NCBI GenBank assembly: GCA_963749915.1
Contig: CAVVOP010000019.1
Location: 96,001 to 160,000, forward strand
DNA: 64,000 nt
Direction of reading: 5' to 3'
Origin: an uncultured cyanobacterium
Lineage (GTDB): Bacteria > Cyanobacteriota > Cyanobacteriia > Cyanobacteriales > Cyanobacteriaceae
The notes under the pieces: model-generated
The model's database searches: none
What the model was told of the DNA's origin: nothing
The model's input: the letters and a program-made list of their open reading frames with translations, nothing else
Shown here: piece by piece, positions 1-64,000 of the stretch
Numbering within the stretch: the stretch's first letter is position 1
Layout: every line of letters begins with the position of its first letter
Made by a program: the position numbers and the translations under genes

Positions 1-375
1 TAACGAGCGTTTGATACTTTTCAAACAGACTCTGAGATTAATAATCCGTTAAAATATAAGTTTTACGATCACAGCCATGCTGTGGCGCTGCAAAATCGCA
101 TCCTGGTTTTTTCTGAGCCAAAATGGGGGTGGTAACTTTTGTTACTTGCATTTTCACAACAATTCTATGTATGGTAAAATCCGAAAATTATTAGTGCCAA
201 TCACCTTTCCTTTTTCAATATACAAACAATTACATTTTCTCCTGACGACAAACAATTACTATCCTTCCCCTGAAATGCATCTGGATGCGGCAAAGGTTCT
301 TTTACCAATTTGCCATCAGTATTTGTCCTTTTAATCTTATACTCCGAACGGGTAAAAACTGGACTTTTGGCGATC

Positions 376-447
376 GCCTTAAATACTTGCCGTATAGGCG
401 ATAAGCTCTATTTGGAAAAGTTAAGCTCTCAACCGTTTACAGTATAA
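376..447. repeat. Dispersed ~72-bp repeat, second copy at 43239-43311; probable IS/MITE end remnant
   Basis: gccttaaatacttgccgtataggcgataagctctatttggaaaagttaagctctcaaccgtttacagtataa vs gccttaaacaccttgccctataagcgatgagctctatttagaaaagttaagctctcaaccatttacattataa. Confidence 0.75.
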
Positions 448-463
448 TCAAGTCAAAAACAAT

Positions 464-709
464 ATGGGAAAGTGCGATTACATCTTGTCACTATTGATTA
501 CTACTTATATCGTTGTCTTTCGGTTCTGGCAGAAAATATTTTTACAAGCCCCTATAAATTCATCTGTTCTCTTGTTGCCGGCAGCATCAGTCCGAGGCAA
601 TCTCGGAGATGATGCTTTAGTAGTTGCAACAAACAAATGTCATCGTTGTACGCACGCAATCCTCAAATCGGTGAATTACTGGAGCAAGGAATCAATGAAG
701 GGCGCTTAA
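464..709 (+). pseudogene. Polysaccharide pyruvyl transferase family N-terminal fragment
   Basis: Short ORF containing GNLGDDAL, the N-terminal motif of this family; the rest of the protein is missing. Confidence 0.45.
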
Positions 710-948
710 AACTTGATCCCATTACGGCTGATGAAGTGGCTCGCTCCCAGAAATCAGGTTTTGTGCATCGGCGTGATGGATTGGCTTACCGACTCTCGAT
801 GGAGATTTTGGATTGAGTATTTCTGCTTAGTCAAAAAGTTGGATGCTCCCAAGAAAATCAATCACGTTAATGACTGAAAATGTGTGCTATCATTCTCGTT
901 AAAGCTTAAAGTATTTATACTTCCATAATGAAACTGGGGAATGTGGGT

Positions 949-1122
949 TGTATGGGTGCTTTATTCGAGTTTATCAGCACGGCAGACGCTAAACATTTTC
1001 AACCCATGCCTCCTAATTTTGGCATTATTCCCGTTTTTACTGAAAAAATACGCAATAAACGAGAACGTTATCAAGCTTATGCTATAGGATCATTAAATGC
1101 CATTAATCAACTGGTAATTTAA
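949..1122 (+). pseudogene. trmFO: C-terminal fragment of TrmFO (Gid) tRNA methyltransferase
   Basis: [22 protein letters not shown]....IRNKRERY resembles the cyanobacterial TrmFO C-terminus; immediately preceded by IS1634-type end ggggaatgtggg (937-948). Confidence 0.7.
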
Positions 1123-1822
1123 TTTCTGAGATAGCTACTATACTCCCAACGGCTAAAAACCTAGACACGATTTTTTCACCATCTAAACTTACAACTCAAA
1201 ATTTTATCAAAGTTACACTTACTATATAAATCAACATACTCATGGAAAAACCAATCATTGCTCTCTATGGCGCTTTTGACCGATTTAATTTCGGGGATAT
1301 TCTGTTCCTAACTGTTGCACGCCACTATGCTCCAGAAGTAATCATAGAAAAAGGTGATTGGCGTCCTTATGGGCTTGTCGATTCAGACCTCCGGGACAGG
1401 GGCGGCTTCAAAAATTTTGCTATCAGCCATTTAATTCATGACAAGCCAATGGCACCGGGAAGTATGTTGATTGTACCAGGAGGAGAAGTTTTAACGGCTT
1501 CTATTACTAGCTTATATAGATGTCTTTTTACTGATTTCCACGAACCTGATAGAACTTTTGCCAGTCTCATTCGGAGCAGATTAGGAAAGAAAGAAGACCT
1601 AACAAAAAGGGCAATGAATCGTTTAGGAGTTCCATGGAAATACCCATTCGTTCCCATGGAGAATCAGATTCCTGGCAATCCTTTGACTGCTTTTTTAGGT
1701 GTTGGAGGAAGGACTCTCTCTCAATTTTCACCAGATAATCAGCAACAAATTTGCTCAGCACTATCTAGTGCGAAGTATTTATCTGTGCGAGACCCTCTTA
1801 CACACAAAGCCTTAATTGAATC

Positions 1823-3440
1823 GTAAACGTTCAGAGGGTTACGCAACTAAAGGGATAGACTCATTTTCTCTTTCAAGATTTGAGGTAACGATCGCATCTT
1901 CTCGATCTTCAGAGTTGATCGCTGTTGGGATTAAAGATGGTGTGGAAATTCCCTGTCTATGAGCTGTGATAGTTTCTCGGATAAACTCTAAAACACTACG
2001 ATTTTGAGAACGCAAACTACTAACCACCGTGAGCATTCTTGCCACGAAAATGCTCCCATTCTCACTTTGAGAACCAAAACTGGTCTTTTTCCACAAAACA
2101 GCAGGACGAATCGCTCTTTCCGCCGAATTATTAGTCGGTTCTAGATCTTCAACTTCGATAAATAGCCATAAGGCAGTTTCCACCTTCAACAATTGTCGGC
2201 AAGTACGCACCGTTCTTGCCCACGGTGTTTTTTCCCTTGAACCAATCTCAAACTTGGCTGTTTCTGTCAATATTTTTTGAACACGACTCCTAATTGGTAA
2301 TACTAACAATTTACATTCCTTTCTACTCAAGGTTCCATCTCTGACTCTTCGCCATAACCTAAACAACTTTTTCTCTTGTGCCATTAAATCTCTGCCTACT
2401 TGTCTGGATGCACCGCTACGCTCTGATATTTTCTGAAACTCTCGTTTTAGATGTGCCCAGCATAACTGTCGTCTGGAAACATCCACCCAGTTGTAACTTC
2501 TATATCGATCACTCCCCAAAAGACCCCCAAAGTTCTCTCCCAATAAATCCATTGCCGCACTGGTACAACGAGATAAAGTGACTTGAAAGTATGTAATCAA
2601 TGGTGTCACCGCTACCCATAACCAAGCCTTTTTACCCAGAGGATTTTTGCCATCGGTATTACCTTGTGAAAAACCTGTTTCGTCGGCATTAACCATTTCT
2701 GCTGATTGAATATAAGTTTTTGCCTCTTCTACAGCTGATGACAATGCTACACTGGCTTCTTTTCTAAGACGATTTACTGTACCCAAGGACATTTTCACTC
2801 CAAAAAAGTCTGACATTCCACTCACAATCATACGGTGAGAATGACGATATACTCCACTCATCAAAGATACCAAGGCTACTACTGTTGAACCATAGCCACT
2901 CTCGGAGACATTTTCAGGTAATTTTGCTCTCGTTAAACTACCACAATGATTACATTCTAATTGGTGTAAGCGATGTTCTACTATTTCTAGTTCTATGGGT
3001 GGTATTTCTACTACTTGGTGTCGGTAAGGATTTTCATCTGTACCTGAGAGTTTTTCCCCACAACATTTACAGGTTTCTGGTAAGTGATTTTTGGTACTTT
3101 GACATTCGGATTCTGGGTATAATTCTCGACTGTTACCAGTATGCCCCTTTTGTCCGCCTCTTTTTCTTTTCTTTCTTTTCAGGGGTTTTTTCGAGAATGG
3201 CTTAACTATTTCTGTAGATGGAGGAATACTCGAATTTTTCGAGTTACAATTAACTTTTTCTTGCAGATTTTCTAATTGTTTTTCTAGTTCTTCAATTCTT
3301 TGTTTTTGTTGCACTACAAAATTTTTAACTCCTTGAGGAGTCGAATCCCATTCTTCTGTGGTGAAAAAATTCGTTTTTAGTAGTTGCTCTTGTTCCATAG
3401 CTTTAAACTACCATATTTTCGTTCCCCCCTGAACGCTTAC
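1823..3440 (-). mobile_element. IS66-family insertion sequence (single-ORF type)
   Basis: Terminal IRs GTAAACGTTCAGAGGG / GTAAGCGTTCAGGGG; 8-bp TSD ATTGAATC at 1815-1822 and 3441-3448. Confidence 0.95.
1839..3398 (-). CDS. IS66 family transposase
   Basis: NSSIPPS, GGQKGH, zinc ribbon, ADET, QLCWAHLKR and PTNNSAERAIR motifs. Confidence 0.95.
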   Translation of the reverse strand: MEQEQLLKTNFFTTEEWDSTPQGVKNFVVQQKQRIEELEKQLENLQEKVNCNSKNSSIPPSTEIVKPFSKKPLKRKKRKRGGQKGHTGNSRELYPESECQSTKNHLPETCKCCGEKLSGTDENPYRHQVVEIPPIELEIVEHRLHQLECNHCGSLTRAKLPENVSESGYGSTVVALVSLMSGVYRHSHRMIVSGMSDFFGVKMSLGTVNRLRKEASVALSSAVEEAKTYIQSAEMVNADETGFSQGNTDGKNPLGKKAWLWVAVTPLITYFQVTLSRCTSAAMDLLGENFGGLLGSDRYRSYNWVDVSRRQLCWAHLKREFQKISERSGASRQVGRDLMAQEKKLFRLWRRVRDGTLSRKECKLLVLPIRSRVQKILTETAKFEIGSREKTPWARTVRTCRQLLKVETALWLFIEVEDLEPTNNSAERAIRPAVLWKKTSFGSQSENGSIFVARMLTVVSSLRSQNRSVLEFIRETITAHRQGISTPSLIPTAINSEDREDAIVTSNLERENESIPLVA

Positions 3441-4245
3441 ATTGAATCTGGTCTTTCAGAGTGCGAGTTGGTTCCCGACCCTGTTCAGGCAATTCGCCGG
3501 ATTTATACAGTGAATGAGGTCTGTTCCCTCGCCAGCCAAGCCACCCAACTCATTATCAACTCCTATCAAGAAAGTGGATATTTTTGTTTTCAATCTGCCC
3601 TGAGACACTTAAATGGAAACTCAGAAATCGTTGCAGAACGATTAGACAAAATTGCTGAGGAAACTGGTTTAATACCAGTATTGGTCTCAGCCGGCACTGC
3701 TCTACTTCATGAAGATCATTTGGGGCTGTATGCTGTTTCCATCAAGATGAAGCAGCCTCATGTTTTGATAACGATGCCAAGCGTCATGGATATAGCGTCA
3801 CTGATTGCATGTTCTCGATTGGTGATTTCAACCAGTCTCCATGCAATGATTCTTGCAATATCCTACGAAGTTCCGAGACTCGTCTTAAGTGGACTAGAGG
3901 CAAAAACTGCGAATTATGTTAAACATTGGGATCCGGTAAATTTTGTAAATGGGGTTGACTATAGCAATGTTGTTGAATCAGCTCTTGTTGCACTTCAATC
4001 GGAACCAGATTGGAGGCATAATCTTGCAGAAAGTATGGCATCAAAAGCAGAGGGCTTTATCAAGGAAATGTGGGAAAGAATGTTGCGTTTAGCCAGATCT
4101 CGAACCAGTTCCTTCGATTAGGGAAGGATAGTTCTGGGATAGTCTCTGGTATTATGAGCTTCTAGTAAAAGTGGTCTAACTTTTTTAATCCAAAGGATAA
4201 CCGTTATGAGGTGAACTCATTTGATTCTCTCAAAGCGACGTAAAC

Positions 4246-4372
4246 TAAGCTAAAACGCATTTAACTTGCATTTTTTTAAATTAGTAAAAAATCAAAGAAA
4301 CTCTTATCCATTGCCTATTGCCCATTGCCCATTGCCTACCCTCATCAGTAAACTTAGATGCGTCTGAGCTTA
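4246..4372. mobile_element. MITE-like element with ACGCATCTAA-type ends and internal CATTGCC heptamer repeats
   Basis: Imperfect IR taagctaaaacgcatttaa / ttagatgcgtctgagctta; related ends at 4854 and 7728-7862. Confidence 0.6.
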
Positions 4373-4622
4373 TTCGCATTGATATACTTTGTGAGATACT
4401 CTTGCTTCATTTTATCACTGTAACCACGCTGAGTTGTATACTGGTCTTCGATCCAGGTTTCCACTCCATAAACAAGTCATAAGCTAAGCAGTCCATATCA
4501 ATTTGCTTTAGACATCTCCATAAATTCTCTTTTTGGTACGGTAGAATTAGCATTTTAACCCCCTTTTTCTTAAATGTGGTCGATGTCTTTTGATGATTCC
4601 GTTTTCATGTACTTATCCAATC

Positions 4623-4853
4623 TCAAGTTTTAACAGCTTCAAGGGTTGCTTGGAGATAGGCATGACCGTACTGACTATCAGGTTCTAGATAATTTCCCTC
4701 AGCCCATTCATTCCATGACTTGAGAAAGATGAGTTTATGTTCAGGTTCCCTATCCTCTACTTTCTTAATTGCACTCTCAAGCCAACGGCGATAAAGTTCT
4801 GGTGTACTTCCCTCCAGGACAATCCCATTATATCCTGATCGGGGGGTGTTATC
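4623..4853 (-). pseudogene. WbsX / GH99-like glycan enzyme C-terminal fragment
   Basis: DNTPR...IFLKSWNEWAEGNYLEPD motif; the 5' part is replaced at 4854 by a cagggcaaacgcatctaa element end. Confidence 0.75.
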
Positions 4854-6034
4854 CAGGGCAAACGCATCTAAATTTTGAAGAAGGGAAAATGATAAGCTCA
4901 GAGGGTTTCCGTAAATTTTGGTTAACTCCAAGCCCTTAGCATATTTCCAATCAATGAGAGTGTATAGATAATCTGGCATTAGGGCGATCGCTGCTTCAAA
5001 AGGCGATCGCTACTTCAAGAGGCGAGCTGACAAGGTTAGTTTTTTTACATTCTGGTGAGGGTAAGACATCTTTTGAGGGGGAAGATTGGTAGACAAGGAA
5101 GATTGTTCAACGGAAAAATAGGCTTTTCAGTCAGTTTGTCTGTTTAAATTCTTAACACTTGTGCAAGATATTGGTCATCCCAAGCAGCTTGAAGACGTTT
5201 ATTTTGAATACCCATCATCGCAGTTTTTTCTTGAGAAAGAAGATTGAGAGCAATATGACGAAGTAAAGCAAAATTCTCAGGAGAGTTATCTCGGCGAATT
5301 CGACACTCATCTTCACGAACTGTACTTTAGACTAAATAAAATTTGACATAGCAATAACTCAGCTAAATAAAATTAACTGAAATCAAACATAATTTTCCTA
5401 AATTATGATCTTAAGCTGCCTTTTTTGCTGATTTTTTACTTTTTGATTGTCGCTTTTTCACCAGTGGATATCTCTTTCTTTTCATTCTTTTTTTACCTTT
5501 CTTGCATCCAACTGATTTTCCTCTGGTTTTAGCTACTTTGGTGGGTGAGCCAATCTCGATTAAAAGTGAAAACATTGACTGTGCTACTCTTTGAGGTGTT
5601 AAATTCTCCTGTGGTTTTTGCCAAGGTAGATGATTTTCTTCTACTAAGTCTTTTCCCAACCATAACTGCCATGTCATATTCACTATCAAATCACTCCATC
5701 TTTGACATTGAGCGGTTGTTCCCAACTTCGGTAAATTCCAATGTAATCTCTGTTTGGCAAATCGATACCAATGGTCTACTCCAAATCTTCGAGCATATTG
5801 CGACCAGATTTTTTCTAACTCTAAAAATTGTTTTCCTACCCAGATCAACCATAGTGGACGATGTTTTTCCCCTGTTTTCTTTTGCGACAATCTTTCTATT
5901 TTAATCAAACTCAGTTTTTGCTCATAAGCATTACGAAAGTGCAAGTTACTCCATTTACTGATTTTGATTAACCCTAAGGACTCATCATTTACTTCTGCTA
6001 TTTCATCTGCGGTGAAATGAGTGGAAAGATCATT

Positions 6035-6589
6035 CTGACTTTTCACGGTATCTTTTCCCTGAGAAAGGGTTTGGGTGTTAGGGGTTGGGTGATAGGGAAA
6101 ATTCAGTTTTTGTTTTCGAGGGCACGAATCAATGCTGATAATAATCTTCCGAGGGATTCACATCTATTTAAAAGAGAATCAATGACTTTCCCCTCTCCTA
6201 ACTTTACCCTTTTCGACAATAAAAGATGAGTTTCTAATTCTTTAAGAGAGCCTTGTGCTATGTATAAAAACTGTATATATTCTTTTCGGGTTTTTCGACC
6301 ATGCCCCTCAGCGACATTGGCGGGAATAGAGGCTGATGCTCGACGAATCTGAGAAATTAACCCGTAAAGTTCTTCTTTGGGGAAATTGCGAGTAACTAAG
6401 TAGCATTCTTCTGCTAAATCCATGCCTGTTTGCCAAACCTTTAAGTCTCTATAGGATTGTATTCCCATCAGTTTCTAAGTGTTTTTTTTGACTGTTCAAC
6501 TATTAAAGCTTATCCTCAATCCCTAATCCTAACACCCAACCCCTAACACCTAACACCTGTCAACCGAAAAAGATGCCGTGAAAAGTTAG
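6035..6589. mobile_element. Non-autonomous IR-bounded element carrying a four-helix-bundle gene
   Basis: IRs ctgacttttcacggtatctttt / aaaagatgccgtgaaaagttag; inverted heptamer-like repeat tracts at 6067-6097 and 6520-6557. Confidence 0.75.
6103..6468 (-). CDS. Four helix bundle protein (23S rRNA IVP / Avd-like family)
   Basis: YRDLKVWQ, FPKEELYGLISQIRRASASIPANVAEG and GSLKELETHL motifs. Confidence 0.9.
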   Translation of the reverse strand: MGIQSYRDLKVWQTGMDLAEECYLVTRNFPKEELYGLISQIRRASASIPANVAEGHGRKTRKEYIQFLYIAQGSLKELETHLLLSKRVKLGEGKVIDSLLNRCESLGRLLSALIRALENKN

Positions 6590-7727
6590 GTTGCTTTAGA
6601 GATTGCGGTTTCAAATGAGGTAATTCTTTCGTGTCTGAGGGGTAATGTCCAACTTCCCTTTGCCTCTAACTGTGGTAACCATGCAATGGTACTATATCCG
6701 AGTCCCTTGATTGATGAATTCATTGATGAACTCTTGTATTGATAGCCTCTATCTTTCATGGTGGGAGCATCTTTCAATTCCCAATGAGTATTGTCGATAC
6801 CCAATAAGATATATTCGAGTTGAGGTATTTCTTGAACATATCTTTTCATCAGTTTATTGCTATTGGGGCGAGAATCTTGGATTGCCTCATAACAACTATG
6901 CCATTTGCGACCAAATAGTGAACAAAGAGAAAATTCAGCTAGCGAATCAGCATTTTTAGTGGTCATAATACTATCCATTAATTCAAATGTGGCATCACGA
7001 GCTTTAACCAACATTTGATAAGTATCTTGACGAAATTTTTTTAACCTGTCATATTTTTCCATAGAGAGAATGTTGATTTTGAGGATAATTTTTATTTTCT
7101 CTCTATTTTTTCTTGATGTCTATTTCCTTCACGTTTTTTCTTTAATTAGTCTAAACTACAGTCACGAAAGCTAACATCTAAAACCCAATGAAGAGAATTT
7201 TCTATTCCCCAATGACTACGAACCGCTTGGCCAAAGACTTCGGCATTACTGGGAAAACTGTTCAAATAGTAGCGAGTTTCTAAGGTAGTTTCTCCTTTAA
7301 TAGTGCGCTGTGATTCAACCATGCCAATACTCTGAAGTCCCGCCCATTTATCGCTATCAAGCAAATATTCCACATTTCCCATTGTCCAATAACGACGAAT
7401 TTCCATTCGACCATGACCTTTTTCTATGGTTTGAAAGAAACTATGATCGATGTTTTGCCATTGTTGAGACCGGGCATACTCAAATAGTTGCTCCACATCT
7501 TCATGAATGTTCCCCTGATTGCCCTTCAGGGCCAGACAATAGTCAGCTCCCTTAGAAATAATCTGTTCAGCAATCTTTTTTTGAGTCCCCATCCCATCAA
7601 TGGTTACCAAACATCCTGATAATTCCAAGACTTTGATTAATTGAGGAATGGCAGTAATTTCATTGGACTTTTCATCTACCTTTCTTTGTCCAAGCACTAA
7701 TTTTTGAGAACTTGCCCAAGCACTAAC

Positions 7728-7862
7728 CAGGGCAAACGCATCTTAATTTTTAACTCTTGATATTGATAATCTTTGAGAGCGATCTGCTTCTCGAACTATT
7801 TGAACTGGTGGGGTATTTCCGCGAGGCTTTACTAACCGGTAACTTAGATGCGTCCGAACTTA
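7728..7862. mobile_element. MITE-like element (ACGCATCTAA-type ends) truncating ISAs1
   Basis: cagggcaaacgcatcttaa ... ttagatgcgtccgaactta. Confidence 0.6.
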
Positions 7863-8882
7863 TCCCCTATTCAGATGACTTTCATATTTATTGTAGACAT
7901 CTAATCCTGGTATTTCTTCGGTAAAAATGGGGGGTTGTTTAAATTCTTCAGGGGGATATTCTTTGAGAATGGCAATTAAAGGATTATAAAAGTTTTCCCA
8001 TTGTTTTAATAATCCTAATAAAGATTGGAATTGGCCAAAGGATTTTGCATGTCGATTTCTTAAAGCAATATATTGCAACATTAAAGCATAGGTTTCCGGT
8101 TTATTTTTACTGTTGGGAACTTGAATAATTTGCCCTAATTTTAAGAAAATATCGACATTCACCTGTACAACCACCATAAATTCCTTGAGGCTGTCTAAAT
8201 TTTTATCATAAAAAGTATCAGCAATTCCGGCAACGGTACGCAACAAAGCAAAATTACTCAAGTCGTATTGTTTGAATAAATAAAGCAGTTTCAAGCCCAG
8301 TTTATCTTTACAAACAATTTCTAAGGAATTGACATAGGATTGAATTGCCGCCTTACCTTCATCGGTTTTAATTTGAGGGATAATATCGGTCAATTTACCT
8401 TCTACTAATTCTTTGAACTGAGCTACGTCCAAACCTTGTTGTAAATATTCATAGATACAGTTATAAAATTCCTGTTGTGCATAACTGCGATAACGAGTTT
8501 CCGTAGCTTCAATCTTTAAAAAACTCTCCTTTGTTTCTAAGGCTACCCTTAACAAATCCAGACTATATTTTAAACCCTCATAAGGGCCATTATTCTCCTC
8601 CAGTTGATGATTTATAGTTAAAAAATGGACGAATTCTCGACTGGTAAACTTCTCATTATCAATAGCTCTCACCATGACGGACACATTTTTCAATGAATTA
8701 AAACAATCACGATATAGAACCTGTGTACTCTCAGGGATTTCTTCTTTACCCGCAAAACCTTTATTTAAAAGAGATTGAAACCATAACAAAAAAGATTGAT
8801 TACCCCATAAAGGGCGATTCCACCAAGGGACAGAGTTAACTTCTTTGAGATTCTTTTGTTTAACGTTTGCATCCATAATCAA
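7860..8882 (-). CDS. Hypothetical protein
   Basis: 340-aa intact ORF of normal composition; no motif recognised. Confidence 0.75.
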   Translation of the reverse strand: MIMDANVKQKNLKEVNSVPWWNRPLWGNQSFLLWFQSLLNKGFAGKEEIPESTQVLYRDCFNSLKNVSVMVRAIDNEKFTSREFVHFLTINHQLEENNGPYEGLKYSLDLLRVALETKESFLKIEATETRYRSYAQQEFYNCIYEYLQQGLDVAQFKELVEGKLTDIIPQIKTDEGKAAIQSYVNSLEIVCKDKLGLKLLYLFKQYDLSNFALLRTVAGIADTFYDKNLDSLKEFMVVVQVNVDIFLKLGQIIQVPNSKNKPETYALMLQYIALRNRHAKSFGQFQSLLGLLKQWENFYNPLIAILKEYPPEEFKQPPIFTEEIPGLDVYNKYESHLNRG

Positions 8883-8885
8883 ACT

Positions 8886-8969
8886 TTAAGTATTGCCATA
8901 ATTGATATGCTAAAATTATTCACAGTATTACATAAAATATCGAAAAAAACCATTAAATTTTTATCAGAA
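8886..8969. repeat. 84-bp direct repeat, copy 1 (upstream region of 7860-8882)
   Basis: Identical to 10108-10191. Confidence 0.9.
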
Positions 8970-9156
8970 CTCGACTGTTGTGAAATCCTATATTCTCCCG
9001 TTGGCGATCTGCGAAGCAGGCGCTTTCAGCGATCTCGAAGAGGACGGCGAAGCCTCGCACAGAGTGCGAGCGCAATGTTGCAATTCCAAATGAGCCAAAA
9101 TCAAGCCCCAGACCAGTTGATATCTAAAGGTTTAAAAAATTCACAACAGTCGAGTT
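8968..9156. mobile_element. MITE-like element
   Basis: 17-bp perfect IR aactcgactgttgtgaa / ttcacaacagtcgagtt; no coding capacity. Confidence 0.75.
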
Positions 9157-10096
9157 AATTAGACCAATGAGATAAATCTCGATTTAAAAATTCTGCTAAT
9201 TGACGATTTGGTTCAGCAAATTTTTCTATGAGCATTTGTCTGGTTTCTAGTAACATTGGTTTCGGAATATATTGTTGGGCTAATACTTCTTGATCGGACA
9301 TTTTTGCCAAAATTTTGTATCCCATGTCTCGTATCACATCGGGAACAGTTTTGTATATATTCTGAATCAGTGGTAAAGAGCGGAGTTTTTCTGTAGTTTT
9401 CGATCTGAGATGCCATTGATGGTAATCTTTTGAAACATTAGCAATGATTGGCTCTTTACTAATGAAATCAATTTGATTATCAATTCCCAAAAAATTACAC
9501 ACCTCCGATAGTAATATTTGAGGTTGTTTTAACAAATCCTCAAACAGCAAAAACAAGAGTGACTCACGAGGAAAATATTTTAAGTATAGTTCAATTTGTT
9601 CGATATATTTACTGACTGATACTACATTAATTTTTTTCATATAGTCATCAGTGTCAGTGACGGAATTTCCCCTAGCTAATAACGCCTCAAATGTTTCTGG
9701 TAAGGCAGATGACAATCCTAGTTTTCTCTGTTTTCCTTGGAATAATTTGATCTGTTGCAGATATTGAGAATATGCCCTATCGACAGGATGTCTCATTATG
9801 TATATCATCTTGACATTTGGAACTACTTCTCTGATTAATTTGGGAATATCTGGTTTATGACAAGTTTGGTGCGTGTATGGAGTGGAAGCTTCTCCACAAA
9901 TTTGCTTTGGTTGCGCATCGTTAAAAAGAGAAACATACCAGTTTAAGTCTTTTCCATAACCACTGGCAAAATCAGCAAAGTAGGATGGTTCTTTTGGTGT
10001 TGTCATAAATATCTGTGGATGTTGACACAGGTACTTGTATAAAGTTGTTGTACCAGACTTCGCCGAACCAATAATCATAAAATCAGGTAAACGCAT
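9155..10096 (-). CDS. Sulfotransferase family protein
   Basis: PDFMIIGSAKSGTTTLY (5'-PAPS loop), GEAST and MRHPVDRAYS motifs. Confidence 0.92.
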   Translation of the reverse strand: MRLPDFMIIGSAKSGTTTLYKYLCQHPQIFMTTPKEPSYFADFASGYGKDLNWYVSLFNDAQPKQICGEASTPYTHQTCHKPDIPKLIREVVPNVKMIYIMRHPVDRAYSQYLQQIKLFQGKQRKLGLSSALPETFEALLARGNSVTDTDDYMKKINVVSVSKYIEQIELYLKYFPRESLLFLLFEDLLKQPQILLSEVCNFLGIDNQIDFISKEPIIANVSKDYHQWHLRSKTTEKLRSLPLIQNIYKTVPDVIRDMGYKILAKMSDQEVLAQQYIPKPMLLETRQMLIEKFAEPNRQLAEFLNRDLSHWSN

Positions 10097-10107
10097 AATT
10101 GAAAAAC

Positions 10108-10191
10108 TTAAGTATTGCCATAATTGATATGCTAAAATTATTCACAGTATTACATAAAATATCGAAAAAAACCATTAAATTTTTATCAGAA
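10108..10191. repeat. 84-bp direct repeat, copy 2 (upstream region of sulfotransferase)
   Basis: Identical to 8886-8969. Confidence 0.9.
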
Positions 10192-10292
10192 TATCTTCCA
10201 CTAATAGCAATACCTTCGCCAAAAAAAAATCACAAAAAGTTGTCCGTGTCAACTCTTTTTGTCACAGAAATTAATTTTTTTTGTTTTTTGAG

Positions 10293-10696
10293 CTACTCAG
10301 GGAAAATATTACTAAGAGAAATAGGATGAATTGCCCCAATATTTGCCACTCGATTGAGAATCCGAGACATCAAAAATAGTTCTGGTTTTTGGGGAAGCAA
10401 TTTTATCAATTCATCAACGTATCTAAAGCCACGATAAAAGGCTTTGAGATCTAAAAGACTAAAATCATTCACACAATCACGACGAAAACGTTGCAATATT
10501 TTTTGGGAAAAATTAACCATGAAAAAAGCTAAATTCGCCATATTTGTGACGGCGATTTCGGATACATTCATAAAATCTTCTAAACCCCAAAATTGTTTGG
10601 CATCCCGAAAATTGAACTCAATCTGAAATCTTAATGAGTATAGTTCTACCAGTTTTTCAGCGGTGAGAGTTAAGTCTGTAGAAAATAAAATTACAT
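10293..10696 (-). pseudogene. IS4-superfamily transposase C-terminal fragment
   Basis: ILFSTD and YSLRFQIEFNFRDAKQFWGL (YREK-like) motifs; 5' part lost. Confidence 0.8.
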
Positions 10697-10950
10697 CCCA
10701 CATTCCGCACGTCAATTTGCACTATGCCATGTAATACCTTAACGCCTTGTTTACAAAATATTCCCCAAGTAATAAAACAACGAAATTGAGATTAAACAAA
10801 TATAAATACTGTAAAAATCTGTATATGGCGATGCCAAAGGCACAGCGAAGCTGCTCGCAAAAAACAATAAATATATGTATTACCTATAGTAAAGTTGCGT
10901 AAAAGTCATTAAAATATGATTGTTTTCTAAAAGAACATGCGGAATGTGGG
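10697..10950. mobile_element. MITE with IS1634-type ends
   Basis: IR cccacattccgca / tgcggaatgtggg; the same end follows the IS1634 remnant at 14545-14558. Confidence 0.75.
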
Positions 10951-11019
10951 ATCTAACACCTTTTATTAAGTATTTATGTACTGGTGCAATATCTGAATCA
11001 AAATATTTTTTGATATAAA

Positions 11020-11877
11020 TCAATCAAGTTCTACAGTATCAGCATAGCTATAAATTTCAATCCCGAACTCTTGAGCTATAGGTTTAGCTCGTTCATCTAC
11101 CATGGGAGAAATAACTAGTTTACGATTCGCTTTTCTGTCATGTCGCTTTTCATAAAAAGCCACTTTACGGCTAAAGATATACATATCAGATTTGCTGAAG
11201 GAAGATTTGATTTCACAAATAATCAATAGACCATTTTTGATAATTACGTCTAATTCTATTTGATCTGGTCGACCAAAAACTTCCCCAGCATCATCATATT
11301 CATTGATATTTAGAACCTGTATTTTGAAAGATTCTTCTAAAATTCCTTTGAGTGCATTACGAAAACTTGCTTCTGAATATAAACCCCATCTTGAACCTAA
11401 AGCTCCAATAGTACTATCATGTTTACGGTTCATCTCTTTTATTTCTGCCAACATCTGCTCAAAGCGGCGATCGCTTTCTTCCCATTTACGATCTTGTTCC
11501 TCCCATCGACGATCTTGTGCTTCAAATTTACGATCCATTCGAGCTAATATTTCATCAAAGCGGCGATCGCTTTTATCCCATTTGCGATTTTGTTCTTCCC
11601 ATTTGTGATTTTGTTCTTCCCATTTGTGATTTTGTTCTTCCCATTTGTGATTTTGTTCTTCCCATTTGTGATTTTGTTGTTCCCATTTTATTTGTTGCTG
11701 CTCACGATCGCGTCTTAATTCTTCCATGATTTGATTGAAGCGATCTTGAGTTTCATCTTTTGGAGCATAATAATTAGAAACAGTACGTAAAATGAAATCC
11801 CGTATCTGACTATCTTCTGCTATTATCTGGGGTAATTGTTGTTGAAGCAGGGCTTTTATCTCCGCGTTGGTCATCAT
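11020..11877 (-). CDS. PD-(D/E)XK nuclease-fold protein with heptad-repeat coiled coil (DUF3782/DUF1626-like)
   Basis: IGALGSRWG, ELDVII and CEIKSS motifs; (WEEQNHK)n repeats. Confidence 0.8.
   Translation of the reverse strand: MMTNAEIKALLQQQLPQIIAEDSQIRDFILRTVSNYYAPKDETQDRFNQIMEELRRDREQQQIKWEQQNHKWEEQNHKWEEQNHKWEEQNHKWEEQNRKWDKSDRRFDEILARMDRKFEAQDRRWEEQDRKWEESDRRFEQMLAEIKEMNRKHDSTIGALGSRWGLYSEASFRNALKGILEESFKIQVLNINEYDDAGEVFGRPDQIELDVIIKNGLLIICEIKSSFSKSDMYIFSRKVAFYEKRHDRKANRKLVISPMVDERAKPIAQEFGIEIYSYADTVELD
11576..11690. repeat. 21-bp coding tandem repeat
   Basis: About 5 units of ttgttcttcccatttgtgatt, encoding WEEQNHK. Confidence 0.9.
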
Positions 11878-12046
11878 TTCAGCTTTTATTTGTTTATATA
11901 TATATTGTACAGAGGAAAAAAGTAATGGTTATTTAGAAATGAACAGTCCCGAAGAACTGAGCAAAGTCAAACAAATAGGATTAAAATTAATCTTACATCA
12001 GTTAATAATTGGCGAAAAATTAGAAAAAATACTTTGATCGAGACTT

Positions 12047-12733
12047 ATGATTGCTCAAGCACAAAATAGCTTAACATTACCAACCCAAGATGAATTACCT
12101 AGTGATGATGGTATTCCCATGGAAACACAAAGACATAAATTACAAATGGATTTGTTGATTTATCCTCTGATTCCTTGGTTAAAAAATCGAGAAGAGGGAT
12201 ATGTAGGCGGAAATATGTTTGTTTATTTCAGTTCGGCACAAGTGAAAAACCAAGACTTTCGAGGACCAGATGTTTTTGTGGTTCTCGGTGTACCAAAAGC
12301 AGAACGAAAAAGCTGGGTTGTCTGGGAAGAGGGAAAAGCTCCTGATGTAGTAATTGAATTACTTTCGGAAAAAACTGCTACCGAAGATAAAACAACCAAA
12401 AAGCAAATTTATCAAGATCGATTGAGAGTTCCTGAGTATTTTTGGTATGACCCTTTTTATCCTGAGGATTTAGCTGGCTTTGCTTTAACTGAGGGCATTT
12501 ATCAACCTTTATCCTTTGATAGTCAAAATAAATTGATTAGTCAACGTTTAGGTTTAAGTTTAGTCCGTTGGCAAGGCACTTATCAAGAAGTTAATACAGT
12601 TTGGTTAAGATGGGCAAATTTAGATGGCGCTGTTTTACCTACAGGTGAAGAAAAAGCTCAAGAAGCGGAACAGAAAGCAAAAAAATTAGCTGCTAAACTC
12701 AGAGAATTAGGAATTAATCCCGACGATGTTTAG
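12047..12733 (+). CDS. Uma2 family endonuclease
   Basis: LPSDDGIPMET, GPDVFVV, PDVVIELLS and VPEYFWYDP motifs. Confidence 0.92.
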   Translation: MIAQAQNSLTLPTQDELPSDDGIPMETQRHKLQMDLLIYPLIPWLKNREEGYVGGNMFVYFSSAQVKNQDFRGPDVFVVLGVPKAERKSWVVWEEGKAPDVVIELLSEKTATEDKTTKKQIYQDRLRVPEYFWYDPFYPEDLAGFALTEGIYQPLSFDSQNKLISQRLGLSLVRWQGTYQEVNTVWLRWANLDGAVLPTGEEKAQEAEQKAKKLAAKLRELGINPDDV

Positions 12734-13074
12734 CAAAATTAGTTTAAATTTTAATGAGTTCGGTTTTAATCGTAAAAAAAATAAGTACGAAGGATGGTTA
12801 ATTGATGAATAAATGCACAGTATGGACTCACATACACATACCAAAAAGTCGTTAGTGTCTTGAGTTTTTCGCCATAAATATTTAGCTACTGGGCCGCCCA
12901 TTATTTCAAGAAGCAAAGAAAAAACCTCAGGGAAAGGGTCGGTTGTGTTTCGCATGTTCTCCTTATAAATTCAGATTACGAGGTTAGAGGTTGAACAGTG
13001 ATTGACTACGACAAGAAATACTCAGTGATTAGTTCTCTAGCTTATAAAGAGAACTCAGATAAATTAGTAGAAAA

Positions 13075-14558
13075 ATGAGCAACGTTCCATTAATCATTTA
13101 GGATTAATTGCTGGAGTTATAGATGAAATTGGGATTGAAGAAATTATTAATGATGCCCTCGGTATTGACGAGAGGGAAATCGTGACAGCAGGTCAAATAG
13201 TCAAAGCAATTATTCTGAACGGATTAGGATTTATTTCTCGACCTCTTTATCTATTTCCACAGTTTTTTAAAGACAAAGCCACAGAACATTTAATCGGAAA
13301 AGGAATACTACCTGAGCATTTGAACGATGATAGAATTGGAAGAATAATGGATAAACTTTATGAAAAAGGATTATCTTCATTATTTTTAATTATTGCTTTA
13401 GCCACAGTAAAAAAATATAATATCAACATAGATTTTTCTCATTTAGATTCAACTTCTTTTGCGGTAGAGGGGAAATATAGTCAGGAAAAAATCACCAAAA
13501 ATTTGGTGAAAGAAAATGCAGAATTAGAGTTAATTAATCAAATTCCAATTAAGATAATTAAAGGTTATTCTCGTGACCATAGACCAGATTTAAAACAATT
13601 TATTTTGGATTTAATTGTGAGTGGTGATGGTGATATTCCACTATTTTTAAGAGTAGCCTCGGGTAATGAAAATGATAAAGCAATGTTCGGAAAAATAGCT
13701 AAAGAAAAAAGCTCAGAAACATTGAAGAAATTGATGAGGGAAGAATTTAGGTCATCAGAGGGAGCTTATGAAACAGTTTTGAGACTGAATAAGACTTTAA
13801 AATATCATTACATAACAGAGCTAAAAATTAAAATAAACGAATCAAAAAAAAGAGCAGGAAGATTTGTGTTAGCGACAAATAGATTGGATAAAAGTAAATT
13901 TAATTCTGATGAAATTTTAATTAAGTATAAAGAGCAACAAGCCGCAGAAAGAGGTTTTAGTTTTCTGAAAGAGCCATTATTTTTTGCCGATAGTGTGTTT
14001 TTAAAAACCCCAAAAAGAATCGAAACAATGGCAATGTGTTTTTGGGGTTATGCCTGTTGGTATATTCTTTGGGGCAAAGAGAAGTGCGTCGCTTATTAGA
14101 GGAGAGAAAAACGGGGATAAAAAATCAGCTAGGAAAACTAACGGAACGTCCGACGTTAAGATGGATATTTCAAAGTTTTCAAGGAATTCATTTAGTAATA
14201 AATGGAGGAATAAAACAGATAGTAAATCTAACAAATGAACGAAAACTAATTTTAAGTTTTTTCCCGATTTCTTGTCATAATTATTATATTTTATCTGGAT
14301 AACTTATGGGATTTAAGAGTCTAAATATTCTCAATTATAATACCATAAATAAAGAATAGAAAACTGATAGATTTGCTCTGTTTATTTATTCTCATTAAAG
14401 GTGAAGTTATTGACAATGAGATTTTAATTTGAGCAAAGTTCGCGAGTACAAAACGCGAATAAAGAAGATATTGAGTATTATTACTTATATTTTGTCCAAA
14501 ATAAGTTGCTTGGTTTTAATACTTTTATCATCTTACAAAGTGAAGTGCGGAATGTGGG
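13075..14558 (+). pseudogene. IS1634 family element, degraded transposase
   Basis: HLDSTSF, GYSRDHRPDLKQ, GRFVLATN and YKEQQAAERGFSFLK motifs; stop, frameshift and internal deletions; end gcggaatgtggg. Confidence 0.88.
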
Positions 14559-14591
14559 TTTAAAGAGCATTGTATCTTAGCTGTAGCTTAT

Positions 14592-14906
14592 CTAAGTTTT
14601 TTGATAAATAAAACGGGCATAGTTGAGGATTTCTTCTTGTTTGTTGGGAGCTAAGTTATGAATAATTGCGGTGATTTTATCGCTAGTAGGTAGCCATTGT
14701 TTAGTTGCTGATTTCCACACGACAATAAATTGTTTATCGGATAGGTTACATAGAGCAGTAGTTTCTCCTTCTTCATTGGTAAACTCTACCTCGAAATTAT
14801 GGTCATCGTGGCATTCCACTATTGCACCTTGACTACCTATAAATTGCTGATATTCTGCTAGATTGACAAGGAGTTCGACAATATCAAATAGTTCTGGTTT
14901 AATCAT
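14592..14906 (-). CDS. DUF4926-like small protein (putative antitoxin/immunity)
   Basis: LFDIVEL..GSQGAIVE..FEVEF pattern; its start overlaps the upstream gene stop. Confidence 0.65.
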   Translation of the reverse strand: MIKPELFDIVELLVNLAEYQQFIGSQGAIVECHDDHNFEVEFTNEEGETTALCNLSDKQFIVVWKSATKQWLPTSDKITAIIHNLAPNKQEEILNYARFIYQKT

Positions 14907-15253
14907 GATTTTCTCTTGATGTAAGCGGTGATTAGTCGGGCTTGTTTTGAGTTGGGAGGTATTAGCCAAGCAGTACGGACGTTTTCTCTTTGTTCAGGCT
15001 TGATTCCTTGAATGATTATATCTACTTGGTATCTTCTGCCATATTTATCTTCAAGGTTCGGGATTGCTTCTGTATCAAGGGCTTTGTCTTTGATTTGAGT
15101 TAACAAGGCTGGGTAGTTTTCTTGATTGTATCCCAGATGTTTTTGAAACATTATGGCTTTATCTTTACCTTTGGGGTTTTCAGAGTCGAGGACGTAATTA
15201 GTAAGTTTTCTCGTATCAATAATGATCTCATCGGCATATTCTCTTAATTTCAT
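14903..15253 (-). CDS. DUF6883-like protein (putative nuclease toxin)
   Basis: KLTNYVL..GKDKA..F, YGRRY, VRTAW and RLITAY motifs. Confidence 0.65.
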   Translation of the reverse strand: MKLREYADEIIIDTRKLTNYVLDSENPKGKDKAIMFQKHLGYNQENYPALLTQIKDKALDTEAIPNLEDKYGRRYQVDIIIQGIKPEQRENVRTAWLIPPNSKQARLITAYIKRKS

Positions 15254-15256
15254 CTT

Positions 15257-16687
15257 TTAGTCTCTCACTCGCAATTTTCCACTCATTAGTTTAGGGAGTA
15301 AGGTATCACGGGTTTTTGTTAGGGTTTGAATTTGTTGATTATTTAGATGATATTTTTTAAATATTGGTAGAATTATTTTTCTAAAAGAGTCAATAATCAA
15401 AGAATTAGGAATGATAATGGGCATCTCCCGTAAAGATCCTAAAGTTATATAAGATTGTGTAGTTCCTGCGAGCCTTGTTCTAAAGTAAGATTTTCCATAA
15501 GTTGAATTTAAAAACAAATATAAAAATTCAGAATATTCTAGATTTTGAGATGTTTTAAACAAGCCAATATTTTTAATGGCAAAATCAATTTCCTCATCTA
15601 AGACAAAATATAAAATTCCAACTGTTCCAATCATCGATAGTAAGATATCATATCTATCCACTTTGCTCCTTTTATTAATATCGATATAATCAGATTCGGA
15701 AATCAAGTAAGCAGAATTAAAATCAATTCCTTCTTTTTTTAGATGTTTTGAGGTTATCAAATAAAAACCTTTTTCTGATTGTTTAGGAGAATCATGTGTT
15801 CCATCCCTAACATCAATAATCTTTTCTAAATTTCCCACTGGCCAACCTGCGGGAATTTCGCCTAGCTCAGACGGGAGCGAAGCGCTGCTGCAAGCAGTTC
15901 GCATTTCACCACCAGAGGATTTATAAGGTTTACCGTCTTCATTAGGAAACTCAAAATCTATAAACCAATGCTTAAATAATGTCTGGGCAATCGCTTCTAA
16001 GCTTTCATTCTGCCTTCTCAAATTGTCAATCTTCGCATCTAAACAAGATAATACATCGGCAATTTTCTTTTGTTCTTCTAAATCAGGTACTTGAAGCTTA
16101 ATCTGACTCAAAATAGATTGATTAATGAGAGGTTGACCTGAACCGCCTCTTAGCCTATCTAATTTATAGTTATTGAGAAAATAGTAAAGAAACACTGAAT
16201 CAGAAATACCTTCTATACTACTTCCAATAATTGCGTTATCAGTAACCCAGCATTCTTCTTTACTCTCTCCAATAAACCAATTCTCAACCTTTAAACCATT
16301 AAAATCTTCAAAATCACTAACATTATTGGTCACCAAAACCAAATCATTACAAAAAGCAATACCCGCAATTTGTCCATCGGCAAAAGCAGGAATTTTTCCC
16401 ATCTTCGATAACCTCGCCCTTTCCTCACCGTGCCACCGTGCCGCTCGTAAATCATAATCAAAAACAGGCATCTTTAAAGGTATCTGCTCAATATAATCCA
16501 GTAAAAATTTTCTTTTTGCCGACTCAGGAGGTAATCGCAAATAACCATAGAATAGTTTATGAATTACTATTGAATCCGTTGCAACTTCCCTCTGATAACG
16601 GTTCATTTTTTCTACCACAAATTGATTGGGTATTTTTTTATTGATTTCAGAAATAACATTGGTGTCTAAGAGATACTTAAAAGTCAA
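15257..16687 (-). CDS. hsdS: In-frame fusion of a VapC/PIN toxin and an N-truncated type I R-M specificity subunit
   Basis: aa 1-138 PIN (LLDTNVISE, ADGQIAG, LVTNNVSDF); remainder HsdS (PDLEEQKKIA, LGEIPAGW, RDTLLPKLMSGKLRV). Confidence 0.8.
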   Translation of the reverse strand: MTFKYLLDTNVISEINKKIPNQFVVEKMNRYQREVATDSIVIHKLFYGYLRLPPESAKRKFLLDYIEQIPLKMPVFDYDLRAARWHGEERARLSKMGKIPAFADGQIAGIAFCNDLVLVTNNVSDFEDFNGLKVENWFIGESKEECWVTDNAIIGSSIEGISDSVFLYYFLNNYKLDRLRGGSGQPLINQSILSQIKLQVPDLEEQKKIADVLSCLDAKIDNLRRQNESLEAIAQTLFKHWFIDFEFPNEDGKPYKSSGGEMRTACSSASLPSELGEIPAGWPVGNLEKIIDVRDGTHDSPKQSEKGFYLITSKHLKKEGIDFNSAYLISESDYIDINKRSKVDRYDILLSMIGTVGILYFVLDEEIDFAIKNIGLFKTSQNLEYSEFLYLFLNSTYGKSYFRTRLAGTTQSYITLGSLREMPIIIPNSLIIDSFRKIILPIFKKYHLNNQQIQTLTKTRDTLLPKLMSGKLRVRD

Positions 16688-16959
16688 AGCTTAACCTCCC
16701 TTCCCGGACTGCGATCTCTTAAATCAGCAAAATCTTCATCAGTAAATTCTATCCCTTCGCGTTCCATCCGTTCACGAAATCTCAGGGTCATTTCCCAAAA
16801 CGTTTCTTCCTTAAAGCTTTCTGCTTCTTGTGTAGTTCCCTTATCCCCATTACCAGAACCTCTTTTTTCCTCCCGTTTTTTGAGCAGAATTGCCAACAAA
16901 GAATCCTGTTCTTCTTCAGATAAACTCTCAAAAGACTTAATCATTTCCTGTAACTTCAT
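16684..16959 (-). CDS. Putative antitoxin (VapB-like)
   Basis: Small ORF overlapping the PIN start; ends DLRDRSPGREVKL. Confidence 0.65.
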   Translation of the reverse strand: MKLQEMIKSFESLSEEEQDSLLAILLKKREEKRGSGNGDKGTTQEAESFKEETFWEMTLRFRERMEREGIEFTDEDFADLRDRSPGREVKL

Positions 16960-17240
16960 TTATACACCTCATCATGACTACCAATATCAATCAATAAAAT
17001 CATTATTTCTAAAAATTCTCCTTCTTCTGAGAAATCAAAAATAATTCTACAATCATAAGCAACAGAACAAGACCAAAGACCAGCCAAATTACCACTTAGT
17101 TTATAGGATTTAAGAGAAGGAGTAAATGGATCATCAGCTAAAAGCCTAAGTACAGCAAAAATTTTGTTTTTTAACTGAGGATTTTTTTTGATAACTTTTT
17201 TATAAGAACGCTTAAACCCTTAACTCCAAACAACCTTCAT
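16956..17240 (-). pseudogene. RelE/YafQ-family toxin with a premature stop at codon 7
   Basis: MKVVWS*GFKRSYKK...LADDPFTPSLKSYKLSGNLAGLWSCSVAYDCRIIF...IDIGSHDEVYK; TAA at 17220-17222; not in the ORF track. Confidence 0.85.
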
Positions 17241-17469
17241 CTTCAGCCTCGCTCAAGTCAGCAATCAAATCATCCACTGTTCCTACTTTAGCAGTGCCAG
17301 AAGCGGTCAGCGTAGCTGCGCTGGCAATCGCTTCTTTTAATTCACGGGCATTAGCCAAGATTTCCGTCTCCCTTGTTTTCGCTCGATGTTGACGCAGAAT
17401 TTCTAACAAATCATCTTGTTCGTCTGGGGACAACTTCTCAAAAGACTTAATCATTTCTGCGATTGTCAT
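17212..17469 (-). CDS. Putative antitoxin partner of the RelE/YafQ toxin
   Basis: Small ORF directly upstream of the toxin; N-terminus (EMIKSFE.LS..EQD.LL.IL) shared with 16684-16959. Confidence 0.65.
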   Translation of the reverse strand: MTIAEMIKSFEKLSPDEQDDLLEILRQHRAKTRETEILANARELKEAIASAATLTASGTAKVGTVDDLIADLSEAEDEGCLELRV

Positions 17470-17551
17470 TACTCCACCTCCCAAGCAAAACTAACATTAT
17501 CCATCCTCTCGAATACCAAAAAAACACCATTACCGCAGATTTCCTCCAAAA

Positions 17552-17785
17552 TCAACCAGAAAAAGCAAAAACATCAACCAGAATTGATCTTTGAGGTGAT
17601 GGATTATTATTGAGCATTAAACGAATATTCTCTGCTGTTTCTGCGGTAAAGATTATTTCTCCACAACGAGAGCATACTTGTGCTGGGATATTTTCCACCA
17701 AAACTAACTTATCATTCAAATTAAAAGTTTGATTAACTAGAGTTTCCTGCCAATCATTAGCATTACAAACATGACAATTATCCAT
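17552..17785 (-). CDS. YgiT-type zinc finger protein (MqsA-like antitoxin)
   Basis: CxxC...ENIPAQVCSRCGE. Confidence 0.85.
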   Translation of the reverse strand: MDNCHVCNANDWQETLVNQTFNLNDKLVLVENIPAQVCSRCGEIIFTAETAENIRLMLNNNPSPQRSILVDVFAFSG

Positions 17786-18099
17786 TATGTCCTCCTTTGT
17801 TTATACTTAATCCATTCTTCAGATGATGGTTCATATAAAGTAATAATAGTTAAAAATTCTCCTTCTTTTCTCGATACCTGCAAATGTAAAACCCGATTAT
17901 TAATTGTTAACCCTAATAGCAAACAACTAGGAGAATATTTATCATCTGGGTAATTTTCAATAATAATCGCATTTTTTCCCGTTTCTTTAATCTCCTCTAA
18001 ACTGATATTCCTCTCTACCAAACGCTGTAAACCATGACGGGTAAATTGAATTTTGCCCTTAGTTAGTTGTTGCCTAATTTGCTTAAGGGATTTCATCAA
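17785..18099 (-). CDS. DUF4258 domain protein (putative toxin)
   Basis: FTRHGLQRLVERNI, IIENYPDDKYSPSCLLLG and IITLYEP motifs; coupled to the YgiT finger gene. Confidence 0.8.
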   Translation of the reverse strand: MMKSLKQIRQQLTKGKIQFTRHGLQRLVERNISLEEIKETGKNAIIIENYPDDKYSPSCLLLGLTINNRVLHLQVSRKEGEFLTIITLYEPSSEEWIKYKQRRT

Positions 18100-18826
18100 A
18101 AATCCCCCAAAGAAAAACCGACTTTCTCTAACTGTATTTTAATCTCTTTATCCAAAGCCAAACCTTCTCGCATTTGTTCTGCTAACTCTTTGGTTAAAAC
18201 TTCCATCGTCTCCTCAAAGGAAATACCATCATCCTCTTCATCAGGAATCCCTACATAACGCCCTGGAGTCAAGACAAAATTATGCTTCTCAATCTCCGCT
18301 AACGTTGCCGACTTACAAAAACCCTTAACATCCTTATAATTCCCCTCGCTCTCTGGGAGAGGGTTTAGGGGTGAGGGCTTCTTCTTCCACTCATGATAAG
18401 TATCGGCAATTTTGGCAATATTCTCATCACTAAAAGCACGATTACGACGATTGACCATATAACCTAACTCCGAAGCATCAATAAATAACACCTCACCCTT
18501 ACGAGATCGACTCTTATTCACGTTTTTATAGCGACTGAGGAACCATAAACAAGCAGGAATACCAGTGTTATAGAATAGCTGTGTCGGTAACATGACAATA
18601 CAATCCACCAAATCAGCTAAATCCTTATGAGCATCATTGAGAAAAGAACCTTCAGGATTCCACTTAATATTCGAGCCATCAATTCCCCTAATCGCCAAAT
18701 TCATCCGACATAACTTATAGGTGGTTTCGTTGCTCTCCTGCCCATAGATAGAAATATCATCCAACCGCCCTTGGTGAGCTTCAATAAACTTCTCACTCTG
18801 AACAAACATTCCCCCCGAACCGCAAA
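18096..18826 (-). pseudogene. hsdM: Type I R-M methyltransferase remnant
   Basis: CGSGGMFVQS, YGQESN, LFYNTGIPACLW and LTPGRYVG motifs; N-terminus and catalytic NPPF segment missing. Confidence 0.85.
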
Positions 18827-18980
18827 GGTTAATCTTACAGTTTCTCAGCCCCAACTGTCGAAAATATTATTTGCTCTGTTAGGTAACCTGCCGAATGTAG
18901 GTTCTAATTGTTTATTTGTGGGCATTTATCTTTTGACATAAAGTTTACTAAGAAGTCATTCAAATCTTCTATGTGGTTGT

Positions 18981-19089
18981 CAAAATCTATTATCGAGAAT
19001 CACTTTTGACCAAAATATCTGAGCAGGAAAACCAGTTATTAGAGGTTTAAGAATTTCTGTGACGATGATTTTAGAACTTTTAAGCTCAA
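18981..19089 (+). pseudogene. DUF433 antitoxin remnant
   Basis: QNLLSRITFDQNI*AGKPVIRGLRISVTMILELLS with internal TGA. Confidence 0.7.
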
Positions 19090-19320
19090 TCTATTTCATC
19101 TTAGAAATTACTCACATTCAATTGGTTAAACTAAGAACCCAATCATTAGGCTATTATTTGTGGGAATTTCTTTTTTACTGGTTAATATTTGCATTTATAT
19201 TTTATGGTCAAAAATATCTAAACCAAGACGAGGTGAACGTTTAGTTTATCATCATTTATTTTCTCTAAAACAAATGCTAGCATTTTTATCGAATGTAGTT
19301 AATCAAATTTATTAGGATTG

Positions 19321-20367
19321 TTATAAATCTATTATTCCATATGTATATAACATAATAACAACCAATCCTATAGAGATAATTAATAATATAACCACGATAA
19401 AATTTAAACAACCTAAATTTCCTTTTATACTTTTAATAACATCTTGTAGCTTCTTAGTTTTTACAGAAAACAGATCATCTATTTGAACTATTTTTTCATC
19501 ATGAATTTTAAGTGATTGACGTATATTAAATATATTCTCAGAATTTAAACTTTCATTATTCTTAATGAGTTCATAAATATCTTTTATGTGTTCACTAATT
19601 TTATTGGTAAAATAGATATTTAGTTTATTTATATCTTGATCAACTTGATATTTGATATCAATTAGTTCACTTGTTATTTCTGATAAATTTTGTTCCAATA
19701 AATTTTGTTTATCTTGGGTTTGTAAATTACTATTATAGTGTTCATTTAAAAGTTTTATTAAATCTTGAATATTTTTGGGTATTTTACCCTCTTTGTTAGT
19801 AAGTTTTTCTAATTCTTCCAATAATTGATTGGCGGGAGAAATCTTACTGCGAATATCACCTTTAGCTTTTAATTGCCAAGATTCTCCACCGGGTAAAATA
19901 TCAACTTTACATGGTTTTTCTATACTGAAATTATTACTAATTGGGCTTACATCTCCTTGAATAATGAATAAAGATTCTATCTGATTTTTTAAACGATTAA
20001 AATTAATTTTACGATCACCATTGAATACTAAATAATAAGATTTACCATTTTCATTTTCTATTAAAATAATCCAATAATAACCACTATTTGTATATTCTAA
20101 ATAAATATTTTCATTATTATCACCCCTATAAGTATCTGCCGTCACGGAAACAGGAGTCCCATATTCCGCTAATATTTGAGGGGCATAATTATAAATATTA
20201 ATTAACTCCTCTTCACTAATATTTATCGGCTTTGGTTGGGGGTTAGATTTTCCACCTGTAACGATAACTCTTTGAGTCGATATTTCTAGTTCTTTTAGTT
20301 TTTTATCTACTTCTTGGAATTTGTTATATATGAGTTCTAGATTTTGACTTGGGGTGTTTTCATTCAT
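19321..20367 (-). CDS. Hypothetical protein: shared cluster domain, coiled coil, C-terminal TM anchor
   Basis: N-half paralogous to 30106-31176; hydrophobic C-terminal segment. Confidence 0.8.
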   Translation of the reverse strand: MNENTPSQNLELIYNKFQEVDKKLKELEISTQRVIVTGGKSNPQPKPINISEEELINIYNYAPQILAEYGTPVSVTADTYRGDNNENIYLEYTNSGYYWIILIENENGKSYYLVFNGDRKINFNRLKNQIESLFIIQGDVSPISNNFSIEKPCKVDILPGGESWQLKAKGDIRSKISPANQLLEELEKLTNKEGKIPKNIQDLIKLLNEHYNSNLQTQDKQNLLEQNLSEITSELIDIKYQVDQDINKLNIYFTNKISEHIKDIYELIKNNESLNSENIFNIRQSLKIHDEKIVQIDDLFSVKTKKLQDVIKSIKGNLGCLNFIVVILLIISIGLVVIMLYTYGIIDL

Positions 20368-20427
20368 AGTTTTTATATGGAAATAGTCAATAATTAATAA
20401 TGAAAATTATAAAAATTACCAATTAAA

Positions 20428-21891
20428 TTAATTTACTAAATCTATTTCTCCAGATTGAACTAATGCCCATTTGTTTTTAGTATTTTGTTTAACGATGGCA
20501 GGTTTTATTATACTAATTTGATTTCCTTTCAATGTTTGAGATAAATTACCATTACAAATAAATAATTGTGACTTTTTAATTTGTTGTAGAGTTTGAGAAT
20601 TAAATGGAGTATGAGGATCTAAAAATAGATAAAAGTCTCCGTTATTACTATTACTTGCCACAATATAGTATTCTCCTTGACGGTTGTTATTTTCTAATTC
20701 TACTAAACCTTCCCATGTACCCGCTAAAACTTTATTAACAGTATCTTTTGTCATACTTACCCGAATAGCATTTTTTAATAAGCCTTGAGGATTTTCTCTA
20801 TATAAATTTATCAATCTCACATCTTCTGACATTGGGGGAGGCGGCGGTGGTGTTTCTTTATGAATGGTATTAGAATATTGTTGTTGCAAAGATGTGGCAT
20901 CTCTATCACTATCATTCACTGATGGAGGGTTATTTATTTGAAATTCTAATTGTCTGAATTGTTGCTGAACTATAGAGAATTGTGTTTGAGAAAAAGTATT
21001 TAACTCATTAACTTTATCTTGTAAGATTTTTATTTGCTGGTTAAGATATTGATCTTTTCCTTCAAATTCTTCCATGGCATTTTTTTGATGTTTTATTACT
21101 CTAAGTAATTCTCCATTTTTCTTTTTTAGATCCCTAATTAGTAAAGTATTAATAATTGATAATATGGTAACTACTAATCCCAAAACTGAACCAGTTATTA
21201 TAAGTATTAAGACTAGTTTATTCCCTTGATTCTTGTTGTCATTTATATCTACTAAGTTTTCGCTATTAACTGATTTATTTATTGTTTTTATATGGTCTTC
21301 TATTTGTTTGTTTTTTTCGGAGAAAAATGTTGCTAAATTATCATAGGTTTTGTCAGTAAAATTACCGCAATCATTATCATTTTTATTCTGAACAACTCCT
21401 AACGGTATTTGAATATTCTCGCAAATTTCCTTTTCATCTAATTTACCATCCTCGAATAATTTAATAATAGAAGCTATATTTGGGTCTTTTGTTTCTCCTT
21501 CAGTTGCATCGTTGGGTATTTTTATTAACATTAATAAAGATTCAATGTTATTATCATCAACAACTATAGCTTTTAAGCTGTTTGTTGCAGTTGTTAAATT
21601 CTCCAAATCTTTTGGGATTTTCGGGTCAATATTTTCAATAATCTTCGGTTCTGGTGATTTTTCACTTTCTTTTTTTAGTTTTATTAATAATTGTCCATTT
21701 TCTTTGATATTTTCAGCAAAAATTTGATACTTATCTTCAATTTCTTTATTTAATTTTTCAATTTGGTATTTTTTCATTATTTCTTGTTGCGATATATCAT
21801 TCTTCCCAAAAATTGATTCCAAGTTACATCCTGTTAAAAGGAAGGGAAATAAAAAACTTAATAAAATTAATTTAATGGCTTTATTGTTCAT
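20428..21891 (-). CDS. Putative lipoprotein with internal TM helix, coiled coil and C-terminal shared domain
   Basis: Lipobox LLTGC; TM LVLILIITGSVLGLVVTILSII; poly-Pro linker. Confidence 0.8.
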   Translation of the reverse strand: MNNKAIKLILLSFLFPFLLTGCNLESIFGKNDISQQEIMKKYQIEKLNKEIEDKYQIFAENIKENGQLLIKLKKESEKSPEPKIIENIDPKIPKDLENLTTATNSLKAIVVDDNNIESLLMLIKIPNDATEGETKDPNIASIIKLFEDGKLDEKEICENIQIPLGVVQNKNDNDCGNFTDKTYDNLATFFSEKNKQIEDHIKTINKSVNSENLVDINDNKNQGNKLVLILIITGSVLGLVVTILSIINTLLIRDLKKKNGELLRVIKHQKNAMEEFEGKDQYLNQQIKILQDKVNELNTFSQTQFSIVQQQFRQLEFQINNPPSVNDSDRDATSLQQQYSNTIHKETPPPPPPMSEDVRLINLYRENPQGLLKNAIRVSMTKDTVNKVLAGTWEGLVELENNNRQGEYYIVASNSNNGDFYLFLDPHTPFNSQTLQQIKKSQLFICNGNLSQTLKGNQISIIKPAIVKQNTKNKWALVQSGEIDLVN

Positions 21892-21907
21892 AATAACCTC
21901 TGAGTAA

Positions 21908-22813
21908 TTAATAATTAAAATTTAAAATACCTTTATCGGATAACCGCCATTGATTTTGATTAACTTCAAAAACTTTGGCCGGCTTAATTACTTGAAAATT
22001 TTTGGATAAATGTTCTTGATAACCTCGTAACTCAAAAATAGTCTTGACCGTTTTAAGATTAGTATTAATTTTTAAATTTAAATCTGGTAACAAATAATAG
22101 CCCCCAGTTTCTAACTTTACAATCCAATAATCACTTTGATTCGAGTCTTGAAAAATTATTTCATTAGCTTTGTTTAGGTAAATATCTTCTAAAGTTTTTT
22201 TAGTGGGGGTAACTTTATAAGCATAATTAGCTAAAAAATTCGGATTATTATAATATTGCTCAATTACATATTGTTCATAATGATCTAGTTCCTGGTAAGG
22301 GGTTATATGTGGAGAATTAGTATTTTCTGAATTAGGGTTATTCTCGGTAAATTTTGTGTCCCCTAAATTGATAGAGTTAAAAGTTTCCATAGATGTTGAT
22401 TGGGTTTGAATTGATAAATCCTTAAGAGATTCTCTGACAATTTTTTTTATTCGACTGTATAAATCTGCTAGAATTTCTTGTTTCAGATTGCTAGATTGAC
22501 TATCCTGATTGGATAAATCATCTACTTGCTTTTCAAGTTCAGAAAGACGAATTTTTAATTCTAATAACTCATTGACCAAATTCTGGGATTCTTCCATTTT
22601 TTTTCTCAACTCATTTCTTTCTTTTCTATAATTATTTGCCCTGTAACAGGCAATTCTTGCCCAATCTTCATTTTTTTTGAGGATTTGTGCCGATGAAATT
22701 TTTTGATTTCCTGAATATAAAGTTAAATCCCAATTACAATATGCACATTCCCCTTGATTTTTTACATATTCAACACCACAAATAGGACATTTTTTTTTGT
22801 TAGCTGAAAACAT
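21908..22813 (-). CDS. Zinc-ribbon / coiled-coil protein with C-terminal shared domain
   Basis: CPICG...CAYCNW; heptad-rich middle region. Confidence 0.8.
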   Translation of the reverse strand: MFSANKKKCPICGVEYVKNQGECAYCNWDLTLYSGNQKISSAQILKKNEDWARIACYRANNYRKERNELRKKMEESQNLVNELLELKIRLSELEKQVDDLSNQDSQSSNLKQEILADLYSRIKKIVRESLKDLSIQTQSTSMETFNSINLGDTKFTENNPNSENTNSPHITPYQELDHYEQYVIEQYYNNPNFLANYAYKVTPTKKTLEDIYLNKANEIIFQDSNQSDYWIVKLETGGYYLLPDLNLKINTNLKTVKTIFELRGYQEHLSKNFQVIKPAKVFEVNQNQWRLSDKGILNFNY

Positions 22814-22916
22814 AATTTCATGGACTAATGTTAATAGTATTTACCCTAAAATGGAGGCTAATTTTGATCCTCCCAACCCCCCCATCACATCAATAAGGGG
22901 GCAATGGATAGGATGA

Positions 22917-25900
22917 TTAATCTTTATAAGAGTCTGCCCATCTTCTGCCTAGAACATGGAGTAAGGATTTTAAACCCATAATAAAGGGGGTTTTTTCCCT
23001 GATATTTTTGGCATCTCCTCTCACATCTAGTAATTCATTTTCCAGGTGATATTTGACCTCTCGCCACAATTCACTGTTTTTATCCTCTTGAGCCGAATCT
23101 TTTTCGTTTTTTTCCGCCGGTTTTTGGGGTTTATAATCTGATTTTGCTAAGGGTTTAATAGTTTCCAAATTTAAAGATTTGATCCCCCCATGAAACTCGT
23201 ATAAAAATCGCTCTAAATGATCGAGGTTAGGAATATCAAACTTGGTAATATTACCCTCTAAATGGAGGCGAGATTGCCAGTTATTTTTCTCCTGAAATTC
23301 CTCATCATCATCATGATATTCGACATAGTAATCCTCTCCGGCGATGGGTTGTTTTTCCTTGTTTTCAGTCATTCCCGTTAATTCCGTTTGACTGAGAACT
23401 AAACCACAGGCTACTTCATGTTTCGGACGAGTGCTAAGGCGTGTTTTTTCGTGAGTATCTTTGAACCCTGAGCCTTTACTTAACATCAGACTAAGTAGTT
23501 TATTAAACTCGGTATTTTGGTCAAATTTACCCGTAGGAGAAAGCCAATGTAAGAAGCGAGACGCATTACCGCCAATATAAACAGGGGTAATCTGATCCTT
23601 ACTATATTTGCCTTGTTTATGAAGTACTTGCAAAATTAGACCAACATAGTAATATAAACCAGCAACTCCGATGGCCGTGAGGGTGACTAAACGCTGAAAA
23701 TACTCATCCTCATTTTTGTAGATCCGTTTTTTATTTAACCATTCCTCTGCCTTATGACGCAAAGCCACATCAATATTGGTCATGATGGAATATTCGCTTA
23801 AACCTGTCCAATCATTGGGGGTAAATTCCTTCATCAACTTTTGGGCGTAACGGGGATTCATGGCGATAATCTCCGAAAAAATATTTCTTCCAGCTAATAA
23901 GACCGAACATTGATAAACGATTTTGCGGTTTTCCCAAATAGATATATCTGAAGTGCCGCCTCCCATGTCAATACAAGTACTGCGAATTAGAGGATGTTTT
24001 TCTTTATCGTTGAAATATTGAGCTAAGGCTACGCTTTCTGTACAAAAACGCTGAGTATCATCAATGGTAGGACAAGAATAGGTTATCCCTGTTTTCGGGC
24101 TTAATTCTTCGGCAATTTCTTCCCAGTTACGATGAAATGTGGTCACGTTGGTATTGGAAAAAGCACTGGGATAAGATATACACCATTCAATAGTATTCAT
24201 CCCGGCATGAACCGCTAAAGCCGAGATTTGTAAGGATAAATGACGGAGAAAAACCTTAGAATATCTAAGATTTGACCATTTCAGATCTAATTTTATCCAT
24301 TGTTTATTGGGATCAAATTCCGTGGGATCGGGGACAAAGATACGACCATCTAAAATGGGTTGTAATTCTCCCTCATCTTCACCGTTTTTCGTGGTAAGTA
24401 CTGTGCACAATGGTAAAGGATCCTCAGACGGCAGAAATTGGGCAGGGATAAAACTTTCAATTAAAGCAGGGAAACGAGTGGCGATAGGACTTTCAGTTAT
24501 ATTCAGTTGTAAATTTTTGTTGATATCCAGGGGAAAATCACCGCTATTGTCACCTTTAACATAAACGTTAGTAAAAGATGTACCAAAGTCAACCCCCACT
24601 CGCCATGTACCTCGTGAGTTAATTTCTGGAGGAGTTGACAGTAAAATTAAGCCAATGTCCCGATAGTAGCTATCTTTACACACCACATGGGTAGGCATTT
24701 CTTGAAGGGTGGAAAGTTGGTATGATCCTGTACCATCAGGGGCTTTGAAACTTCGGGCTTGTTGGTTAGGGAAGTAAACTTTAAAGGTCTCCTCTCCATA
24801 GTCACCATCATAGTAAAAAGTATAGTATTGTTGCCAATTTTTTGCTCGAAAGTTAGGCCAAACCGTTAACACAGGTAAATATTTGATGGCATTTTCTTCC
24901 TGGAGAATATACTCTTTTTGGAGGCGGTAACTTTGGAATTGATTTTGATTAGGGATACCTGATAGGGGAATGGTCAAGGTTATACGAATTCCCTGCCCAT
25001 TAATATTATTAAAAGGCTCTAATTGAATTTTACCGATCAGATCTTCGGGGGTAAAGTACCTTAATAAAATCGGATTGAGGGGGATTAGGGGAGTTACTTT
25101 TTCGCCGTTAAAGGTTATCGGTAGGGTTGTTTTTGGTAGTAAACCTCCGGGTAATGCGTCTTCGAGATCTAAAAATCCTAATTCTTCTAAAAATAATTCT
25201 TCGGAGGTAATCCAATTCACATCATCCCAAACTAATGTGCCATCTCGCAGATCTTTTACGTTTAAGGAGGCTAAAGTGCGATCTTTGTGTACCCAAATAT
25301 TTTGTTTGGGTTGTCCCCAATATTCAGCGATATTCTCATCGATGATAATCAGGGGTTTAGCGTTAGTTTTGATGGCACTGGGAATTACTCTAAGATTAGA
25401 GGGTTTAGGGGGAATTTTGATGGGTTGATTGAGTAAAATTAACGCTCCTCGGTTAATGGATTCACCGAAAAAGTTGGGATTATCACTAAGATTTAAAGGG
25501 GGTATTCCTTGATCATTGATTTGTAAATCCTTACGGAATTGACTGATTAACCCCATCATTTTATTGAGGGCGATCGCAGTGCCATTATAGGCGACGAGAT
25601 TATTTTGGATATTTTCTAACCAACGCCACAATAATTCCTTCGATTCTTGATTCAAATAAGGTTCAGGGCTTACTAACATCCCATCTTGCCACCACCGCAA
25701 CCCGTCCCATTTTCCTTCCTCCGAGGTACAAACAAGGGTACTCGGGCTTGTCATTCCCACTGTTTTACCATTCCACAGGAACACATAAACTTCTTCCCAA
25801 GGGTTTTTATTATCTCTGGTGTAAAGGGCGTTAACAGGTTCAGGCATTAGTTGATAAAGGGCATCTCCAAAGGGTTGGAATCGTTGTTGAGAGAGATCTA

Positions 25901-26207
25901 AAAACTGGACTTTTAAATCGAATCCTTCTACTTCCGCCAAGGCGATCGCGGCCATCATCCCTCGCCATTGTGCCACCATCGCCTTATGAATGGGGTGATT
26001 AGTGTCATAAAGTGCCATTTCCATGATCAGAGGACGTGCCCACATGGTAGGGACGGAACTGACACTTTTAATAACTCCTGGGGCTTGATAATCGAGGCTA
26101 TCGGCTACATCTCGAAAGGCATTATCCCCCCTGCCTTCCCATTGTCCGGGTTGCCCTCTAGTAATGTTGGTATCGTCTTTTAACTTCGATAACAGTAAAT
26201 CTGCCAT
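22917..26207 (-). CDS. Large protein with C-terminal actin/Hsp70-fold ATPase domain
   Basis: GVDFGTS (phosphate 1), ESVA (connect 1), IDMGGGTSD (phosphate 2), IGGNASR (adenosine), PKHEVACG (connect 2). Confidence 0.85.
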   Translation of the reverse strand: MADLLLSKLKDDTNITRGQPGQWEGRGDNAFRDVADSLDYQAPGVIKSVSSVPTMWARPLIMEMALYDTNHPIHKAMVAQWRGMMAAIALAEVEGFDLKVQFLDLSQQRFQPFGDALYQLMPEPVNALYTRDNKNPWEEVYVFLWNGKTVGMTSPSTLVCTSEEGKWDGLRWWQDGMLVSPEPYLNQESKELLWRWLENIQNNLVAYNGTAIALNKMMGLISQFRKDLQINDQGIPPLNLSDNPNFFGESINRGALILLNQPIKIPPKPSNLRVIPSAIKTNAKPLIIIDENIAEYWGQPKQNIWVHKDRTLASLNVKDLRDGTLVWDDVNWITSEELFLEELGFLDLEDALPGGLLPKTTLPITFNGEKVTPLIPLNPILLRYFTPEDLIGKIQLEPFNNINGQGIRITLTIPLSGIPNQNQFQSYRLQKEYILQEENAIKYLPVLTVWPNFRAKNWQQYYTFYYDGDYGEETFKVYFPNQQARSFKAPDGTGSYQLSTLQEMPTHVVCKDSYYRDIGLILLSTPPEINSRGTWRVGVDFGTSFTNVYVKGDNSGDFPLDINKNLQLNITESPIATRFPALIESFIPAQFLPSEDPLPLCTVLTTKNGEDEGELQPILDGRIFVPDPTEFDPNKQWIKLDLKWSNLRYSKVFLRHLSLQISALAVHAGMNTIEWCISYPSAFSNTNVTTFHRNWEEIAEELSPKTGITYSCPTIDDTQRFCTESVALAQYFNDKEKHPLIRSTCIDMGGGTSDISIWENRKIVYQCSVLLAGRNIFSEIIAMNPRYAQKLMKEFTPNDWTGLSEYSIMTNIDVALRHKAEEWLNKKRIYKNEDEYFQRLVTLTAIGVAGLYYYVGLILQVLHKQGKYSKDQITPVYIGGNASRFLHWLSPTGKFDQNTEFNKLLSLMLSKGSGFKDTHEKTRLSTRPKHEVACGLVLSQTELTGMTENKEKQPIAGEDYYVEYHDDDEEFQEKNNWQSRLHLEGNITKFDIPNLDHLERFLYEFHGGIKSLNLETIKPLAKSDYKPQKPAEKNEKDSAQEDKNSELWREVKYHLENELLDVRGDAKNIREKTPFIMGLKSLLHVLGRRWADSYKD

Positions 26208-26223
26208 TTTTCAAACCTCTTGA

Positions 26224-27723
26224 TTAAACTTTACAACAAACATAAATCGCTTTAGCCAATCCTGGGACTCCCTGATTTGGTTCGCCAAAATTACTGATAT
26301 CTAAATCACCGATGGCATTTTTGAGGGTCACTGCCGTATCTTGATCGACAATTTCCTTGGTACGGGAGTCATCCCATAATAAATCGCCGAACTTTTCACC
26401 TTTTAAACTACGAGGGTTAACAAAATACTCCCTTGCTTTAAATAAGCGTATGCGTTCGTTATCACAATAGTGAATATCCTTTAACCATCGCAAAAAATCC
26501 ACACACCAGTTATCAATACTTTTAATGGCTTCCTGTTGGTCAGAATCACTCAAATCGGGCAAATGTTTACGGGTTTTCATAAACAAGCTAATTCCCTGAA
26601 AGAATTTATCGAACCAAGCTAAACCGTTTAACTCCTTAATTCCTTGAACTTTAGCTGACTGTAACTGAGGTTGAAAATCCGCTAACCAAATAAAGGCAAA
26701 ACGGGCGGCATTGACCAACTTAATTTTTACCTCCTCAACTTGGGGTATATCATCCCATGTTAAAATCCCTGCCTGGGCACGACTCATGACATGGACACCT
26801 TTTTGGGGATGATCACAGAAAAAATGACGGGCGGCCAAACTGGCATAAAATTCCACAAAATGAGGGCGATTCACTTGAGTATCTTTCCCAACGCTAAACT
26901 CTCCCAATTTTTCCATACTCTGATTGCCGATTAAGTATTTGGTGTCAAATTGTTGGGCTTGTTCTCGGTAATACCTTAAGGCTGCCTCAGTATTCAGTAA
27001 AAACAGGTCTGAACTGGCGTAAACTTGCTCATTACCATTACCTTTGGGAAAATTAAAGTAAGGAAGGGCAAAAATACAACCGATTTTCACTCTATCCCTA
27101 ACGCCGTCTTTTTCTAATTTATTGGCAATCAACCGCCCAACAGTTGGCAAACCTGAAGCACCTGTTCCGCCGAAAATTGAGCCACACAGTAAAACTTTAG
27201 CATTACTGCCACTACTCGCATTGTTTTCGATTTCATTGATAAAACTTCGCCAAGGTTCTTCTTCTAGCCGTTCGAGATTTATTTGAGTCATAATACTCGA
27301 TCCAATGGCTGGTCTGCCTCGAAAACCAACTTCTAAAGAGACTTTTCGCTCATTCTCAGTATAGAGAACATCGAATAAATTAGCTAAGGATGGAGAAGTT
27401 TGTTTGAGGGTATCATAGGCAAAAAATGACCCCAGTTTGCGATCGGCATTATTTTTAGTAAAAGGTGACCAAACCCCATAAGATTCAATGTTAGTGGTCA
27501 TCCAAGGGCATTCTTGATGTTTTCCCTGCAATAACTGATAACATTTTTGATAGAGACTGAGGCTCGTTTGTGATCGCTGTAAATTACCGTTAGTTTCATC
27601 GGCATCAATAAATAAAATTCTTAACTTATTGGTAGGAATTAAACCCACGGAGGTCAATTGAATAATTGCCTCAACACATTTAGCACCTGTACCACCAATA
27701 CCCACAACATAAAAACTCATCAT
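26224..27723 (-). CDS. Divergent FtsZ/tubulin-superfamily GTPase
   Basis: VVGIGGTG (T1), IDAD, GFRGRPAIG (T3-like), GSIFGGTGASG (tubulin signature variant). Confidence 0.88.
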   Translation of the reverse strand: MMSFYVVGIGGTGAKCVEAIIQLTSVGLIPTNKLRILFIDADETNGNLQRSQTSLSLYQKCYQLLQGKHQECPWMTTNIESYGVWSPFTKNNADRKLGSFFAYDTLKQTSPSLANLFDVLYTENERKVSLEVGFRGRPAIGSSIMTQINLERLEEEPWRSFINEIENNASSGSNAKVLLCGSIFGGTGASGLPTVGRLIANKLEKDGVRDRVKIGCIFALPYFNFPKGNGNEQVYASSDLFLLNTEAALRYYREQAQQFDTKYLIGNQSMEKLGEFSVGKDTQVNRPHFVEFYASLAARHFFCDHPQKGVHVMSRAQAGILTWDDIPQVEEVKIKLVNAARFAFIWLADFQPQLQSAKVQGIKELNGLAWFDKFFQGISLFMKTRKHLPDLSDSDQQEAIKSIDNWCVDFLRWLKDIHYCDNERIRLFKAREYFVNPRSLKGEKFGDLLWDDSRTKEIVDQDTAVTLKNAIGDLDISNFGEPNQGVPGLAKAIYVCCKV

Positions 27724-27846
27724 TTTTCCCCTATTTTATTTAGACATCTCCAAAAAATTCAACTCGAAATCAATTGTAGGATTGGGAATCATTAATTTTA
27801 TCCACTATTACCTATCTATTCCCCGACTTCTGAAAAAAGTCCATGG

Positions 27847-28335
27847 TTAATTTCTATTCATGAGGCCATTAACCATTATCGCCCCAGGTACGGTTTTCTT
27901 TTTCAATAGTCCTGGGGTACTGGTAACGGTGGGTAGCCAATAAAGTAAAAATAAAGAGTTGAACAAGAATAACCCCATCATGGAAATTAAAGTTTCTTGA
28001 ATTAACTCCCCATTCTGATCTTGATTATTAAAGTAAACCGTTGCACTGACGATGATTACCAGTAGTAATAAACCTATATACCAGAGTAGCTTAAAGGAAC
28101 TGGCATTACCATGTTGATTTTTTAGGAGTACAACATACCATAAAATAGTAAAGCTAAGGGAAAAAGCAAAAATAATCCAAGCCGCTAAGGTATATTGTTT
28201 AACCCAATCACTGAAAGGAATACTCCTAATTACCCCGAAAAATTTTTGCTCATAAAGTAACGGTTGTAACCACATCATAAGTATAAAACCCACTAAGGCA
28301 AAGATGATGATTCTAATAATTTCGCCGACTTTCAT
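27847..28335 (-). CDS. Integral membrane protein (about 4 TM helices)
   Basis: Four hydrophobic segments; first gene of the leftward arm. Confidence 0.8.
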   Translation of the reverse strand: MKVGEIIRIIIFALVGFILMMWLQPLLYEQKFFGVIRSIPFSDWVKQYTLAAWIIFAFSLSFTILWYVVLLKNQHGNASSFKLLWYIGLLLLVIIVSATVYFNNQDQNGELIQETLISMMGLFLFNSLFLLYWLPTVTSTPGLLKKKTVPGAIMVNGLMNRN

Positions 28336-28504
28336 TATTTTTAATGTCGATAATTAGGTTTAGTTTTGATACTAAAGTTGTTATACTGTAAAATATATAA
28401 AACTTCAATATCTATCTCAAATAAGAAACGCTATTTAATACTTATTCGACAACTTACGATATATTTACATTGTAAACGAACATATAGAAAACGATAGTTA
28501 ATTC

Positions 28505-30064
28505 ATGGGTAACGTTGGTAAAAATACCTTTAAATCCTTACTTTTTATTATTTTGTCCATATCTCTGTTGTCGAGTTGCCAAAAAACTCCCGAGGAAGAG
28601 TTAGCCTGTAATACAGATTCGAGACCAGCAAAAGTTAATATAGAAAATACCGATAGTAAATTAGATATATCCGTCAATGTGGATGGTAGTGATTCGATGG
28701 TGGGTTATGTAACTATTCCTAACAATAACTATAGTAAAGTCTTAGAATTAATAGCCAATGCCGTTATCAGTACCAATACGGTGAATGTAGAGTATAAGCG
28801 CATTGGAGATGATAAAACCCTCACCCGTAACGATTTCCGCAAAGACGCCACCTCTAAGGTTTTTTATGGTGGCAATGATAGCATTTATAAACCTGTTTCT
28901 AGTCCTATTCACTCTGCCATTACTCCCCCAGTGGCGGGAAAATATAAGTTAACGATTATTGTCACGGATTTAGAGGGAGATGATGGAGGAAAAATTGCCG
29001 AAATTTTAGCACAAAATTACTTAAATAATGATGAAAAAAATCGAGATTATACTGTCGGTATTTGGGGGGTAAAAAGTCAGTTTAACGGTACTATTTATGA
29101 TCCCAATACTGGCAGGGCTAAATTTAATTATAGTACCCAGGGAAAAAAAGCCGATGGTTTTCGTCCTTTCTATGTTTTATTTGTGGGTAAATATGATCAC
29201 ATCGCTAAATATTTTGATGAGTTTAAAAAACTAGATACTCAAATTCAAAATGATAGTCATATGTTTATTTTTCCTACTCAAAAAATGGTAGAAAATCCCA
29301 TTAATTTAGGTACTCTTGACGAGAGAAAAAATAATAGTAAATTACCACAAAATCAGCAATTAGAAAGAGTTTTTGCTCTACAGGATAATCATGTTATTGT
29401 TGACGTAAAAAATCCTCACAATCAACCTTACGAATTATTAAGTATAGTTAATGATAGCGATCCAAAACCGACTATTCATTATCAAGTTTCTTTTCCCCAA
29501 ATTAATAATATTAAAGAGGATAGTTATTCGTTATACATTGACGAAAACAACTTAAAAACTAAAACCAAAGTATTTACTTTTAACTCTAATAATCAAGTTA
29601 ATAAAGTAACGGAATCTACTCCCGAAGAATCAGAATCGGATACTGAGGAAAAAAATACTAAGAAAAAAGATCAACCTAAAAAAGTTGATAATGAATTAAA
29701 TAATGCCTATGAAAAAAAGTTCTTTAAACTCAATTCTAGTAATTCTTTACAACAGGGATTAGTAGTTAAAGATTTAAAGTTGGATAAGGAAAAAGAAACC
29801 TTACAATTTATCACCGATATTAATTTAAATAGTTTGCCAAATTCGGAAATTTATTTATTTGAAGTTGATTTAATTTTAACAGATTTAACAGGGTTAGACT
29901 GGTGGAATAGTTGGAGTACTAATAGTCAAAGTAATGATGGCTCAAAAACACAAAATTTGTCTATTTTTATGAATAAATTAAAGAGTTTAACATTGCAAAA
30001 TTTCAGCAATCAGGATGGGGATCCAGTCATTGGTACTTTTTGTTTTGCCCTTCAAAAAAATTAA
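28505..30064 (+). CDS. Lipoprotein with vWA-like domain
   Basis: Lipobox LLSSC; VDGSDSM (MIDAS DxSxS) and IIVTDLE. Confidence 0.75.
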   Translation: MGNVGKNTFKSLLFIILSISLLSSCQKTPEEELACNTDSRPAKVNIENTDSKLDISVNVDGSDSMVGYVTIPNNNYSKVLELIANAVISTNTVNVEYKRIGDDKTLTRNDFRKDATSKVFYGGNDSIYKPVSSPIHSAITPPVAGKYKLTIIVTDLEGDDGGKIAEILAQNYLNNDEKNRDYTVGIWGVKSQFNGTIYDPNTGRAKFNYSTQGKKADGFRPFYVLFVGKYDHIAKYFDEFKKLDTQIQNDSHMFIFPTQKMVENPINLGTLDERKNNSKLPQNQQLERVFALQDNHVIVDVKNPHNQPYELLSIVNDSDPKPTIHYQVSFPQINNIKEDSYSLYIDENNLKTKTKVFTFNSNNQVNKVTESTPEESESDTEEKNTKKKDQPKKVDNELNNAYEKKFFKLNSSNSLQQGLVVKDLKLDKEKETLQFITDINLNSLPNSEIYLFEVDLILTDLTGLDWWNSWSTNSQSNDGSKTQNLSIFMNKLKSLTLQNFSNQDGDPVIGTFCFALQKN

Positions 30065-30105
30065 ATAGATTTATGTAAATTTTATCGACGAAAAATTTAT
30101 AATCT

Positions 30106-31176
30106 ATGACTAATAATTATGATTTAGAAAAAATCTTCAGTTATGTACAAAAATTAGAGAAAAGAATTACTAAATTAGAATCAGAAAAAGCAATAATTGT
30201 TCATGGTCATTTAGCAAGTCAATCAGCAAAATCCCTGACAATTTCTTTGAATCAATTAATTAATGTTTATAACGATGTTTCTCATATTTTAGATGTTTAT
30301 GCTGTAACAGTTTCTTTATCCGCCGATAGTTATCGTCAACAAGTAAAAGATCAAGTTATATTAAATCAAGTAACAAGAGGAAATTATTGGGTTATTTTAT
30401 TGGAAAATGAAGAAGGAAAAAACTATTATTTATTACCCAATGCTAATATTAAACTCAGAATATACAGATTAAAAACTATCAGTAATTTATTTGCAATCAA
30501 AGGTGAAAATGATGGAAAACAAGAAGAATTTACTTTAATTAAACCTGCTAAATTAGAAATTTTATCCAGTGGTAATGAGTGGAGAATCAAGGAAAAAGGA
30601 GAGTTATTTTTAGGTAAGAAAAGCTCTACCCAAAGGTTAGTATCAGAGTTAGAAAAATTTACCGCACATGAAGACAAAATTCCCGCTAGTTTACAACAAT
30701 TGTTAAAAATTTTAACCAAAATAAATCAAGGTAATTCTCAGTTAGCCAAAGAGATTGAATTATTAGATAGTAGATTACAAAAATTAGAGCCTCAATACGT
30801 TAGGTTAATTAATTTATATTATAAGAATCCCCAAAAATTTGCTCAGTTAGAAGGAGGTAGTCAACGATTAAAAGTAACAAAACAGACGATTAAAGATTTT
30901 ATTCAAAATACCATGAATTCCGTTTATTTAGAAGTTAATGAAGCTGGAGAATATTTACTTAAAAAAGGAGAAAAAGATGAATATTTATTTCCAGATCCTC
31001 TCTTAATTTTTGATAAAATGACTTTATTATTTGCCCGTCAAGGAAAATTATTTATCATTGAAAATGAAATACCGATCGCGATTTTGGGCAAGGATATGAA
31101 AATCAAAAAACCTGCTAAGGTAAGAAAAAATGGTGATGTTTGGTTATTAATTGAATCGGGAGAAATAAGTTTATAA
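30106..31176 (+). CDS. Hypothetical protein with two copies of the shared cluster domain
   Basis: Two segments ending IKPAKL..W.IKEKGEL and KKPAKV..WLLIESGEI. Confidence 0.8.
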   Translation: MTNNYDLEKIFSYVQKLEKRITKLESEKAIIVHGHLASQSAKSLTISLNQLINVYNDVSHILDVYAVTVSLSADSYRQQVKDQVILNQVTRGNYWVILLENEEGKNYYLLPNANIKLRIYRLKTISNLFAIKGENDGKQEEFTLIKPAKLEILSSGNEWRIKEKGELFLGKKSSTQRLVSELEKFTAHEDKIPASLQQLLKILTKINQGNSQLAKEIELLDSRLQKLEPQYVRLINLYYKNPQKFAQLEGGSQRLKVTKQTIKDFIQNTMNSVYLEVNEAGEYLLKKGEKDEYLFPDPLLIFDKMTLLFARQGKLFIIENEIPIAILGKDMKIKKPAKVRKNGDVWLLIESGEISL

Positions 31177-31363
31177 CAATTCTAAGTATAGCTATTCGCC
31201 ATGTGGTATTGACAATTTAATGATCAACTTACCTGAGTGAACTATAAAATTGTTGATAAGGGGAGGTAATAGGTAATGGCTAATGGGTAATAGGTTCGAG
31301 AATTTAGATAAACTCTTTCATTTATCCAAGTATAAGACTAAGATAAACACCTTAATTTATAAG

Positions 31364-32861
31364 CTATGCCTTACCCATAAGTGCTGAAATACCTACTATG
31401 ATTGTATTCTAGAAAAGTTAGTTTAAAGGAGAAAAATCATGCAATCATGGGCAGCAGAAGAACTAGAATACACTAATTTACCGGACAAACGATTAAACCA
31501 AAGATTGATAAAAATTGTGGAACAAGCAAGTGCGCAACCTGAGGCAAGCGTTCCTCAAGCAAGTGGTGATTGGGCTAATACTAAAGCCACTTATAATTTC
31601 TGGAATTCAGAAAAGTTTAGCAGTGAAGATATAATTGATGGTCATCGACTCAAAACAGCACAAAGAGCTTCACAGGAGGATGTAATCCTAGCCATACAAG
31701 ACACCAGTGACTTTAATTTTACTCATCACTTGAGCAAAAATTGGGACAAAGGCTTTGGACAAACCTGTTCTCAAAAATATGTGAGAGGGCTAAAAGTCCA
31801 TTCAACCCTTGCCGTCAGTTCACAAGGAGTTCCCTTAGGAATTTTAGACCTACAAATCTGGACCAGAGAGCCCAAGAAAAAGCGCAAGAAAAAGAAATCA
31901 AAAAGTAATACCAGTATTTTCCACAAAGAAAGTAAAAGATGGCTGAGAGGATTAGTTGATGCTGAATTGAATGGCGCTGACTTAGCCATTCCATCAACGA
32001 CAAAGATAGTCACGATTGCTGATCGAGAAGGTTATATGTATGAGCTGTTTGCTTTGGAAAGAGAACCCAACTCAGAATTATTAATTCGAGCTAACCACAA
32101 TCGTCCTGTCAATCATGAAATGAAATATCTGAGAGAATCTATCTCTCAAGCCCCAGAGGCCGGAAAATTAAAGGTTTCTGTGCCCAAAAAAGATGGTAAA
32201 CCTCTCAGAGAAGCCACTTTGACCATTCGTTGTGGGATGTTAACCATCTCTCCTCCCAGCAATAGTTCTCCAGGGAACAACCGCTCACCGATTAGTTTGA
32301 ACGTGATTTATGCTGTGGAAGAGAATTTCCCCGAGGGAGTCAAACCGATTAATTGGCTTTTACTGACTACTTTAGAGGTGAACGATTTTGAGGATGCTGT
32401 TGGTTGTATTCGTTGGTACAGTTATCGTTGGCTTATCGAGCGTTACCATTATGTCCTCAAAAGTGGTTGCGGCATTGAAAAACTACAACTAGAAACAGCA
32501 GCAAGAATTAAGAAAGCTTTAGCTACTTATGCCATCGTAGCTTGGAGATTACTCTGGCTCACTTATCATGCTCGAGAAAATCCGCAACTCAAGAGTGATA
32601 CAGTTTTAGAGCAACATGAATGGCAATCTCTTTACTGTCATTTCCATCGTACTTCTATAACTCCAGCTCAGCCTCCTTCCCTTAAACAAGCTATGGTTTG
32701 GATTGCCAAATTGGGAGGATTTTTAGGAAGGAAAAATGATGGTGAACCAGGTGTCAAAAGTCTTTGGAGGGGCTTGAAACGTTTACATGATATTGCTTCC
32801 ACTTGGAAATTGGCACATTCCTCTCCCTCTATAGCTTGTGAGAGTTATGGGTAAGGCATAG
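31364..32861 (+). mobile_element. IS4-family (IS50/Tn5-like) insertion sequence
   Basis: IR ctatgccttacccataa / ttatgggtaaggcatag; 10-bp TSD AATTTATAAG at 31354-31363 and 32862-32871. Confidence 0.95.
31439..32854 (+). CDS. IS4 family transposase
   Basis: DKRLNQRL, IQDTS, ADRE, YSYRWLIERYHYVLKSG and LGGFLGRKNDGEPG motifs. Confidence 0.93.
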   Translation: MQSWAAEELEYTNLPDKRLNQRLIKIVEQASAQPEASVPQASGDWANTKATYNFWNSEKFSSEDIIDGHRLKTAQRASQEDVILAIQDTSDFNFTHHLSKNWDKGFGQTCSQKYVRGLKVHSTLAVSSQGVPLGILDLQIWTREPKKKRKKKKSKSNTSIFHKESKRWLRGLVDAELNGADLAIPSTTKIVTIADREGYMYELFALEREPNSELLIRANHNRPVNHEMKYLRESISQAPEAGKLKVSVPKKDGKPLREATLTIRCGMLTISPPSNSSPGNNRSPISLNVIYAVEENFPEGVKPINWLLLTTLEVNDFEDAVGCIRWYSYRWLIERYHYVLKSGCGIEKLQLETAARIKKALATYAIVAWRLLWLTYHARENPQLKSDTVLEQHEWQSLYCHFHRTSITPAQPPSLKQAMVWIAKLGGFLGRKNDGEPGVKSLWRGLKRLHDIASTWKLAHSSPSIACESYG

Positions 32862-32937
32862 AATTTATAAGTGTTTCTCCTATCTCCTATCTCCTAACTC
32901 CTACCCTCACCACTCATATTTTTTCAGCAGACCCTAA

Positions 32938-33480
32938 TTAGTAACAATGTTGATAAAAGTTTAGAGCAATATTGCCATAGAATTTAGTTTGGATTAACTG
33001 TAAATTATTATCATCTTTTATAGATGATTTTTTTGGATTATATTCAACGGCAATTTCCCCAATATTAGCCCTTAAAAGTTGATAATCGCAAATGGCATTC
33101 AAGACAGAATTATAAAAATCACAATGATAAGGAGGATCAAAATAAATTAAGTCAAATTTTCTTCCATTTAAACCTTTTAGTCTAGGTAAAATATTACCCC
33201 TTAAAACCTTAAATTGTTGATTATCATTCGCCACTTTTTGCCAATTTTCCCGAATAATTTGACAGGCTAAAGATAATTTTTCAATGGCAATAACCTCAGA
33301 TGCTCCTCTGCATAAGGCTTCTGCTCCCATTGTCCCATTCCCCGCACATAAATCTAACCATGAAGCGGATTCAATTTTGTCCTCCCAGATATTAAATAAA
33401 GCTTCTCTCACTTTAGATGTAGTGGGGCGAGTATCTTTACCTGATAGAGTTTTTATTTCTCTGTTACCATAAATACGCAT
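32938..33480 (-). CDS. rsmD: 16S rRNA (guanine966-N2)-methyltransferase
   Basis: TRPTTSKVREALFNI, LDLCAGNG and YFDPPY motifs. Confidence 0.92.
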   Translation of the reverse strand: MRIYGNREIKTLSGKDTRPTTSKVREALFNIWEDKIESASWLDLCAGNGTMGAEALCRGASEVIAIEKLSLACQIIRENWQKVANDNQQFKVLRGNILPRLKGLNGRKFDLIYFDPPYHCDFYNSVLNAICDYQLLRANIGEIAVEYNPKKSSIKDDNNLQLIQTKFYGNIALNFYQHCY

Positions 33481-33765
33481 AAGTAATAATTTTTAGGTAG
33501 TTCTGTACAAGTAGTAATAAGACAAAATAACTGATTAATTTTCATTTAAATATGATCTAGTTGAGTTGGCTTAGAAAACCTTTTTGTTTCACCAGTTTTT
33601 CTTTTCTGGCTGACCATGCTTCTCTCCGAAAAATGACTTACTCCAGTTAATTTTGCCACCGTAGAAAAAAGGAAATAAACAGGAAGAGTTTAGAGGCGAT
33701 CGCTCATTGTACAATTGTACAATAACTAATATTTTATTTTTGCAATAGGTCTAATATTTATTAAT

Positions 33766-34986
33766 GTGAAAATTTTACATTTAAGCGACATTCATTTAGG
33801 AAGCAGTTTCAGTCACGGAAAAATTAACCCCGAAACAGGATTAAACACCAGATTAGAAGACTTTACCCGCACCTTAAGTATTTGTATTGATCGAGCGATT
33901 AATGATAGTGTAGATTTAGTTTTATTCGGGGGAGATGCCTTCCCTGACAGTACCCCAGCACCCTATATTCAATCAGCCTTTGCCCATCAATTTCGTCGTT
34001 TAGTAGAGGCAAATATTCCCACCGTTTTATTAGTAGGCAATCATGATCAACATACCCAAGGCAATGGCGGTGCAAGTTTATCTATTTATCGTACTCTAGG
34101 AGTACCCAATTTTATCGTGGGAGAACAACTAGAAACCCACTTAATCGACACAAAATCTGGGTTAATTCAAATCATAACCCTACCTTGGTTAACTCGCTCT
34201 GTGTTACTAACCCGCCCTGAAACCGAAGGCTTGTCTATGGAACAAATTAACCAATTATTAATTCAAAAAATTGAGCCAGTTTTAGAAGCAGAAATCAGAC
34301 AATTAAATCGTGACATTCCCACTATTTTACTCGCCCATGTCATGGCTGAAAGAGCGAATTTAGGTGCAGAGAGATTTTTAGCCGTTGGCAAAGGTTTTCA
34401 AATTCCCTTATCAATGTTAACTCGTCCTGAATTTGATTATGTTGCACTGGGTCATGTCCATAAACATCAAAATCTCAATGCAAAAAACAATCCTCCTGTG
34501 GTTTATCCTGGTAGTATTGAGCGAGTGGATTTTTCCGAAGAAAAGGAGGAAAAAGGTTACGTTTTGATTGACGTGACCCAAACACAAGTTAATTGGGAAT
34601 TTTATCCTTTACCTGCTCGTCCTTTTGTTACCATTGAAGTTGATATCAGTGCTAGCCCTAATCCTGAATCAGACTTGTTACAAGCGATCGCCAAACATAA
34701 AATAGAAGATGCCGTTGTCCGTGTCATTTATCATTTACGATCAGAACAACTAGAATTAATTAAGATGAGTCGTATCAATGAAAGTTTATCCTCAGCTCAC
34801 ACCTATAACCTCAAAGCCCAATTAGTAAGCAAATTAGCTCGTCCAAGATTACCCGAATTAGGTATTGGCAAGGGTTTGGATCCCCTTTGTGCACTCTCGA
34901 CTTACCTAAATAATCGCCAAGATTTGCAGGATTTAGTGCCTGATATGTTAACCGCCGCTGAAAATCTTTTAAGTAAATTGGGCTAA
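33766..34986 (+). CDS. sbcD: Exonuclease SbcCD subunit D
   Basis: HLSDIHLG, GDAF, GNHD, YVALGHVH and YPGSIERVDFSE motifs. Confidence 0.92.
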   Translation: MKILHLSDIHLGSSFSHGKINPETGLNTRLEDFTRTLSICIDRAINDSVDLVLFGGDAFPDSTPAPYIQSAFAHQFRRLVEANIPTVLLVGNHDQHTQGNGGASLSIYRTLGVPNFIVGEQLETHLIDTKSGLIQIITLPWLTRSVLLTRPETEGLSMEQINQLLIQKIEPVLEAEIRQLNRDIPTILLAHVMAERANLGAERFLAVGKGFQIPLSMLTRPEFDYVALGHVHKHQNLNAKNNPPVVYPGSIERVDFSEEKEEKGYVLIDVTQTQVNWEFYPLPARPFVTIEVDISASPNPESDLLQAIAKHKIEDAVVRVIYHLRSEQLELIKMSRINESLSSAHTYNLKAQLVSKLARPRLPELGIGKGLDPLCALSTYLNNRQDLQDLVPDMLTAAENLLSKLG

Positions 34987-35198
34987 AAAAGTCTTTTGGT
35001 GAGGGGATTTTTAAGTAATAAAGTAAAGTAGGGGAAGGATTTTACCTGCCCTTGTGAGTTGCCTCCTGCCCTCTGCCCTCTGCCCTCTGACTTGAAAGTG
35101 CCAACTTTCATCTCTGATGGTGAAAATTTTTTTTTCATGGGGACTGCCTTGCCCGAAGGGCTGGTCAACTCCGAACCACAAACTCAAAATTTAACTAA

Positions 35199-35924
35199 TT
35201 ATCCACTGATGAGTAAGCCTTTTTCTTTCTGTATCGGTAGAGTAGAAATAACATTTTTTTGAGAACAATATTTTAAATCTTCGTCTAAATTTAATTTAAG
35301 TAATCTTTGTCCATGACTACACAGTTGGAATAGCCCCAACAAATTATCCTCCCATTGACGATATAAAGCGATCGCAGATACTACTTCATCATTGCCAATG
35401 TGATCAGGATTACCAAGATCAACTAATTCGGAGGCAATAGCACCCGCACAAACGGTGTCCTCTAAAGAATAACCTCCTTCCCATCCCGAACCTAGTAGCC
35501 ACACTGTAGCAGGTTGATGTTCTTTTAAATACCTAACCACTGCACCATAATTAATCATCGCTCCGGTAATAACAATTTTAGCAGATTCTACTGTTTGTAA
35601 TGATCGAGTGCCATTGGTGGTACTAATAAATAATTGTTTCCCATTGACCACCTCTAAAGAACAATCTAAGGGAGAATTACCTAAATCACAACTATCAACT
35701 TTTTTGCCTCCTCTCTCCCCCAGTCTGAGACGAGATTCCATAGGTAATTTATCGCTTTCTGCTAACAATAAATCTATATCACTAAAAGCTTGAACGGATT
35801 TTGCCCCATTATTCAAGGCTGTGGCGATGGTGGTAGTTGCTCTCAAAACGTCAATAACTACGGCACAGTCGGGAATGGAATTGTCGGGGGTAGATTCAGG
35901 GGTATGATAAACCGAAATTTTCAC
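35199..35924 (-). CDS. comB: 2-phosphosulfolactate phosphatase family protein
   Basis: [25 protein letters not shown] and SLED motifs. Confidence 0.9.
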
Positions 35925-35978
35925 GCTAATTTTAGATCAAAGTAGATTGAACATTCCTGATTGTACATTAATCCTGTC

Positions 35979-36020
35979 AAAAAAAAGCAACCCCCATTCC
36001 CAAAAAGAATAGAGGTTAAC
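35979..36020 (-). terminator. Intrinsic terminator downstream of rbp
   Basis: Minus strand aacctctattc-tttttgg-aatgggggtt hairpin (with G-U pairs) followed by a T run. Confidence 0.6.
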
Positions 36021-36077
36021 TTTATTTAGTTAGGGGTAAAAATCAGAAGTCAAAGCGATAGTTAAGCCTAAATATTT

Positions 36078-36383
36078 TTAATAGTTGCGAGAAAAACTGT
36101 TACGTCTTCCACCGCCACCGCCACCGCGAGAGTTGTTCTCTTCACGTGGTTTGGCTTTATTTACCTTCATGTCACGACCCATCCATTCTGCGCCGTCTAG
36201 TGCCTCAATTGCAGCGTTTTCTTCGGCGTCTGTATTCATTTCAACAAAACCAAAACCGCGCATGCGTCCAGTCTCACGATCGGTGGGAAGATAAACTCTT
36301 TTCACCGAGCCGAAGTCTGCAAAGGCAGAGGTTAAATGTGCTTCCGTAACATCATAGGATAAATTGCCTACATATATTGACAT
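36078..36383 (-). CDS. rbp: RRM RNA-binding protein with glycine-rich tail (Rbp family)
   Basis: SIYVGNL (RNP2), RGFGFVEM (RNP1), GGGGGG tail. Confidence 0.95.
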   Translation of the reverse strand: MSIYVGNLSYDVTEAHLTSAFADFGSVKRVYLPTDRETGRMRGFGFVEMNTDAEENAAIEALDGAEWMGRDMKVNKAKPREENNSRGGGGGGRRNSFSRNY

Positions 36384-36385
36384 AG

Positions 36386-36438
36386 TCTGTCTCCAAATTC
36401 AAATTTTGTGGTCAAGAGTCGCAATTCGGAGAGAAGCT
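36386..36438 (-). promoter_or_regulatory. rbp 5'-UTR conserved boxes
   Basis: TCTCCGAA box and the complementary TTTGGAGA RBS region, as known for cyanobacterial cold-inducible rbp leaders. Confidence 0.6.
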
Positions 36439-36568
36439 TGTCAATCTTAAACTCGAAAAACTCGTGAATATCTTAAACAAATCTTTAAACCGATACTTAA
36501 TCTCGTCAACTCCGATTATAACACCCATTTTTCATATTTGGGGTTTTTTGGAAAAAATTATTTTCTAT

Positions 36569-36838
36569 CTATCTGGTTTTTCTCAGCATTTCTACGAGGG
36601 TATGATGTGCGTCTTTGGCATCTTCCAAGGTATGATCGAATTCAATGCGCAAGGGCTTTTCTTTTTCTTCATCGATTACTAAGTACATTCCCTCATTATC
36701 AATGGATAACATTTTGGCATTTTCTAAGGATGAAATTTGACCATAATATTTAGCGTATAAGGCTATGGCATCTCGGTGATCTTCGTTCATGTGTTTACAG
36801 ATACGATCGCTGACTGCTGGGGTAATAGTTTCTGTCAT
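36569..36838 (-). CDS. DUF2470 domain protein
   Basis: SDRICKHMNEDH motif. Confidence 0.85.
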   Translation of the reverse strand: MTETITPAVSDRICKHMNEDHRDAIALYAKYYGQISSLENAKMLSIDNEGMYLVIDEEKEKPLRIEFDHTLEDAKDAHHTLVEMLRKTR

Positions 36839-36894
36839 ACTAGGTGGTTGGGGAAAGTCATGTTCGTATTTTATCATGAAAGGCAAGTAAGGAA

Positions 36895-37653
36895 ATGAAG
36901 TTAATGGATCAGGTTAAGATTATTTTAGTTGAACCAGCAGGGGAGAGAAATATTGGTTCCATCGCCAGAGTTATGCGTAATATGGGGTTATCTTGCTTAG
37001 TGATGGTTAATCCCCGTTGTGATTATTTATCGGAAGACGCTCAAGTAATGGCAGTTCACGGGGTTGAGGTTTTGCAAAAGGCGGTGATTGTGGATTCATT
37101 GCCCTTAGCTTTACAAGGTTGTCAACGGGCGATCGCCACTACGGCAAGGATGCGAGGCATTCCGACGGTGTTAGAAACTCCTAAACAAGCGCTTCCTTGG
37201 TTAATCGAAAAAAATGTTACTTCAGCACTGATTTTTGGACCTGAAGATCGGGGTTTAACTAATCGAGAATTGAGTTATGCTCAACGTTTCGTCTCTATTC
37301 CTGCTAATCCTGAATATCCTTCTTTAAATTTAGCTCAAGCGGTGGGGGTTTGTGCCTACGAACTTTATCAGAGGTTGAATGAAATAGAAGTCCTCGAAAA
37401 TTCAGATAGTGAAGTGATGGCCAACATTGAGGAATTAGAGGGATATTATCAACATTTGGAGTCGGTGTTATTAGATGTCAACTATTTATATCCTCACACC
37501 GCAGCCAGGAAAATGGAAAAATTGCGGAGAATTATTAACCGTGCTAATTTAAAAAGTCGCGAATTAGCTATGGTTAGGGGCATTTTACGACAAATACAGT
37601 GGGCGATCAAAGGGAAGAATCGGCAAAATGAAGAGGCGAAGATAGGAGAATAA
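36895..37653 (+). CDS. SPOUT RNA methyltransferase (TrmJ/TrmH family)
   Basis: NIGSIARVM, FGPEDRGL and SLNLAQAV motifs. Confidence 0.9.
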   Translation: MKLMDQVKIILVEPAGERNIGSIARVMRNMGLSCLVMVNPRCDYLSEDAQVMAVHGVEVLQKAVIVDSLPLALQGCQRAIATTARMRGIPTVLETPKQALPWLIEKNVTSALIFGPEDRGLTNRELSYAQRFVSIPANPEYPSLNLAQAVGVCAYELYQRLNEIEVLENSDSEVMANIEELEGYYQHLESVLLDVNYLYPHTAARKMEKLRRIINRANLKSRELAMVRGILRQIQWAIKGKNRQNEEAKIGE

Positions 37654-37731
37654 AAAAGTCGAGCTAAAACTTTCATTATGTTCTATAAATGAATAAGTTA
37701 ATATTTTCACATTCATTTAAAATTTAACAAT

Positions 37732-39027
37732 TTGAGGGGGAGAACCTTGGGTATATTTTTGTCTCGAACTCACGGAGAAAACAACTACAATCGCAAAGCA
37801 TCAGTATCTAAACAAGTTAACACAAATAAAAAACAAGGCTCTCGAAGAAAATCCTCTGCCGTTAGTAGAAATTCCTTAAATAATAAACTTGTCAAAAAAA
37901 ATAATATTGTTTCTAGGACCAAACCAGCCATAGTTTCTGGCCAGGAAACTTCTACTAATTTAGGAAGTCTTATCCTTAACAATGTTTTTCGGTTAGCTAT
38001 TATTGGGGTAGGAATGGGTACTATTTTTGGCAGTATTCTCGCAAATATTGATTTAACCAAACCTTTATTTCCGAAAATAAATGTGCCCTTGGTGGAAGGT
38101 TTATCTGCTAAAAAGACTGAAATATCAACGCAAAAGGAAACAACTTCCACAGATAAAGAGGTTGTTAAAGAATCAGAGGCAAAGGATATAAATATCAATA
38201 ATCAGTCTCTGGTTTTTAGTCAGGAGTTAACACCCCTGAAAAATAAATTTACCGAACTAAAAGCTAAATACCCGAAATTAGAACCTGGGGCGTTTTTTGT
38301 TGATTTAGATAATGGTGCCTATGTTAATTTTAATGGTGTAACTACATTCTCAGCGGCTAGTACGATTAAAATCCCTGTGTTGGTGGCTTTTTTTCAAGAT
38401 GTGGATGCAGGAAAAATCTATCTTGACGAAAAACTCACTATCAGTCCATCAAATATCGGTAGTGGTTCAGGAGGAATGCAATATCAACCCGTTGGTACTC
38501 AATATTCGGCTATTAATACTGCTACGGAAATGATTATCAATAGCGATAATACAGCTACTAATATGATTATTGAACGATTGGGGGGAAAAGATGAGTTGAA
38601 TAGACGCTTTAAAGAATGGGGTTTAGATGTCACGGTGATTAATAATCCCTTACCTGACTTAGAAGGCACAAACATGACCAGTCCAAGGGATTTAGCGATG
38701 ATCTTAGTCAAGGTTAATCAAGGGGAATTAATTTCCCTACGATCGCGAGATCGTCTTCTTGAGATTATGAGACAAACTCGAACAAGAACATTGTTACCTC
38801 AAGGAATCGAAAAAGATGCTTCCATCGCCCATAAAACGGGGGATATTGGTACAGTGTTAGGGGATGCGGGAATTGTCGATATACCCACAGGTAAACGTTA
38901 TATTGGTTCAGTATTAGTCAAACGTTCCCATAACGATTATTCTGCAAGAACTTTAATTCAAGAGATTTCTCGCACCAGTTATCAGCACCTTAAATGGTAT
39001 TCTCCGCATCCCCCTCTAAATAAATAA
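37732..39027 (+). CDS. Membrane-anchored class A beta-lactamase-like serine hydrolase (PBP-A-like); start uncertain
   Basis: STIK (SxxK), SDN and HKTG motifs; N-terminal TM. Confidence 0.88.
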   Translation: MRGRTLGIFLSRTHGENNYNRKASVSKQVNTNKKQGSRRKSSAVSRNSLNNKLVKKNNIVSRTKPAIVSGQETSTNLGSLILNNVFRLAIIGVGMGTIFGSILANIDLTKPLFPKINVPLVEGLSAKKTEISTQKETTSTDKEVVKESEAKDININNQSLVFSQELTPLKNKFTELKAKYPKLEPGAFFVDLDNGAYVNFNGVTTFSAASTIKIPVLVAFFQDVDAGKIYLDEKLTISPSNIGSGSGGMQYQPVGTQYSAINTATEMIINSDNTATNMIIERLGGKDELNRRFKEWGLDVTVINNPLPDLEGTNMTSPRDLAMILVKVNQGELISLRSRDRLLEIMRQTRTRTLLPQGIEKDASIAHKTGDIGTVLGDAGIVDIPTGKRYIGSVLVKRSHNDYSARTLIQEISRTSYQHLKWYSPHPPLNK

Positions 39028-39049
39028 TGTGGGTTTGGAATTACCTTCG

Positions 39050-39400
39050 TTAAAAAGTAGAACTATTCCATCCCCACATTGAACCTTTGGCATCAGCAAA
39101 TTCTATATAAATACGGTTTTCAGCTATGCCTAAATTATCATGAATTTCTGTACAAAAATCTTGACTCATGGCTTTTGTTTGAGAAGGATTCATCGAACCA
39201 ACGCTTTTTATTTCCAGATAACAAACAGGATCAAAGGTTCCTGCAAAAGTCATAGCAATATCGGATTCAAAAGCAGTCATTACATAAGATTCAGGTTTCC
39301 CTAAATGTTTGGCTAATTTACTTGATAAACTCCTTAATAAATTTTGTATGTTTTGTGTGCTGGGGCTAGAAATAGAAGTTTGTACTTTGATTAGTGGCAT
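39050..39400 (-). CDS. MIF / phenylpyruvate tautomerase family protein
   Basis: N-terminal MP, GKPESYVM, NRIYI and WGWN motifs. Confidence 0.92.
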   Translation of the reverse strand: MPLIKVQTSISSPSTQNIQNLLRSLSSKLAKHLGKPESYVMTAFESDIAMTFAGTFDPVCYLEIKSVGSMNPSQTKAMSQDFCTEIHDNLGIAENRIYIEFADAKGSMWGWNSSTF

Positions 39401-39479
39401 ATTTTTAGTGTGTTTATAAATTAGAATTTATAATTCGGAATTTGGAACTGATAACAGTTTAACAATTATTAACTATTAT

Positions 39480-42155
39480 TTAAAAATTTATCATACTCAC
39501 ACTGGAAGAACCATAAATATCCACTTCTAATAAATCCAAACCTTCTTGAAAAATTTGGTCAATGGGTAACATCTTATAGTCTTTTGTCATCATTTTATGG
39601 TCTTTTGTTGCCCGAATAATTCTCCTGTCTTCTAATTCATACTCGAAAACTTCTTGCCTTCCTCGGTTATGCCTTTGAGCAATATATTGAGTATAAATGA
39701 AGCCATTTTTATCCATACTATAAACTTGACAATTAAGATTCTCTTCAACAATTTTACCAATAGGAATTACCCCATATTCCACACTTAAAAGTTTCGTATC
39801 AGCACTTAAACAATATTCAGCAAATTGAACCATTTGTTTAAATAAATTTTCGGCAATTTCTTTTTTCACCCCGTTTTTCATCGAACCATCTATAAAAATT
39901 TCTCGGTGTTTTTCCATTTCTGAGGCTTTTTTCTTACCCATGGCACGGCGTAACAAATCCGCTTCCCCTAAAGAATAACCGGCTAAATCTTGAGCCATTT
40001 TCATGATCTGCTCCTGATACACAAGTACTGCGTAAGTTTCCTTTAAAATTGGTTCAAGGAGAGGATGATCATATTTTATTGGTTCTCTACCATGCTTACG
40101 ATCGATAAAAATGGGAATTAAACCAGCATCGAGAGGACCAGGGCGATATAGAGCTAAAATAGAAGAAATGTCTTCAATTCCCGACGGTTTTAAGTCTTTT
40201 ACAATTTGTTTCATGCCGTCAGACTCTAGCTGAAAAATTCCTTCTAAATCCCCCCTTTCTAATAATGTATGAGTTCGCACTACATCAAATGGTAATTTTT
40301 TACTTGTACCTTTGGCAAGGATTTCTAAGGCTTTTCGTTCCCCCAAGGGTAATTCATCAACATCTATTTCTATGTTTTGATTTTGCTTAATTAAGTCTGC
40401 AGTTTTTTGAATTGTCGTTAAATTTTTTAAGCCTAAAAAGTCCATTTTTAATAAACCCAAAGACTCTAAATCTTCCATAAAATATTGAGTAATAACTGCT
40501 CCTTCATTATTTTTTTGTAATGGTACAATTTCATCTAAAGGATCACTAGAAATTACTACTCCCGCAGCATGAACCCCAAAGGTTTTATTTGTTCCTTCAA
40601 TTCTAATTGCCATGTCTAACCATCGCTGAACATGAGGCTTAGTTTCGTATTCTTCCTTAAATTCTGGGGCAGGAGTTTTCTCAGAAATCATCACCTTCAA
40701 TTTAGTAGGTTTTCCCCTCGAAACGGGAATTAACTTTGCCATATGATCTGCTTCTGAGTAAGGAATACCAAGCACTCTAGCGACATCTTTTAATACTGCT
40801 TTTGATGTCATGCGGTTAAAAGTAATAATTTGTGCAACCTTAGATTCACCATATTTAGTAGTTACATACTTGATCATTTGCTCCCTTTTATCTATGCAAA
40901 AATCTGTATCAATATCGGGCATCGATTTACGTTCAGGATTTAAAAATCTTTCAAATAATAAACCATGATGAACAGGATCAATATTCGTAATTCCTAAAGC
41001 ATAAGCCACTAAAGATCCCGCCGCCGAACCACGCCCTGGTCCCACAGGAATATGATTGTCTCTGGCATGTTTAATATAGTCCCAAACCACTAAAAAATAG
41101 GTAGAAAAACCCATCTTTTCCATCATCTTTAATTCATACTCTAAGCGCTCTCGATATTCGGGAGAAATGTCACTGCGTTGATAACATTTTAATCTTTTTA
41201 ATAATCCTGTCCATGTGACTTCTTCTAAAAAACTTTCAGCAGTGTGTCCGGGCGGTACTTCATAATTAGGAATACGGGGTTCTCCTAATACATTATAAGG
41301 CTTAATTTTATCGGCTATTTCTAAAGTAGTTTCTAGGGCTTTTTCAACTATTTTACTATCAAGATGATCTCTAAATAATAACTTCATTTCTGCTTCCGAT
41401 TTCAAGTATTCTGTCCCAGAATAACGAAGTCTTTTTAACTCCTCAATATTCTTATTTGTTTGAATACATAAAAGTGCATCATGAGCCTCTACATCGTTAC
41501 AGGAAATAAAATGAGAATCATTTGTTACAACAATTTTTATGGCTAATTTTTCGCTGATTTTGACAATTTCTGTATTGACTATTCGATCTTCTTGTGAACC
41601 ATGATCCTGAATCTCTAAATAAAAATCACCATCAAAAACCTCTTTATACCACTTAGCAACTTCCCTGGCTTTTTTATAATCTCCTTGTAGAATTGCTTGG
41701 GGAATTTCTCCGCCTAAACAGGCACTTGTTACTATTAAACCTTCCCGATATTCTTTTAGTAAATCTTTGTTAATACAAGGTCTGCCAAAAGGACCTTTTC
41801 CTTGCATTCCTTGTAGGTGAGAAATAGTGGTTAATTTAACTAAATTTTGATAACCTTTTTTATCTTTTGCTAAAACAATTTGATGATATTTTTTAATTCT
41901 TTTATGTTGTTGTGTTATATCAGCGTTAATAACATACATTTCGTTACCGATAATGGGTTTAATGCCTTTATTCATACAGTTTTTAAGCAATTGTATTGCA
42001 CCATACATTACTCCATGATCCGTAACGGCGATCGCAGGCATATTTAATTGCGTAGCACGTTCAACTAGGGCAGGAATTTGAGAAGCACCATCGAGAAGAC
42101 TATAATCAGTATGGATGTGTAAACCAACAAAAGACATTAGCTGAACATTCGCCAT
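39480..42155 (-). CDS. dnaE: DNA polymerase III alpha, N-terminal part, with split N-intein
   Basis: [19 protein letters not shown] and PDIDTD motifs; AEY/CLSADT splice junction. Confidence 0.97.
39483..39812 (-). other. Split DnaE N-intein (110 aa)
   Basis: CLS..T...VEYG...IG.IV (block A) and ATKDHK (block B). Confidence 0.92.
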
Positions 42156-42164
42156 TGAAAACTA

Positions 42165-42425
42165 CTAATCTATCTTACTCAGATCTTGAGTTTTTTTGAC
42201 GGGCATTGTTTCTTCTTCCGCCGAATCTTCCTCATTTTTCGTGTCAGTATCTTGGTTGAGGTTTTCATCCCAGTCGGAATCATAGCGATTCCAGGGCAAA
42301 ATCGGCTTATTCGGTAAATGATCCGTTAAAACTGTGATATTATCCAGATCAGGATCAGGCAATTTTATTTTGGGTTCATCGGAATCATGGTCCGAACTAT
42401 GATTACAATGAGAGTCGTTATTCAT
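42165..42425 (-). CDS. Small acidic hypothetical protein
   Basis: GGAG RBS; LPNKPILPWN core. Confidence 0.55.
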   Translation of the reverse strand: MNNDSHCNHSSDHDSDEPKIKLPDPDLDNITVLTDHLPNKPILPWNRYDSDWDENLNQDTDTKNEEDSAEEETMPVKKTQDLSKID

Positions 42426-42572
42426 GGCATCTCCTCGATAATTTGCTAAAAATTTCCCTTATTTTCCCGTTAATTCTATTTTACTTAAATCTTGCACTCC
42501 TATTAAAATTTGACTGGTCTGGGTAGGGAATAGAAAGTAGCCAATGGTTGATGGTTTTTTGTTTCCCTTAGA

Positions 42573-43127
42573 TTATTTAAGGGTAAAAGCAGGGACAAAA
42601 TATGTCACCAAAATATGAACCATAATAGAAATACCAATAGTTAAAGTAGTGTAAGCTGAATAGATTAAAGATTGAGAAATATCGTCAATTCTAATTTTAT
42701 TTGCCTTATAAATTTCCACAAAATTAGCCATCATTTGTAATTGATATTCTTCGGGAGATAAAGCCAAATAACGTTCTAAAAATTTGTTATCTTCTAAATT
42801 AGGACTAATAATTACTTGACGGGGTAAAAAAGCATTAATTAACAAAATAAAATTAATTAAAAATCCTAACACTTCTATTAAACTAAAAACACTAGGAATA
42901 TAAATTAAGCGAGAAATACTTAAACTGGTTAATAATGCTCCATTAACCACAAAAAGGATATTTAATTTAGTAGTTAAAGTATTGGCTTGATCCTGTTGTT
43001 GTTGCGAAACTGCTCGAACATCTTGAGATGCTAAATTTAAAGTAGTTTGACTTAAAGATTCATCTAAAGAGGGCATTTTTACATGGTCATTAACGGGAGA
43101 ATTAAGAGGAACAAAGGCTGTCACCAT
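42573..43127 (-). CDS. Hypothetical membrane protein
   Basis: Three hydrophobic segments. Confidence 0.7.
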   Translation of the reverse strand: MVTAFVPLNSPVNDHVKMPSLDESLSQTTLNLASQDVRAVSQQQQDQANTLTTKLNILFVVNGALLTSLSISRLIYIPSVFSLIEVLGFLINFILLINAFLPRQVIISPNLEDNKFLERYLALSPEEYQLQMMANFVEIYKANKIRIDDISQSLIYSAYTTLTIGISIMVHILVTYFVPAFTLK

Positions 43128-43369
43128 AGTTAATTAATAACGAGTAATTGATGATAAATAATAGAATATCAAAATTTGAACATTGGCGATCGCTCTCTAG
43201 GGGCACTTTCGCTGACCAAGAAGTGGCACTGCACGACCGCCTTAAACACCTTGCCCTATAAGCGATGAGCTCTATTTAGAAAAGTTAAGCTCTCAACCAT
43301 TTACATTATAACTCACTTTCTGCACTTCCCTGATAACACTGCCAAAAATCAAAAATGGAAATGCCCTGT

Positions 43370-43500
43370 CTGTAGGGAACTTTTTAGAATGTTCAAAAAT
43401 TTGCATCGCTGTCTCAAATGCCAATTGATAAATGGCTAAATCCTCATGAGTTCTAAAATACTTTTTCCCTTTTTCTTTTTCTCCCATCTTCTTTAATTCC
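43370..43500 (-). pseudogene. Truncated four helix bundle protein
   Basis: FRTHEDLAIYQLAFETAMQIFEHSKKFP, then broken. Confidence 0.7.
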
Positions 43501-43559
43501 CACCGCTCTCTACTCCTGACTCCTAAATCTTTATACTTCCCACCTAAAATTTCGTTCAC

Positions 43560-43880
43560 CCTTTTCCCATTGCCAAGCTGGTGGTGATGTTTTCCTTGAC
43601 GACCGCCCCTGCGATTGGGGTGAGAATTGCTGCCTTGAATACTTCAGAAATCACCTTAGCTCTTAGTTGGTATAGGACCCTGAAGCCTGAAGACATAGCC
43701 TTAGCCGACCGAGCTTACGGCAGTTATGTAGACTTGGATGGCGAACCAAATCGGTCACGGTGGTGACCACCTTAGTTGACCCGAAGGCCTATGCCAAAGC
43801 CAAACTAGCCAAACTCTATGGGCTGAGGTGGCAAGCGGAAATAAATCTCGACCATATCAAGACCACTTTGAGGACATTGG
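43560..43880 (+). pseudogene. IS4 family transposase fragments
   Basis: LADRAYGSY and YGLRWQAEINLDHIKTTL motifs, with deletions. Confidence 0.75.
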
Positions 43881-44590
43881 CTAGAAGTTAAGGCGAAAAG
43901 CACGGTAGTTAACCCCCGTCGAAATATTAATTAGTGTAATTGTTAACTATCGTAAATATTTTTAATGATCTTGAGAAAGTAAGAAAACCGTAACTATTCT
44001 GATTAAAGGTCTAAAAAATATAGAGAAAACTCTTAAATTATCAATGCTTATGCGGTTATCCTCATTGCTGATTAACCTCAGACAAAGATAGAGTTTTAAT
44101 TAGAAAGTTAATAAAACTTAACTAAAAACTTAACAAAAGTTTGTAAAGGAGGATTTATGCTCAGCCTGTTGACTTTACTAATGTATATCTGGGGGATAGG
44201 GATACTTCTCAACCGGTTCAGCCAACCCAAACCATCTAAATAACTAAAATATTCCGTTCTTTTATCCCAAGGCCAAAAACAGAACATCATCAGTCAAAAC
44301 AATTCGCGCATTATTAATTAAAAATTCTGGCATTACCAAGCGCCGCTCTGTCTAAGTAGGGGCGTTGGATGCAACTTTTCTACATCAGAAAGATTCTTTT
44401 TTGGCTTTTTCTCCTGTCTTTCAGAGTCCTGAATCTTTAATTTAAACAATTATTCAATTAAGTTTTATTCCCCAAATTTTGACGAGTGGATTTTGAATTC
44501 AAAAATTGGTCCATCTCAAATCGACAATTTGCCATCGATAATGCCTTGACAACATTTCCGAAAAATTAAACAAAAAGAAAAAATTGTCCT

Positions 44591-45280
44591 ATGTTTGAAC
44601 GTTTTACAGATAAATCAATTCAAGTAATCCTCCTAGCTCAAGAAGAATCCCGCCGTCTGGGACAAAAGTTTGTTGGTTCAGAACAAATACTGGTGGGATT
44701 GATTGCAGAAGATACCAGTGTTGCTGCTTCAGTTTTGAAAGAATTAGGTATCACTAAGCGATCGCGAGTAGGATTAAGAAATACCAACAGACCTATTGCC
44801 AGCTTTATCTTCTGCGGTCCTACGGGAGTAGGTAAAACCGAATTAACCAAAGCTTTAGCCGCTACTGTATTTGGTTCCGAAGAAGCAATGATTAGGCTTG
44901 ATATGTCTGAGTATATGGAACCTCAGTCAGTGTCGAAACTGATTGGCTCACCTCCAGGATATGTAGGCTATGGGGAAGGAGGTCAACTGACAGAGGCAGT
45001 TCGTCGTCGTCCATATACGGTAGTCTTGTTTGGTGAAAGAGAAATTAAGATTTCTCTGACGGAAAGCTTTAAAGAGCGACTGATTAGAGAGGGTTATGAC
45101 CCCAGTTACGGTGCTCGCCCCATGAGAAGAGCTATTTCCCGATTAGTGGAAGACTATCTAGCTGAGGCCATTTTAGCTGGTGACATTGGCGAAGGAGATA
45201 CGGCAGTGATTGATCTTGACGAAGATGGTCGAGTACAAGTCAAACAGAAGAACTCTCGTGTCTTAGTAAGTTCAGTCTAG
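44591..45280 (+). pseudogene. clpC: ClpC-like gene with two large in-frame deletions
   Basis: MFERFT N-domain joined to NBD2 ([20 protein letters not shown]), joined to the C-terminal GARPMRR; Walker B missing. Confidence 0.85.
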
Positions 45281-45353
45281 CGGTCTGATAACTCTGAAAT
45301 TAATTCACCTGAATTGACGTAAACCTAAACCTTGATTAAAGATAATTAAAACA

Positions 45354-45905
45354 ATGATAAGCACTTTTTCTCCCTTCGTTTCCAAGATACTTAAGCCCAA
45401 CTATCAAGCAAATTTTTGGTCACAGACTACCTGGGCAATTTTGCGAGCCGTGGTGGGACTGATGATGATCCACAATGGCTTAGATAAACTAGGCAATATT
45501 GAAAGCTTTGCTGAAGCTTACGTTGCCTACATAGGCTTGCCTTTTCCCATTTTCTTTAGCTACATTGCTGCATTCACGGAGTTAATTGGAGCCCCTCTAC
45601 TCATAATGGGTTTGCTAACTCGACCTGCCGCTTTAGGTCTTTTTGCTACCATGTGTGTGGCTATGTACCATCACATTCTCGTTGCTGGTTTAAGCATTCC
45701 TTACTTAGAACTGTCAGCTATTTATGCTTCCTGCTTCCTGTTCTTTTTGATTAATGGTTCTGGCTTATTTTCTTTTGATGCTTTAATCGTTAATTGGCTT
45801 AATAGTAATGCTTTAAGTCAAAAAGCCAAACAAATTATGGGTTTAGAAAGAGCCTATCAAACAGTAAGTAAAGAAGAAGCCGTTTCTTCTCAAAATAATC
45901 AATAA
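45354..45905 (+). CDS. DoxX family membrane protein
   Basis: LRAVVG..HNGLDKL, E.IG and GSGLFSFD motifs. Confidence 0.88.
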   Translation: MISTFSPFVSKILKPNYQANFWSQTTWAILRAVVGLMMIHNGLDKLGNIESFAEAYVAYIGLPFPIFFSYIAAFTELIGAPLLIMGLLTRPAALGLFATMCVAMYHHILVAGLSIPYLELSAIYASCFLFFLINGSGLFSFDALIVNWLNSNALSQKAKQIMGLERAYQTVSKEEAVSSQNNQ

Positions 45906-45918
45906 GGAAAATAAACTG

Positions 45919-47334
45919 ATGAAGGCGAAACTGACACAGGGAAATGTGGCACTGGGGCTGATTAAGTTAACTGTGCCCATGATTTGGGGAGTCTTTGCTG
46001 TTATTGGCTTCAGCCTGGCTGATACCTACTTTGTGGCTCAACTGGGTACCAAAGAGCTGGCGGCCATGAGTTTTACTTTCCCAGTAGTTACGGTTCTCGG
46101 CAGCATAGCTATGGGTTTGGGAACCGGAACTGCTTCCATCATCGGTCGTGCCGTTGGAGAAGAAGATCGCCATCGAGCGCAAAGGTTGACTACCGATAGC
46201 CTTGTGCTGTCTCTAGTAATTGTCGGGATATTTGCTATTTTAGGCTTAACAACTATAGAACCTCTATTTAGAGTTTTAGGAGCAGAAGGTGAAGTTCTTG
46301 CTCTAGTACAAAACTATATGACCATTTGGTACTGGGGAATAGTCTGTTTAGTCGTACCTCTGATTGGTAATAGTGCCATTCGTGCTTTGGGAAATACTGT
46401 TGTTCCCAGCCTAATTATGACCATAGCTGCGGCCGTTAATGTAGGACTAGATCCAGTTTTGATTTTCGGGTGGGGACCATTTCCCCCCATGGGGATTGAG
46501 GGTGCAGCCTTGGCTACAGTGATTTCACGAGCTACAACTCTGGTAGCTTCTCTTGCCTTTCTCCACTATCGCGAACGGCTTTTACTGTTCTCTTTTCCCA
46601 GCCTGAAAATACTGAGAAGCAACTGGACAAGTATTCTTTCTGTGGGCATCCCCGCTGCTGCTACCAGCGTAATTTCTCCCCTTTCTGTCGGCTTGGTTAT
46701 CAGCTTAATAGCTCGTTACGGTTCAGAAGCGATCGCCGGTTTTGGATTGGCTTCGCGGGTAGAAGCTATGGCTTTGATTGTACCCCTGGCCCTCTCAGCT
46801 AGTATCGGACCATTTGTTGGTCAGAACTGGGGTGCTCAAGAGTATAGTCGAGTTCATAAGGCACTTCGTTGGAGCTTATTATTCTGCTTAGGTTGGGGGT
46901 TAATGGTTGCTATTCTTCTGGGAATAGAGGCTCCAGCAATCGCATCTTGGTTTGATAATGATCTAGAAGTAGTCAATAGTGCTGCCACTTATCTGACAAT
47001 TGTGCCCCTCAGTTACGGAGCTTTAGCGATGGTCTTCGTCTTCAGTTCTGCCTTTAATGCTCTGGGAAAACCATTGCCGTCTGTGGTCATGGCTATCATT
47101 CGTTTGTTGGTCCTTTACCTGCCCCTAGCCTATCTCGGCAGCCAACTATTTGACTTGCCTGGCATTTTTGGGGCAGCTTGTCTGTCCAATGTATTAGTCG
47201 GTCTGGGTACATTTCTCTGGTATCGCCGTTCTCAAGACTTTAGAGCTGAGGTAAAGCTAGAGCAATCTTTGCCCTCCCAAGAACTTGGTTGGGAGGAAAA
47301 ATCTCCAGAGTGTCAACTTTCTCAAACCCCTTAA
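45919..47334 (+). CDS. MATE family efflux transporter
   Basis: DTYFVAQLG, LDPVLIFG, GIEGAALAT and GQNWGA motifs. Confidence 0.92.
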   Translation: MKAKLTQGNVALGLIKLTVPMIWGVFAVIGFSLADTYFVAQLGTKELAAMSFTFPVVTVLGSIAMGLGTGTASIIGRAVGEEDRHRAQRLTTDSLVLSLVIVGIFAILGLTTIEPLFRVLGAEGEVLALVQNYMTIWYWGIVCLVVPLIGNSAIRALGNTVVPSLIMTIAAAVNVGLDPVLIFGWGPFPPMGIEGAALATVISRATTLVASLAFLHYRERLLLFSFPSLKILRSNWTSILSVGIPAAATSVISPLSVGLVISLIARYGSEAIAGFGLASRVEAMALIVPLALSASIGPFVGQNWGAQEYSRVHKALRWSLLFCLGWGLMVAILLGIEAPAIASWFDNDLEVVNSAATYLTIVPLSYGALAMVFVFSSAFNALGKPLPSVVMAIIRLLVLYLPLAYLGSQLFDLPGIFGAACLSNVLVGLGTFLWYRRSQDFRAEVKLEQSLPSQELGWEEKSPECQLSQTP

Positions 47335-47482
47335 CCTATACATCTACGAAAGCAGCGTGAAACCAAGCTTCAATTTCTTGGGGGGAAACACCAGAATGAA
47401 ACCCCAGTTGACGTTGGGACAGGGCGAGAAACTCCATTGAAAAATGTTACATAATATAAAGATATCATTCGAGAGGGAAATC

Positions 47483-48433
47483 ATGCAAACCGTTAGACTT
47501 GGCCACCGTGGACCTAGGGTTAGTGCTTTAGGGATGGGGACTTGGGCTTGGGGAGATACGCTTTTTTGGGCTTATGGCAAATCTTTTGGAGAGTCGGAGG
47601 TAGCAGCAGCATTTCAGGCATCCCTGGCAGCAGGGATTACCTTTTTTGATACGGCGGAAATCTATGGTTTTGGGGAGTCGGAACGGCTACTCGGCCAGTT
47701 TTCTCAGCAAACTCAGCAGCCGGTTCAAATTGCGACCAAGTATTTTCCCTTGCCCTGGCGCTGGAATCGAGGCGCGATCGCCGATGCTTTAACTGCCAGT
47801 TTAGACCGCCTGCAAATGTCACAAATTTGCCTGTATCAAATCCATTGGCCCTTAGAATTCTTGCTCAAAACCCAAGACTTTATGGAAGTGTTAGCGGCGG
47901 AAGTTAAACAGGGACGCATCCAAGCCGTAGGAGTCAGTAACTATGGGGCGAAACAAATGACCCTAGCCCATGAGTATCTGGCGGAAAAAGGCATTCCTCT
48001 AGCGACCAACCAAGTCCCCTATTCCTTATTAAACAAACAAATTGAGAGCAACGGCATTCTCGACCAAGCTCGTCAACTGAACGTAACCATTCTTGCCTAT
48101 AGTCCCCTAGCGCAAGGGTTACTCACGGGCAAATATACCCCCGAAACCCTCACCCACTTGCAAGGCGCGCGCCGCCTCGATCCCCGCTTCAGCCCCCAAG
48201 GGCTGAAAAAACTGGCTCCTCTATTTTCTGCTCTCCAGCGAATTGGCGAAAAATATGATAGAACCCCGGCTCAGGTAGCTTTAAATTGGTTGATCGCCCA
48301 GGGAAATGTCATCCCCATTCCGGGAGCAAAGAATGCGGATCAAGCCAAGCAAAATGCGGGAGCTTTGGGATGGTCGTTGAGTCCAGAAGAGGTGGAAAGA
48401 TTGGGAGCAATAAGCCTAAGTGCTACAGATTAA
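47483..48433 (+). CDS. Aldo/keto reductase
   Basis: FDTAEIYG, IATK, YQIHWP, GVSNY and IPGAK motifs. Confidence 0.93.
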   Translation: MQTVRLGHRGPRVSALGMGTWAWGDTLFWAYGKSFGESEVAAAFQASLAAGITFFDTAEIYGFGESERLLGQFSQQTQQPVQIATKYFPLPWRWNRGAIADALTASLDRLQMSQICLYQIHWPLEFLLKTQDFMEVLAAEVKQGRIQAVGVSNYGAKQMTLAHEYLAEKGIPLATNQVPYSLLNKQIESNGILDQARQLNVTILAYSPLAQGLLTGKYTPETLTHLQGARRLDPRFSPQGLKKLAPLFSALQRIGEKYDRTPAQVALNWLIAQGNVIPIPGAKNADQAKQNAGALGWSLSPEEVERLGAISLSATD

Positions 48434-48501
48434 CGAGAGATTTGCTAACATTTAAACTCCGAGCTGGTGACTACAGAGTTATCTATCAACAAAAGGGCGA
48501 A

Positions 48502-48855
48502 ATGAGAATTATCCTTTTAGGAAGTGCAGGTGCTGGTAAAAGTACAATGGCTCGGTGTCTAGTTCAGAATAAGAAAATACCTCGTCTCTCTTTGGACGAA
48601 ATTGCTTGGAGTGAAGGCACGGAACGCAAACCGTTCGATGAGAGCATTCGGGAATTAGAAGAGTTTCTGGGTAGAAATGAGCAGTGGATTATTGAGGGCT
48701 GTTATAGCGATCTGGTCGAGGTTGCTCTACCCCAGTGTACTGAACTGCATTTTCTTAATCCAGGTGTCGAAGTGTGTGTTGAGCATTGCAGGCGAAGGTC
48801 ATGGGAACCTGAAAAGTTCTCTTCCCAAGAAGAACAAAAGGCTGTGCTCGCAACG
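48502..48855 (+). pseudogene. Small P-loop kinase-like protein, C-terminally truncated
   Basis: GSAGAGKST, SLDEIAW and WIIEGCY motifs; runs into unrelated sequence. Confidence 0.7.
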
Positions 48856-48857
48856 CT

Positions 48858-49091
48858 TGGTGGCTGCAACGGGAGTCCAAGCGGCTTATTGAGGAGGGAG
48901 TGGCGATCCGAGCCGTGGGCATCGGCGATCGCGCTTCGGGACAGCAATTCTGCGACTATACTCAATTACCGGCGGACTGGCTGTTTGTCGATCCAGGAGG
49001 AGAATTGCTCTACGAACACCAAGATCGCGGAATTTTGGGCTTTGCTGCTGATATGAGTCGCCCCCTGTCATTCCTTTTTAATTTGGCTTAG
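48858..49091 (+). pseudogene. Peroxiredoxin-like (AhpC/TSA_2) gene remnant with internal deletion
   Basis: IRAVGIGDRASGQQFCDYT..DWLFVDP joined directly to GELLYEHQDRGILGFAADMSRPLSFL. Confidence 0.6.
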
Positions 49092-49120
49092 AAAATATAA
49101 GATATTTCTTCAGTAGTATT

Positions 49121-49627
49121 ATGGACAATAAACATCAAAAAAACCGCATTGAACCTAAACTTGGTCAAGAGTCTGTTTGGGATTATCCACGTCCCCCTCG
49201 CCTTGAACTCTCAGGAAAACACATCCAAATTATCTTTAATAATGTCATTATCGCTGATACTAATAAAGCCTATCGGGTGTTAGAAACCAGTCATCCTCCT
49301 GTTTATTATCTACCCCCCCAAGATGTAAAACTTGAATATCTTCAATCTACCTCTCAACAATCTTTTTGTGAGTGGAAAGGATGGGCTAAATATTACAGCC
49401 TTATTGTTGGGGATAAAGAGGCGATTAATGTAGCTTGGTCTTATCCTGAGCCTACTTCGAGTTTTGCTGCCATAAAAGATTATATTGCCTTTTATGCCGG
49501 ACCAATGGATGCTTGTTATGTCAATGGAGAAAAAGTTATTCCCCAACCCGGCGGTTTTTATGGTGGATGGATTACTTCTGATGTTGTCGGTCCTTTTAAG
49601 GGAGAAAAGGGAACTTGGGGCTGGTAA
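49121..49627 (+). CDS. DUF427 domain protein
   Basis: ESVWDYPRPP, ETSHPPVYY, CEWKG and GFYGGWIT motifs. Confidence 0.9.
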   Translation: MDNKHQKNRIEPKLGQESVWDYPRPPRLELSGKHIQIIFNNVIIADTNKAYRVLETSHPPVYYLPPQDVKLEYLQSTSQQSFCEWKGWAKYYSLIVGDKEAINVAWSYPEPTSSFAAIKDYIAFYAGPMDACYVNGEKVIPQPGGFYGGWITSDVVGPFKGEKGTWGW

Positions 49628-49703
49628 TACCAATTTAAAATATTCGTCACTCTCTCTAGTTTCCGCTAAATGAGAGCAAGAAGTTAACAAAAGTGCGATT
49701 ACC

Positions 49704-50768
49704 TCAATTTTCCGGTATTATTCTGTGTCCATTCCTAAGCCAGGTATCGATGATCTGCTGTGCGGGAATTACCATTTTTTGAAAAGCACCTTCAATCATC
49801 ATTACATCAACTGTGTCATAGGCCCTGCGGTCTACAGTGTTAATTGCCCCACACATTCCTAAGGCTGCAAACCCATCTCCCGGGAATTCGGAGACGATTC
49901 CATGTTCAATATTTCTCGCCACAATAAGGATGTGCTCCCTCAACATGACTAGGTTGAATGGAATGCTTTCGTGCTGGAGCCAATCAATATAGGCAAACAT
50001 CTCGTTAATTGGTGTATTAGGTGTAAACACAAGGGCCTGAACTGGATAGTTATTAAGCAGATGATAACCTCTGTAGACAACGACGGGAGCAGCTTCAATC
50101 GGTAGAGGCTGTCGATGATAAACTGCTTGCAAATGGATATGATTGACCGATGCACCTGCGTGGAGAGAATTAAAAAAGAGAATCGTGTCAGCTAGCTGGT
50201 CAAAGAGTTCAACTGCATCCTCCAAAAATTCTGGTCGGAGCTTCTGGGGAATGTGGGGCAGCACAGTTGTAGCCGATGCAGATGCTGTTGGAACCCAGAG
50301 GAAGTGTCCTTCCTTTTCGAGGGGTGCAACGTTATAGTAAGCGTTCCAATCAAAATGCTTGAACTTGACTTGTAGTAGTGGTTCCCGTCGCAACAAGCTT
50401 AGTGGCTCAGTGATGTTTTGACAATGAAATCGACAGCTCTGCGGGTCAGCCGGAATATCTGGTTGGCGTCCCACGGGACGACCACTGGCTCCAGGTCTCA
50501 GGGCACGGTAGCTGTTGAATTTACAGAGGTAGCCTGTATTCCCCACCCGTTTCTGTTCAGTAACTCCCTGAATGTTGCGGGACTGGCTGAGATTTTGAGC
50601 ATAGTAGGCTAGCTCTCCGTCGAGGATCCGAATACCGTAGATGATTTGATCGCCTTTGACCCAGTTACCGGTCGGATCATCCTGAGTGGCTTTAAATAGG
50701 TTGACAACCTTGTCATCTAAGACAGCCTTTTTCCAGGCTTCATAGAGGCGAAAAGTAAGATTAGTCAT
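49704..50768 (-). CDS. HIT-like phosphorylase/nucleotidyltransferase (GDP-hexose phosphorylase-like)
   Basis: FFNSLHAGASVNHIHLQ (HxHxQ motif). Confidence 0.65.
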   Translation of the reverse strand: MTNLTFRLYEAWKKAVLDDKVVNLFKATQDDPTGNWVKGDQIIYGIRILDGELAYYAQNLSQSRNIQGVTEQKRVGNTGYLCKFNSYRALRPGASGRPVGRQPDIPADPQSCRFHCQNITEPLSLLRREPLLQVKFKHFDWNAYYNVAPLEKEGHFLWVPTASASATTVLPHIPQKLRPEFLEDAVELFDQLADTILFFNSLHAGASVNHIHLQAVYHRQPLPIEAAPVVVYRGYHLLNNYPVQALVFTPNTPINEMFAYIDWLQHESIPFNLVMLREHILIVARNIEHGIVSEFPGDGFAALGMCGAINTVDRRAYDTVDVMMIEGAFQKMVIPAQQIIDTWLRNGHRIIPEN

Positions 50769-50867
50769 TAGAATCTCTGTTGCAAATAGGAGCTAACGTG
50801 ATTTATATTCTTAACTAAAAATAAGTAGCACACTTTAAAAATACTAGTAAGATATTCTTCATGATAA

Positions 50868-50955
50868 CTGTAGTTTAGACTAAAAAAAATTTCCACGACA
50901 ATAATTCGGCTTATTAAAAATAGCTGAAATCAAAAATCTTAAACTCAAAATCAGG
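50868..50955. mobile_element. Solo end of the IS family seen at 5320-7161
   Basis: ctgtagtttagactaa plus downstream similarity to 5320-5410. Confidence 0.65.
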
Positions 50956-50960
50956 TGGTG

Positions 50961-52112
50961 TTAAAATATATCAGCGGGATCAGCCGATTTTAATTTATTA
51001 ACTGCGATCGCACCTGATAAAAAGCACATAATAACCGTTAAAATAAAGATTAATAAAGCTAAATTTTTAGTCATAATAATCGGTAAACCTGTGGCTTTTG
51101 ACGCCTGATAATAAAGGAAACTAGAAATACCTAAACCAGGAATAAAACCAAGGCAAGCGAGAATAATGGCTTCCTGAAAAACTAGAATTAATAAATAAGA
51201 ATTATCGTAACCCATGGCCTTTAAAGTCGCATATTCAGGTAAATGATCAGCAACATCAGTATAAAGAATTTGATAAACAATGACGATACCCACAATTAAA
51301 CCCATTCCTGCACCAAGAGTAAAAATAAAACCAATTGCCGTACTACTCTCCCAGTAATGACGCTCATAGTTCATAAATTCTTCTCTTGATAAAATTAAGA
51401 CATCACCGCCATTTAATTTATTCTTTAAACTGTCAATTACTGCCCTAAAATTAGCATCTTTTTTAAGTTTAATGACCCCAATATCAATTAAACCTTTATT
51501 TCGATCTGGAAACAATCTTAAAAAGTTTAAATCGCTAGTAATTAAATTACCATCAGCACCAAAAGTTGCCCCAATACTAAATAAACCAACTACTTTTATC
51601 TGTCGGCCATCAATTTCCGTTTTAACTTCTTTTCCGCTTAAATAAAGTTGTGAAATATTACCAAACTCAGGGCGAGATTGATCATCGAATAACACCACAT
51701 CAGGTAATTGTAGTTTATATAAATTTTCTTTCACTCCCAATAAACTAAATACACCTTTTTTAGGATTAAAACCTACTACCATGATTTGCCGAGTTGTTTG
51801 ATTTTCAGGATTTTTCCAAATTCTAAAACCAATATATATAGGATTAATTGACTCGACTCCTTCCACTCCTAAAGATTCATATAAACGGCGGGAAGAAAAA
51901 CTTTTCATAGCTATTAAAGCATCAGATTGAGGGCTAATTAAAAACACATCGCCCTCAATTTTTTCGTGCAATCTAACCGAACTATTTAACAAAGCTGTTT
52001 TAAATCCCAACTGCATAAACATTAAAATATCTGCAAATCCAATCCCTGCCAAAGCGATTAATAAACGAATTTTTTCTCTACTTAATTGCAGCCAAGCTAA
52101 AGGTATTTTCAT
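50961..52112 (-). CDS. devC: ABC exporter permease DevC family
   Basis: KIPLAWLQL, YQILYTDV..HLPEYATLKAMG and ADPADIF motifs. Confidence 0.92.
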   Translation of the reverse strand: MKIPLAWLQLSREKIRLLIALAGIGFADILMFMQLGFKTALLNSSVRLHEKIEGDVFLISPQSDALIAMKSFSSRRLYESLGVEGVESINPIYIGFRIWKNPENQTTRQIMVVGFNPKKGVFSLLGVKENLYKLQLPDVVLFDDQSRPEFGNISQLYLSGKEVKTEIDGRQIKVVGLFSIGATFGADGNLITSDLNFLRLFPDRNKGLIDIGVIKLKKDANFRAVIDSLKNKLNGGDVLILSREEFMNYERHYWESSTAIGFIFTLGAGMGLIVGIVIVYQILYTDVADHLPEYATLKAMGYDNSYLLILVFQEAIILACLGFIPGLGISSFLYYQASKATGLPIIMTKNLALLIFILTVIMCFLSGAIAVNKLKSADPADIF

Positions 52113-52270
52113 AATTAATTATGGTTCCTGAAAAAGTATTTTGATGAGGATAGAAAATAGGGAATAGGGAATAGGGAATAGTTAATAGTTAATAGGCAAC
52201 AGAAAACAGTGGTAATTTTATTAAATTTGGTATTAAATTAATTGCTAATTTCGAGTTTTTTATTTCTTTT

Positions 52271-53569
52271 TTATAATAAAATTTCGGCGATTATTTGAGC
52301 ATAAATTAATTTATTAACGATATGATTATCTTCGGGATTAATAGCGATTTTTACTTCTACCACTCGCGCGTCAACACTAGCGGCCGGATCAGTTTCCAAT
52401 ACGTCTTTTTTGCCTATTTTTGGGCTAATTTGGATGATTTTTCCCCTTAATGTCTCTTTAAAGCTATCATTATCGCTTTTAATCCTTGTTTCTTGTCCTA
52501 TATTAATTTTACTAACATCACTTTCATATACTTCTGCGATGGCCAGCATTTGAGTCGTATTCGCCATTTCTACTACTCCTGTCTCATTATCGATGCTTTC
52601 TCCTTCCCTAGCCATAATTTCGATGATTGTGCCGTCGGTAGGTGCTTTAATAATGGTTAAATCTAACTCTATTTCTGCTTGTTTGACTAATGCGATGGTT
52701 TTATCTATTTGTGTCCGAGCTTGTAACACATCCACGACTCGAATTTCAGCAATTTCTGTCAATCTAGCTTTTGCTTCGGCAATTTGTTTGTTGAGGGTGT
52801 TTACCTGTTGATTAGCCAATGCCTCCGCTTCTCGAATTTCTTGTGTCACCGTCGAGATAGTTTTCTGATAACTTGCCTTAGCCTCTTGATAACCTTGGGT
52901 TGCCGTGTCAAAAGTTAACTGTCTCGACTCCAAATTCGACTGGGAAATAACCCCATCCTTGGCCAATTCTTGATAGCGTTGTAACTCAGATTGAGCATTA
53001 TTTACCTCCGCTTTTAATCTTTGAATAGTCGCCTCTTTTTCTGCTTTTTCTGCCGATAATTGAGCTTTAAGTCGAGAAATCTTAGCTTTATCCGTAGCAA
53101 TTACGCCATTTAATTCCGCTTTCAATCTCTCCAGAGTCGATTCTTGAGCTTTTATCGCCCCTTCCTTCGCCCCTGCTTGCACAATAGCCAAATTAGCCTC
53201 GGCAACCTTGACTTCTTGTTTTGCGGTTTCTAACTCCGCTTTTTTGCTATCAAAACCAGTGGTAATGGCTATAATATCGTCTTTTTTCACCGTATCACCT
53301 TGCTTTACCAATAAGGTTTTAACTTTTGTCCCTGACATAGTAGGAGAAGGGGCTACTTTGATAATCTCTCCCAAAGGCTCAATTCTACCCAAAGCGGTGA
53401 CGAATTTTTGGGTTATTTTTGCCGTGGCGGGAGGAGGAGGGGAGTTTTTAACTCCTACTTTTTGAAAAATATATAGACCTGTAGTTGTCACGATAACAAA
53501 ACCCAAAATTCCCGAGGTGACGGCGATTTGTTTAGCATTTTTTGCCAGAAAGGATGTCGATTCGCCCAT
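52271..53569 (-). CDS. devB: ABC exporter membrane fusion protein DevB family
   Basis: ALGRIEP, coiled coil, AEVYESD and DARVVEVKI motifs. Confidence 0.9.
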   Translation of the reverse strand: MGESTSFLAKNAKQIAVTSGILGFVIVTTTGLYIFQKVGVKNSPPPPATAKITQKFVTALGRIEPLGEIIKVAPSPTMSGTKVKTLLVKQGDTVKKDDIIAITTGFDSKKAELETAKQEVKVAEANLAIVQAGAKEGAIKAQESTLERLKAELNGVIATDKAKISRLKAQLSAEKAEKEATIQRLKAEVNNAQSELQRYQELAKDGVISQSNLESRQLTFDTATQGYQEAKASYQKTISTVTQEIREAEALANQQVNTLNKQIAEAKARLTEIAEIRVVDVLQARTQIDKTIALVKQAEIELDLTIIKAPTDGTIIEIMAREGESIDNETGVVEMANTTQMLAIAEVYESDVSKINIGQETRIKSDNDSFKETLRGKIIQISPKIGKKDVLETDPAASVDARVVEVKIAINPEDNHIVNKLIYAQIIAEILL

Positions 53570-53581
53570 GTTGCCAAAACT

Positions 53582-53606
53582 TAGACTAGACTAGACTGTA
53601 CAGTAA
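53582..53606. promoter_or_regulatory. Putative TetR operator
   Basis: (TAGAC)3 followed by the palindrome ACTGTACAGT (53595-53604), between devB and a TetR remnant. Confidence 0.45.
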
Positions 53607-53648
53607 GATTTGATACTAGAGATTATAACACCGATAAAAATTGTTGTA

Positions 53649-53720
53649 GAGCAAATTTTACTAGGGGCATTATCTGAGTTTTTAACTCATGGTTATTTAG
53701 GCACCACAATAGATAATCTG
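53649..53720 (+). pseudogene. TetR-family regulator N-terminal remnant
   Basis: EQILLGALSEFLTHGYLGTTID matches TetR helices 1-2; divergent from devB. Confidence 0.65.
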
Positions 53721-53767
53721 AACATCTTAGGATAAGATAGGAATTTAATTTTGAAAATAAAAAAATC

Positions 53768-55204
53768 ATGGCTCGAATAAAAACTCATAGCCGTCAAGAA
53801 TTAGACATTAATCCTGTCACGGTTTTTACGGGAGCGTTAGTTTTAACCGTAATTATTTATATTTTGTTTTTACCTTTTAAAGAATCCTATGTGGGAATCT
53901 TGTTATATCAGAGAGGTTTTACCCAATATTTAACCGTATTTTTTGCTTCTTTAGTGGCAAATATCACAATTAATAAATATTTTAAAATTAAAACGGAAAG
54001 AAAAATATTAAGAAAAATTGGAGTACCAGAAAAAATCTCTTTTGATAATCATAAATCAGCACAATTAATACACCTGCAAGAGGATTTCTCACAAAATTAT
54101 ACCATGATTACTGGCAGATTGGCTCGAATTTTAAACGCCTATATTCTTTCTGGGAGTCGTAAAATAGTCACGGAATTAGCCTTAGATGATAGTTCATTTT
54201 ATCTTAGTGCCTCTGAATCTTCCTATGCCTTACCAAGAATTTTAGTTTGGGCTATTCCCCTCTTGGGATTTATTGGTACAGTGTTAGGTATCAGTAGTGC
54301 CGTCAATGGTTTCTCTAGTTTTCTTGACAATGCCGCCGAAATTGACCAAATTAGGGAAGGCATCGGGACTGTTACCAGTGGTTTGGCTATCGCTTTCGAT
54401 ACAACTTTATTGGCACTTCTCCTTAGTGTTGTGGTAATGATTCCGTTGGTATTGGTGGAAAGAATGGAATCACAGTTATTACTAGCCACAGAGATTTATA
54501 TTAATGATCATATTTTACCCCGACTCAAAGAAAATAATGATTCCGAAAAATCCCCTTTAAATAGTGATACTTTAATTCAAACAGTTAATACCGCTATTGA
54601 GAATAAATTACCGACAAAAGAGGAGTTAATTCAACCGATAAAAGATGCCCTACCTACCCCCCAAGATTTAATCAATCCCGTCGAAATTTATGCCAAAGAA
54701 GCTGCTAAAAATTTAGTGAAAGAATTTGTCCATCAATTTAGTGAAATTAATATCAAAGAAACGGAGTTAATTAATAGCTTAAAAGAAATAAATAAGGTAA
54801 TCTTAAAAGATAGGGATAATTTCTTGCGAACTTTTGGACAACAAAATGATTTAAACCAGTCTATTATTGCTAATATTAGAGAATTAGTAGATTTAGTTAA
54901 AGACAATAATGATACTAATAGTCAAAATTTAAACGAAAATACCCAACGGATCGCACAACAACTAAATAAGGCAGCCTCTAGTTTGGAAACAAAAGTTATA
55001 TCCTTGGAAAAATCTAGTGCCAAAATTGCCGAACTTAATCAATTACAATCTGGCCTAGAAAAAGTAGTAGAGGTCTTAAATAATATTGGCGAAATGCAAC
55101 AAACCCTTGTAAATATTCAAGATAAAATTGCTCTTTTACAACCTACTTTACAAGATTTAAGTAAACCTAGGGTTATTAGATTAGTTGAGCAAATCGAACA
55201 ATAA
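53768..55204 (+). CDS. MotA/TolQ/ExbB proton channel protein with long coiled-coil tail
   Basis: IPLLGFIGTVLGI and GLAIAFDTTLLAL motifs. Confidence 0.9.
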   Translation: MARIKTHSRQELDINPVTVFTGALVLTVIIYILFLPFKESYVGILLYQRGFTQYLTVFFASLVANITINKYFKIKTERKILRKIGVPEKISFDNHKSAQLIHLQEDFSQNYTMITGRLARILNAYILSGSRKIVTELALDDSSFYLSASESSYALPRILVWAIPLLGFIGTVLGISSAVNGFSSFLDNAAEIDQIREGIGTVTSGLAIAFDTTLLALLLSVVVMIPLVLVERMESQLLLATEIYINDHILPRLKENNDSEKSPLNSDTLIQTVNTAIENKLPTKEELIQPIKDALPTPQDLINPVEIYAKEAAKNLVKEFVHQFSEINIKETELINSLKEINKVILKDRDNFLRTFGQQNDLNQSIIANIRELVDLVKDNNDTNSQNLNENTQRIAQQLNKAASSLETKVISLEKSSAKIAELNQLQSGLEKVVEVLNNIGEMQQTLVNIQDKIALLQPTLQDLSKPRVIRLVEQIEQ

Positions 55205-55257
55205 AAAATGAACCATTAACCATTAAGAAAATAATTATTTACTGTTAACTTTTAAAA

Positions 55258-55707
55258 ATGCGCAGGCGATCGAAATCCAATAAAATAGAACTAGAATTAT
55301 TCCCTTTTTTGTCAATTTTGGCTTGTACCATTGGTAGTTTAATTTTACTGATCATTGTGGTTAGTACCGAAACCTTAAATGCTAATCCAGAAGTAACAAT
55401 TATTGCAAAAAGTGAAGGGGGAGTTAATCAAAAAAAACAACCTCGCTATATTGAATGTAAAGAAGACGGGGTGGTTATTTATCCTAGTCAAGAATTTGTG
55501 CCCAAAAATGAACTTAGTAAACCTAATTCTAAACTGTTAAAATTTATCACGGACGTAAAGGCTAATAAAAATAAGGAATATGTTATTGTGGCAGTTAGAC
55601 CTAGTGGAATTGATGTTTTTCAACAGGTAAGAGATCTTATTGAAAAAGAAGAAATTGATATAGGTTATGAACCCATAGAAGAAGGTTGGACATTAAAAAT
55701 TCAATAG
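55258..55707 (+). CDS. ExbD/TolR-like protein
   Basis: Basic N-terminus, TM FPFLSILACTIG, C-terminal VRP..IGYEP. Confidence 0.65.
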   Translation: MRRRSKSNKIELELFPFLSILACTIGSLILLIIVVSTETLNANPEVTIIAKSEGGVNQKKQPRYIECKEDGVVIYPSQEFVPKNELSKPNSKLLKFITDVKANKNKEYVIVAVRPSGIDVFQQVRDLIEKEEIDIGYEPIEEGWTLKIQ

Positions 55708-55735
55708 TAAAATTATTACTACATTAATTTGGATC

Positions 55736-56437
55736 ATGAGAGGAAGAAGAATCAGAAAAAATAATCATCCGAGTCAAAATTTAGATTCGTTTTTGGATAT
55801 TTTGACAAATACCGTAGGGGTACTGATGTTTATTGGCTTATTTGTCAGTTTGTTAGCAGTTGAAGCGGGAACAATTATTCGTACTCCTTTACGAGCAGAA
55901 ACTAATAAAGATGGTAGATTTTTTGAGGTAAGAAATAACCAAGTTTTTTATTTAAGTGATCCAAGATTAGAAAGAGAAATTGATCAAGTTTTAAGTACTT
56001 TACCTAATTGTAAAACTCCTAATATTCCTGAAAATATACCCTCTTATTTATATAATTTTTATACTCAAGAAATAGAGCGATACGATCAATGTATAAAAAC
56101 AAGAAATATTAGATTAGAAAATTTCTATTACGATAATGGAAACTATTTAGTGTCTTTTACTGATCAAGGTTCACTAAAATATGATGCTAGTTCCTCATCT
56201 CAAGGAGAAGATTCTAAGCAATTGAAAAAAACTAACTCTAATTTTATTAATACTCTCAAAAACTTAAATCCGGAAATAAACTATGTCGCTTTTATTGTGC
56301 GTCCTGACAGTTTTGAAGCCTTCAGAGTTGCTAGAGAAAAGGCTTGGAGTCTTGGTTTTGAGGTAGGTTGGGAACCGATTTCCCAAGATCGCATTTTAGT
56401 TTTTGGCTCTGGTGGTAGATCCATCGGTGTACAATAA
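55736..56437 (+). CDS. ExbD/TolR-like protein
   Basis: DSFLDILTNTVG TM with Asp; VRPD..VGWEP. Confidence 0.65.
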   Translation: MRGRRIRKNNHPSQNLDSFLDILTNTVGVLMFIGLFVSLLAVEAGTIIRTPLRAETNKDGRFFEVRNNQVFYLSDPRLEREIDQVLSTLPNCKTPNIPENIPSYLYNFYTQEIERYDQCIKTRNIRLENFYYDNGNYLVSFTDQGSLKYDASSSSQGEDSKQLKKTNSNFINTLKNLNPEINYVAFIVRPDSFEAFRVAREKAWSLGFEVGWEPISQDRILVFGSGGRSIGVQ

Positions 56438-56504
56438 CGATCGAAAGATGATTGAAAAATTCAGAACCTTTGTTCCTCGTTTCTGTCTTGATGGACTACT
56501 ATAC

Positions 56505-56510
56505 TATAAT
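56505..56510 (+). promoter_or_regulatory. Putative -10 box
   Basis: TATAAT 6 nt upstream of the structured element. Confidence 0.45.
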
Positions 56511-56516
56511 TAAAAA

Positions 56517-56627
56517 TAGCCTCGGTTTGCTAGGAGCGAATAGACATGGTTACTCCTATCACATAAAGGATTCAGCTAGTAATTATCTGAACTATTCGTT
56601 CTCCACATCAGTTTTACTACGAGGCTA
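56517..56627 (+). ncRNA. Candidate structured RNA or leader
   Basis: Nested stems: tagcctcg/cgaggcta; ggag-cgaatag/ctattcg-tt-ctcc; tcct/agga; ttcag/ctgaa. Confidence 0.55.
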
Positions 56628-56653
56628 CCTAGAAACAGTAAGAGGAGAAAACG

Positions 56654-57499
56654 GTGAAGTGGCAACAAGAAATTATCATCAAAGACACCCACAGAGGAAT
56701 CTATTATAAGGATGGTATTTTTCTCAAAATTTTGACCGCTGGTAGATATGTCATTCCCTATCATCTAAATTGGGGAATTTGGCGCACCCCAAAAATAGAA
56801 ATCGCCCTTGTGGATATTCGGGAAAGAGATTTAACCATTAAAGGACAGGAAATTTTAACCGCTGATAAAGTAGCTATTCGAGTTAGCATTATTGTCCAAT
56901 TTCGAGTTGTTGATGCCCGTGCCGCCATTCATGAGGTACAAGACTATGAAAATCGTATCTATAGTGATGTACAATTAGCTGCGAGACGTTCTTTAGCTTC
57001 CATGTCTCTAGAACAGATTTTAACCAACCGTAATCAACTTAGTGAGGATATTTTACGAGATGTTCAAGAAGTGGCCAGTCGTTATGGTATCTCAATTCTG
57101 AGGGCAGATGTCAAAGACTTGATTTTTCCAGGTAATTTACAGGAAATTATGAACAAGGTTTTAGCCACTGAACGTCTTAGCCAAGCACAATTAGTTGAAG
57201 CTCGTACTAAAGCAGAAGTTAAGAAAATTGAGGCCCAAGCACAGCAAGAGGCAAAACAACTGCAAATAGATGCAGAAACAGTCTCGAAACAAAAAGCCGC
57301 TATTCAGGAAGCAGAAATTCAACAGATTAAAACTCAAGCAATTATTGAAAGTCTCAAACAATTAGAATCCGTTGCCATCGCCTTCAGTAATCATCCTGCT
57401 TTATTGCGGTTACAGGAATTGGAAATGTTAAAGGAATTAGCCCATAGTAGTAATGCCCAAATTTATTTTAATTCTGACCATTTTCCTTCCGGAAATTAA
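56654..57499 (+). CDS. SPFH / slipin family protein
   Basis: GQEILTADKV, VKDLIFPG and HPALLRLQELE motifs; GAGGAG RBS. Confidence 0.9.
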   Translation: MKWQQEIIIKDTHRGIYYKDGIFLKILTAGRYVIPYHLNWGIWRTPKIEIALVDIRERDLTIKGQEILTADKVAIRVSIIVQFRVVDARAAIHEVQDYENRIYSDVQLAARRSLASMSLEQILTNRNQLSEDILRDVQEVASRYGISILRADVKDLIFPGNLQEIMNKVLATERLSQAQLVEARTKAEVKKIEAQAQQEAKQLQIDAETVSKQKAAIQEAEIQQIKTQAIIESLKQLESVAIAFSNHPALLRLQELEMLKELAHSSNAQIYFNSDHFPSGN

Positions 57500-57521
57500 G
57501 ATTGATCCACAGAAACATTTT

Positions 57522-57792
57522 GGCTCTTCCGGAATTACCGTGGTAGCCACTAGATATAGTGTCAGGTGAAGCCAAATTTCTCATAGCCATTGATGTCAAG
57601 TGTGAGTCGTTGAAATATTTGAGCCACATCAAAGATCCCATAGCACCGTCGCTTTAAAACCTTTACCCGGTTGTTAAAGCCCTCGACAAAGCCGCTCGTT
57701 AACCTTGACAAAAAGTAATTGCTGATCTTGTCGAGCCAGGTCTCAATGGTTCCCAGGAAGCTCTCAAATTCCTTCAGTTCCCTCTTACGCAC
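57522..57792 (-). pseudogene. ISL3 family 3' remnant
   Basis: SGFVEGFNNRVKVLKRRCYG motif; GGCTCTT terminus. Confidence 0.8.
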
Positions 57793-57802
57793 TCCCTTAC
57801 AC

Positions 57803-58140
57803 CCGAACTTCCCCCTTTGACAAAAACGAAAACCTGTGCTGTGTAAAGTTTTTAACCACTTATCTCCCCCTATTTACTGGGTACAAATTAAGGAAATCTC
57901 CACCAAATCTAATGCCTTTTGTTGTAATCGTGTTGGTCGAGTAATGGTCTGGAAACTAGACTTTCCCTGAGCCAAATTACATTCTACTTCCACAAGACAA
58001 ATTGTCCCTAAATCTTCTAATAAAGTCCGAAAACTATGTAGGGGATAATCATCTTTATTCCTTTTTTTTCTGTCTTTTAACTCGGCTGATTTACAAGGGT
58101 TTTAGTTGTTATTCAATACTTTTGTACGGGGGAAGTTCGG
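57803..58140. mobile_element. Internally deleted IS (IS1634-like transposase tail)
   Basis: 13-bp IR ccgaacttccccc / gggggaagttcgg; minus strand encodes HSFRTLLEDLGTI...PTRLQQKALDL. Confidence 0.7.
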
Positions 58141-58278
58141 TTAGTAGAATCTTTTCGTCTCTACTCCCTGGAGAATTTTGAACGCCAGTAGCTAAGTCTT
58201 TATTTAATTTTGATACAATTTATTAGAATTATAAAGAATCAAACTCTGTTGCCCGTTTCAAAATTAGGAGTTCACTAG

Positions 58279-58659
58279 ATGGGTTATGTTTATGTTTCGA
58301 TTAGTCTCAAAAATCCTCGTCTTCCAAAATTGAAACCAATTCAAATTCAAGCATTGGTGGATACAGGTGCATTAATGTTATGCCTTCCTGAACACATTTG
58401 TCTCCAACTGCAACTAGAGACTAATAGTGAAAGAGAAATTACTACTGCTGATGGACGGAATCAAATTGTTCCTTATGTCGGCCCGATTGAATTGATTTTT
58501 GAAAATCGTAGTTGTTATGTAGGGGCATTAGTTTTAGGAGATGAACCACTACTTGGAGTCATTCCCATGGAAGATATGGATTTAATTATTTCTCCTTCTC
58601 TAAGAAAAGTAGTCGTTAATCCGGAGAGTCCCAATTTTCCTCATGCTCTAGTCAAGTAA
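58279..58659 (+). CDS. Clan AA aspartic protease
   Basis: ALVDTGA and LLG motifs. Confidence 0.88.
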   Translation: MGYVYVSISLKNPRLPKLKPIQIQALVDTGALMLCLPEHICLQLQLETNSEREITTADGRNQIVPYVGPIELIFENRSCYVGALVLGDEPLLGVIPMEDMDLIISPSLRKVVVNPESPNFPHALVK

Positions 58660-58709
58660 ATGTTGTTCTTTTTTTCGCAATCCAATGATTGGACATTTTT
58701 AAGAATGCT

Positions 58710-60131
58710 TTAAAACTCATACTTTAATCCTGTGGTAAACAAGAATAGCCACTTGGGATTTCCCTCAAATATTTCTTTATTTCGATAGCGAAGAAATAAA
58801 CGATTAGTAAATGACCATTTTTGACTCAGAGGAATAGAAAGAGTGGTATCAGAAATAATATCATAGTTATTAAAATCATTTAAGGCAGGAGTAATGGCAA
58901 AAGTCTCATCTATCTTTGCCTTTCCGATAGAAAAACCTCTACCCCAAAGAATAATAGCTAGAGTTGGGTCAACTTGATTGCGTTTTTGTTCAAACTCAAT
59001 ATAATCATATTGATAACGAGGTCCTACAGCTAATTGTAAATCTAAAAAATTACTGGGAGTATCTCCTCGCCACAAATTTAACCCTGCTCCAGTATAAAGT
59101 GCACTGATAATCGTTAAATCCTCATCTTTGTCTCTAGAAGAAAATAAAAATTGGTTAGTGCTGTTGAAAAAATTAGTCACAAAACTCCATTGCTCATTGA
59201 AGTGATGGCGATAAAAGGTGAAATTTAAAATTTTGGGACGATAATTATTAACAGAATTGCTGCTATCATAATCGAGAAAATAAATAGCATCAACAAAAAT
59301 ATCATTTTCTGACCATTGTTTATAATAATCAACATCAAATCCTACTAAGGCCTCTGTCTTTCGAAAAGATTTTACCCAACCAGAAAATCCTAACTTGAAA
59401 GTGGCAGGAGTTTCCGTAAAAGGGAATTCTGGTACAGGTAGCTCGCTTGCGGCAATAATTGTTTGGCTTTGAGTAAATACAGCTTGGGCGGCTTCTTTTT
59501 CGCCCATTTCTCCATATTTGAGCGAGATTTTCAATAATAATTGTCCTTGGAGGGATTTATCAGGAATATTATTTGCTATCTCAACACTGTTGTCCAGAAT
59601 CTCAATGGCTTGAGTTTTTTGACCTATTTGGGCATAATACTGAGCAATATCGAGCACAGTAGTTACTTTGACCGCCACATCCTCAAACATATTTACTAGC
59701 TCGACGGTATTCTCGATAATCTCAATGGTTTGGCTTTTTTGACCTATTTGCTCATAATACTCAGCAACACTGAGCATAGCAGTCACTTTTAAAACCACAT
59801 CTTCAATGTTTTGGGCTACTGCTAAAGACTGGTCTAAAATAGCGATCGCCTTCTCGTGATCCCCTAACTGGGCGTAATTAAGGGCAAGCTCATTGAAAAG
59901 AATAACCTTAAGTTCAGCGTCATCCATCTCACTAATTAGTTCTAAACTTTGATCAAGTCGGGATTTTTCGTCAAGATCGGGAGCCGACTCTTGAGACGAT
60001 GCCATCAATGGAATTATGTTGTCTTGATTATATTTCGGATTAGCCATCACCGGAGTAACTGAACTAAGGAAAAGTATTTCACCTAGAGAGATTCCGAAAA
60101 TTAAACTTCTGAAAAAATTGCATAAAAACAT
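58710..60131 (-). CDS. TPR-like repeat plus DUF481-like beta-barrel protein
   Basis: Signal-like N-terminus, 40-aa helical repeats, beta-rich C-domain ending GLKYEF. Confidence 0.7.
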   Translation of the reverse strand: MFLCNFFRSLIFGISLGEILFLSSVTPVMANPKYNQDNIIPLMASSQESAPDLDEKSRLDQSLELISEMDDAELKVILFNELALNYAQLGDHEKAIAILDQSLAVAQNIEDVVLKVTAMLSVAEYYEQIGQKSQTIEIIENTVELVNMFEDVAVKVTTVLDIAQYYAQIGQKTQAIEILDNSVEIANNIPDKSLQGQLLLKISLKYGEMGEKEAAQAVFTQSQTIIAASELPVPEFPFTETPATFKLGFSGWVKSFRKTEALVGFDVDYYKQWSENDIFVDAIYFLDYDSSNSVNNYRPKILNFTFYRHHFNEQWSFVTNFFNSTNQFLFSSRDKDEDLTIISALYTGAGLNLWRGDTPSNFLDLQLAVGPRYQYDYIEFEQKRNQVDPTLAIILWGRGFSIGKAKIDETFAITPALNDFNNYDIISDTTLSIPLSQKWSFTNRLFLRYRNKEIFEGNPKWLFLFTTGLKYEF

Positions 60132-60262
60132 AGATTTTAAGAGAAATGAAATTTGCTAATAATTATGGCTTTGCTGAAAAACTTATATAATTTACTCGTA
60201 ATTTTGACGAGTGAATACTTCGGCTGCGCTCAGTACAAGTTTTGAATTTTGAATTCAAAAAT

Positions 60263-60937
60263 TTATTCTTCTTGAGTAGTGTATAAACTCACCAACCTGG
60301 CAATAAATATAGCTGGGTACATTAAACCGATGATCGCTTGTGCATTAGCCAAACTCATGGCAAATTTATTTACTGGTGTTATGTCACCATAGCCCAATGT
60401 TGTTATCGTGGTGAAACTAAAGTAAAAGATTTGATATTGCTGTTCCAATTCGGAGGATAAACCTTTAAAAGCAGTAGGGTCAAAAGCTAATATAATTGAG
60501 TAAAAGTTAAACCATAAAAAAGCTAGAAGCAGGAAGATAGAAATACCTCCATTAACAATATTTATATCCACTTTTTTCTCCCTAAAAATTAAACTGCCAA
60601 GGAAAATAATCGCTAAAATCATGAATATGCCATAGAAAAGGTTCGTTAAAAACATAATGTTAGTTAAACGATGGACTTGGTTGGCATGACTTAAATCTAA
60701 AAAAGAGGCTAAAACAGCCAAGCTTCTTAAAGTAAACTTGCCAATTTTTGGTAAATACAAAAAATTGACGATGAGCAGATTAATAATTAAAAACAATATG
60801 GTCATTACAGAATTACCGATAATTGATGAAGAATAAGGTGCTAGAAAGAAAATAACAATCAAACTGATTAGTAGTCTAGTTAAGTTTTTACTAGTTTTTC
60901 TAGTTAATTGGTTGTGACTAAATATATTTGTTGTCAT
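60263..60937 (-). CDS. Potassium channel family protein
   Basis: YFSFTTITTLGYGDITP filter motif. Confidence 0.9.
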   Translation of the reverse strand: MTTNIFSHNQLTRKTSKNLTRLLISLIVIFFLAPYSSSIIGNSVMTILFLIINLLIVNFLYLPKIGKFTLRSLAVLASFLDLSHANQVHRLTNIMFLTNLFYGIFMILAIIFLGSLIFREKKVDINIVNGGISIFLLLAFLWFNFYSIILAFDPTAFKGLSSELEQQYQIFYFSFTTITTLGYGDITPVNKFAMSLANAQAIIGLMYPAIFIARLVSLYTTQEE

Positions 60938-60971
60938 AGATTCAAAATAGTTTATTTGCTAGCTTGAGTTT

Positions 60972-63278
60972 TTAACTGTCTTGTTCGGGAGGAAAATTGG
61001 ATAATAATTGATTACTATTATCTTGAGAATGAATGACAGCAATTGTCTGATGGGGTATGCCCACAGAAATTCCTGCTTTATCGAATGCCAACTTAACTCG
61101 CCGACGAAATTCTCGACCCACATTCCATTGTTCATTAGGTTGAGTTTTAATCAGGAGATGAATGAGAATACCTTCATGAGATACTTCATCAACCCCTAAA
61201 ATTTGCGCCGGTTCCAGAAATCTTTCTCCCCATTCAGATTCACTTTGCATTAGGTCCGCAACCTGAGTCATAACTGCGATCGCTTGATCAATATCTTGAT
61301 TCCAGGCAATTCTAATGGTAAAGTTAACCCTAGACCAGTATTTAGTCTTATTAATTACAGCAGAAATCTTACTATTAGGAATAGCGATCGATTCTCCATC
61401 CAGATTACGCAAAGAAGTGATAAACAAATTGATATCCTCTACTGTTCCAGCCATCCCTCCACCAACATTAATCACATCGCCAATGGCATAACGGTCAGTC
61501 CATAAAATCAAAATCCCATTGAGCATATCTTCCACTAAATTGCGACCCAGAAAAGCGATTGCCACGGCAAAAACTCCTGCACCAGCAAGTACAGTGGGAT
61601 TAATCCCTATTGACGAAACACTTAAGTAAAGACCTAAGACAATCACTAGAAAGGTTGTACCTCTTTTGAGAGTAACCGAGTAAGTATTAACCCGTAGGGT
61701 ATAACGATTAGAATCAGGATTAATTGCTTGGGCTTCACTTGCCCAATTGTTAAGGTAATAGTCAATAGCGAAATCCCCAACCTTATCAACAAAAATCAAT
61801 CCTATCCAGATAAAAATCACAATTAGAGTTTGGTCGAACAAGAAAACAGAGACAAAGCGAGTCTGACGAAATATTAAGAAAATAATACTTAGCCCTAAAG
61901 CTAGGCTCAAAATTTCTAAAATCAACATCTCAGATAGCAAGAATTGACAGAAATTTCGTTTTTGTTTAATTTGGGTTTGAGCTCGTAACAACAGCTTTTG
62001 CTCAGAAATCTCAGACTGAAAAAATATCCACTTATTTTTCTGAATCAGCCTCTTAAACCAATTAAATAGTTTGAGTAAGAGGTATGAGAGTCTTTTTGTG
62101 AGCAAAGAAAAAATCTGAGCCAGAGAAAATACCCACTTGTTTTTCCGAACCAGCCTCTTAAACCAATTAAATAACTTGACTACGGGAAATAATACTGTTT
62201 TTTTGAGTCGAGAAAACAGAGGATATAAGCCTTTCAATATCTTGTTGAGATAGTTTTTTTTCTTTCTTGTTTCTTCTCCTTTCAAGGGGAGTTGAGTTTG
62301 GTTAACTGATTCTACTAGAGTACTATCAGACTCGTATCTCTTTTCTTCTATTGGCTCTGAGCTATCTAGAATATCACCGAGATTATTTTCTCTTTGTTGT
62401 GATGAGATGGTTTCAGGCTCGACAGCTAGAGAATCGGTAATTTCATTTAGTTTTCGTCTCAGTTGATTGTTCCACTTTCTTAGAAAACTGCGAATTAATT
62501 CAATCAACCACATTAGTATTAGTGTAACCCCCAGAATGGCACCAGAGATTCCCCATCGCCACAGAGGATGCTGTCTGTCTAACTCATATCCCCACAGAGC
62601 ACTACTGAAAGATAACTGAATCTTACTCTGCCAAGCTTTGGCTAATTCTCCAACTGTTGTACCATTGGCTTTGGCATCAATCTCAGTTACGGTGACAATA
62701 GCCTGTGAAGCTAATCCTAATTCTGGTTGGGCAGGGGCATAAATAACGGTCTGTTGATTTTCAATACCCACTTCAATTTGTGGCACCCAAGAGTGTAATG
62801 GTTTAACTATTGCCGGCATCCCTAATCGCTTTGTCGATGAGGGTAGCCAAAATTGCCAATCGGCAATAAAAGGAACTTCAGAAATAGTTTGACTACTGAC
62901 AATTTCATATAAAATTTGTTCAAAGACTTGTGTGACTAATTTGGCTCTCTGCTCTACTTTTTGGATAATTTCAACGCTGGATTGATCGAGCTCTTTTAAA
63001 GCTGTTAAGGTTAATTCTGGAGTTAGAGTGGCTCTTTTGGTAAGTGCAGTTCGAATATTTGTTTCACCACTGTAAGTGTAAACATCACTACACCAAAATT
63101 TTCCACAAGTATAAGCTTTATTAAGATCCCAGGGAGGAGATTGAGTTGGTTGTTCGTTACTTGGTTGGGTGAACAAGGGAATTTGTCCTAAACTGTTGGG
63201 TGTCCAGGTTAAAGTTAAAGTTAGGGTGAGAATAGTAATAACAATAAATTTTATTGTTTGTTTTAAAATTTTTTTCAT
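60972..63278 (-). CDS. Large mechanosensitive channel, MscS family
   Basis: DMLNGI, YAIGDVI, GTVEDI and IPNS motifs. Confidence 0.9.
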   Translation of the reverse strand: MKKILKQTIKFIVITILTLTLTLTWTPNSLGQIPLFTQPSNEQPTQSPPWDLNKAYTCGKFWCSDVYTYSGETNIRTALTKRATLTPELTLTALKELDQSSVEIIQKVEQRAKLVTQVFEQILYEIVSSQTISEVPFIADWQFWLPSSTKRLGMPAIVKPLHSWVPQIEVGIENQQTVIYAPAQPELGLASQAIVTVTEIDAKANGTTVGELAKAWQSKIQLSFSSALWGYELDRQHPLWRWGISGAILGVTLILMWLIELIRSFLRKWNNQLRRKLNEITDSLAVEPETISSQQRENNLGDILDSSEPIEEKRYESDSTLVESVNQTQLPLKGEETRKKKNYLNKILKGLYPLFSRLKKTVLFPVVKLFNWFKRLVRKNKWVFSLAQIFSLLTKRLSYLLLKLFNWFKRLIQKNKWIFFQSEISEQKLLLRAQTQIKQKRNFCQFLLSEMLILEILSLALGLSIIFLIFRQTRFVSVFLFDQTLIVIFIWIGLIFVDKVGDFAIDYYLNNWASEAQAINPDSNRYTLRVNTYSVTLKRGTTFLVIVLGLYLSVSSIGINPTVLAGAGVFAVAIAFLGRNLVEDMLNGILILWTDRYAIGDVINVGGGMAGTVEDINLFITSLRNLDGESIAIPNSKISAVINKTKYWSRVNFTIRIAWNQDIDQAIAVMTQVADLMQSESEWGERFLEPAQILGVDEVSHEGILIHLLIKTQPNEQWNVGREFRRRVKLAFDKAGISVGIPHQTIAVIHSQDNSNQLLSNFPPEQDS

Positions 63279-63650
63279 TTAACTATAAAGACACTATGGT
63301 TAGAATGCAGAAGTTAAAAGCCTTGATTCTCCTAGCTTTACTAATTTTTAATCCCAGTTTTATTTACACCCTGAAGAAAATATCGAGATGATGAAAGGAG
63401 CTATTCAAGAGCTACTTAAAAGAAAAACAAAAATTTAATATATAAGCGTTTAACAGGAGAAAATCTTAAAATAATTACACATTATCAATTCAAAATTATT
63501 GTACTAATTAAATAATCATTCAATTAATTAGAGGCAAAATTTTTGCCGAGTGCATTTTTAATTTTTAATTCAAAAAAATGGTCAATTTTAATCAATCAAT
63601 AATGTTTTGATACTCCTTAATTTCAACGGGATATATTCTGATCGTTAGAT

Positions 63651-64000
63651 TCATGGACTCGACCCCCATTTTTGAGATGGTGTAGTAGCAGCCCCTAAGG
63701 CAACTGTGACAAGCGATCGCTTATACAGGGTCCAATTGGCTGTAACAATGGCAAAAGACCCGCTCAAAATTGGGTTCATCAACGGAGCAACAATCATCGC
63801 CCCAATAATCACGGCAGTACTATTGGCTATAAGTCCTAAGGTAGCGATTACCGAAGCGGCAGACAACAGGAAAAAGAAACTAAAAGAAGGAATCGATGCC
63901 GCTTCACGAGATTCGGTTAATTCTTCTTCAGGAACAGGTTTTTCCAGATGAACCTTCCAACCAGCTGTGATTTTTTTCCACAGAGTGCGAAATGAAAGAA
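63651..64000 (-). pseudogene. DUF389 membrane protein, truncated; start lies outside the window
   Basis: IATLGLIANSTAVIIGAMIVAPLMNPI, followed by an abrupt early stop. Confidence 0.7.

Follow-up and report, generated by a model that had tools for sequence, protein, structure and literature searches.

A cluster of eight genes (A to H, positions 19321-31176) in a 64,000-nucleotide stretch of DNA from an uncultured cyanobacterium, the whole of which is referred to here as the window, is one intact copy of a conserved cassette with G, F, E and D as its core. Beside this core the cassette has a variable part, which in this copy comprises proteins C, B, A and H, an array sharing a new domain of ~126 aa, designated X. 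The cassette is widespread among bacteria yet unstudied, and no description of it was found in literature searches. Broadly, it most likely acts as a regulated machine in defence or in a response at the envelope. More closely, we give a probability of roughly one half to its being an NTP-dependent conflict system (anti-invader or stress-suicide), such as Kaur et al. 2020 predicted.

Layout of the cluster

An earlier note on this DNA, made from the letters alone, had described eight unbroken ORFs in two divergent arms, and both the arms and the coordinates were confirmed. Internal stops are absent from all eight ORFs, with F-E-D-C-B-A running leftward (minus strand) and G-H running rightward (plus strand) around a 169-bp gap. 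Transmembrane (TM) segments and lipoboxes were called by using a simple hydropathy and lipobox script. The features are:

10293-10715: transposase fragment
18096-18854: truncated HsdM
19321-20367, minus strand: A, 348 aa, N-terminal X (DNA 19849-20226), coiled-coil-like middle, C-terminal TM anchor (about residues 323-341, hydropathy script)
20428-21891, minus strand: B, 487 aa, lipobox LTGC, periplasmic segment, one TM segment (about residues 226-244), coiled-coil-like segment in the cytoplasm, C-terminal X (DNA 20434-20832)
21908-22813, minus strand: C, 301 aa, zinc-ribbon-like N-terminus, coiled-coil-like middle, C-terminal X (DNA 21911-22288)
22917-26207, minus strand: D, 1096 aa, predicted actin/Hsp70-fold ATPase (predicted structure and structure searches)
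26224-27723, minus strand: E, 499 aa, putative divergent tubulin/FtsZ-fold GTPase (Pfam Tubulin_2 match)
27847-28335, minus strand: F, 162 aa, four hydrophobic segments, core membrane component (ORF and hydropathy script)
28336-28504, no strand: intergenic F/G gap of 169 bp, presumed bidirectional promoter region
28505-30064, plus strand: G, 519 aa, lipoprotein, core component (ORF, lipobox and family alignment)
30106-31176, plus strand: H, 356 aa, two X domains (DNA 30235-30612 and 30784-31173), coiled-coil-like linker

Promoter-like hexamers occur on both strands of the gap, and the scan total (64 vs 54.7 +/- 8.1 in shuffled sequence) is not above expectation. Searches of the eight proteins against PADLOC and NCBIfam returned nothing above noise (for PADLOC-DB 2.0 only weak coiled-coil-type matches, the best at E 1.7e-4 to JetC); together with the literature searches, this upholds the earlier view that the cluster maps onto no characterised system. 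To that view the present analysis adds the new domain shared by the four other proteins, the E-D fusions and the protease and nuclease effectors of distant variants.

Conservation and co-occurrence of the core

Composition and gene order were compared by computation across loci, and the order is G on the opposite strand, then F, E and D, followed by X genes. In 79 loci around D homologues, E was present in 75, an F-like ORF immediately upstream of E in 68 and X genes in 67. A G-like ORF was found in 47 of the 58 loci with at least 4.5 kb of upstream DNA, and 48 of 53 G-like ORFs lie on the opposite strand. Homologues do co-occur elsewhere in the same order; the earlier note had named a lack of such co-occurrence as grounds for rejecting its reading. 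In most of the distant variants, a small hydrophobic ORF occupies the position of F.

Across 301 cyanobacterial genomes, D was found in 32 and E in 30, and D accompanies E in every one of these 30; the two genes lie on one contig, no more than 1.4 kb apart, in 27 of these 30 (read from coordinates). Natural E-D fusion proteins also exist (P0315, 1605 aa; P0332, 1341 aa). For proteins B to H, homologues that align from end to end were found in one other locus (L002), against which the values for the core were 79% (D), 76% (E), 74% (F) and 68% (G), and those for the array 55% (C), 42% (B) and 32% (A). By this comparison the core appears conserved and the array fast-diverging.

The tubulin-fold GTPase E

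The tubulin-like character first suggested for E was borne out by Pfam Tubulin_2, which matched at 31.2 bits (curated cut-off 27) and also matched 40/40 members of the E family (best E 2.6e-10), while PF00091 (Tubulin) was matched weakly by 33/40. The protein consists of an N-terminal nucleotide-binding domain and a family-specific C-terminal half. The motifs GxGGTG, GFRGRPxIG and GGTGASG are invariant in the family, and so are the residues G9-G10-x-G12, G132-F-x-G135-x-P137-x-x-G140 and G184-G185-T186-G187-A188-x-G190. We take these stretches to be the nucleotide-binding loops T1, T3 and T4 (GGGTG(S/T)G signature). When E was aligned to FtsZ using hhalign, GFRGRPAIG fell on GAGGNPAIG and GGTGASG on GGGTGTG (51 columns, E 0.044); this alignment reached the T3-T4 stretch only, with the T7 catalytic loop and the C-terminal activation domain, on which polymerisation-coupled GTP hydrolysis depends, outside it. 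A PDB sequence search with E gave no match. By its sequence, E is a member of the tubulin/FtsZ superfamily, within a short Tubulin_2 subfamily. It is the sole copy in this genome, and an ordinary FtsZ is encoded elsewhere.

The actin/Hsp70-fold protein D

In D, a conserved N-terminal region (about residues 1-530) precedes a predicted actin/Hsp70-fold (ASKHA) ATPase (about 532-942) and a helical C-terminal region. The earlier assignment to the actin fold is supported by the predicted structure (model m121f9387f13f, pLDDT 88.2, pTM 0.77). Foldseek with this model recovered BeeR, the DnaK nucleotide-binding domain (NBD), EutJ and MreB at E about 1e-7. By using VIA, residues 532-942 matched MreB at Z 17.2 (285 aligned, rmsd 3.8), ParM at 16.2, EutJ at 15.8, BeeR at 15.7, and PilM and FtsA at 15.3; altogether 50 ASKHA chains match D, from Z 17.2 down to about 11, all over residues 532-942. 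MreB, ParM, FtsA, PilM, BeeR, EutJ and the Hsp70 NBD all superpose on this region at Z 14-17, with about 240-300 residues aligned and an rmsd of 3.4-4.6 A.

Three motifs are invariant in the D family, DFGTSF (540-545), DxGGxxxD (747-754) and GGN (879-881), and these correspond to the phosphate-1, phosphate-2 and adenosine motifs. All three motifs of the actin-fold proteins are retained in D; sequence identity to these proteins and to the Hsp70 NBD is 12-18%, and D differs from known actin-fold proteins in having ~530 extra residues before the fold and ~150 after it. No Pfam or NCBIfam model reached its cut-off with D (best MreB_Mbl, 17.9 bits vs 27). By the model and the superpositions, D has a two-lobed ASKHA ATPase fold. 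D was also considered as a canonical Hsp70 and rejected, as no Pfam HSP70 or NCBIfam DnaK match was found at E <= 0.01; a role as an Hsp70 chaperone was likewise rejected, as D lacks a substrate-binding domain and the eight ORFs include no DnaJ or GrpE.

Envelope components G and F

G is transcribed divergently from F-E-D. The lipoprotein part of its earlier description as a vWA-like lipoprotein stands (lipobox LSSC, Cys25), and the vWA part is backed by weak matches and a conserved DxSxS...TD pattern. In the family alignment C25, D60, S64, M65, G67 and D155 are invariant and T154 is conserved at >=90%, so that D60-x-S-x-S64 and T154-D155 make up the pattern. Pfam VWA/VWA_2 matched weakly in 3/43 family members (E 0.06-0.07), hhalign against vWA profiles was weak as well (E 4e-4 and 6e-4, probability 34% and 29%) with the MIDAS strands in register, and a PDB sequence search gave no match. 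The exact DxSxS is often missing from distant G-like proteins. The N-terminal domain of G is probably vWA/MIDAS-like. Ser/Thr kinases recur near G or fused to it. For F, the script agreed with the four TM segments of the earlier note, as it did for the TM anchor of A and the lipoprotein/TM arrangement of B. An envelope-spanning layout around two NTPases, as the earlier note had proposed, was borne out.

The X domain and the array proteins

All four array proteins carry X, and the tandem domains noted earlier in H are two copies of it. The zinc ribbon suggested for C is visible as CxxC...CxxC at its N-terminus and found weak NCBIfam zinc-ribbon matches; in the locus survey, the usual first gene after D is of the C type. 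This genome holds five copies of X, every one inside the cluster. Overall, 260 copies were found in 206 ORFs (including the five copies in four ORFs of the window), with 1-8 copies per locus, and X is C-terminal in 174 of the 202 X-bearing ORFs within loci.

Pfam gave no convincing match for 62 X domains (no family was matched by more than three members), its models of effector-associated domains (EADs) did not match X, and no PDB match was found. The predicted structure (pLDDT 95.7) is alpha+beta, with no solved structural relative (best Z 3.8). A scan of 94 X proteins showed fusions of X to WD40 propellers in seven and to FGE-sulfatase in one, and 4/150 family representatives have X fused to D or truncated D.

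Distribution and surroundings

The cassette is present in 11/20 genomes of the family and in three of six other species of the genus. The majority of copies are chromosomal, plasmid-borne copies occur in several strains of Picosynechococcus and in Gloeothece verrucosa PCC 7822, and decayed copies are also found. Viral contigs yielded no relative. The cassette is accessory and horizontally mobile. Neighbours in the window include type I restriction-modification remnants and toxin-antitoxin-like pairs; the claim that the surroundings are full of pseudogenes was spot-checked, and held for the transposase fragment and the truncated HsdM. PADLOC models matched 19/134 ORFs in cassette flanks vs 12/127 ORFs drawn at random from this genome (Fisher p 0.26), and this lack of clear enrichment is counted against a conflict role.

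Distant variants

A few metagenomic loci of unassigned taxonomy carry distant versions of the G-F-E-D core, with proteases, nucleases, lysozyme or a DO-GTPase in place of the X proteins; from their spacing and strand we assume that these genes are transcribed together with the core. The small number of such loci is counted against a conflict role. Downstream of the core lie trypsin-like peptidases in locus L167, an aspartyl protease and a NucA-type endonuclease in L170 and L171, and in L170 also a GH25 lysozyme, and in L169 a DO-GTPase is encoded three genes downstream of D. The presence of these enzymes suggests that the cassette is an NTP-dependent conflict system. Trypsin_2 and VMAP-M1 occur together in one D homologue.

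Comparison with predicted and known systems

In 2010 Makarova and Koonin (PMC2875224) predicted operons in which FtsZl1 (Pfam Tubulin_2) is accompanied by a GTPase, kinases, membrane proteins and vWA proteins. Like these operons, the cassette encodes a Tubulin_2 protein (E, above the cut-off), an adjoining signal-peptide-bearing protein (G, probably vWA-like) and membrane proteins, has Ser/Thr kinases recurring near or fused to G, and coexists, through E, with an ordinary FtsZ. Literature searches found no experimental characterisation of either. FtsZl1 proteins are, as described there, about 900-1400 aa long, their N-terminal FtsZ-like domain being followed by an extended coiled coil and a C-terminal helical domain. 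E was tried as an FtsZl1 in the sense of these authors and rejected on size, with E and its 40 aligned relatives at about 485-535 aa against the 900-1393 aa of their listed entries. In Trichodesmium erythraeum, the listed FtsZl1 (Tery_1707) lies at 2.596 Mb and the E homologue is a separate gene at about 1.857 Mb; since this is the only T. erythraeum entry in their list, the E subfamily seems to fall outside their set. A giant actin-fold partner does not appear in the passages on these operons consulted here, and 'Hsp70' occurs 0 times in the main text of that paper.

DO-GTPase/GAP1-N2 conflict systems with a tubulin or HSP70 theme were predicted by Kaur, Burroughs, Iyer and Aravind in 2020 (PMC7159879). 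As far as the account of these systems in that paper goes, they share with the cassette an NTPase-centred constant core with a variable array, members of the tubulin family and the Hsp70 superfamily for which assembly is proposed, extracellular vWA proteins (probable for G) with membrane components, and WD40, FGS, trypsin and VMAP-M fusions, which the paper counts as part of the conflict-system repertoire. Its tubulin and HSP70 themes are there described as non-overlapping and firmicute/actinobacterial, whereas in the cassette both NTPases are obligatory partners and occur in cyanobacteria. No Pfam model of DO-GTPase or GAP1 matched any of the 13 ORFs in 17785-34986 at E <= 0.01, and the DO-GTPase models of the same search set did match in L169; as this pair defines the nearest predicted system, its absence from the matches is counted against a conflict role. 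X resembles the EADs of that paper and their 'EAD-coupling principle': it is small, recurs in adjacent genes and is joined to a range of non-catalytic or effector modules and in some proteins to a core component. The EADs are there compared to Death-like helical domains, whereas X is alpha+beta, and a given EAD is said to recur in proteins encoded at other sites of the genome, whereas X in this genome is confined to the cluster.

TubZRC and ParMRC likewise place a tubulin- or actin-fold NTPase on plasmids, as do some cassette copies. The cassette differs in combining both folds with membrane and periplasmic partners and in being mostly chromosomal, and no DNA-binding adaptor of TubR/ParR type was recognised among its genes, nor was a centromere-like repeat noticed.

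Proposed function and alternatives

The earlier note had left the function between cytoskeletal, membrane-remodelling and defence roles, and the protease and nuclease effectors of the distant variants tilt it towards conflict or defence. The signal flow, assembly and defence role that we infer are as follows. G would sense an envelope cue, which F would relay. E may undergo GTP-driven assembly or switching at the inner membrane, with ATP-driven remodelling by D as its physical pair, and the E-D assembly would recruit or release X-domain proteins, X acting as a cytoplasmic adaptor that ties the array proteins to the core. In this genome, A and B in the membrane, together with the coiled-coil proteins, would themselves constitute the output, in place of an enzyme.

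That no enzymatic effector was recognisable among the cluster genes of the window (Pfam, PADLOC, NCBIfam) counts against a conflict system, and it agrees with the main rival, a possible but less likely reading in which the cassette is an accessory cytoskeletal or membrane-remodelling system with no conflict role. E and D would then form a membrane scaffold with the X proteins as structural adaptors and G and F as envelope tethers, serving perhaps vesicle formation, envelope maintenance or local shaping. For their FtsZl1-vWA operons, which also encode membrane proteins, Makarova and Koonin proposed such a role (PMC2875224), and it would suit the intact motifs of both NTPases, the many membrane-bound or coiled-coil-like components and the flanks without enrichment in defence-model matches. 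Patchiness even within the genus, plasmid carriage and frequent decay speak against it and fit a dispensable accessory function; the rapid divergence of the array and its varying copy number (1-8 X per locus) also speak against it. The WD40, FGE-sulfatase and trypsin/VMAP-M1 fusions, like the protease, nuclease, lysozyme and DO-GTPase genes that adjoin the core in distant variants, are what one expects of conflict systems and not of housekeeping scaffolds.

It is very improbable that the cassette serves to maintain or segregate mobile DNA, using filaments like those of TubZ and ParM to move a plasmid or island: the plasmid copies in Gloeothece and Picosynechococcus named above, the adjoining transposase and the superfamilies of E and D (which include TubZ and ParM, the latter matching D at Z 16.2) would agree with it, but copies are mostly chromosomal, viral contigs hold no relatives, ParM is a third the size of D, which has large additional domains, and a segregation system would have no use for a periplasmic lipoprotein, for membrane proteins or for WD40/FGE-sulfatase fusions. 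A trans-envelope transport or surface-structure apparatus, with D as a PilM/FtsA-like membrane-proximal platform, is hardly to be expected either, since PilM and FtsA, although among the matches of D (Z 15.3), score no better than MreB, ParM or Hsp70, and, for all that G and B are lipoproteins or bitopic proteins with periplasmic parts, a Pfam search of the cluster found no secretin, pilin, secretion-type ATPase or peptidoglycan enzyme.

A further reading is improbable and is put forward as speculation: E and D, in some lineages a single polypeptide, might form an obligate tubulin-actin hybrid machine and co-assemble at the inner membrane into a composite nucleotide-gated polymer or ring, triggered by a periplasmic cue through G and F, with the gathered X-domain coiled-coil proteins as the effector (a cage, plug or membrane lesion). 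If true, this would be the first system to pair both great cytoskeletal NTPase folds permanently, docked via X, whose fold is new to solved structures, and the E-D hybrid machine would parallel, in bacteria, the platforms of immune signalling that are built on filaments.

Gene organization and genomic context

The eight genes of the cluster lie in a minus and a plus arm separated by a 169-bp divergent gap, and are considered here as a core (G, F, E and D) and an array (C, B, A and H, the proteins that carry a common domain, X). They had been claimed in an earlier note to be unbroken, and the ORF list matched all eight exactly, with zero internal stops.

Genes of the cluster and its flanks (window coordinates; membrane segments and lipoboxes as called by a hydropathy and lipobox script)
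10293-10715: transposase fragment, 140 aa, DDE domain end only, further left
14592-15253: DUF6883/DUF4926 pair, left of the cluster
15257-16687: type I restriction-modification specificity subunit, left of the cluster
17552-18099: MqsA-like antitoxin adjoining a DUF4258 protein, left of the cluster
18096-18854: truncated HsdM-like N6_Mtase ORF, 252 aa, left of the cluster
19321-20367, minus strand: A, 348 aa, C-terminal membrane anchor
20428-21891, minus strand: B, 487 aa, lipobox LTGC and one internal TM segment
21908-22813, minus strand: C, 301 aa, one X domain
22917-26207, minus strand: D, 1096 aa, sub-threshold Pfam MreB and FtsA, modelled ATPase fold
26224-27723, minus strand: E, 499 aa, Pfam Tubulin_2
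27847-28335, minus strand: F, 162 aa, four hydrophobic segments (hydropathy script)
28505-30064, plus strand: G, 519 aa, lipobox LSSC
30106-31176, plus strand: H, 356 aa, two X domains
31439-32854: full-length Tn5/IS4-type transposase, directly right of H

Mobile-element-rich DNA surrounds the cluster, and the left flank forms a small defence/TA-like patch in which at least one gene is broken. GC content (window 18001-32000) was 0.40 across D and E, 0.27-0.35 across the array genes A-C and 0.31 across G and H; the AT-rich genes are the fast-diverging ones. A promoter and terminator scan gave no excess over shuffled expectation. The earlier note knew of no characterised system of this composition, and this still stands: none of the eight proteins was recognised by PADLOC or NCBIfam models, and no description of the cassette, the D family or the X domain was found in a literature search.

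Distribution and conservation of the cassette

A word-seeded search with D returned 567 matches, the named ones all cyanobacterial, and scanning all 1.84 billion representatives gave 2358 sequence-cluster matches at E-value <= 0.001 (896 of them at <= 1e-30). One D relative came from an Acidobacteria genome bin, and no relative of D was found in viral contigs. The best 80 of 197 D relatives in the genome collection yielded 79 loci with a recurrent order, in which F, E and D follow an oppositely oriented G and are themselves followed by a run of relatives of C, H, A and B. E was present in 75/79 loci (the remaining four have D no more than 270 bases from a contig end) and F in 68/79. Where at least 4.5 kb of upstream sequence was available, G was found in 47/58 loci, and 48/53 G ORFs were divergent; where at least 1.5 kb of downstream sequence was available, 62/65 loci had an X-domain gene there.

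In a sample of 301 genomes spread evenly across the phylum, D was found in 32 and E in 30, and all 30 E-bearing genomes also had D. Of the two genomes with D alone, G180 has a 367-aa fragment containing a stop and G025 a partial match of 48 bits. By coordinates, E and D lie <= 1.4 kb apart on one contig in 27/30 genomes, the other three being fragmented assemblies. The lack of co-occurrence in other genomes that would have refuted the earlier note is thus clearly contradicted. The composition and conservation of the cassette are solid.

The cassette was carried by 11/20 genomes of the family and by 3/6 other species of the genus; carriers include Microcystis, Trichodesmium and Crocosphaera. 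Gloeothece verrucosa PCC 7822 has it on a 47.5-kb mobilisable plasmid, and Picosynechococcus plasmids have a variant at 28% identity. Decayed copies were also observed, with in-frame stops in D or E of genomes G274, G059, G180 and G071, a split E in G305, and split F and D in Trichodesmium erythraeum IMS101 (locus L024, NC_008312.1 about 1.85-1.87 Mb). Judged by identity to locus L002, conservation is far higher in the core (D 79%, E 76%, F 74%, G 68%) than in the array (H 66%, C 55%, B 42%, A 32%). PADLOC matches were obtained for 19/134 flanking ORFs vs 12/127 random ORFs of the source genome (Fisher p 0.26), so that a crude cross-locus test showed no clear excess in the flanks. Upstream of the Richelia sinica cassette, a 686-aa ORF (L016:2439-4496) matched PADLOC PbeC end to end at 1125 bits, though it may be no more than an Hsp70-type housekeeping gene.

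The tubulin-fold protein and its actin-fold partner

E scored 31.2 bits against Pfam Tubulin_2 (cut-off 27). That profile matched 40/40 aligned E members, and the classical Tubulin profile weakly matched 33/40. E was the sole Tubulin_2 match in the 4.69-Mb genome, in which an ordinary FtsZ is encoded on another contig. Three glycine-rich motifs were invariant across the E family alignment. Using hhalign against 24 cyanobacterial FtsZ sequences, GFRGRPAIG was placed on GAGGNPAIG and GGTGASG on GGGTGTG, motifs that we take to be loops T3 and T4, and no alignment was obtained outside the T3-T4 stretch. A PDB sequence-profile search with E gave 0 matches. In RefSeq, the Gloeothece plasmid copy is labelled 'tubulin-like domain-containing protein'. 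An assignment of E to FtsZl1 of Makarova and Koonin was rejected on size and architecture: E has 499 aa, and the FtsZl1 proteins, in the sections of that paper cited here (PMC2875224), have about 900-1400 aa and include a coiled coil. The single Trichodesmium erythraeum FtsZl1 entry in those sections is Tery_1707 at 2.596 Mb, whereas the E homologue of that species (L024) lies at about 1.857 Mb.

D was modelled with confidence by AlphaFold2 from an alignment of 63 sequences (pLDDT 88.2, pTM 0.77). The best Foldseek matches in the PDB were BeeR, the DnaK and Hsp70 nucleotide-binding domains, EutJ and MreB (E-value about 1e-7). VIA-align against 48,161 chains gave MreB (Z 17.2), ParM (16.2), EutJ (15.8), BeeR (15.7) and PilM, FtsA and Ssz1 (15.3), with all matches covering residues 532-942. 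At the sequence level, the only Pfam matches, to MreB and FtsA near residues 745-782, were below threshold, and a PDB sequence-profile search recovered merely a 38-residue FtsA/MreB stretch (E-value 0.056). The motifs DFGTSF (540-545), DxGGxxxD (747-754) and GGN (879-881) were invariant in the 63 sequences. These presumably correspond to the motifs termed phosphate-1, phosphate-2 and adenosine in the actin/Hsp70 fold, and D is therefore likely to be an active ATPase. With E in Tubulin_2 above cut-off and the D model matching MreB, the pairing of two NTPases proposed from sequence is borne out.

The first about 530 and last about 150 residues of D are as conserved as its ATPase part. At residues about 50-60 (window about 26030-26060, minus strand) lies SVPTMWARPL, a motif centred on WARP near residue 56, which persists in the most distant relatives with P, W and R invariant. 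It sits in a low-confidence segment of the model and could be a docking peptide.

Two fusion proteins, P0315 (1605 aa) and P0332 (1341 aa), were found among the best 150 D-family representatives, each consisting of a full N-terminal E followed by D; by BLASTP they matched the E of the window at 35% (E-value 4e-73) and 38% (2e-83). Strict co-occurrence, adjacency and these natural fusions together make the E-D partnership solid.

Lipoprotein G and associated kinases

The earlier note had described G as a vWA lipoprotein. Its lipoprotein part agrees with the lipobox LSSC, and the vWA part is probable, with weak but consistent support. In the G family alignment, C25 (the lipobox cysteine), D60, S64, M65, G67 and D155 were invariant and T154 was conserved in at least 90%, a pattern that fits a vWA MIDAS site. 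Pfam VWA or VWA_2 matched 3/43 G members (E-value about 0.06). Alignment of G using hhalign to three vWA domains from its own and related genomes gave an E-value of 4e-4 (probability 34%) with the MIDAS strands in register, and alignment to 30 vWA domains gave 6e-4 (probability 29%), again with both MIDAS strands in register. A PDB sequence-profile search with G gave 0 matches, ESM Atlas searches with G and a homologue gave unnamed clusters only, and none of 58 matches in a G-family search had a vWA annotation. On balance, a vWA domain in G is fairly probable.

One of those 58 matches was a kinase fusion. In P0263 (750 aa), a G homologue is fused to a Ser/Thr kinase, and several loci, as well as the NIES-970 plasmid, have kinase-like ORFs adjoining the cassette. 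Kinases are found in FtsZl1 operons too, a likeness echoed by the kinases near G.

Ser/Thr kinases beside the cassette
L062:4040-5704
L002:18938-20737
AP017960.1 57137-58954

Domain X and the array proteins

BLASTP among A, B, C and H revealed a common segment of approximately 126 aa, with two copies in H and one in each of the other three. An X HMM found 260 copies in 206 ORFs (including the window's five copies in four ORFs) and was matched in 67/79 loci, with 1-8 copies each. X was C-terminal in 174/202 X-domain ORFs of the loci. A profile of 62 diverse copies gave exactly five matches in the genome, all within this cluster, and no Pfam family matched more than three of the 62 members. A PDB sequence-profile search with X gave 0 matches.

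The X model is very confident (pLDDT 95.7, pTM 0.88) and combines a predominantly beta body with three helices at the N-terminus. Its best matches were at E-value 0.58 (Foldseek vs PDB), Z 3.8 with none >= 5 (VIA-align, 48,161 chains) and E-value 0.27 (BFVD viral structures); as modelled, X is without a solved structural relative. We infer from predicted topology that the X domains of A, B, C and H would all be cytoplasmic.

Among the 94 longest of 202 X proteins, seven contain WD40 propellers and one an FGE-sulfatase domain, and the rest contain zinc ribbons and coiled-coil-like segments. A search for longer X-bearing proteins in a set of 5.8 billion gave 94 matches with no further Pfam partners. 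D itself is among the fusion partners: seven loci have, inside the array, a further D of about 730 aa with a shortened N-terminus, which in L041 is fused to X, and among 150 D representatives X precedes a truncated D in two and follows a full-length D in two. From these partners, D included, X behaves as an adaptor that would tie variable proteins, sometimes D, into one complex. Complex prediction of X with E and D(1-332) (score 0.02, mark 0.32) was uninformative in either direction. A hidden X within the D family was also considered and rejected (hhalign probability 0.25%).

Distant versions and predicted conflict systems

When metagenomes were scanned with distant D relatives, 12 loci were recovered. 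Of the eight furthest removed, seven (L167-L173) have G-, E- and D-like genes, all co-directional (L171, cut at its 5' end, has E and D only), and the eighth, L166, has a D-like ORF alone. Five loci (L167-L170 and L172) have a small ORF separating G from E, and in four of them it is hydrophobic. No X genes were found in L166-L173.

Genes downstream of D in the distant loci
L167: two trypsin-like peptidases (Pfam)
L169:13088-14287: DO-GTPase, three genes downstream (DO-GTPase2 1.2e-13, DO-GTPase1 4e-8)
L170:9861-11965, a few genes on, same strand: aspartyl protease (gag-asp_proteas), NucA-type non-specific endonuclease, then GH25 lysozyme
L171:8626-10159, a few genes on, same strand: aspartyl protease (gag-asp_proteas), NucA-type non-specific endonuclease
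L173: FtsK-gamma/zinc-ribbon protein

L168 adjoins a type I restriction-modification system, and the cyanobacterial D homologue P0112 carries Trypsin_2 and VMAP-M1 at its N-terminus. Predicted NTP-dependent conflict systems, in the sections of PMC7159879 cited here, combine trypsin-like peptidases with NucA, WD40-type repeats, FGS, VMAP-M and DO-GTPases; the same repertoire (Kaur et al. 2020) includes tubulin and HSP70 'assemblies', extracellular vWA proteins and effector-associated adaptor domains. The DO-GTPase of L169 is a direct link to these GTPase-centred systems. In the same sections, however, the tubulin and HSP70 themes are separate, firmicute or actinobacterial, and always accompanied by DO-GTPase and GAP1, both of which were undetected by Pfam in this cluster.

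Proposed function and significance

The cassette is most likely a regulated conflict or envelope-alarm system, with a probability of about one in two. G and F would provide sensing, E and D would undergo GTP- and ATP-gated assembly at the membrane, and the X-domain proteins would form an exchangeable sensor or effector layer. As this cluster contains no recognisable effector enzyme, its output in the source genome may be the membrane-inserted A and B, or the E-D assembly itself. The main alternative, less likely, is an accessory cytoskeletal or membrane-remodelling system without a conflict role, which was the original proposal for FtsZl1 operons. Far behind come a role in plasmid segregation and one as a trans-envelope transport apparatus.

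In the passage of Santana-Molina et al. 2023 (PMC9871819) cited here, Tubulin_2 proteins are mentioned merely as scattered, divergent FtsZ-like sequences, and the cited part of the CorMR preprint concerns a ParM-derived system. We file the cluster with predicted Tubulin_2-centred, vWA-linked multicomponent systems or with NTP-dependent conflict systems. New here are three things: the short subfamily to which E belongs, a giant actin-fold protein (D) as its obligate partner, and X as an adaptor domain.

Cytoskeletons rest on two pillars, tubulin-fold and actin-fold NTPases, which are usually studied separately. In this cassette the two are inherited strictly together, their genes are neighbours, and in some cases they form one protein. 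The cassette offers a tractable test of the enigmatic function of Tubulin_2/FtsZl1 proteins, a question standing since 2010, and genetic or biochemical work could well start from intact copies like this one, carried by unicellular strains with small genomes. It may represent a new class of system for defence or envelope response in cyanobacteria, with possible relevance to the phage-host dynamics of bloom-forming and marine cyanobacteria.

What the first reader, a model, noticed from the sequence alone, without database searches (positions are those of the whole stretch)
22917..26207. 1096-aa protein: ~530-aa unknown N-terminal region fused to a full actin/Hsp70 ATPase motif set
Seen: all five actin-fold motifs in order from residue ~537 (GVDFGTS, ESVA, IDMGGGTSD, IGGNASR, PKHEVACG). 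No Hsp70 substrate-binding domain follows. The N-terminal half (SVPTMWARP...QWRGMMAAIAL) matches nothing I recognise. Inference: a distinct actin-like NTPase functionally coupled to the tubulin homologue.
Basis: partly seen in the sequence, partly recalled or inferred. Interest (0 to 1): 0.75.

Follow-up and report, generated by a model that had tools for sequence, protein, structure and literature searches.

The report
Giant actin-fold ATPase docked to tubulin-like GTPase
This gene encodes a large, unnamed bacterial protein whose rear half is an actin/Hsp70-type ATPase and whose front end is predicted to clamp onto a neighbouring tubulin-like GTPase, forming the core of an unstudied, mobile, membrane-linked gene cassette that may serve cell defence.

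Summary
The ORF is real, intact, 1096 aa, and lies on the minus strand.

Residues 1-530 fold confidently but match no family and no solved structure, apart from a weak Ig-like sandwich at 442-530.

The coupling to the tubulin homologue is supported:
- a Tubulin_2 gene lies directly upstream in 23 of 24 related loci;
- two natural end-to-end Tub-Act fusions exist;
- a complex prediction passes (0.86 against best control 0.00) and uses the invariant N-terminal residues.

The cassette also encodes a small 4-TM protein, a lipoprotein with a MIDAS-like motif, and an array of proteins carrying a repeated ~120-aa unknown domain.

The cassette is patchy in cyanobacteria, plasmid-borne in some, and present in Prevotella. 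Distant versions sit in prophage or integrative elements beside trypsin-like protease, endonuclease and MotB/OmpA-like genes.

The protein belongs to no named family (MreB, FtsA, Hsp70 and SrfB cut-offs are all unmet). Its role is untested. A defence or conflict role is my leading reading at about 50%, with membrane remodelling as the main rival.

The parts
22917..26207 (-). Act1096: the 1096-aa target protein (P0001), stop codon included
   Evidence: Full-length homologues. Model with pLDDT 91.3.
25713..26207 (-). Residues 1-165: the predicted tubulin-docking module. It comprises a conserved peptide (2-60) that has low confidence when the protein is modelled alone, plus the first alpha/beta subdomain.
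   Evidence: pLDDT is 45-75 for residues 1-60 when the protein is folded alone. G21, W23, P53, W56 and R58 are invariant or nearly so. The predicted interface uses residues 2-60 and 101-164.
24885..25712 (-). Residues 166-441: a confidently folded mixed alpha/beta region with no detected relative
   Evidence: pLDDT is about 88-98. No PDB or BFVD match was found. The tool warns that this part was barely tested inside the 530-residue model.
24618..24884 (-). Residues 442-530: a beta-sandwich with Ig-like topology (weak, generic match)
23385..24614 (-). Residues 532-941: ASKHA (actin/Hsp70) ATPase domain carrying all five motifs
22920..23384 (-). Residues 942-1096: a conserved C-terminal extension made of a small beta-sheet (960-991) and three helices
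   Evidence: Secondary structure. Conserved G957, E958, F1005, P1073 and F1075.
26224..27723 (-). Tub499: tubulin/FtsZ-like GTPase (Pfam Tubulin_2), the predicted binding partner
   Evidence: PF13809 at 31.2 bits against a cut-off of 27. It is the only Tubulin_2 gene in the genome. GGTGASG at 185-191 is invariant. Complex prediction.
27847..28335 (-). TM162: a small membrane protein with four hydrophobic segments
   Evidence: Hydrophobicity scan. 75% identical to its counterpart in L002. BLAST counterpart found in 16 of 24 loci.
28505..30064 (+). p519: a divergently transcribed predicted lipoprotein with a MIDAS-like DGSDSM (60-65) and TD (154-155). It is vWA-like at motif level only.
   Evidence: C25, D60, S64, T154 and D155 are invariant in 18 homologues. 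Homologue present in 18 of 24 loci. vWA not established: VWA_2 hit in 1 of 18 members at E 0.07; hhalign probability 21%.
30106..31176 (+). p356: carries two copies of the repeated ~120-aa unknown domain (50-167 and 234-355)
   Evidence: My own HMM.
21908..22813 (-). Zn301: N-terminal CxxC...CxxC zinc-ribbon-like motif, coiled coil, and the repeated domain (183-299)
   Evidence: Sequence. Domain. 34% identical to its counterpart in L004.
20428..21891 (-). p487: N-terminal lipobox-like signal (LLTGC), one transmembrane segment (226-244), coiled coil, and the repeated domain (360-484)
19321..20367 (-). p348: the repeated domain (54-172), coiled coil, and a C-terminal transmembrane anchor (317-335)

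Best explanation
Act1096 is the ATPase subunit of a two-NTPase, membrane-tethered module.

Shown by computation: residues 532-941 form a complete actin/Hsp70-type nucleotide-binding fold with intact catalytic residues. The protein belongs to a large unnamed family that is inherited together with a Tubulin_2 GTPase.

[quoted passage not shown] This would couple a GTP-driven and an ATP-driven switch in one complex.

Inferred:
- The rest of the protein (166-530 and 942-1096) is a platform for proteins carrying the repeated ~120-aa domain. Several of these are anchored in the membrane.
- A 4-TM protein and a periplasmic MIDAS-motif lipoprotein link the complex to the cell envelope.

Biological role (inferred, about 50%): a mobile conflict or defence system. 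An envelope or invader signal would trigger nucleotide-dependent assembly of the Tub-Act core. The output would be structural in this cyanobacterial form. In distant forms it would be executed by attached protease or nuclease genes.
For: Fold:
- Model pLDDT 91.3, pTM 0.82.
- Foldseek gives 367 matches at E<=0.001, led by BeeR and Hsp70 nucleotide-binding domains.
- Invariant D540, G542, E724, D747, G749, D754 and G880.

Coupling to the tubulin-like gene:
- A Tub homologue lies directly upstream in 23 of 24 distinct loci.
- Tub and Act identities fall together across loci (83/83%, about 50/49%, about 35/30%).
- The same gene order occurs in Prevotella, with Tub at E 1e-37 and Act at E 2e-30.
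- The same order occurs in 7 of 9 IMG/VR loci.
- P0161 and P0173 are full Tub plus full Act in one chain.

Complex prediction: Act 1-500 with Tub499 scores 0.86 (runs 0.86, 0.88, 0.86), best of 3 controls 0.00. That mark was reached by 116 of 157 solved complexes and 2 of 215 mismatched pairs; these counts hold only roughly because my own alignments were used. The runs share at least 94% of contacts and partner pLDDT is at least 83. The interface contains the invariant Act residues 21, 23, 53, 56 and 58.

Link to the repeated domain:
- Present in 21 of 24 loci next to Act.
- Fused to the Act C-terminus in P0222.
- Replaces the docking module in the 976-aa second copy in L034.

Conflict or mobile character:
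- Strong matches in 32 of 301 genomes of the phylum.
- 5 plasmids carry full-length copies.
- Flanking genes differ between loci.
- Decayed copies occur in L005 and L028, and G274 carries an in-frame TAG.
- P0112 carries Trypsin_2 plus VMAP-M1 at its N-terminus.
- Distant cassettes lie beside Mu-type transposase and CI repressor, between integrases, or near tail-fibre genes. They continue with Trypsin_2, Endonuclease_NS, and MotB_plug and OmpA-like genes.
- In the window itself the cassette lies between a Tn5-type transposase gene and degraded type I restriction-modification and toxin-like genes.
Against: - No experiment exists. ATP hydrolysis, GTP hydrolysis and binding are all predictions.
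- PADLOC finds no known defence family in the cassette.
- The cyanobacterial form has no recognisable enzymatic effector.
- Of the 137 flanking ORFs in 24 loci, most are housekeeping genes and only about a dozen are defence- or mobile-related. There is no clear defence-island signal.
- The protease, nuclease and prophage contexts come from relatives only 20-24% identical over parts of the protein. They may not transfer to this copy.
- The vWA assignment of p519 rests on a motif alone.
- The fusions are rare: 2 of the 150 listed representatives. Related metagenome loci show separate genes.
- The complex prediction is the model's own confidence, not a measurement.
Confidence: 0.5

Rival explanations
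1. The same Tub-Act complex exists, but it serves cell biology rather than conflict. It would be an accessory membrane-remodelling, vesicle-forming or envelope-organising cytoskeleton, as Makarova and Koonin proposed for FtsZl1 (Tubulin_2)-vWA-membrane protein operons. Act1096 would polymerise or scaffold at the membrane.
For: - The partner is a Tubulin_2 protein.
- The cassette has a MIDAS-motif lipoprotein and membrane proteins, like the FtsZl1 operons described in PMC2875224 (section 6 read; supplement 6).
- The closest structural matches are filament formers: MreB, MamK, FtsA, BeeR and ParM.
- No enzymatic effector is found in the cyanobacterial form.
- Flanking genes are mostly housekeeping.
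Against: - The distribution is patchy: 32 of 301 genomes.
- Copies are carried on plasmids and prophage-like elements.
- Decayed copies occur.
- The paralogue array diversifies rapidly.
- Distant forms are associated with, or fused to, trypsin-like protease and nuclease genes.
- The genome already has canonical MreB and DnaK genes.
Confidence: 0.27
2. The cassette is a DNA-segregation or maintenance module of mobile elements, analogous to TubZRC or ParMRC, with the tubulin-like and actin-like NTPases acting as partition motors.
For: - Full-length copies occur on 5 plasmids, including a 47.5-kb mobilizable Gloeothece plasmid.
- Both NTPase superfamilies include plasmid partition motors. This point rests on established knowledge, not on a test here.
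Against: - Most copies are chromosomal.
- The Gloeothece plasmid stretch already carries a ParA gene.
- No small DNA-binding adaptor gene is conserved in the cassette.
- The lipoprotein, 4-TM protein and membrane-anchored repeated-domain proteins have no place in a partition system.
- Act1096 is three times the size of ParM and is predicted to bind Tub as a heterocomplex.
Confidence: 0.06
3. Act1096 is a divergent Hsp70-type chaperone or an SrfB-type factor. It would act on client proteins without forming a stable complex with the tubulin-like protein, and the gene adjacency would reflect only co-regulation.
For: - The phosphate-2 motif is Hsp70-like, and Hsp70 nucleotide-binding domains are among the best Foldseek hits.
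- One of 30 family members touches the SrfB model (E 0.0056).
- The Atlas lists an SrfB cluster at 0.88, which the tool rates as a lead only.
- Two UniRef names in the family list read 'Molecular chaperone' and 'Ppx/GppA phosphatase domain'.
Against: - No HSP70 or SrfB hit reaches the cut-off.
- No substrate-binding domain is detected.
- No DnaJ- or GrpE-like gene is found in the cassette.
- Natural fusions and the passed complex prediction argue for a physical complex.
Confidence: 0.07

Closest known systems
FtsZl1 (Pfam Tubulin_2) - vWA - membrane protein operons (Makarova and Koonin 2010, PMC2875224; I read passages, section 6, supplement 6 and rows of supplement 5)
   Same: The cassette has a Tubulin_2-family GTPase next to a predicted extracytoplasmic protein with a MIDAS-like motif and next to membrane proteins. 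Its distribution is patchy. The genome keeps its canonical division genes.
   Different: - That paper lists no actin/Hsp70-fold partner. The associated families A1-A2 and B1-B9 in supplement 6 are membrane, low-complexity or FN-type proteins.
- Its cyanobacterial example, Ava_1847-1850, has a 1085-aa FtsZl1 with vWA, B7 and a MotB-like gene.
- Here the tubulin-like protein is 499 aa and is paired with a 1096-aa ASKHA ATPase and an array of repeated-domain proteins.
DO-GTPase/GAP1-N2 conflict systems with tubulin or HSP70 components (Kaur, Burroughs, Iyer, Aravind 2020, PMC7159879; passages read)
   Same: - Tubulin-family and Hsp70-family NTPases appear with vWA and transmembrane proteins in variable, multi-gene predicted conflict systems.
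- A family member here (P0112) carries the VMAP-M1 and trypsin modules that the paper describes.
   Different: - In that paper the tubulin and HSP70 themes are non-overlapping. They centre on P-loop DO-GTPases plus GAP1 in Firmicutes and Actinobacteria.
- None of the eight cassette proteins here has a Walker A motif or any GTPase or GAP1 Pfam hit.
- Here the tubulin-like and actin-fold proteins occur together, in Cyanobacteria.
MreB / FtsA / MamK / ParM / BeeR bacterial actins and the Hsp70 nucleotide-binding domain
   Same: - The same five nucleotide-binding motifs, with the catalytic Asp and Glu conserved.
   Different: - Sequence scores are below every family cut-off.
- The domain is embedded between a 530-aa N-terminal region of unknown folds and a 155-aa C-terminal extension.
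- It is predicted to bind a tubulin-like GTPase.
- Polymerisation was not tested.
SrfB (Pfam PF07520), a roughly 1000-aa actin-fold protein of srfABC operons. The operon description is recalled, not from a call.
   Same: It is also a giant protein with the phosphate-2 motif deep inside the chain. SrfB profile positions 564-617 of 992 align with positions 753-800 of family member P0232.
   Different: - Only 1 of 30 members touches the model, at 15.2 bits against a cut-off of 27.1.
- There is no similarity outside that motif.
- No SrfA- or SrfC-like neighbours were detected.
Zorya-type envelope-sensing defence (ZorAB stator plus effectors). The system is recalled from memory and from earlier notes of this scan.
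   Same: Distant relatives of the cassette carry MotB_plug and OmpA-like genes plus protease or nuclease genes downstream of Act. This is an envelope-anchored module with cytoplasmic executors.
   Different: - This window has no MotA- or MotB-like gene.
- The only PADLOC ZorA hit is a coiled-coil match at E 0.0021 to Zn301.

Membership tests
ASKHA (actin/Hsp70/sugar-kinase) superfamily | Five nucleotide-binding motifs in order: phosphate 1, connect 1, phosphate 2, adenosine, connect 2 | tested here: met
   Positions 538-544, 724-727, 746-754, 878-884 and 928-935. D540, E724, D747, G749, D754, G880, K929 and E931 are invariant in 70 sequences.
ASKHA (actin/Hsp70/sugar-kinase) superfamily | Two-lobed RNase-H-like duplicated fold | tested here: met
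   [not shown]
MreB/Mbl (PF06723) | Score at or above the Pfam gathering cut-off (27 bits) | tested here: not met
   17.9 bits, covering residues 745-782 only. A genome-wide PF06723 search lists 8 places and this gene is not among them.
FtsA (PF14450; TIGR01174) | Score at or above the curated cut-offs | tested here: not met
   17.6 bits against 31.8. 15.1 bits against 175.85.
Hsp70/DnaK (PF00012) | HSP70 model match, and a substrate-binding domain after the nucleotide-binding domain | tested here: not met
   No hit at E<=0.01. This gene is not among the 9 places found by PF00012 in the genome. Most structural rows end near residue 941.
SrfB (PF07520) | Score at or above 27.1 bits over the ~990-position model | tested here: not met
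   No hit for P0001. 1 of 30 relatives hits at 15.2 bits over 54 profile positions. The genome search is uninformative because its controls did not ring.
FtsZl1-centred operon (Makarova and Koonin 2010) | A Tubulin_2/FtsZl1 GTPase in the operon | tested here: met
   PF13809 at 31.2 bits against 27 for the upstream gene.
FtsZl1-centred operon (Makarova and Koonin 2010) | An associated vWA-domain protein | tested here: inconclusive
   p519 has invariant DxSxS and TD motifs. However, VWA_2 hits only 1 of 18 members at E 0.07. hhalign against the genome's own vWA domains gives probability 21% over 29 columns. A PDB profile search gives 0 hits.
DO-GTPase/GAP1 system (Kaur et al. 2020) | A P-loop DO-GTPase and a GAP1 protein as the constant core | tested here: not met
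   No Walker A motif in any of the 8 cassette proteins. No GTPase or GAP1 family in Pfam scans. Whether Pfam holds GAP1 models is recalled, not checked.
Known anti-phage systems (PADLOC-DB 2.0) | Any cassette protein matching a system model | tested here: not met
   No families for Act, Tub, TM162, p487 or p519. Only coiled-coil-type hits at E 1.7e-4 to 1e-2 for Zn301, p348 and p356.

The most novel reading that the evidence does not exclude
The tubulin-fold GTPase and the actin-fold ATPase form one obligate heterocomplex. This would be the first machine in which the two great cytoskeletal NTPase superfamilies are physically coupled. The Act N-terminal peptide would sit on the nucleotide-sensing loops of the tubulin-like protein. 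The complex, tethered to the envelope through the repeated-domain proteins, would act as a new class of envelope-triggered anti-phage or anti-plasmid system, spread by plasmids and prophages.
Probability: 0.3. Interest if true: 0.9.

Novelty: new variant of a known kind. Interest (0 to 1): 0.72.

Why it matters
Actin-like and tubulin-like NTPases are normally studied as separate filament systems. A conserved, sometimes fused, pair predicted to form one complex would be a new way of wiring the two engines together.

The family is large: 1384 clusters at 50% identity. It is unnamed in Pfam, NCBIfam and PADLOC, and RefSeq annotates it as 'hypothetical protein'. It reaches from Cyanobacteria to Bacteroidota and Nitrospirota and into prophage-like elements.

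If it is a defence system, it adds a new architecture with no classical sensor. If it is a membrane-remodelling device, it makes the long-standing FtsZl1 prediction of 2010 testable, because there is now a defined binding partner.

The roughly 440-residue N-terminal region and the repeated 120-aa domain are confidently conserved. No known fold was found for either.

Tried and rejected
Family and structure searches
- PADLOC and NCBIfam scans of eight cassette proteins gave nothing above the cut-offs.
- PDB sequence-profile searches with the p519 alignment and with the Tub alignment each gave 0 hits at E<=1.
- hhalign of p519 against five vWA domains from the same genome aligned only the MIDAS strand, at probability 21%.
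- The Atlas gave only unnamed clusters for Act, with SrfB at 0.88 and Ppx/GppA at 0.93 as leads. It gave nothing usable for p356.
- A search for fused forms longer than 1919 aa found none. The tool itself calls this weak evidence.
- The SrfB family search of the genome did not ring its controls, so it is not informative.

Distribution
- tblastn against 50,697 phage records gave no match.

Expression
- No RNA holder was listed, so read laying was not run and nothing can be said about expression.

Defence-island test
- Of 150 flanking ORFs, I scanned 137. I dropped 13 that touch a locus end.
- They are mostly housekeeping genes, and the flanks are not conserved between loci. This shows mobility but no clear defence-island enrichment, and no baseline was computed.

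Literature
- Searches found no paper describing a Tubulin_2 plus giant actin-fold pair.
- Subscription-only papers are not covered by these searches.

Errors
- Coordinate errors produced stop codons. I replaced them with the script.
- The alignment was too large. I cut it to 70 sequences.
Full report
**The gene**

The ORF at 22917-26207 is open only on the minus strand. It encodes 1096 residues, P0001. Its ATG at 26207 lies 16 nt after the TAA of the upstream gene, with AGAGG 8 nt before the start, so the two genes look like one operon.

**The family**

A word-indexed search found 567 relatives at E<=0.001 among 8000 scored candidates. The 120 listed are almost all about 1075-1110 aa and cover 98-100% of the query. 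Where a source names them, the name is 'hypothetical protein' from cyanobacteria.

An exhaustive HMMER search over 1.84 billion representatives gave 1384 clusters at E<=1e-3, 1006 at E<=1e-10 and 502 at E<=1e-30. Most align over the whole length. The N- and C-terminal halves therefore belong together across the family.

In a 70-sequence alignment going down to about 25% identity, the following positions are invariant:
- D540, G542, K643, W644, E724, D747, G749, D754, G880, K929 and E931;
- a set of N-terminal residues: P53, W56, P122, W137, W172, W196, P376, P445, P451 and W458.

Named members outside cyanobacteria include a Nitrospirota MAG. One member lies on a Synechococcus plasmid.

**Is the C-terminal half an actin fold?**

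By sequence, only the phosphate-2 region touches known models, and it stays below their cut-offs:
- MreB_Mbl scores 17.9 bits against 27, and FtsA 17.6 against 31.8.
- Across 30 relatives, FtsA is touched by 16, MreB by 11, EutA by 3 and SrfB by 1.
- A family profile against PDB sequences finds BeeR (8r2n, E 5.8e-05), FtsA (1.2e-4) and MreB5 (2.4e-3).

The AlphaFold2 model of the whole protein is confident: pLDDT 91.3, pTM 0.82, with 872 residues at 90 or above.
- Foldseek against the PDB gives 367 matches at E<=0.001. BeeR (7.9e-07), Hsp70 nucleotide-binding domains, EutJ, MreB and MamK lead the list.

Residues 532-941 are a complete ASKHA domain with intact catalytic positions.

The genome also has a canonical MreB and several DnaK genes. 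Neither the MreB nor the HSP70 model picks up this gene. It is an additional, distinct family.

**The N-terminal half**

Folded alone, residues 1-530 give pLDDT 91.5.
- Foldseek against the PDB finds nothing at E<=0.001.
- BFVD finds nothing at E<=0.001.

Residues 57-441 therefore have no detected relative. The caveat is that sub-domains were not folded and searched separately.

Residues 1-60 have low confidence when the protein is alone (pLDDT 45-75), yet they hold invariant residues. This pattern fits a segment that folds on a partner.

**The partner**

The upstream gene (26224-27723, 499 aa) matches Pfam Tubulin_2 above its cut-off (31.2 against 27 bits). It is the only such gene in the genome. 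Its GGTGASG signature and its N-terminal GxGGxG are invariant in 22 homologues.

I compared 24 distinct related loci. There were 25 fetched loci, but L037 repeats L004.
- 23 have a Tub homologue directly upstream of Act. L043 lacks it.
- Tub and Act identities fall in step across loci.
- The pair, preceded by a small ORF and a ~500-aa ORF, is also found in Prevotella, with Tub at E 1e-37 and Act at E 2e-30 against my own HMMs.
- It is found in 7 of 9 IMG/VR loci.
- Two representatives, P0161 (1605 aa) and P0173 (1341 aa), are complete Tub followed at once by complete Act in one chain. They are 2 of the 150 listed, and related metagenome loci keep two abutting genes.

I ran a complex prediction of Act 1-500 with Tub499, using locus-matched alignments.
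- The scores are 0.86, 0.88 and 0.86, against a best control of 0.00.
- This mark was reached by 116 of 157 solved complexes and 2 of 215 mismatched pairs. The counts hold only roughly because my own alignments were used.
- The runs share at least 94% of contacts, and partner pLDDT is at least 83.
- The interface uses Act 2-60 and 101-164, which include invariant G21, W23, P53, W56 and R58.
- On the Tub side it uses 100-143, 189-201, 220-222, 238-269 and 290-329, including part of the GGTGASG loop.

This supports binding. It does not show it.

**The rest of the cassette**

Four other components are conserved around the pair.
- A 4-TM protein of about 160 aa, found by BLAST in 16 of 24 loci.
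- A predicted lipoprotein, p519, with invariant C25, DxSxS and TD motifs, found in 18 of 24 loci. Its vWA nature rests on the motif only.
- An array of 2-7 genes per locus carrying a repeated domain of about 120 aa with no known relative. It is present in 21 of 24 loci, with 94 domain hits including the window's five.
- In the window this domain occurs in Zn301, p487, p348 and twice in p356. It is combined with a zinc-ribbon-like motif, coiled coils and single transmembrane anchors. Elsewhere it is combined with WD40 repeats.

Two observations point to physical association between this domain and Act. It is fused to the C-terminus of Act in P0222. It also replaces the first ~330 residues in a second, truncated Act copy (L034, 976 aa).

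No cassette protein has a Walker A motif.

**Mobility and context**

Strong matches occur in 32 of 301 sampled genomes of the phylum. A 33rd match is a weak MreB-type hit.

Full-length copies lie on 5 plasmids. A sixth record, from Prevotella, gives a partial tblastn match. RefSeq calls the pair 'tubulin-like doman-containing protein' and 'hypothetical protein'.

Flanking genes differ from locus to locus and are mostly housekeeping. Among the 137 scanned there are about a dozen defence- or mobile-type genes: Uma2 (four), DDE transposase, a DNA methylase, PIN, AAA_23, NACHT-N, PD-(D/E)XK and MoxR. The 137 are what remained of 150 after dropping 13 that touch a locus end.

Decayed copies exist. 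Tub is split and Act truncated in L005, Act is split in L028, and G274 has an in-frame TAG.

In the window, the cassette (19321-31176) lies between a Tn5-type transposase gene (31439-32854) and fragments of a type I restriction-modification system, a DUF4258 protein and a PIN-Methylase_S ORF. More transposase fragments lie further out.

Distant cassettes on IMG/VR contigs sit in several mobile contexts:
- next to Mu-type transposition genes and a CI-like repressor;
- between two integrase genes;
- near tail-fibre and methylase genes.

These distant cassettes continue with Trypsin_2 peptidases, an Endonuclease_NS nuclease, and MotB_plug and OmpA-like genes. One family member, P0112, has Trypsin_2 plus VMAP-M1 in place of the first ~31 residues.

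**Reading**

Solid:
- a new, large ASKHA family with a conserved tripartite architecture;
- it is genetically locked to a Tubulin_2 GTPase.

Likely:
- the two proteins form a complex through the Act N-terminus.

Open:
- the biological role.

Mobility, decay, diversifying paralogue arrays, protease and nuclease companions, and prophage positions favour a conflict or defence role, which I put at about 0.5. Against that stand the absence of any known defence family, the lack of an enzymatic effector in this form, and mostly housekeeping flanks. These keep the membrane-remodelling reading of Makarova and Koonin alive, at about 0.27. Partition and chaperone readings are weak.

**Comparison with the literature**

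Makarova and Koonin 2010 (PMC2875224; passages, section 6 and supplements 5-6 read) describe FtsZl1-vWA-membrane operons but list no actin-fold partner.

Kaur et al. 2020 (PMC7159879; passages read) describe tubulin or HSP70 themes in DO-GTPase/GAP1 systems of Firmicutes and Actinobacteria. That core is absent here.

Santana-Molina et al. 2023 (PMC9871819; one passage read) set Tubulin_2 proteins aside as divergent.

My seven literature searches found no description of the pair.

Earlier notes of this scan describe the same or related modules in other genomes. I re-tested their main points here rather than relying on them.

Noticed in passing
window 15257-18854 (minus strand): There are remnants of a type I restriction-modification system. 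One is a 252-aa ORF holding only the C-terminal part of N6_Mtase. Another is a 476-aa ORF combining a weak PIN match with a Methylase_S specificity domain. A DUF4258 ORF lies between them, and DUF4926 and DUF6883 small ORFs lie at 14592-15253. This looks like a degraded defence and toxin-antitoxin patch abutting the cassette.
   Followed up: partly
window 31439-32854 (+), 1839-3398 (-), 7146-7697 (-), 10293-10715 (-): There is a Tn5-type transposase right after p356, an IS66 transposase, and two DDE_Tnp_1 fragments. The first half of the window is rich in insertion sequences.
   Followed up: no
window 39480-42155 (-): An 891-aa ORF carries the PHP, DNA_pol3_alpha and finger domains only. It is a DnaE that stops early. 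It may be the N-terminal half of a split (intein-type) dnaE, as known in cyanobacteria; that point is recalled, not tested.
   Followed up: no
window 44591-45280 (+): A 229-aa ORF joins Clp_N, part of AAA_2 and ClpB_D2-small. It appears to be an internally deleted Clp/ClpB-like remnant.
   Followed up: no
L003 13940-16165, L033 14735-16933, L034 6593-9523; also G116, G160, G296: Several relatives carry a second, shorter Act paralogue a few genes downstream. It starts at about residue 333 and so lacks the tubulin-docking module. In L034 it begins with the repeated ~120-aa domain instead.
   Followed up: partly
L027 2087-4198 (-); P0310: Here repeated-domain proteins are fused to a C-terminal WD40 beta-propeller. 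This would fit a sensor or adaptor role.
   Followed up: no
L061 10253-15126; L055 9646-14397; L059 9601-14409: In distant cassettes on prophage-like contigs, Act is followed by a long coiled-coil protein, OmpA-like and MotB_plug proteins and a Trypsin_2 peptidase. In L059 it is followed by DUF4357 and an Endonuclease_NS nuclease.
   Followed up: partly
L068, L069, L071, L073 (about 4700-8470) and L076 (2777-5578): In one metagenomic lineage, an extra ORF of 933-1257 aa with no hit to my cassette HMMs sits between the p519-like gene and the small membrane-protein gene.
   Followed up: no
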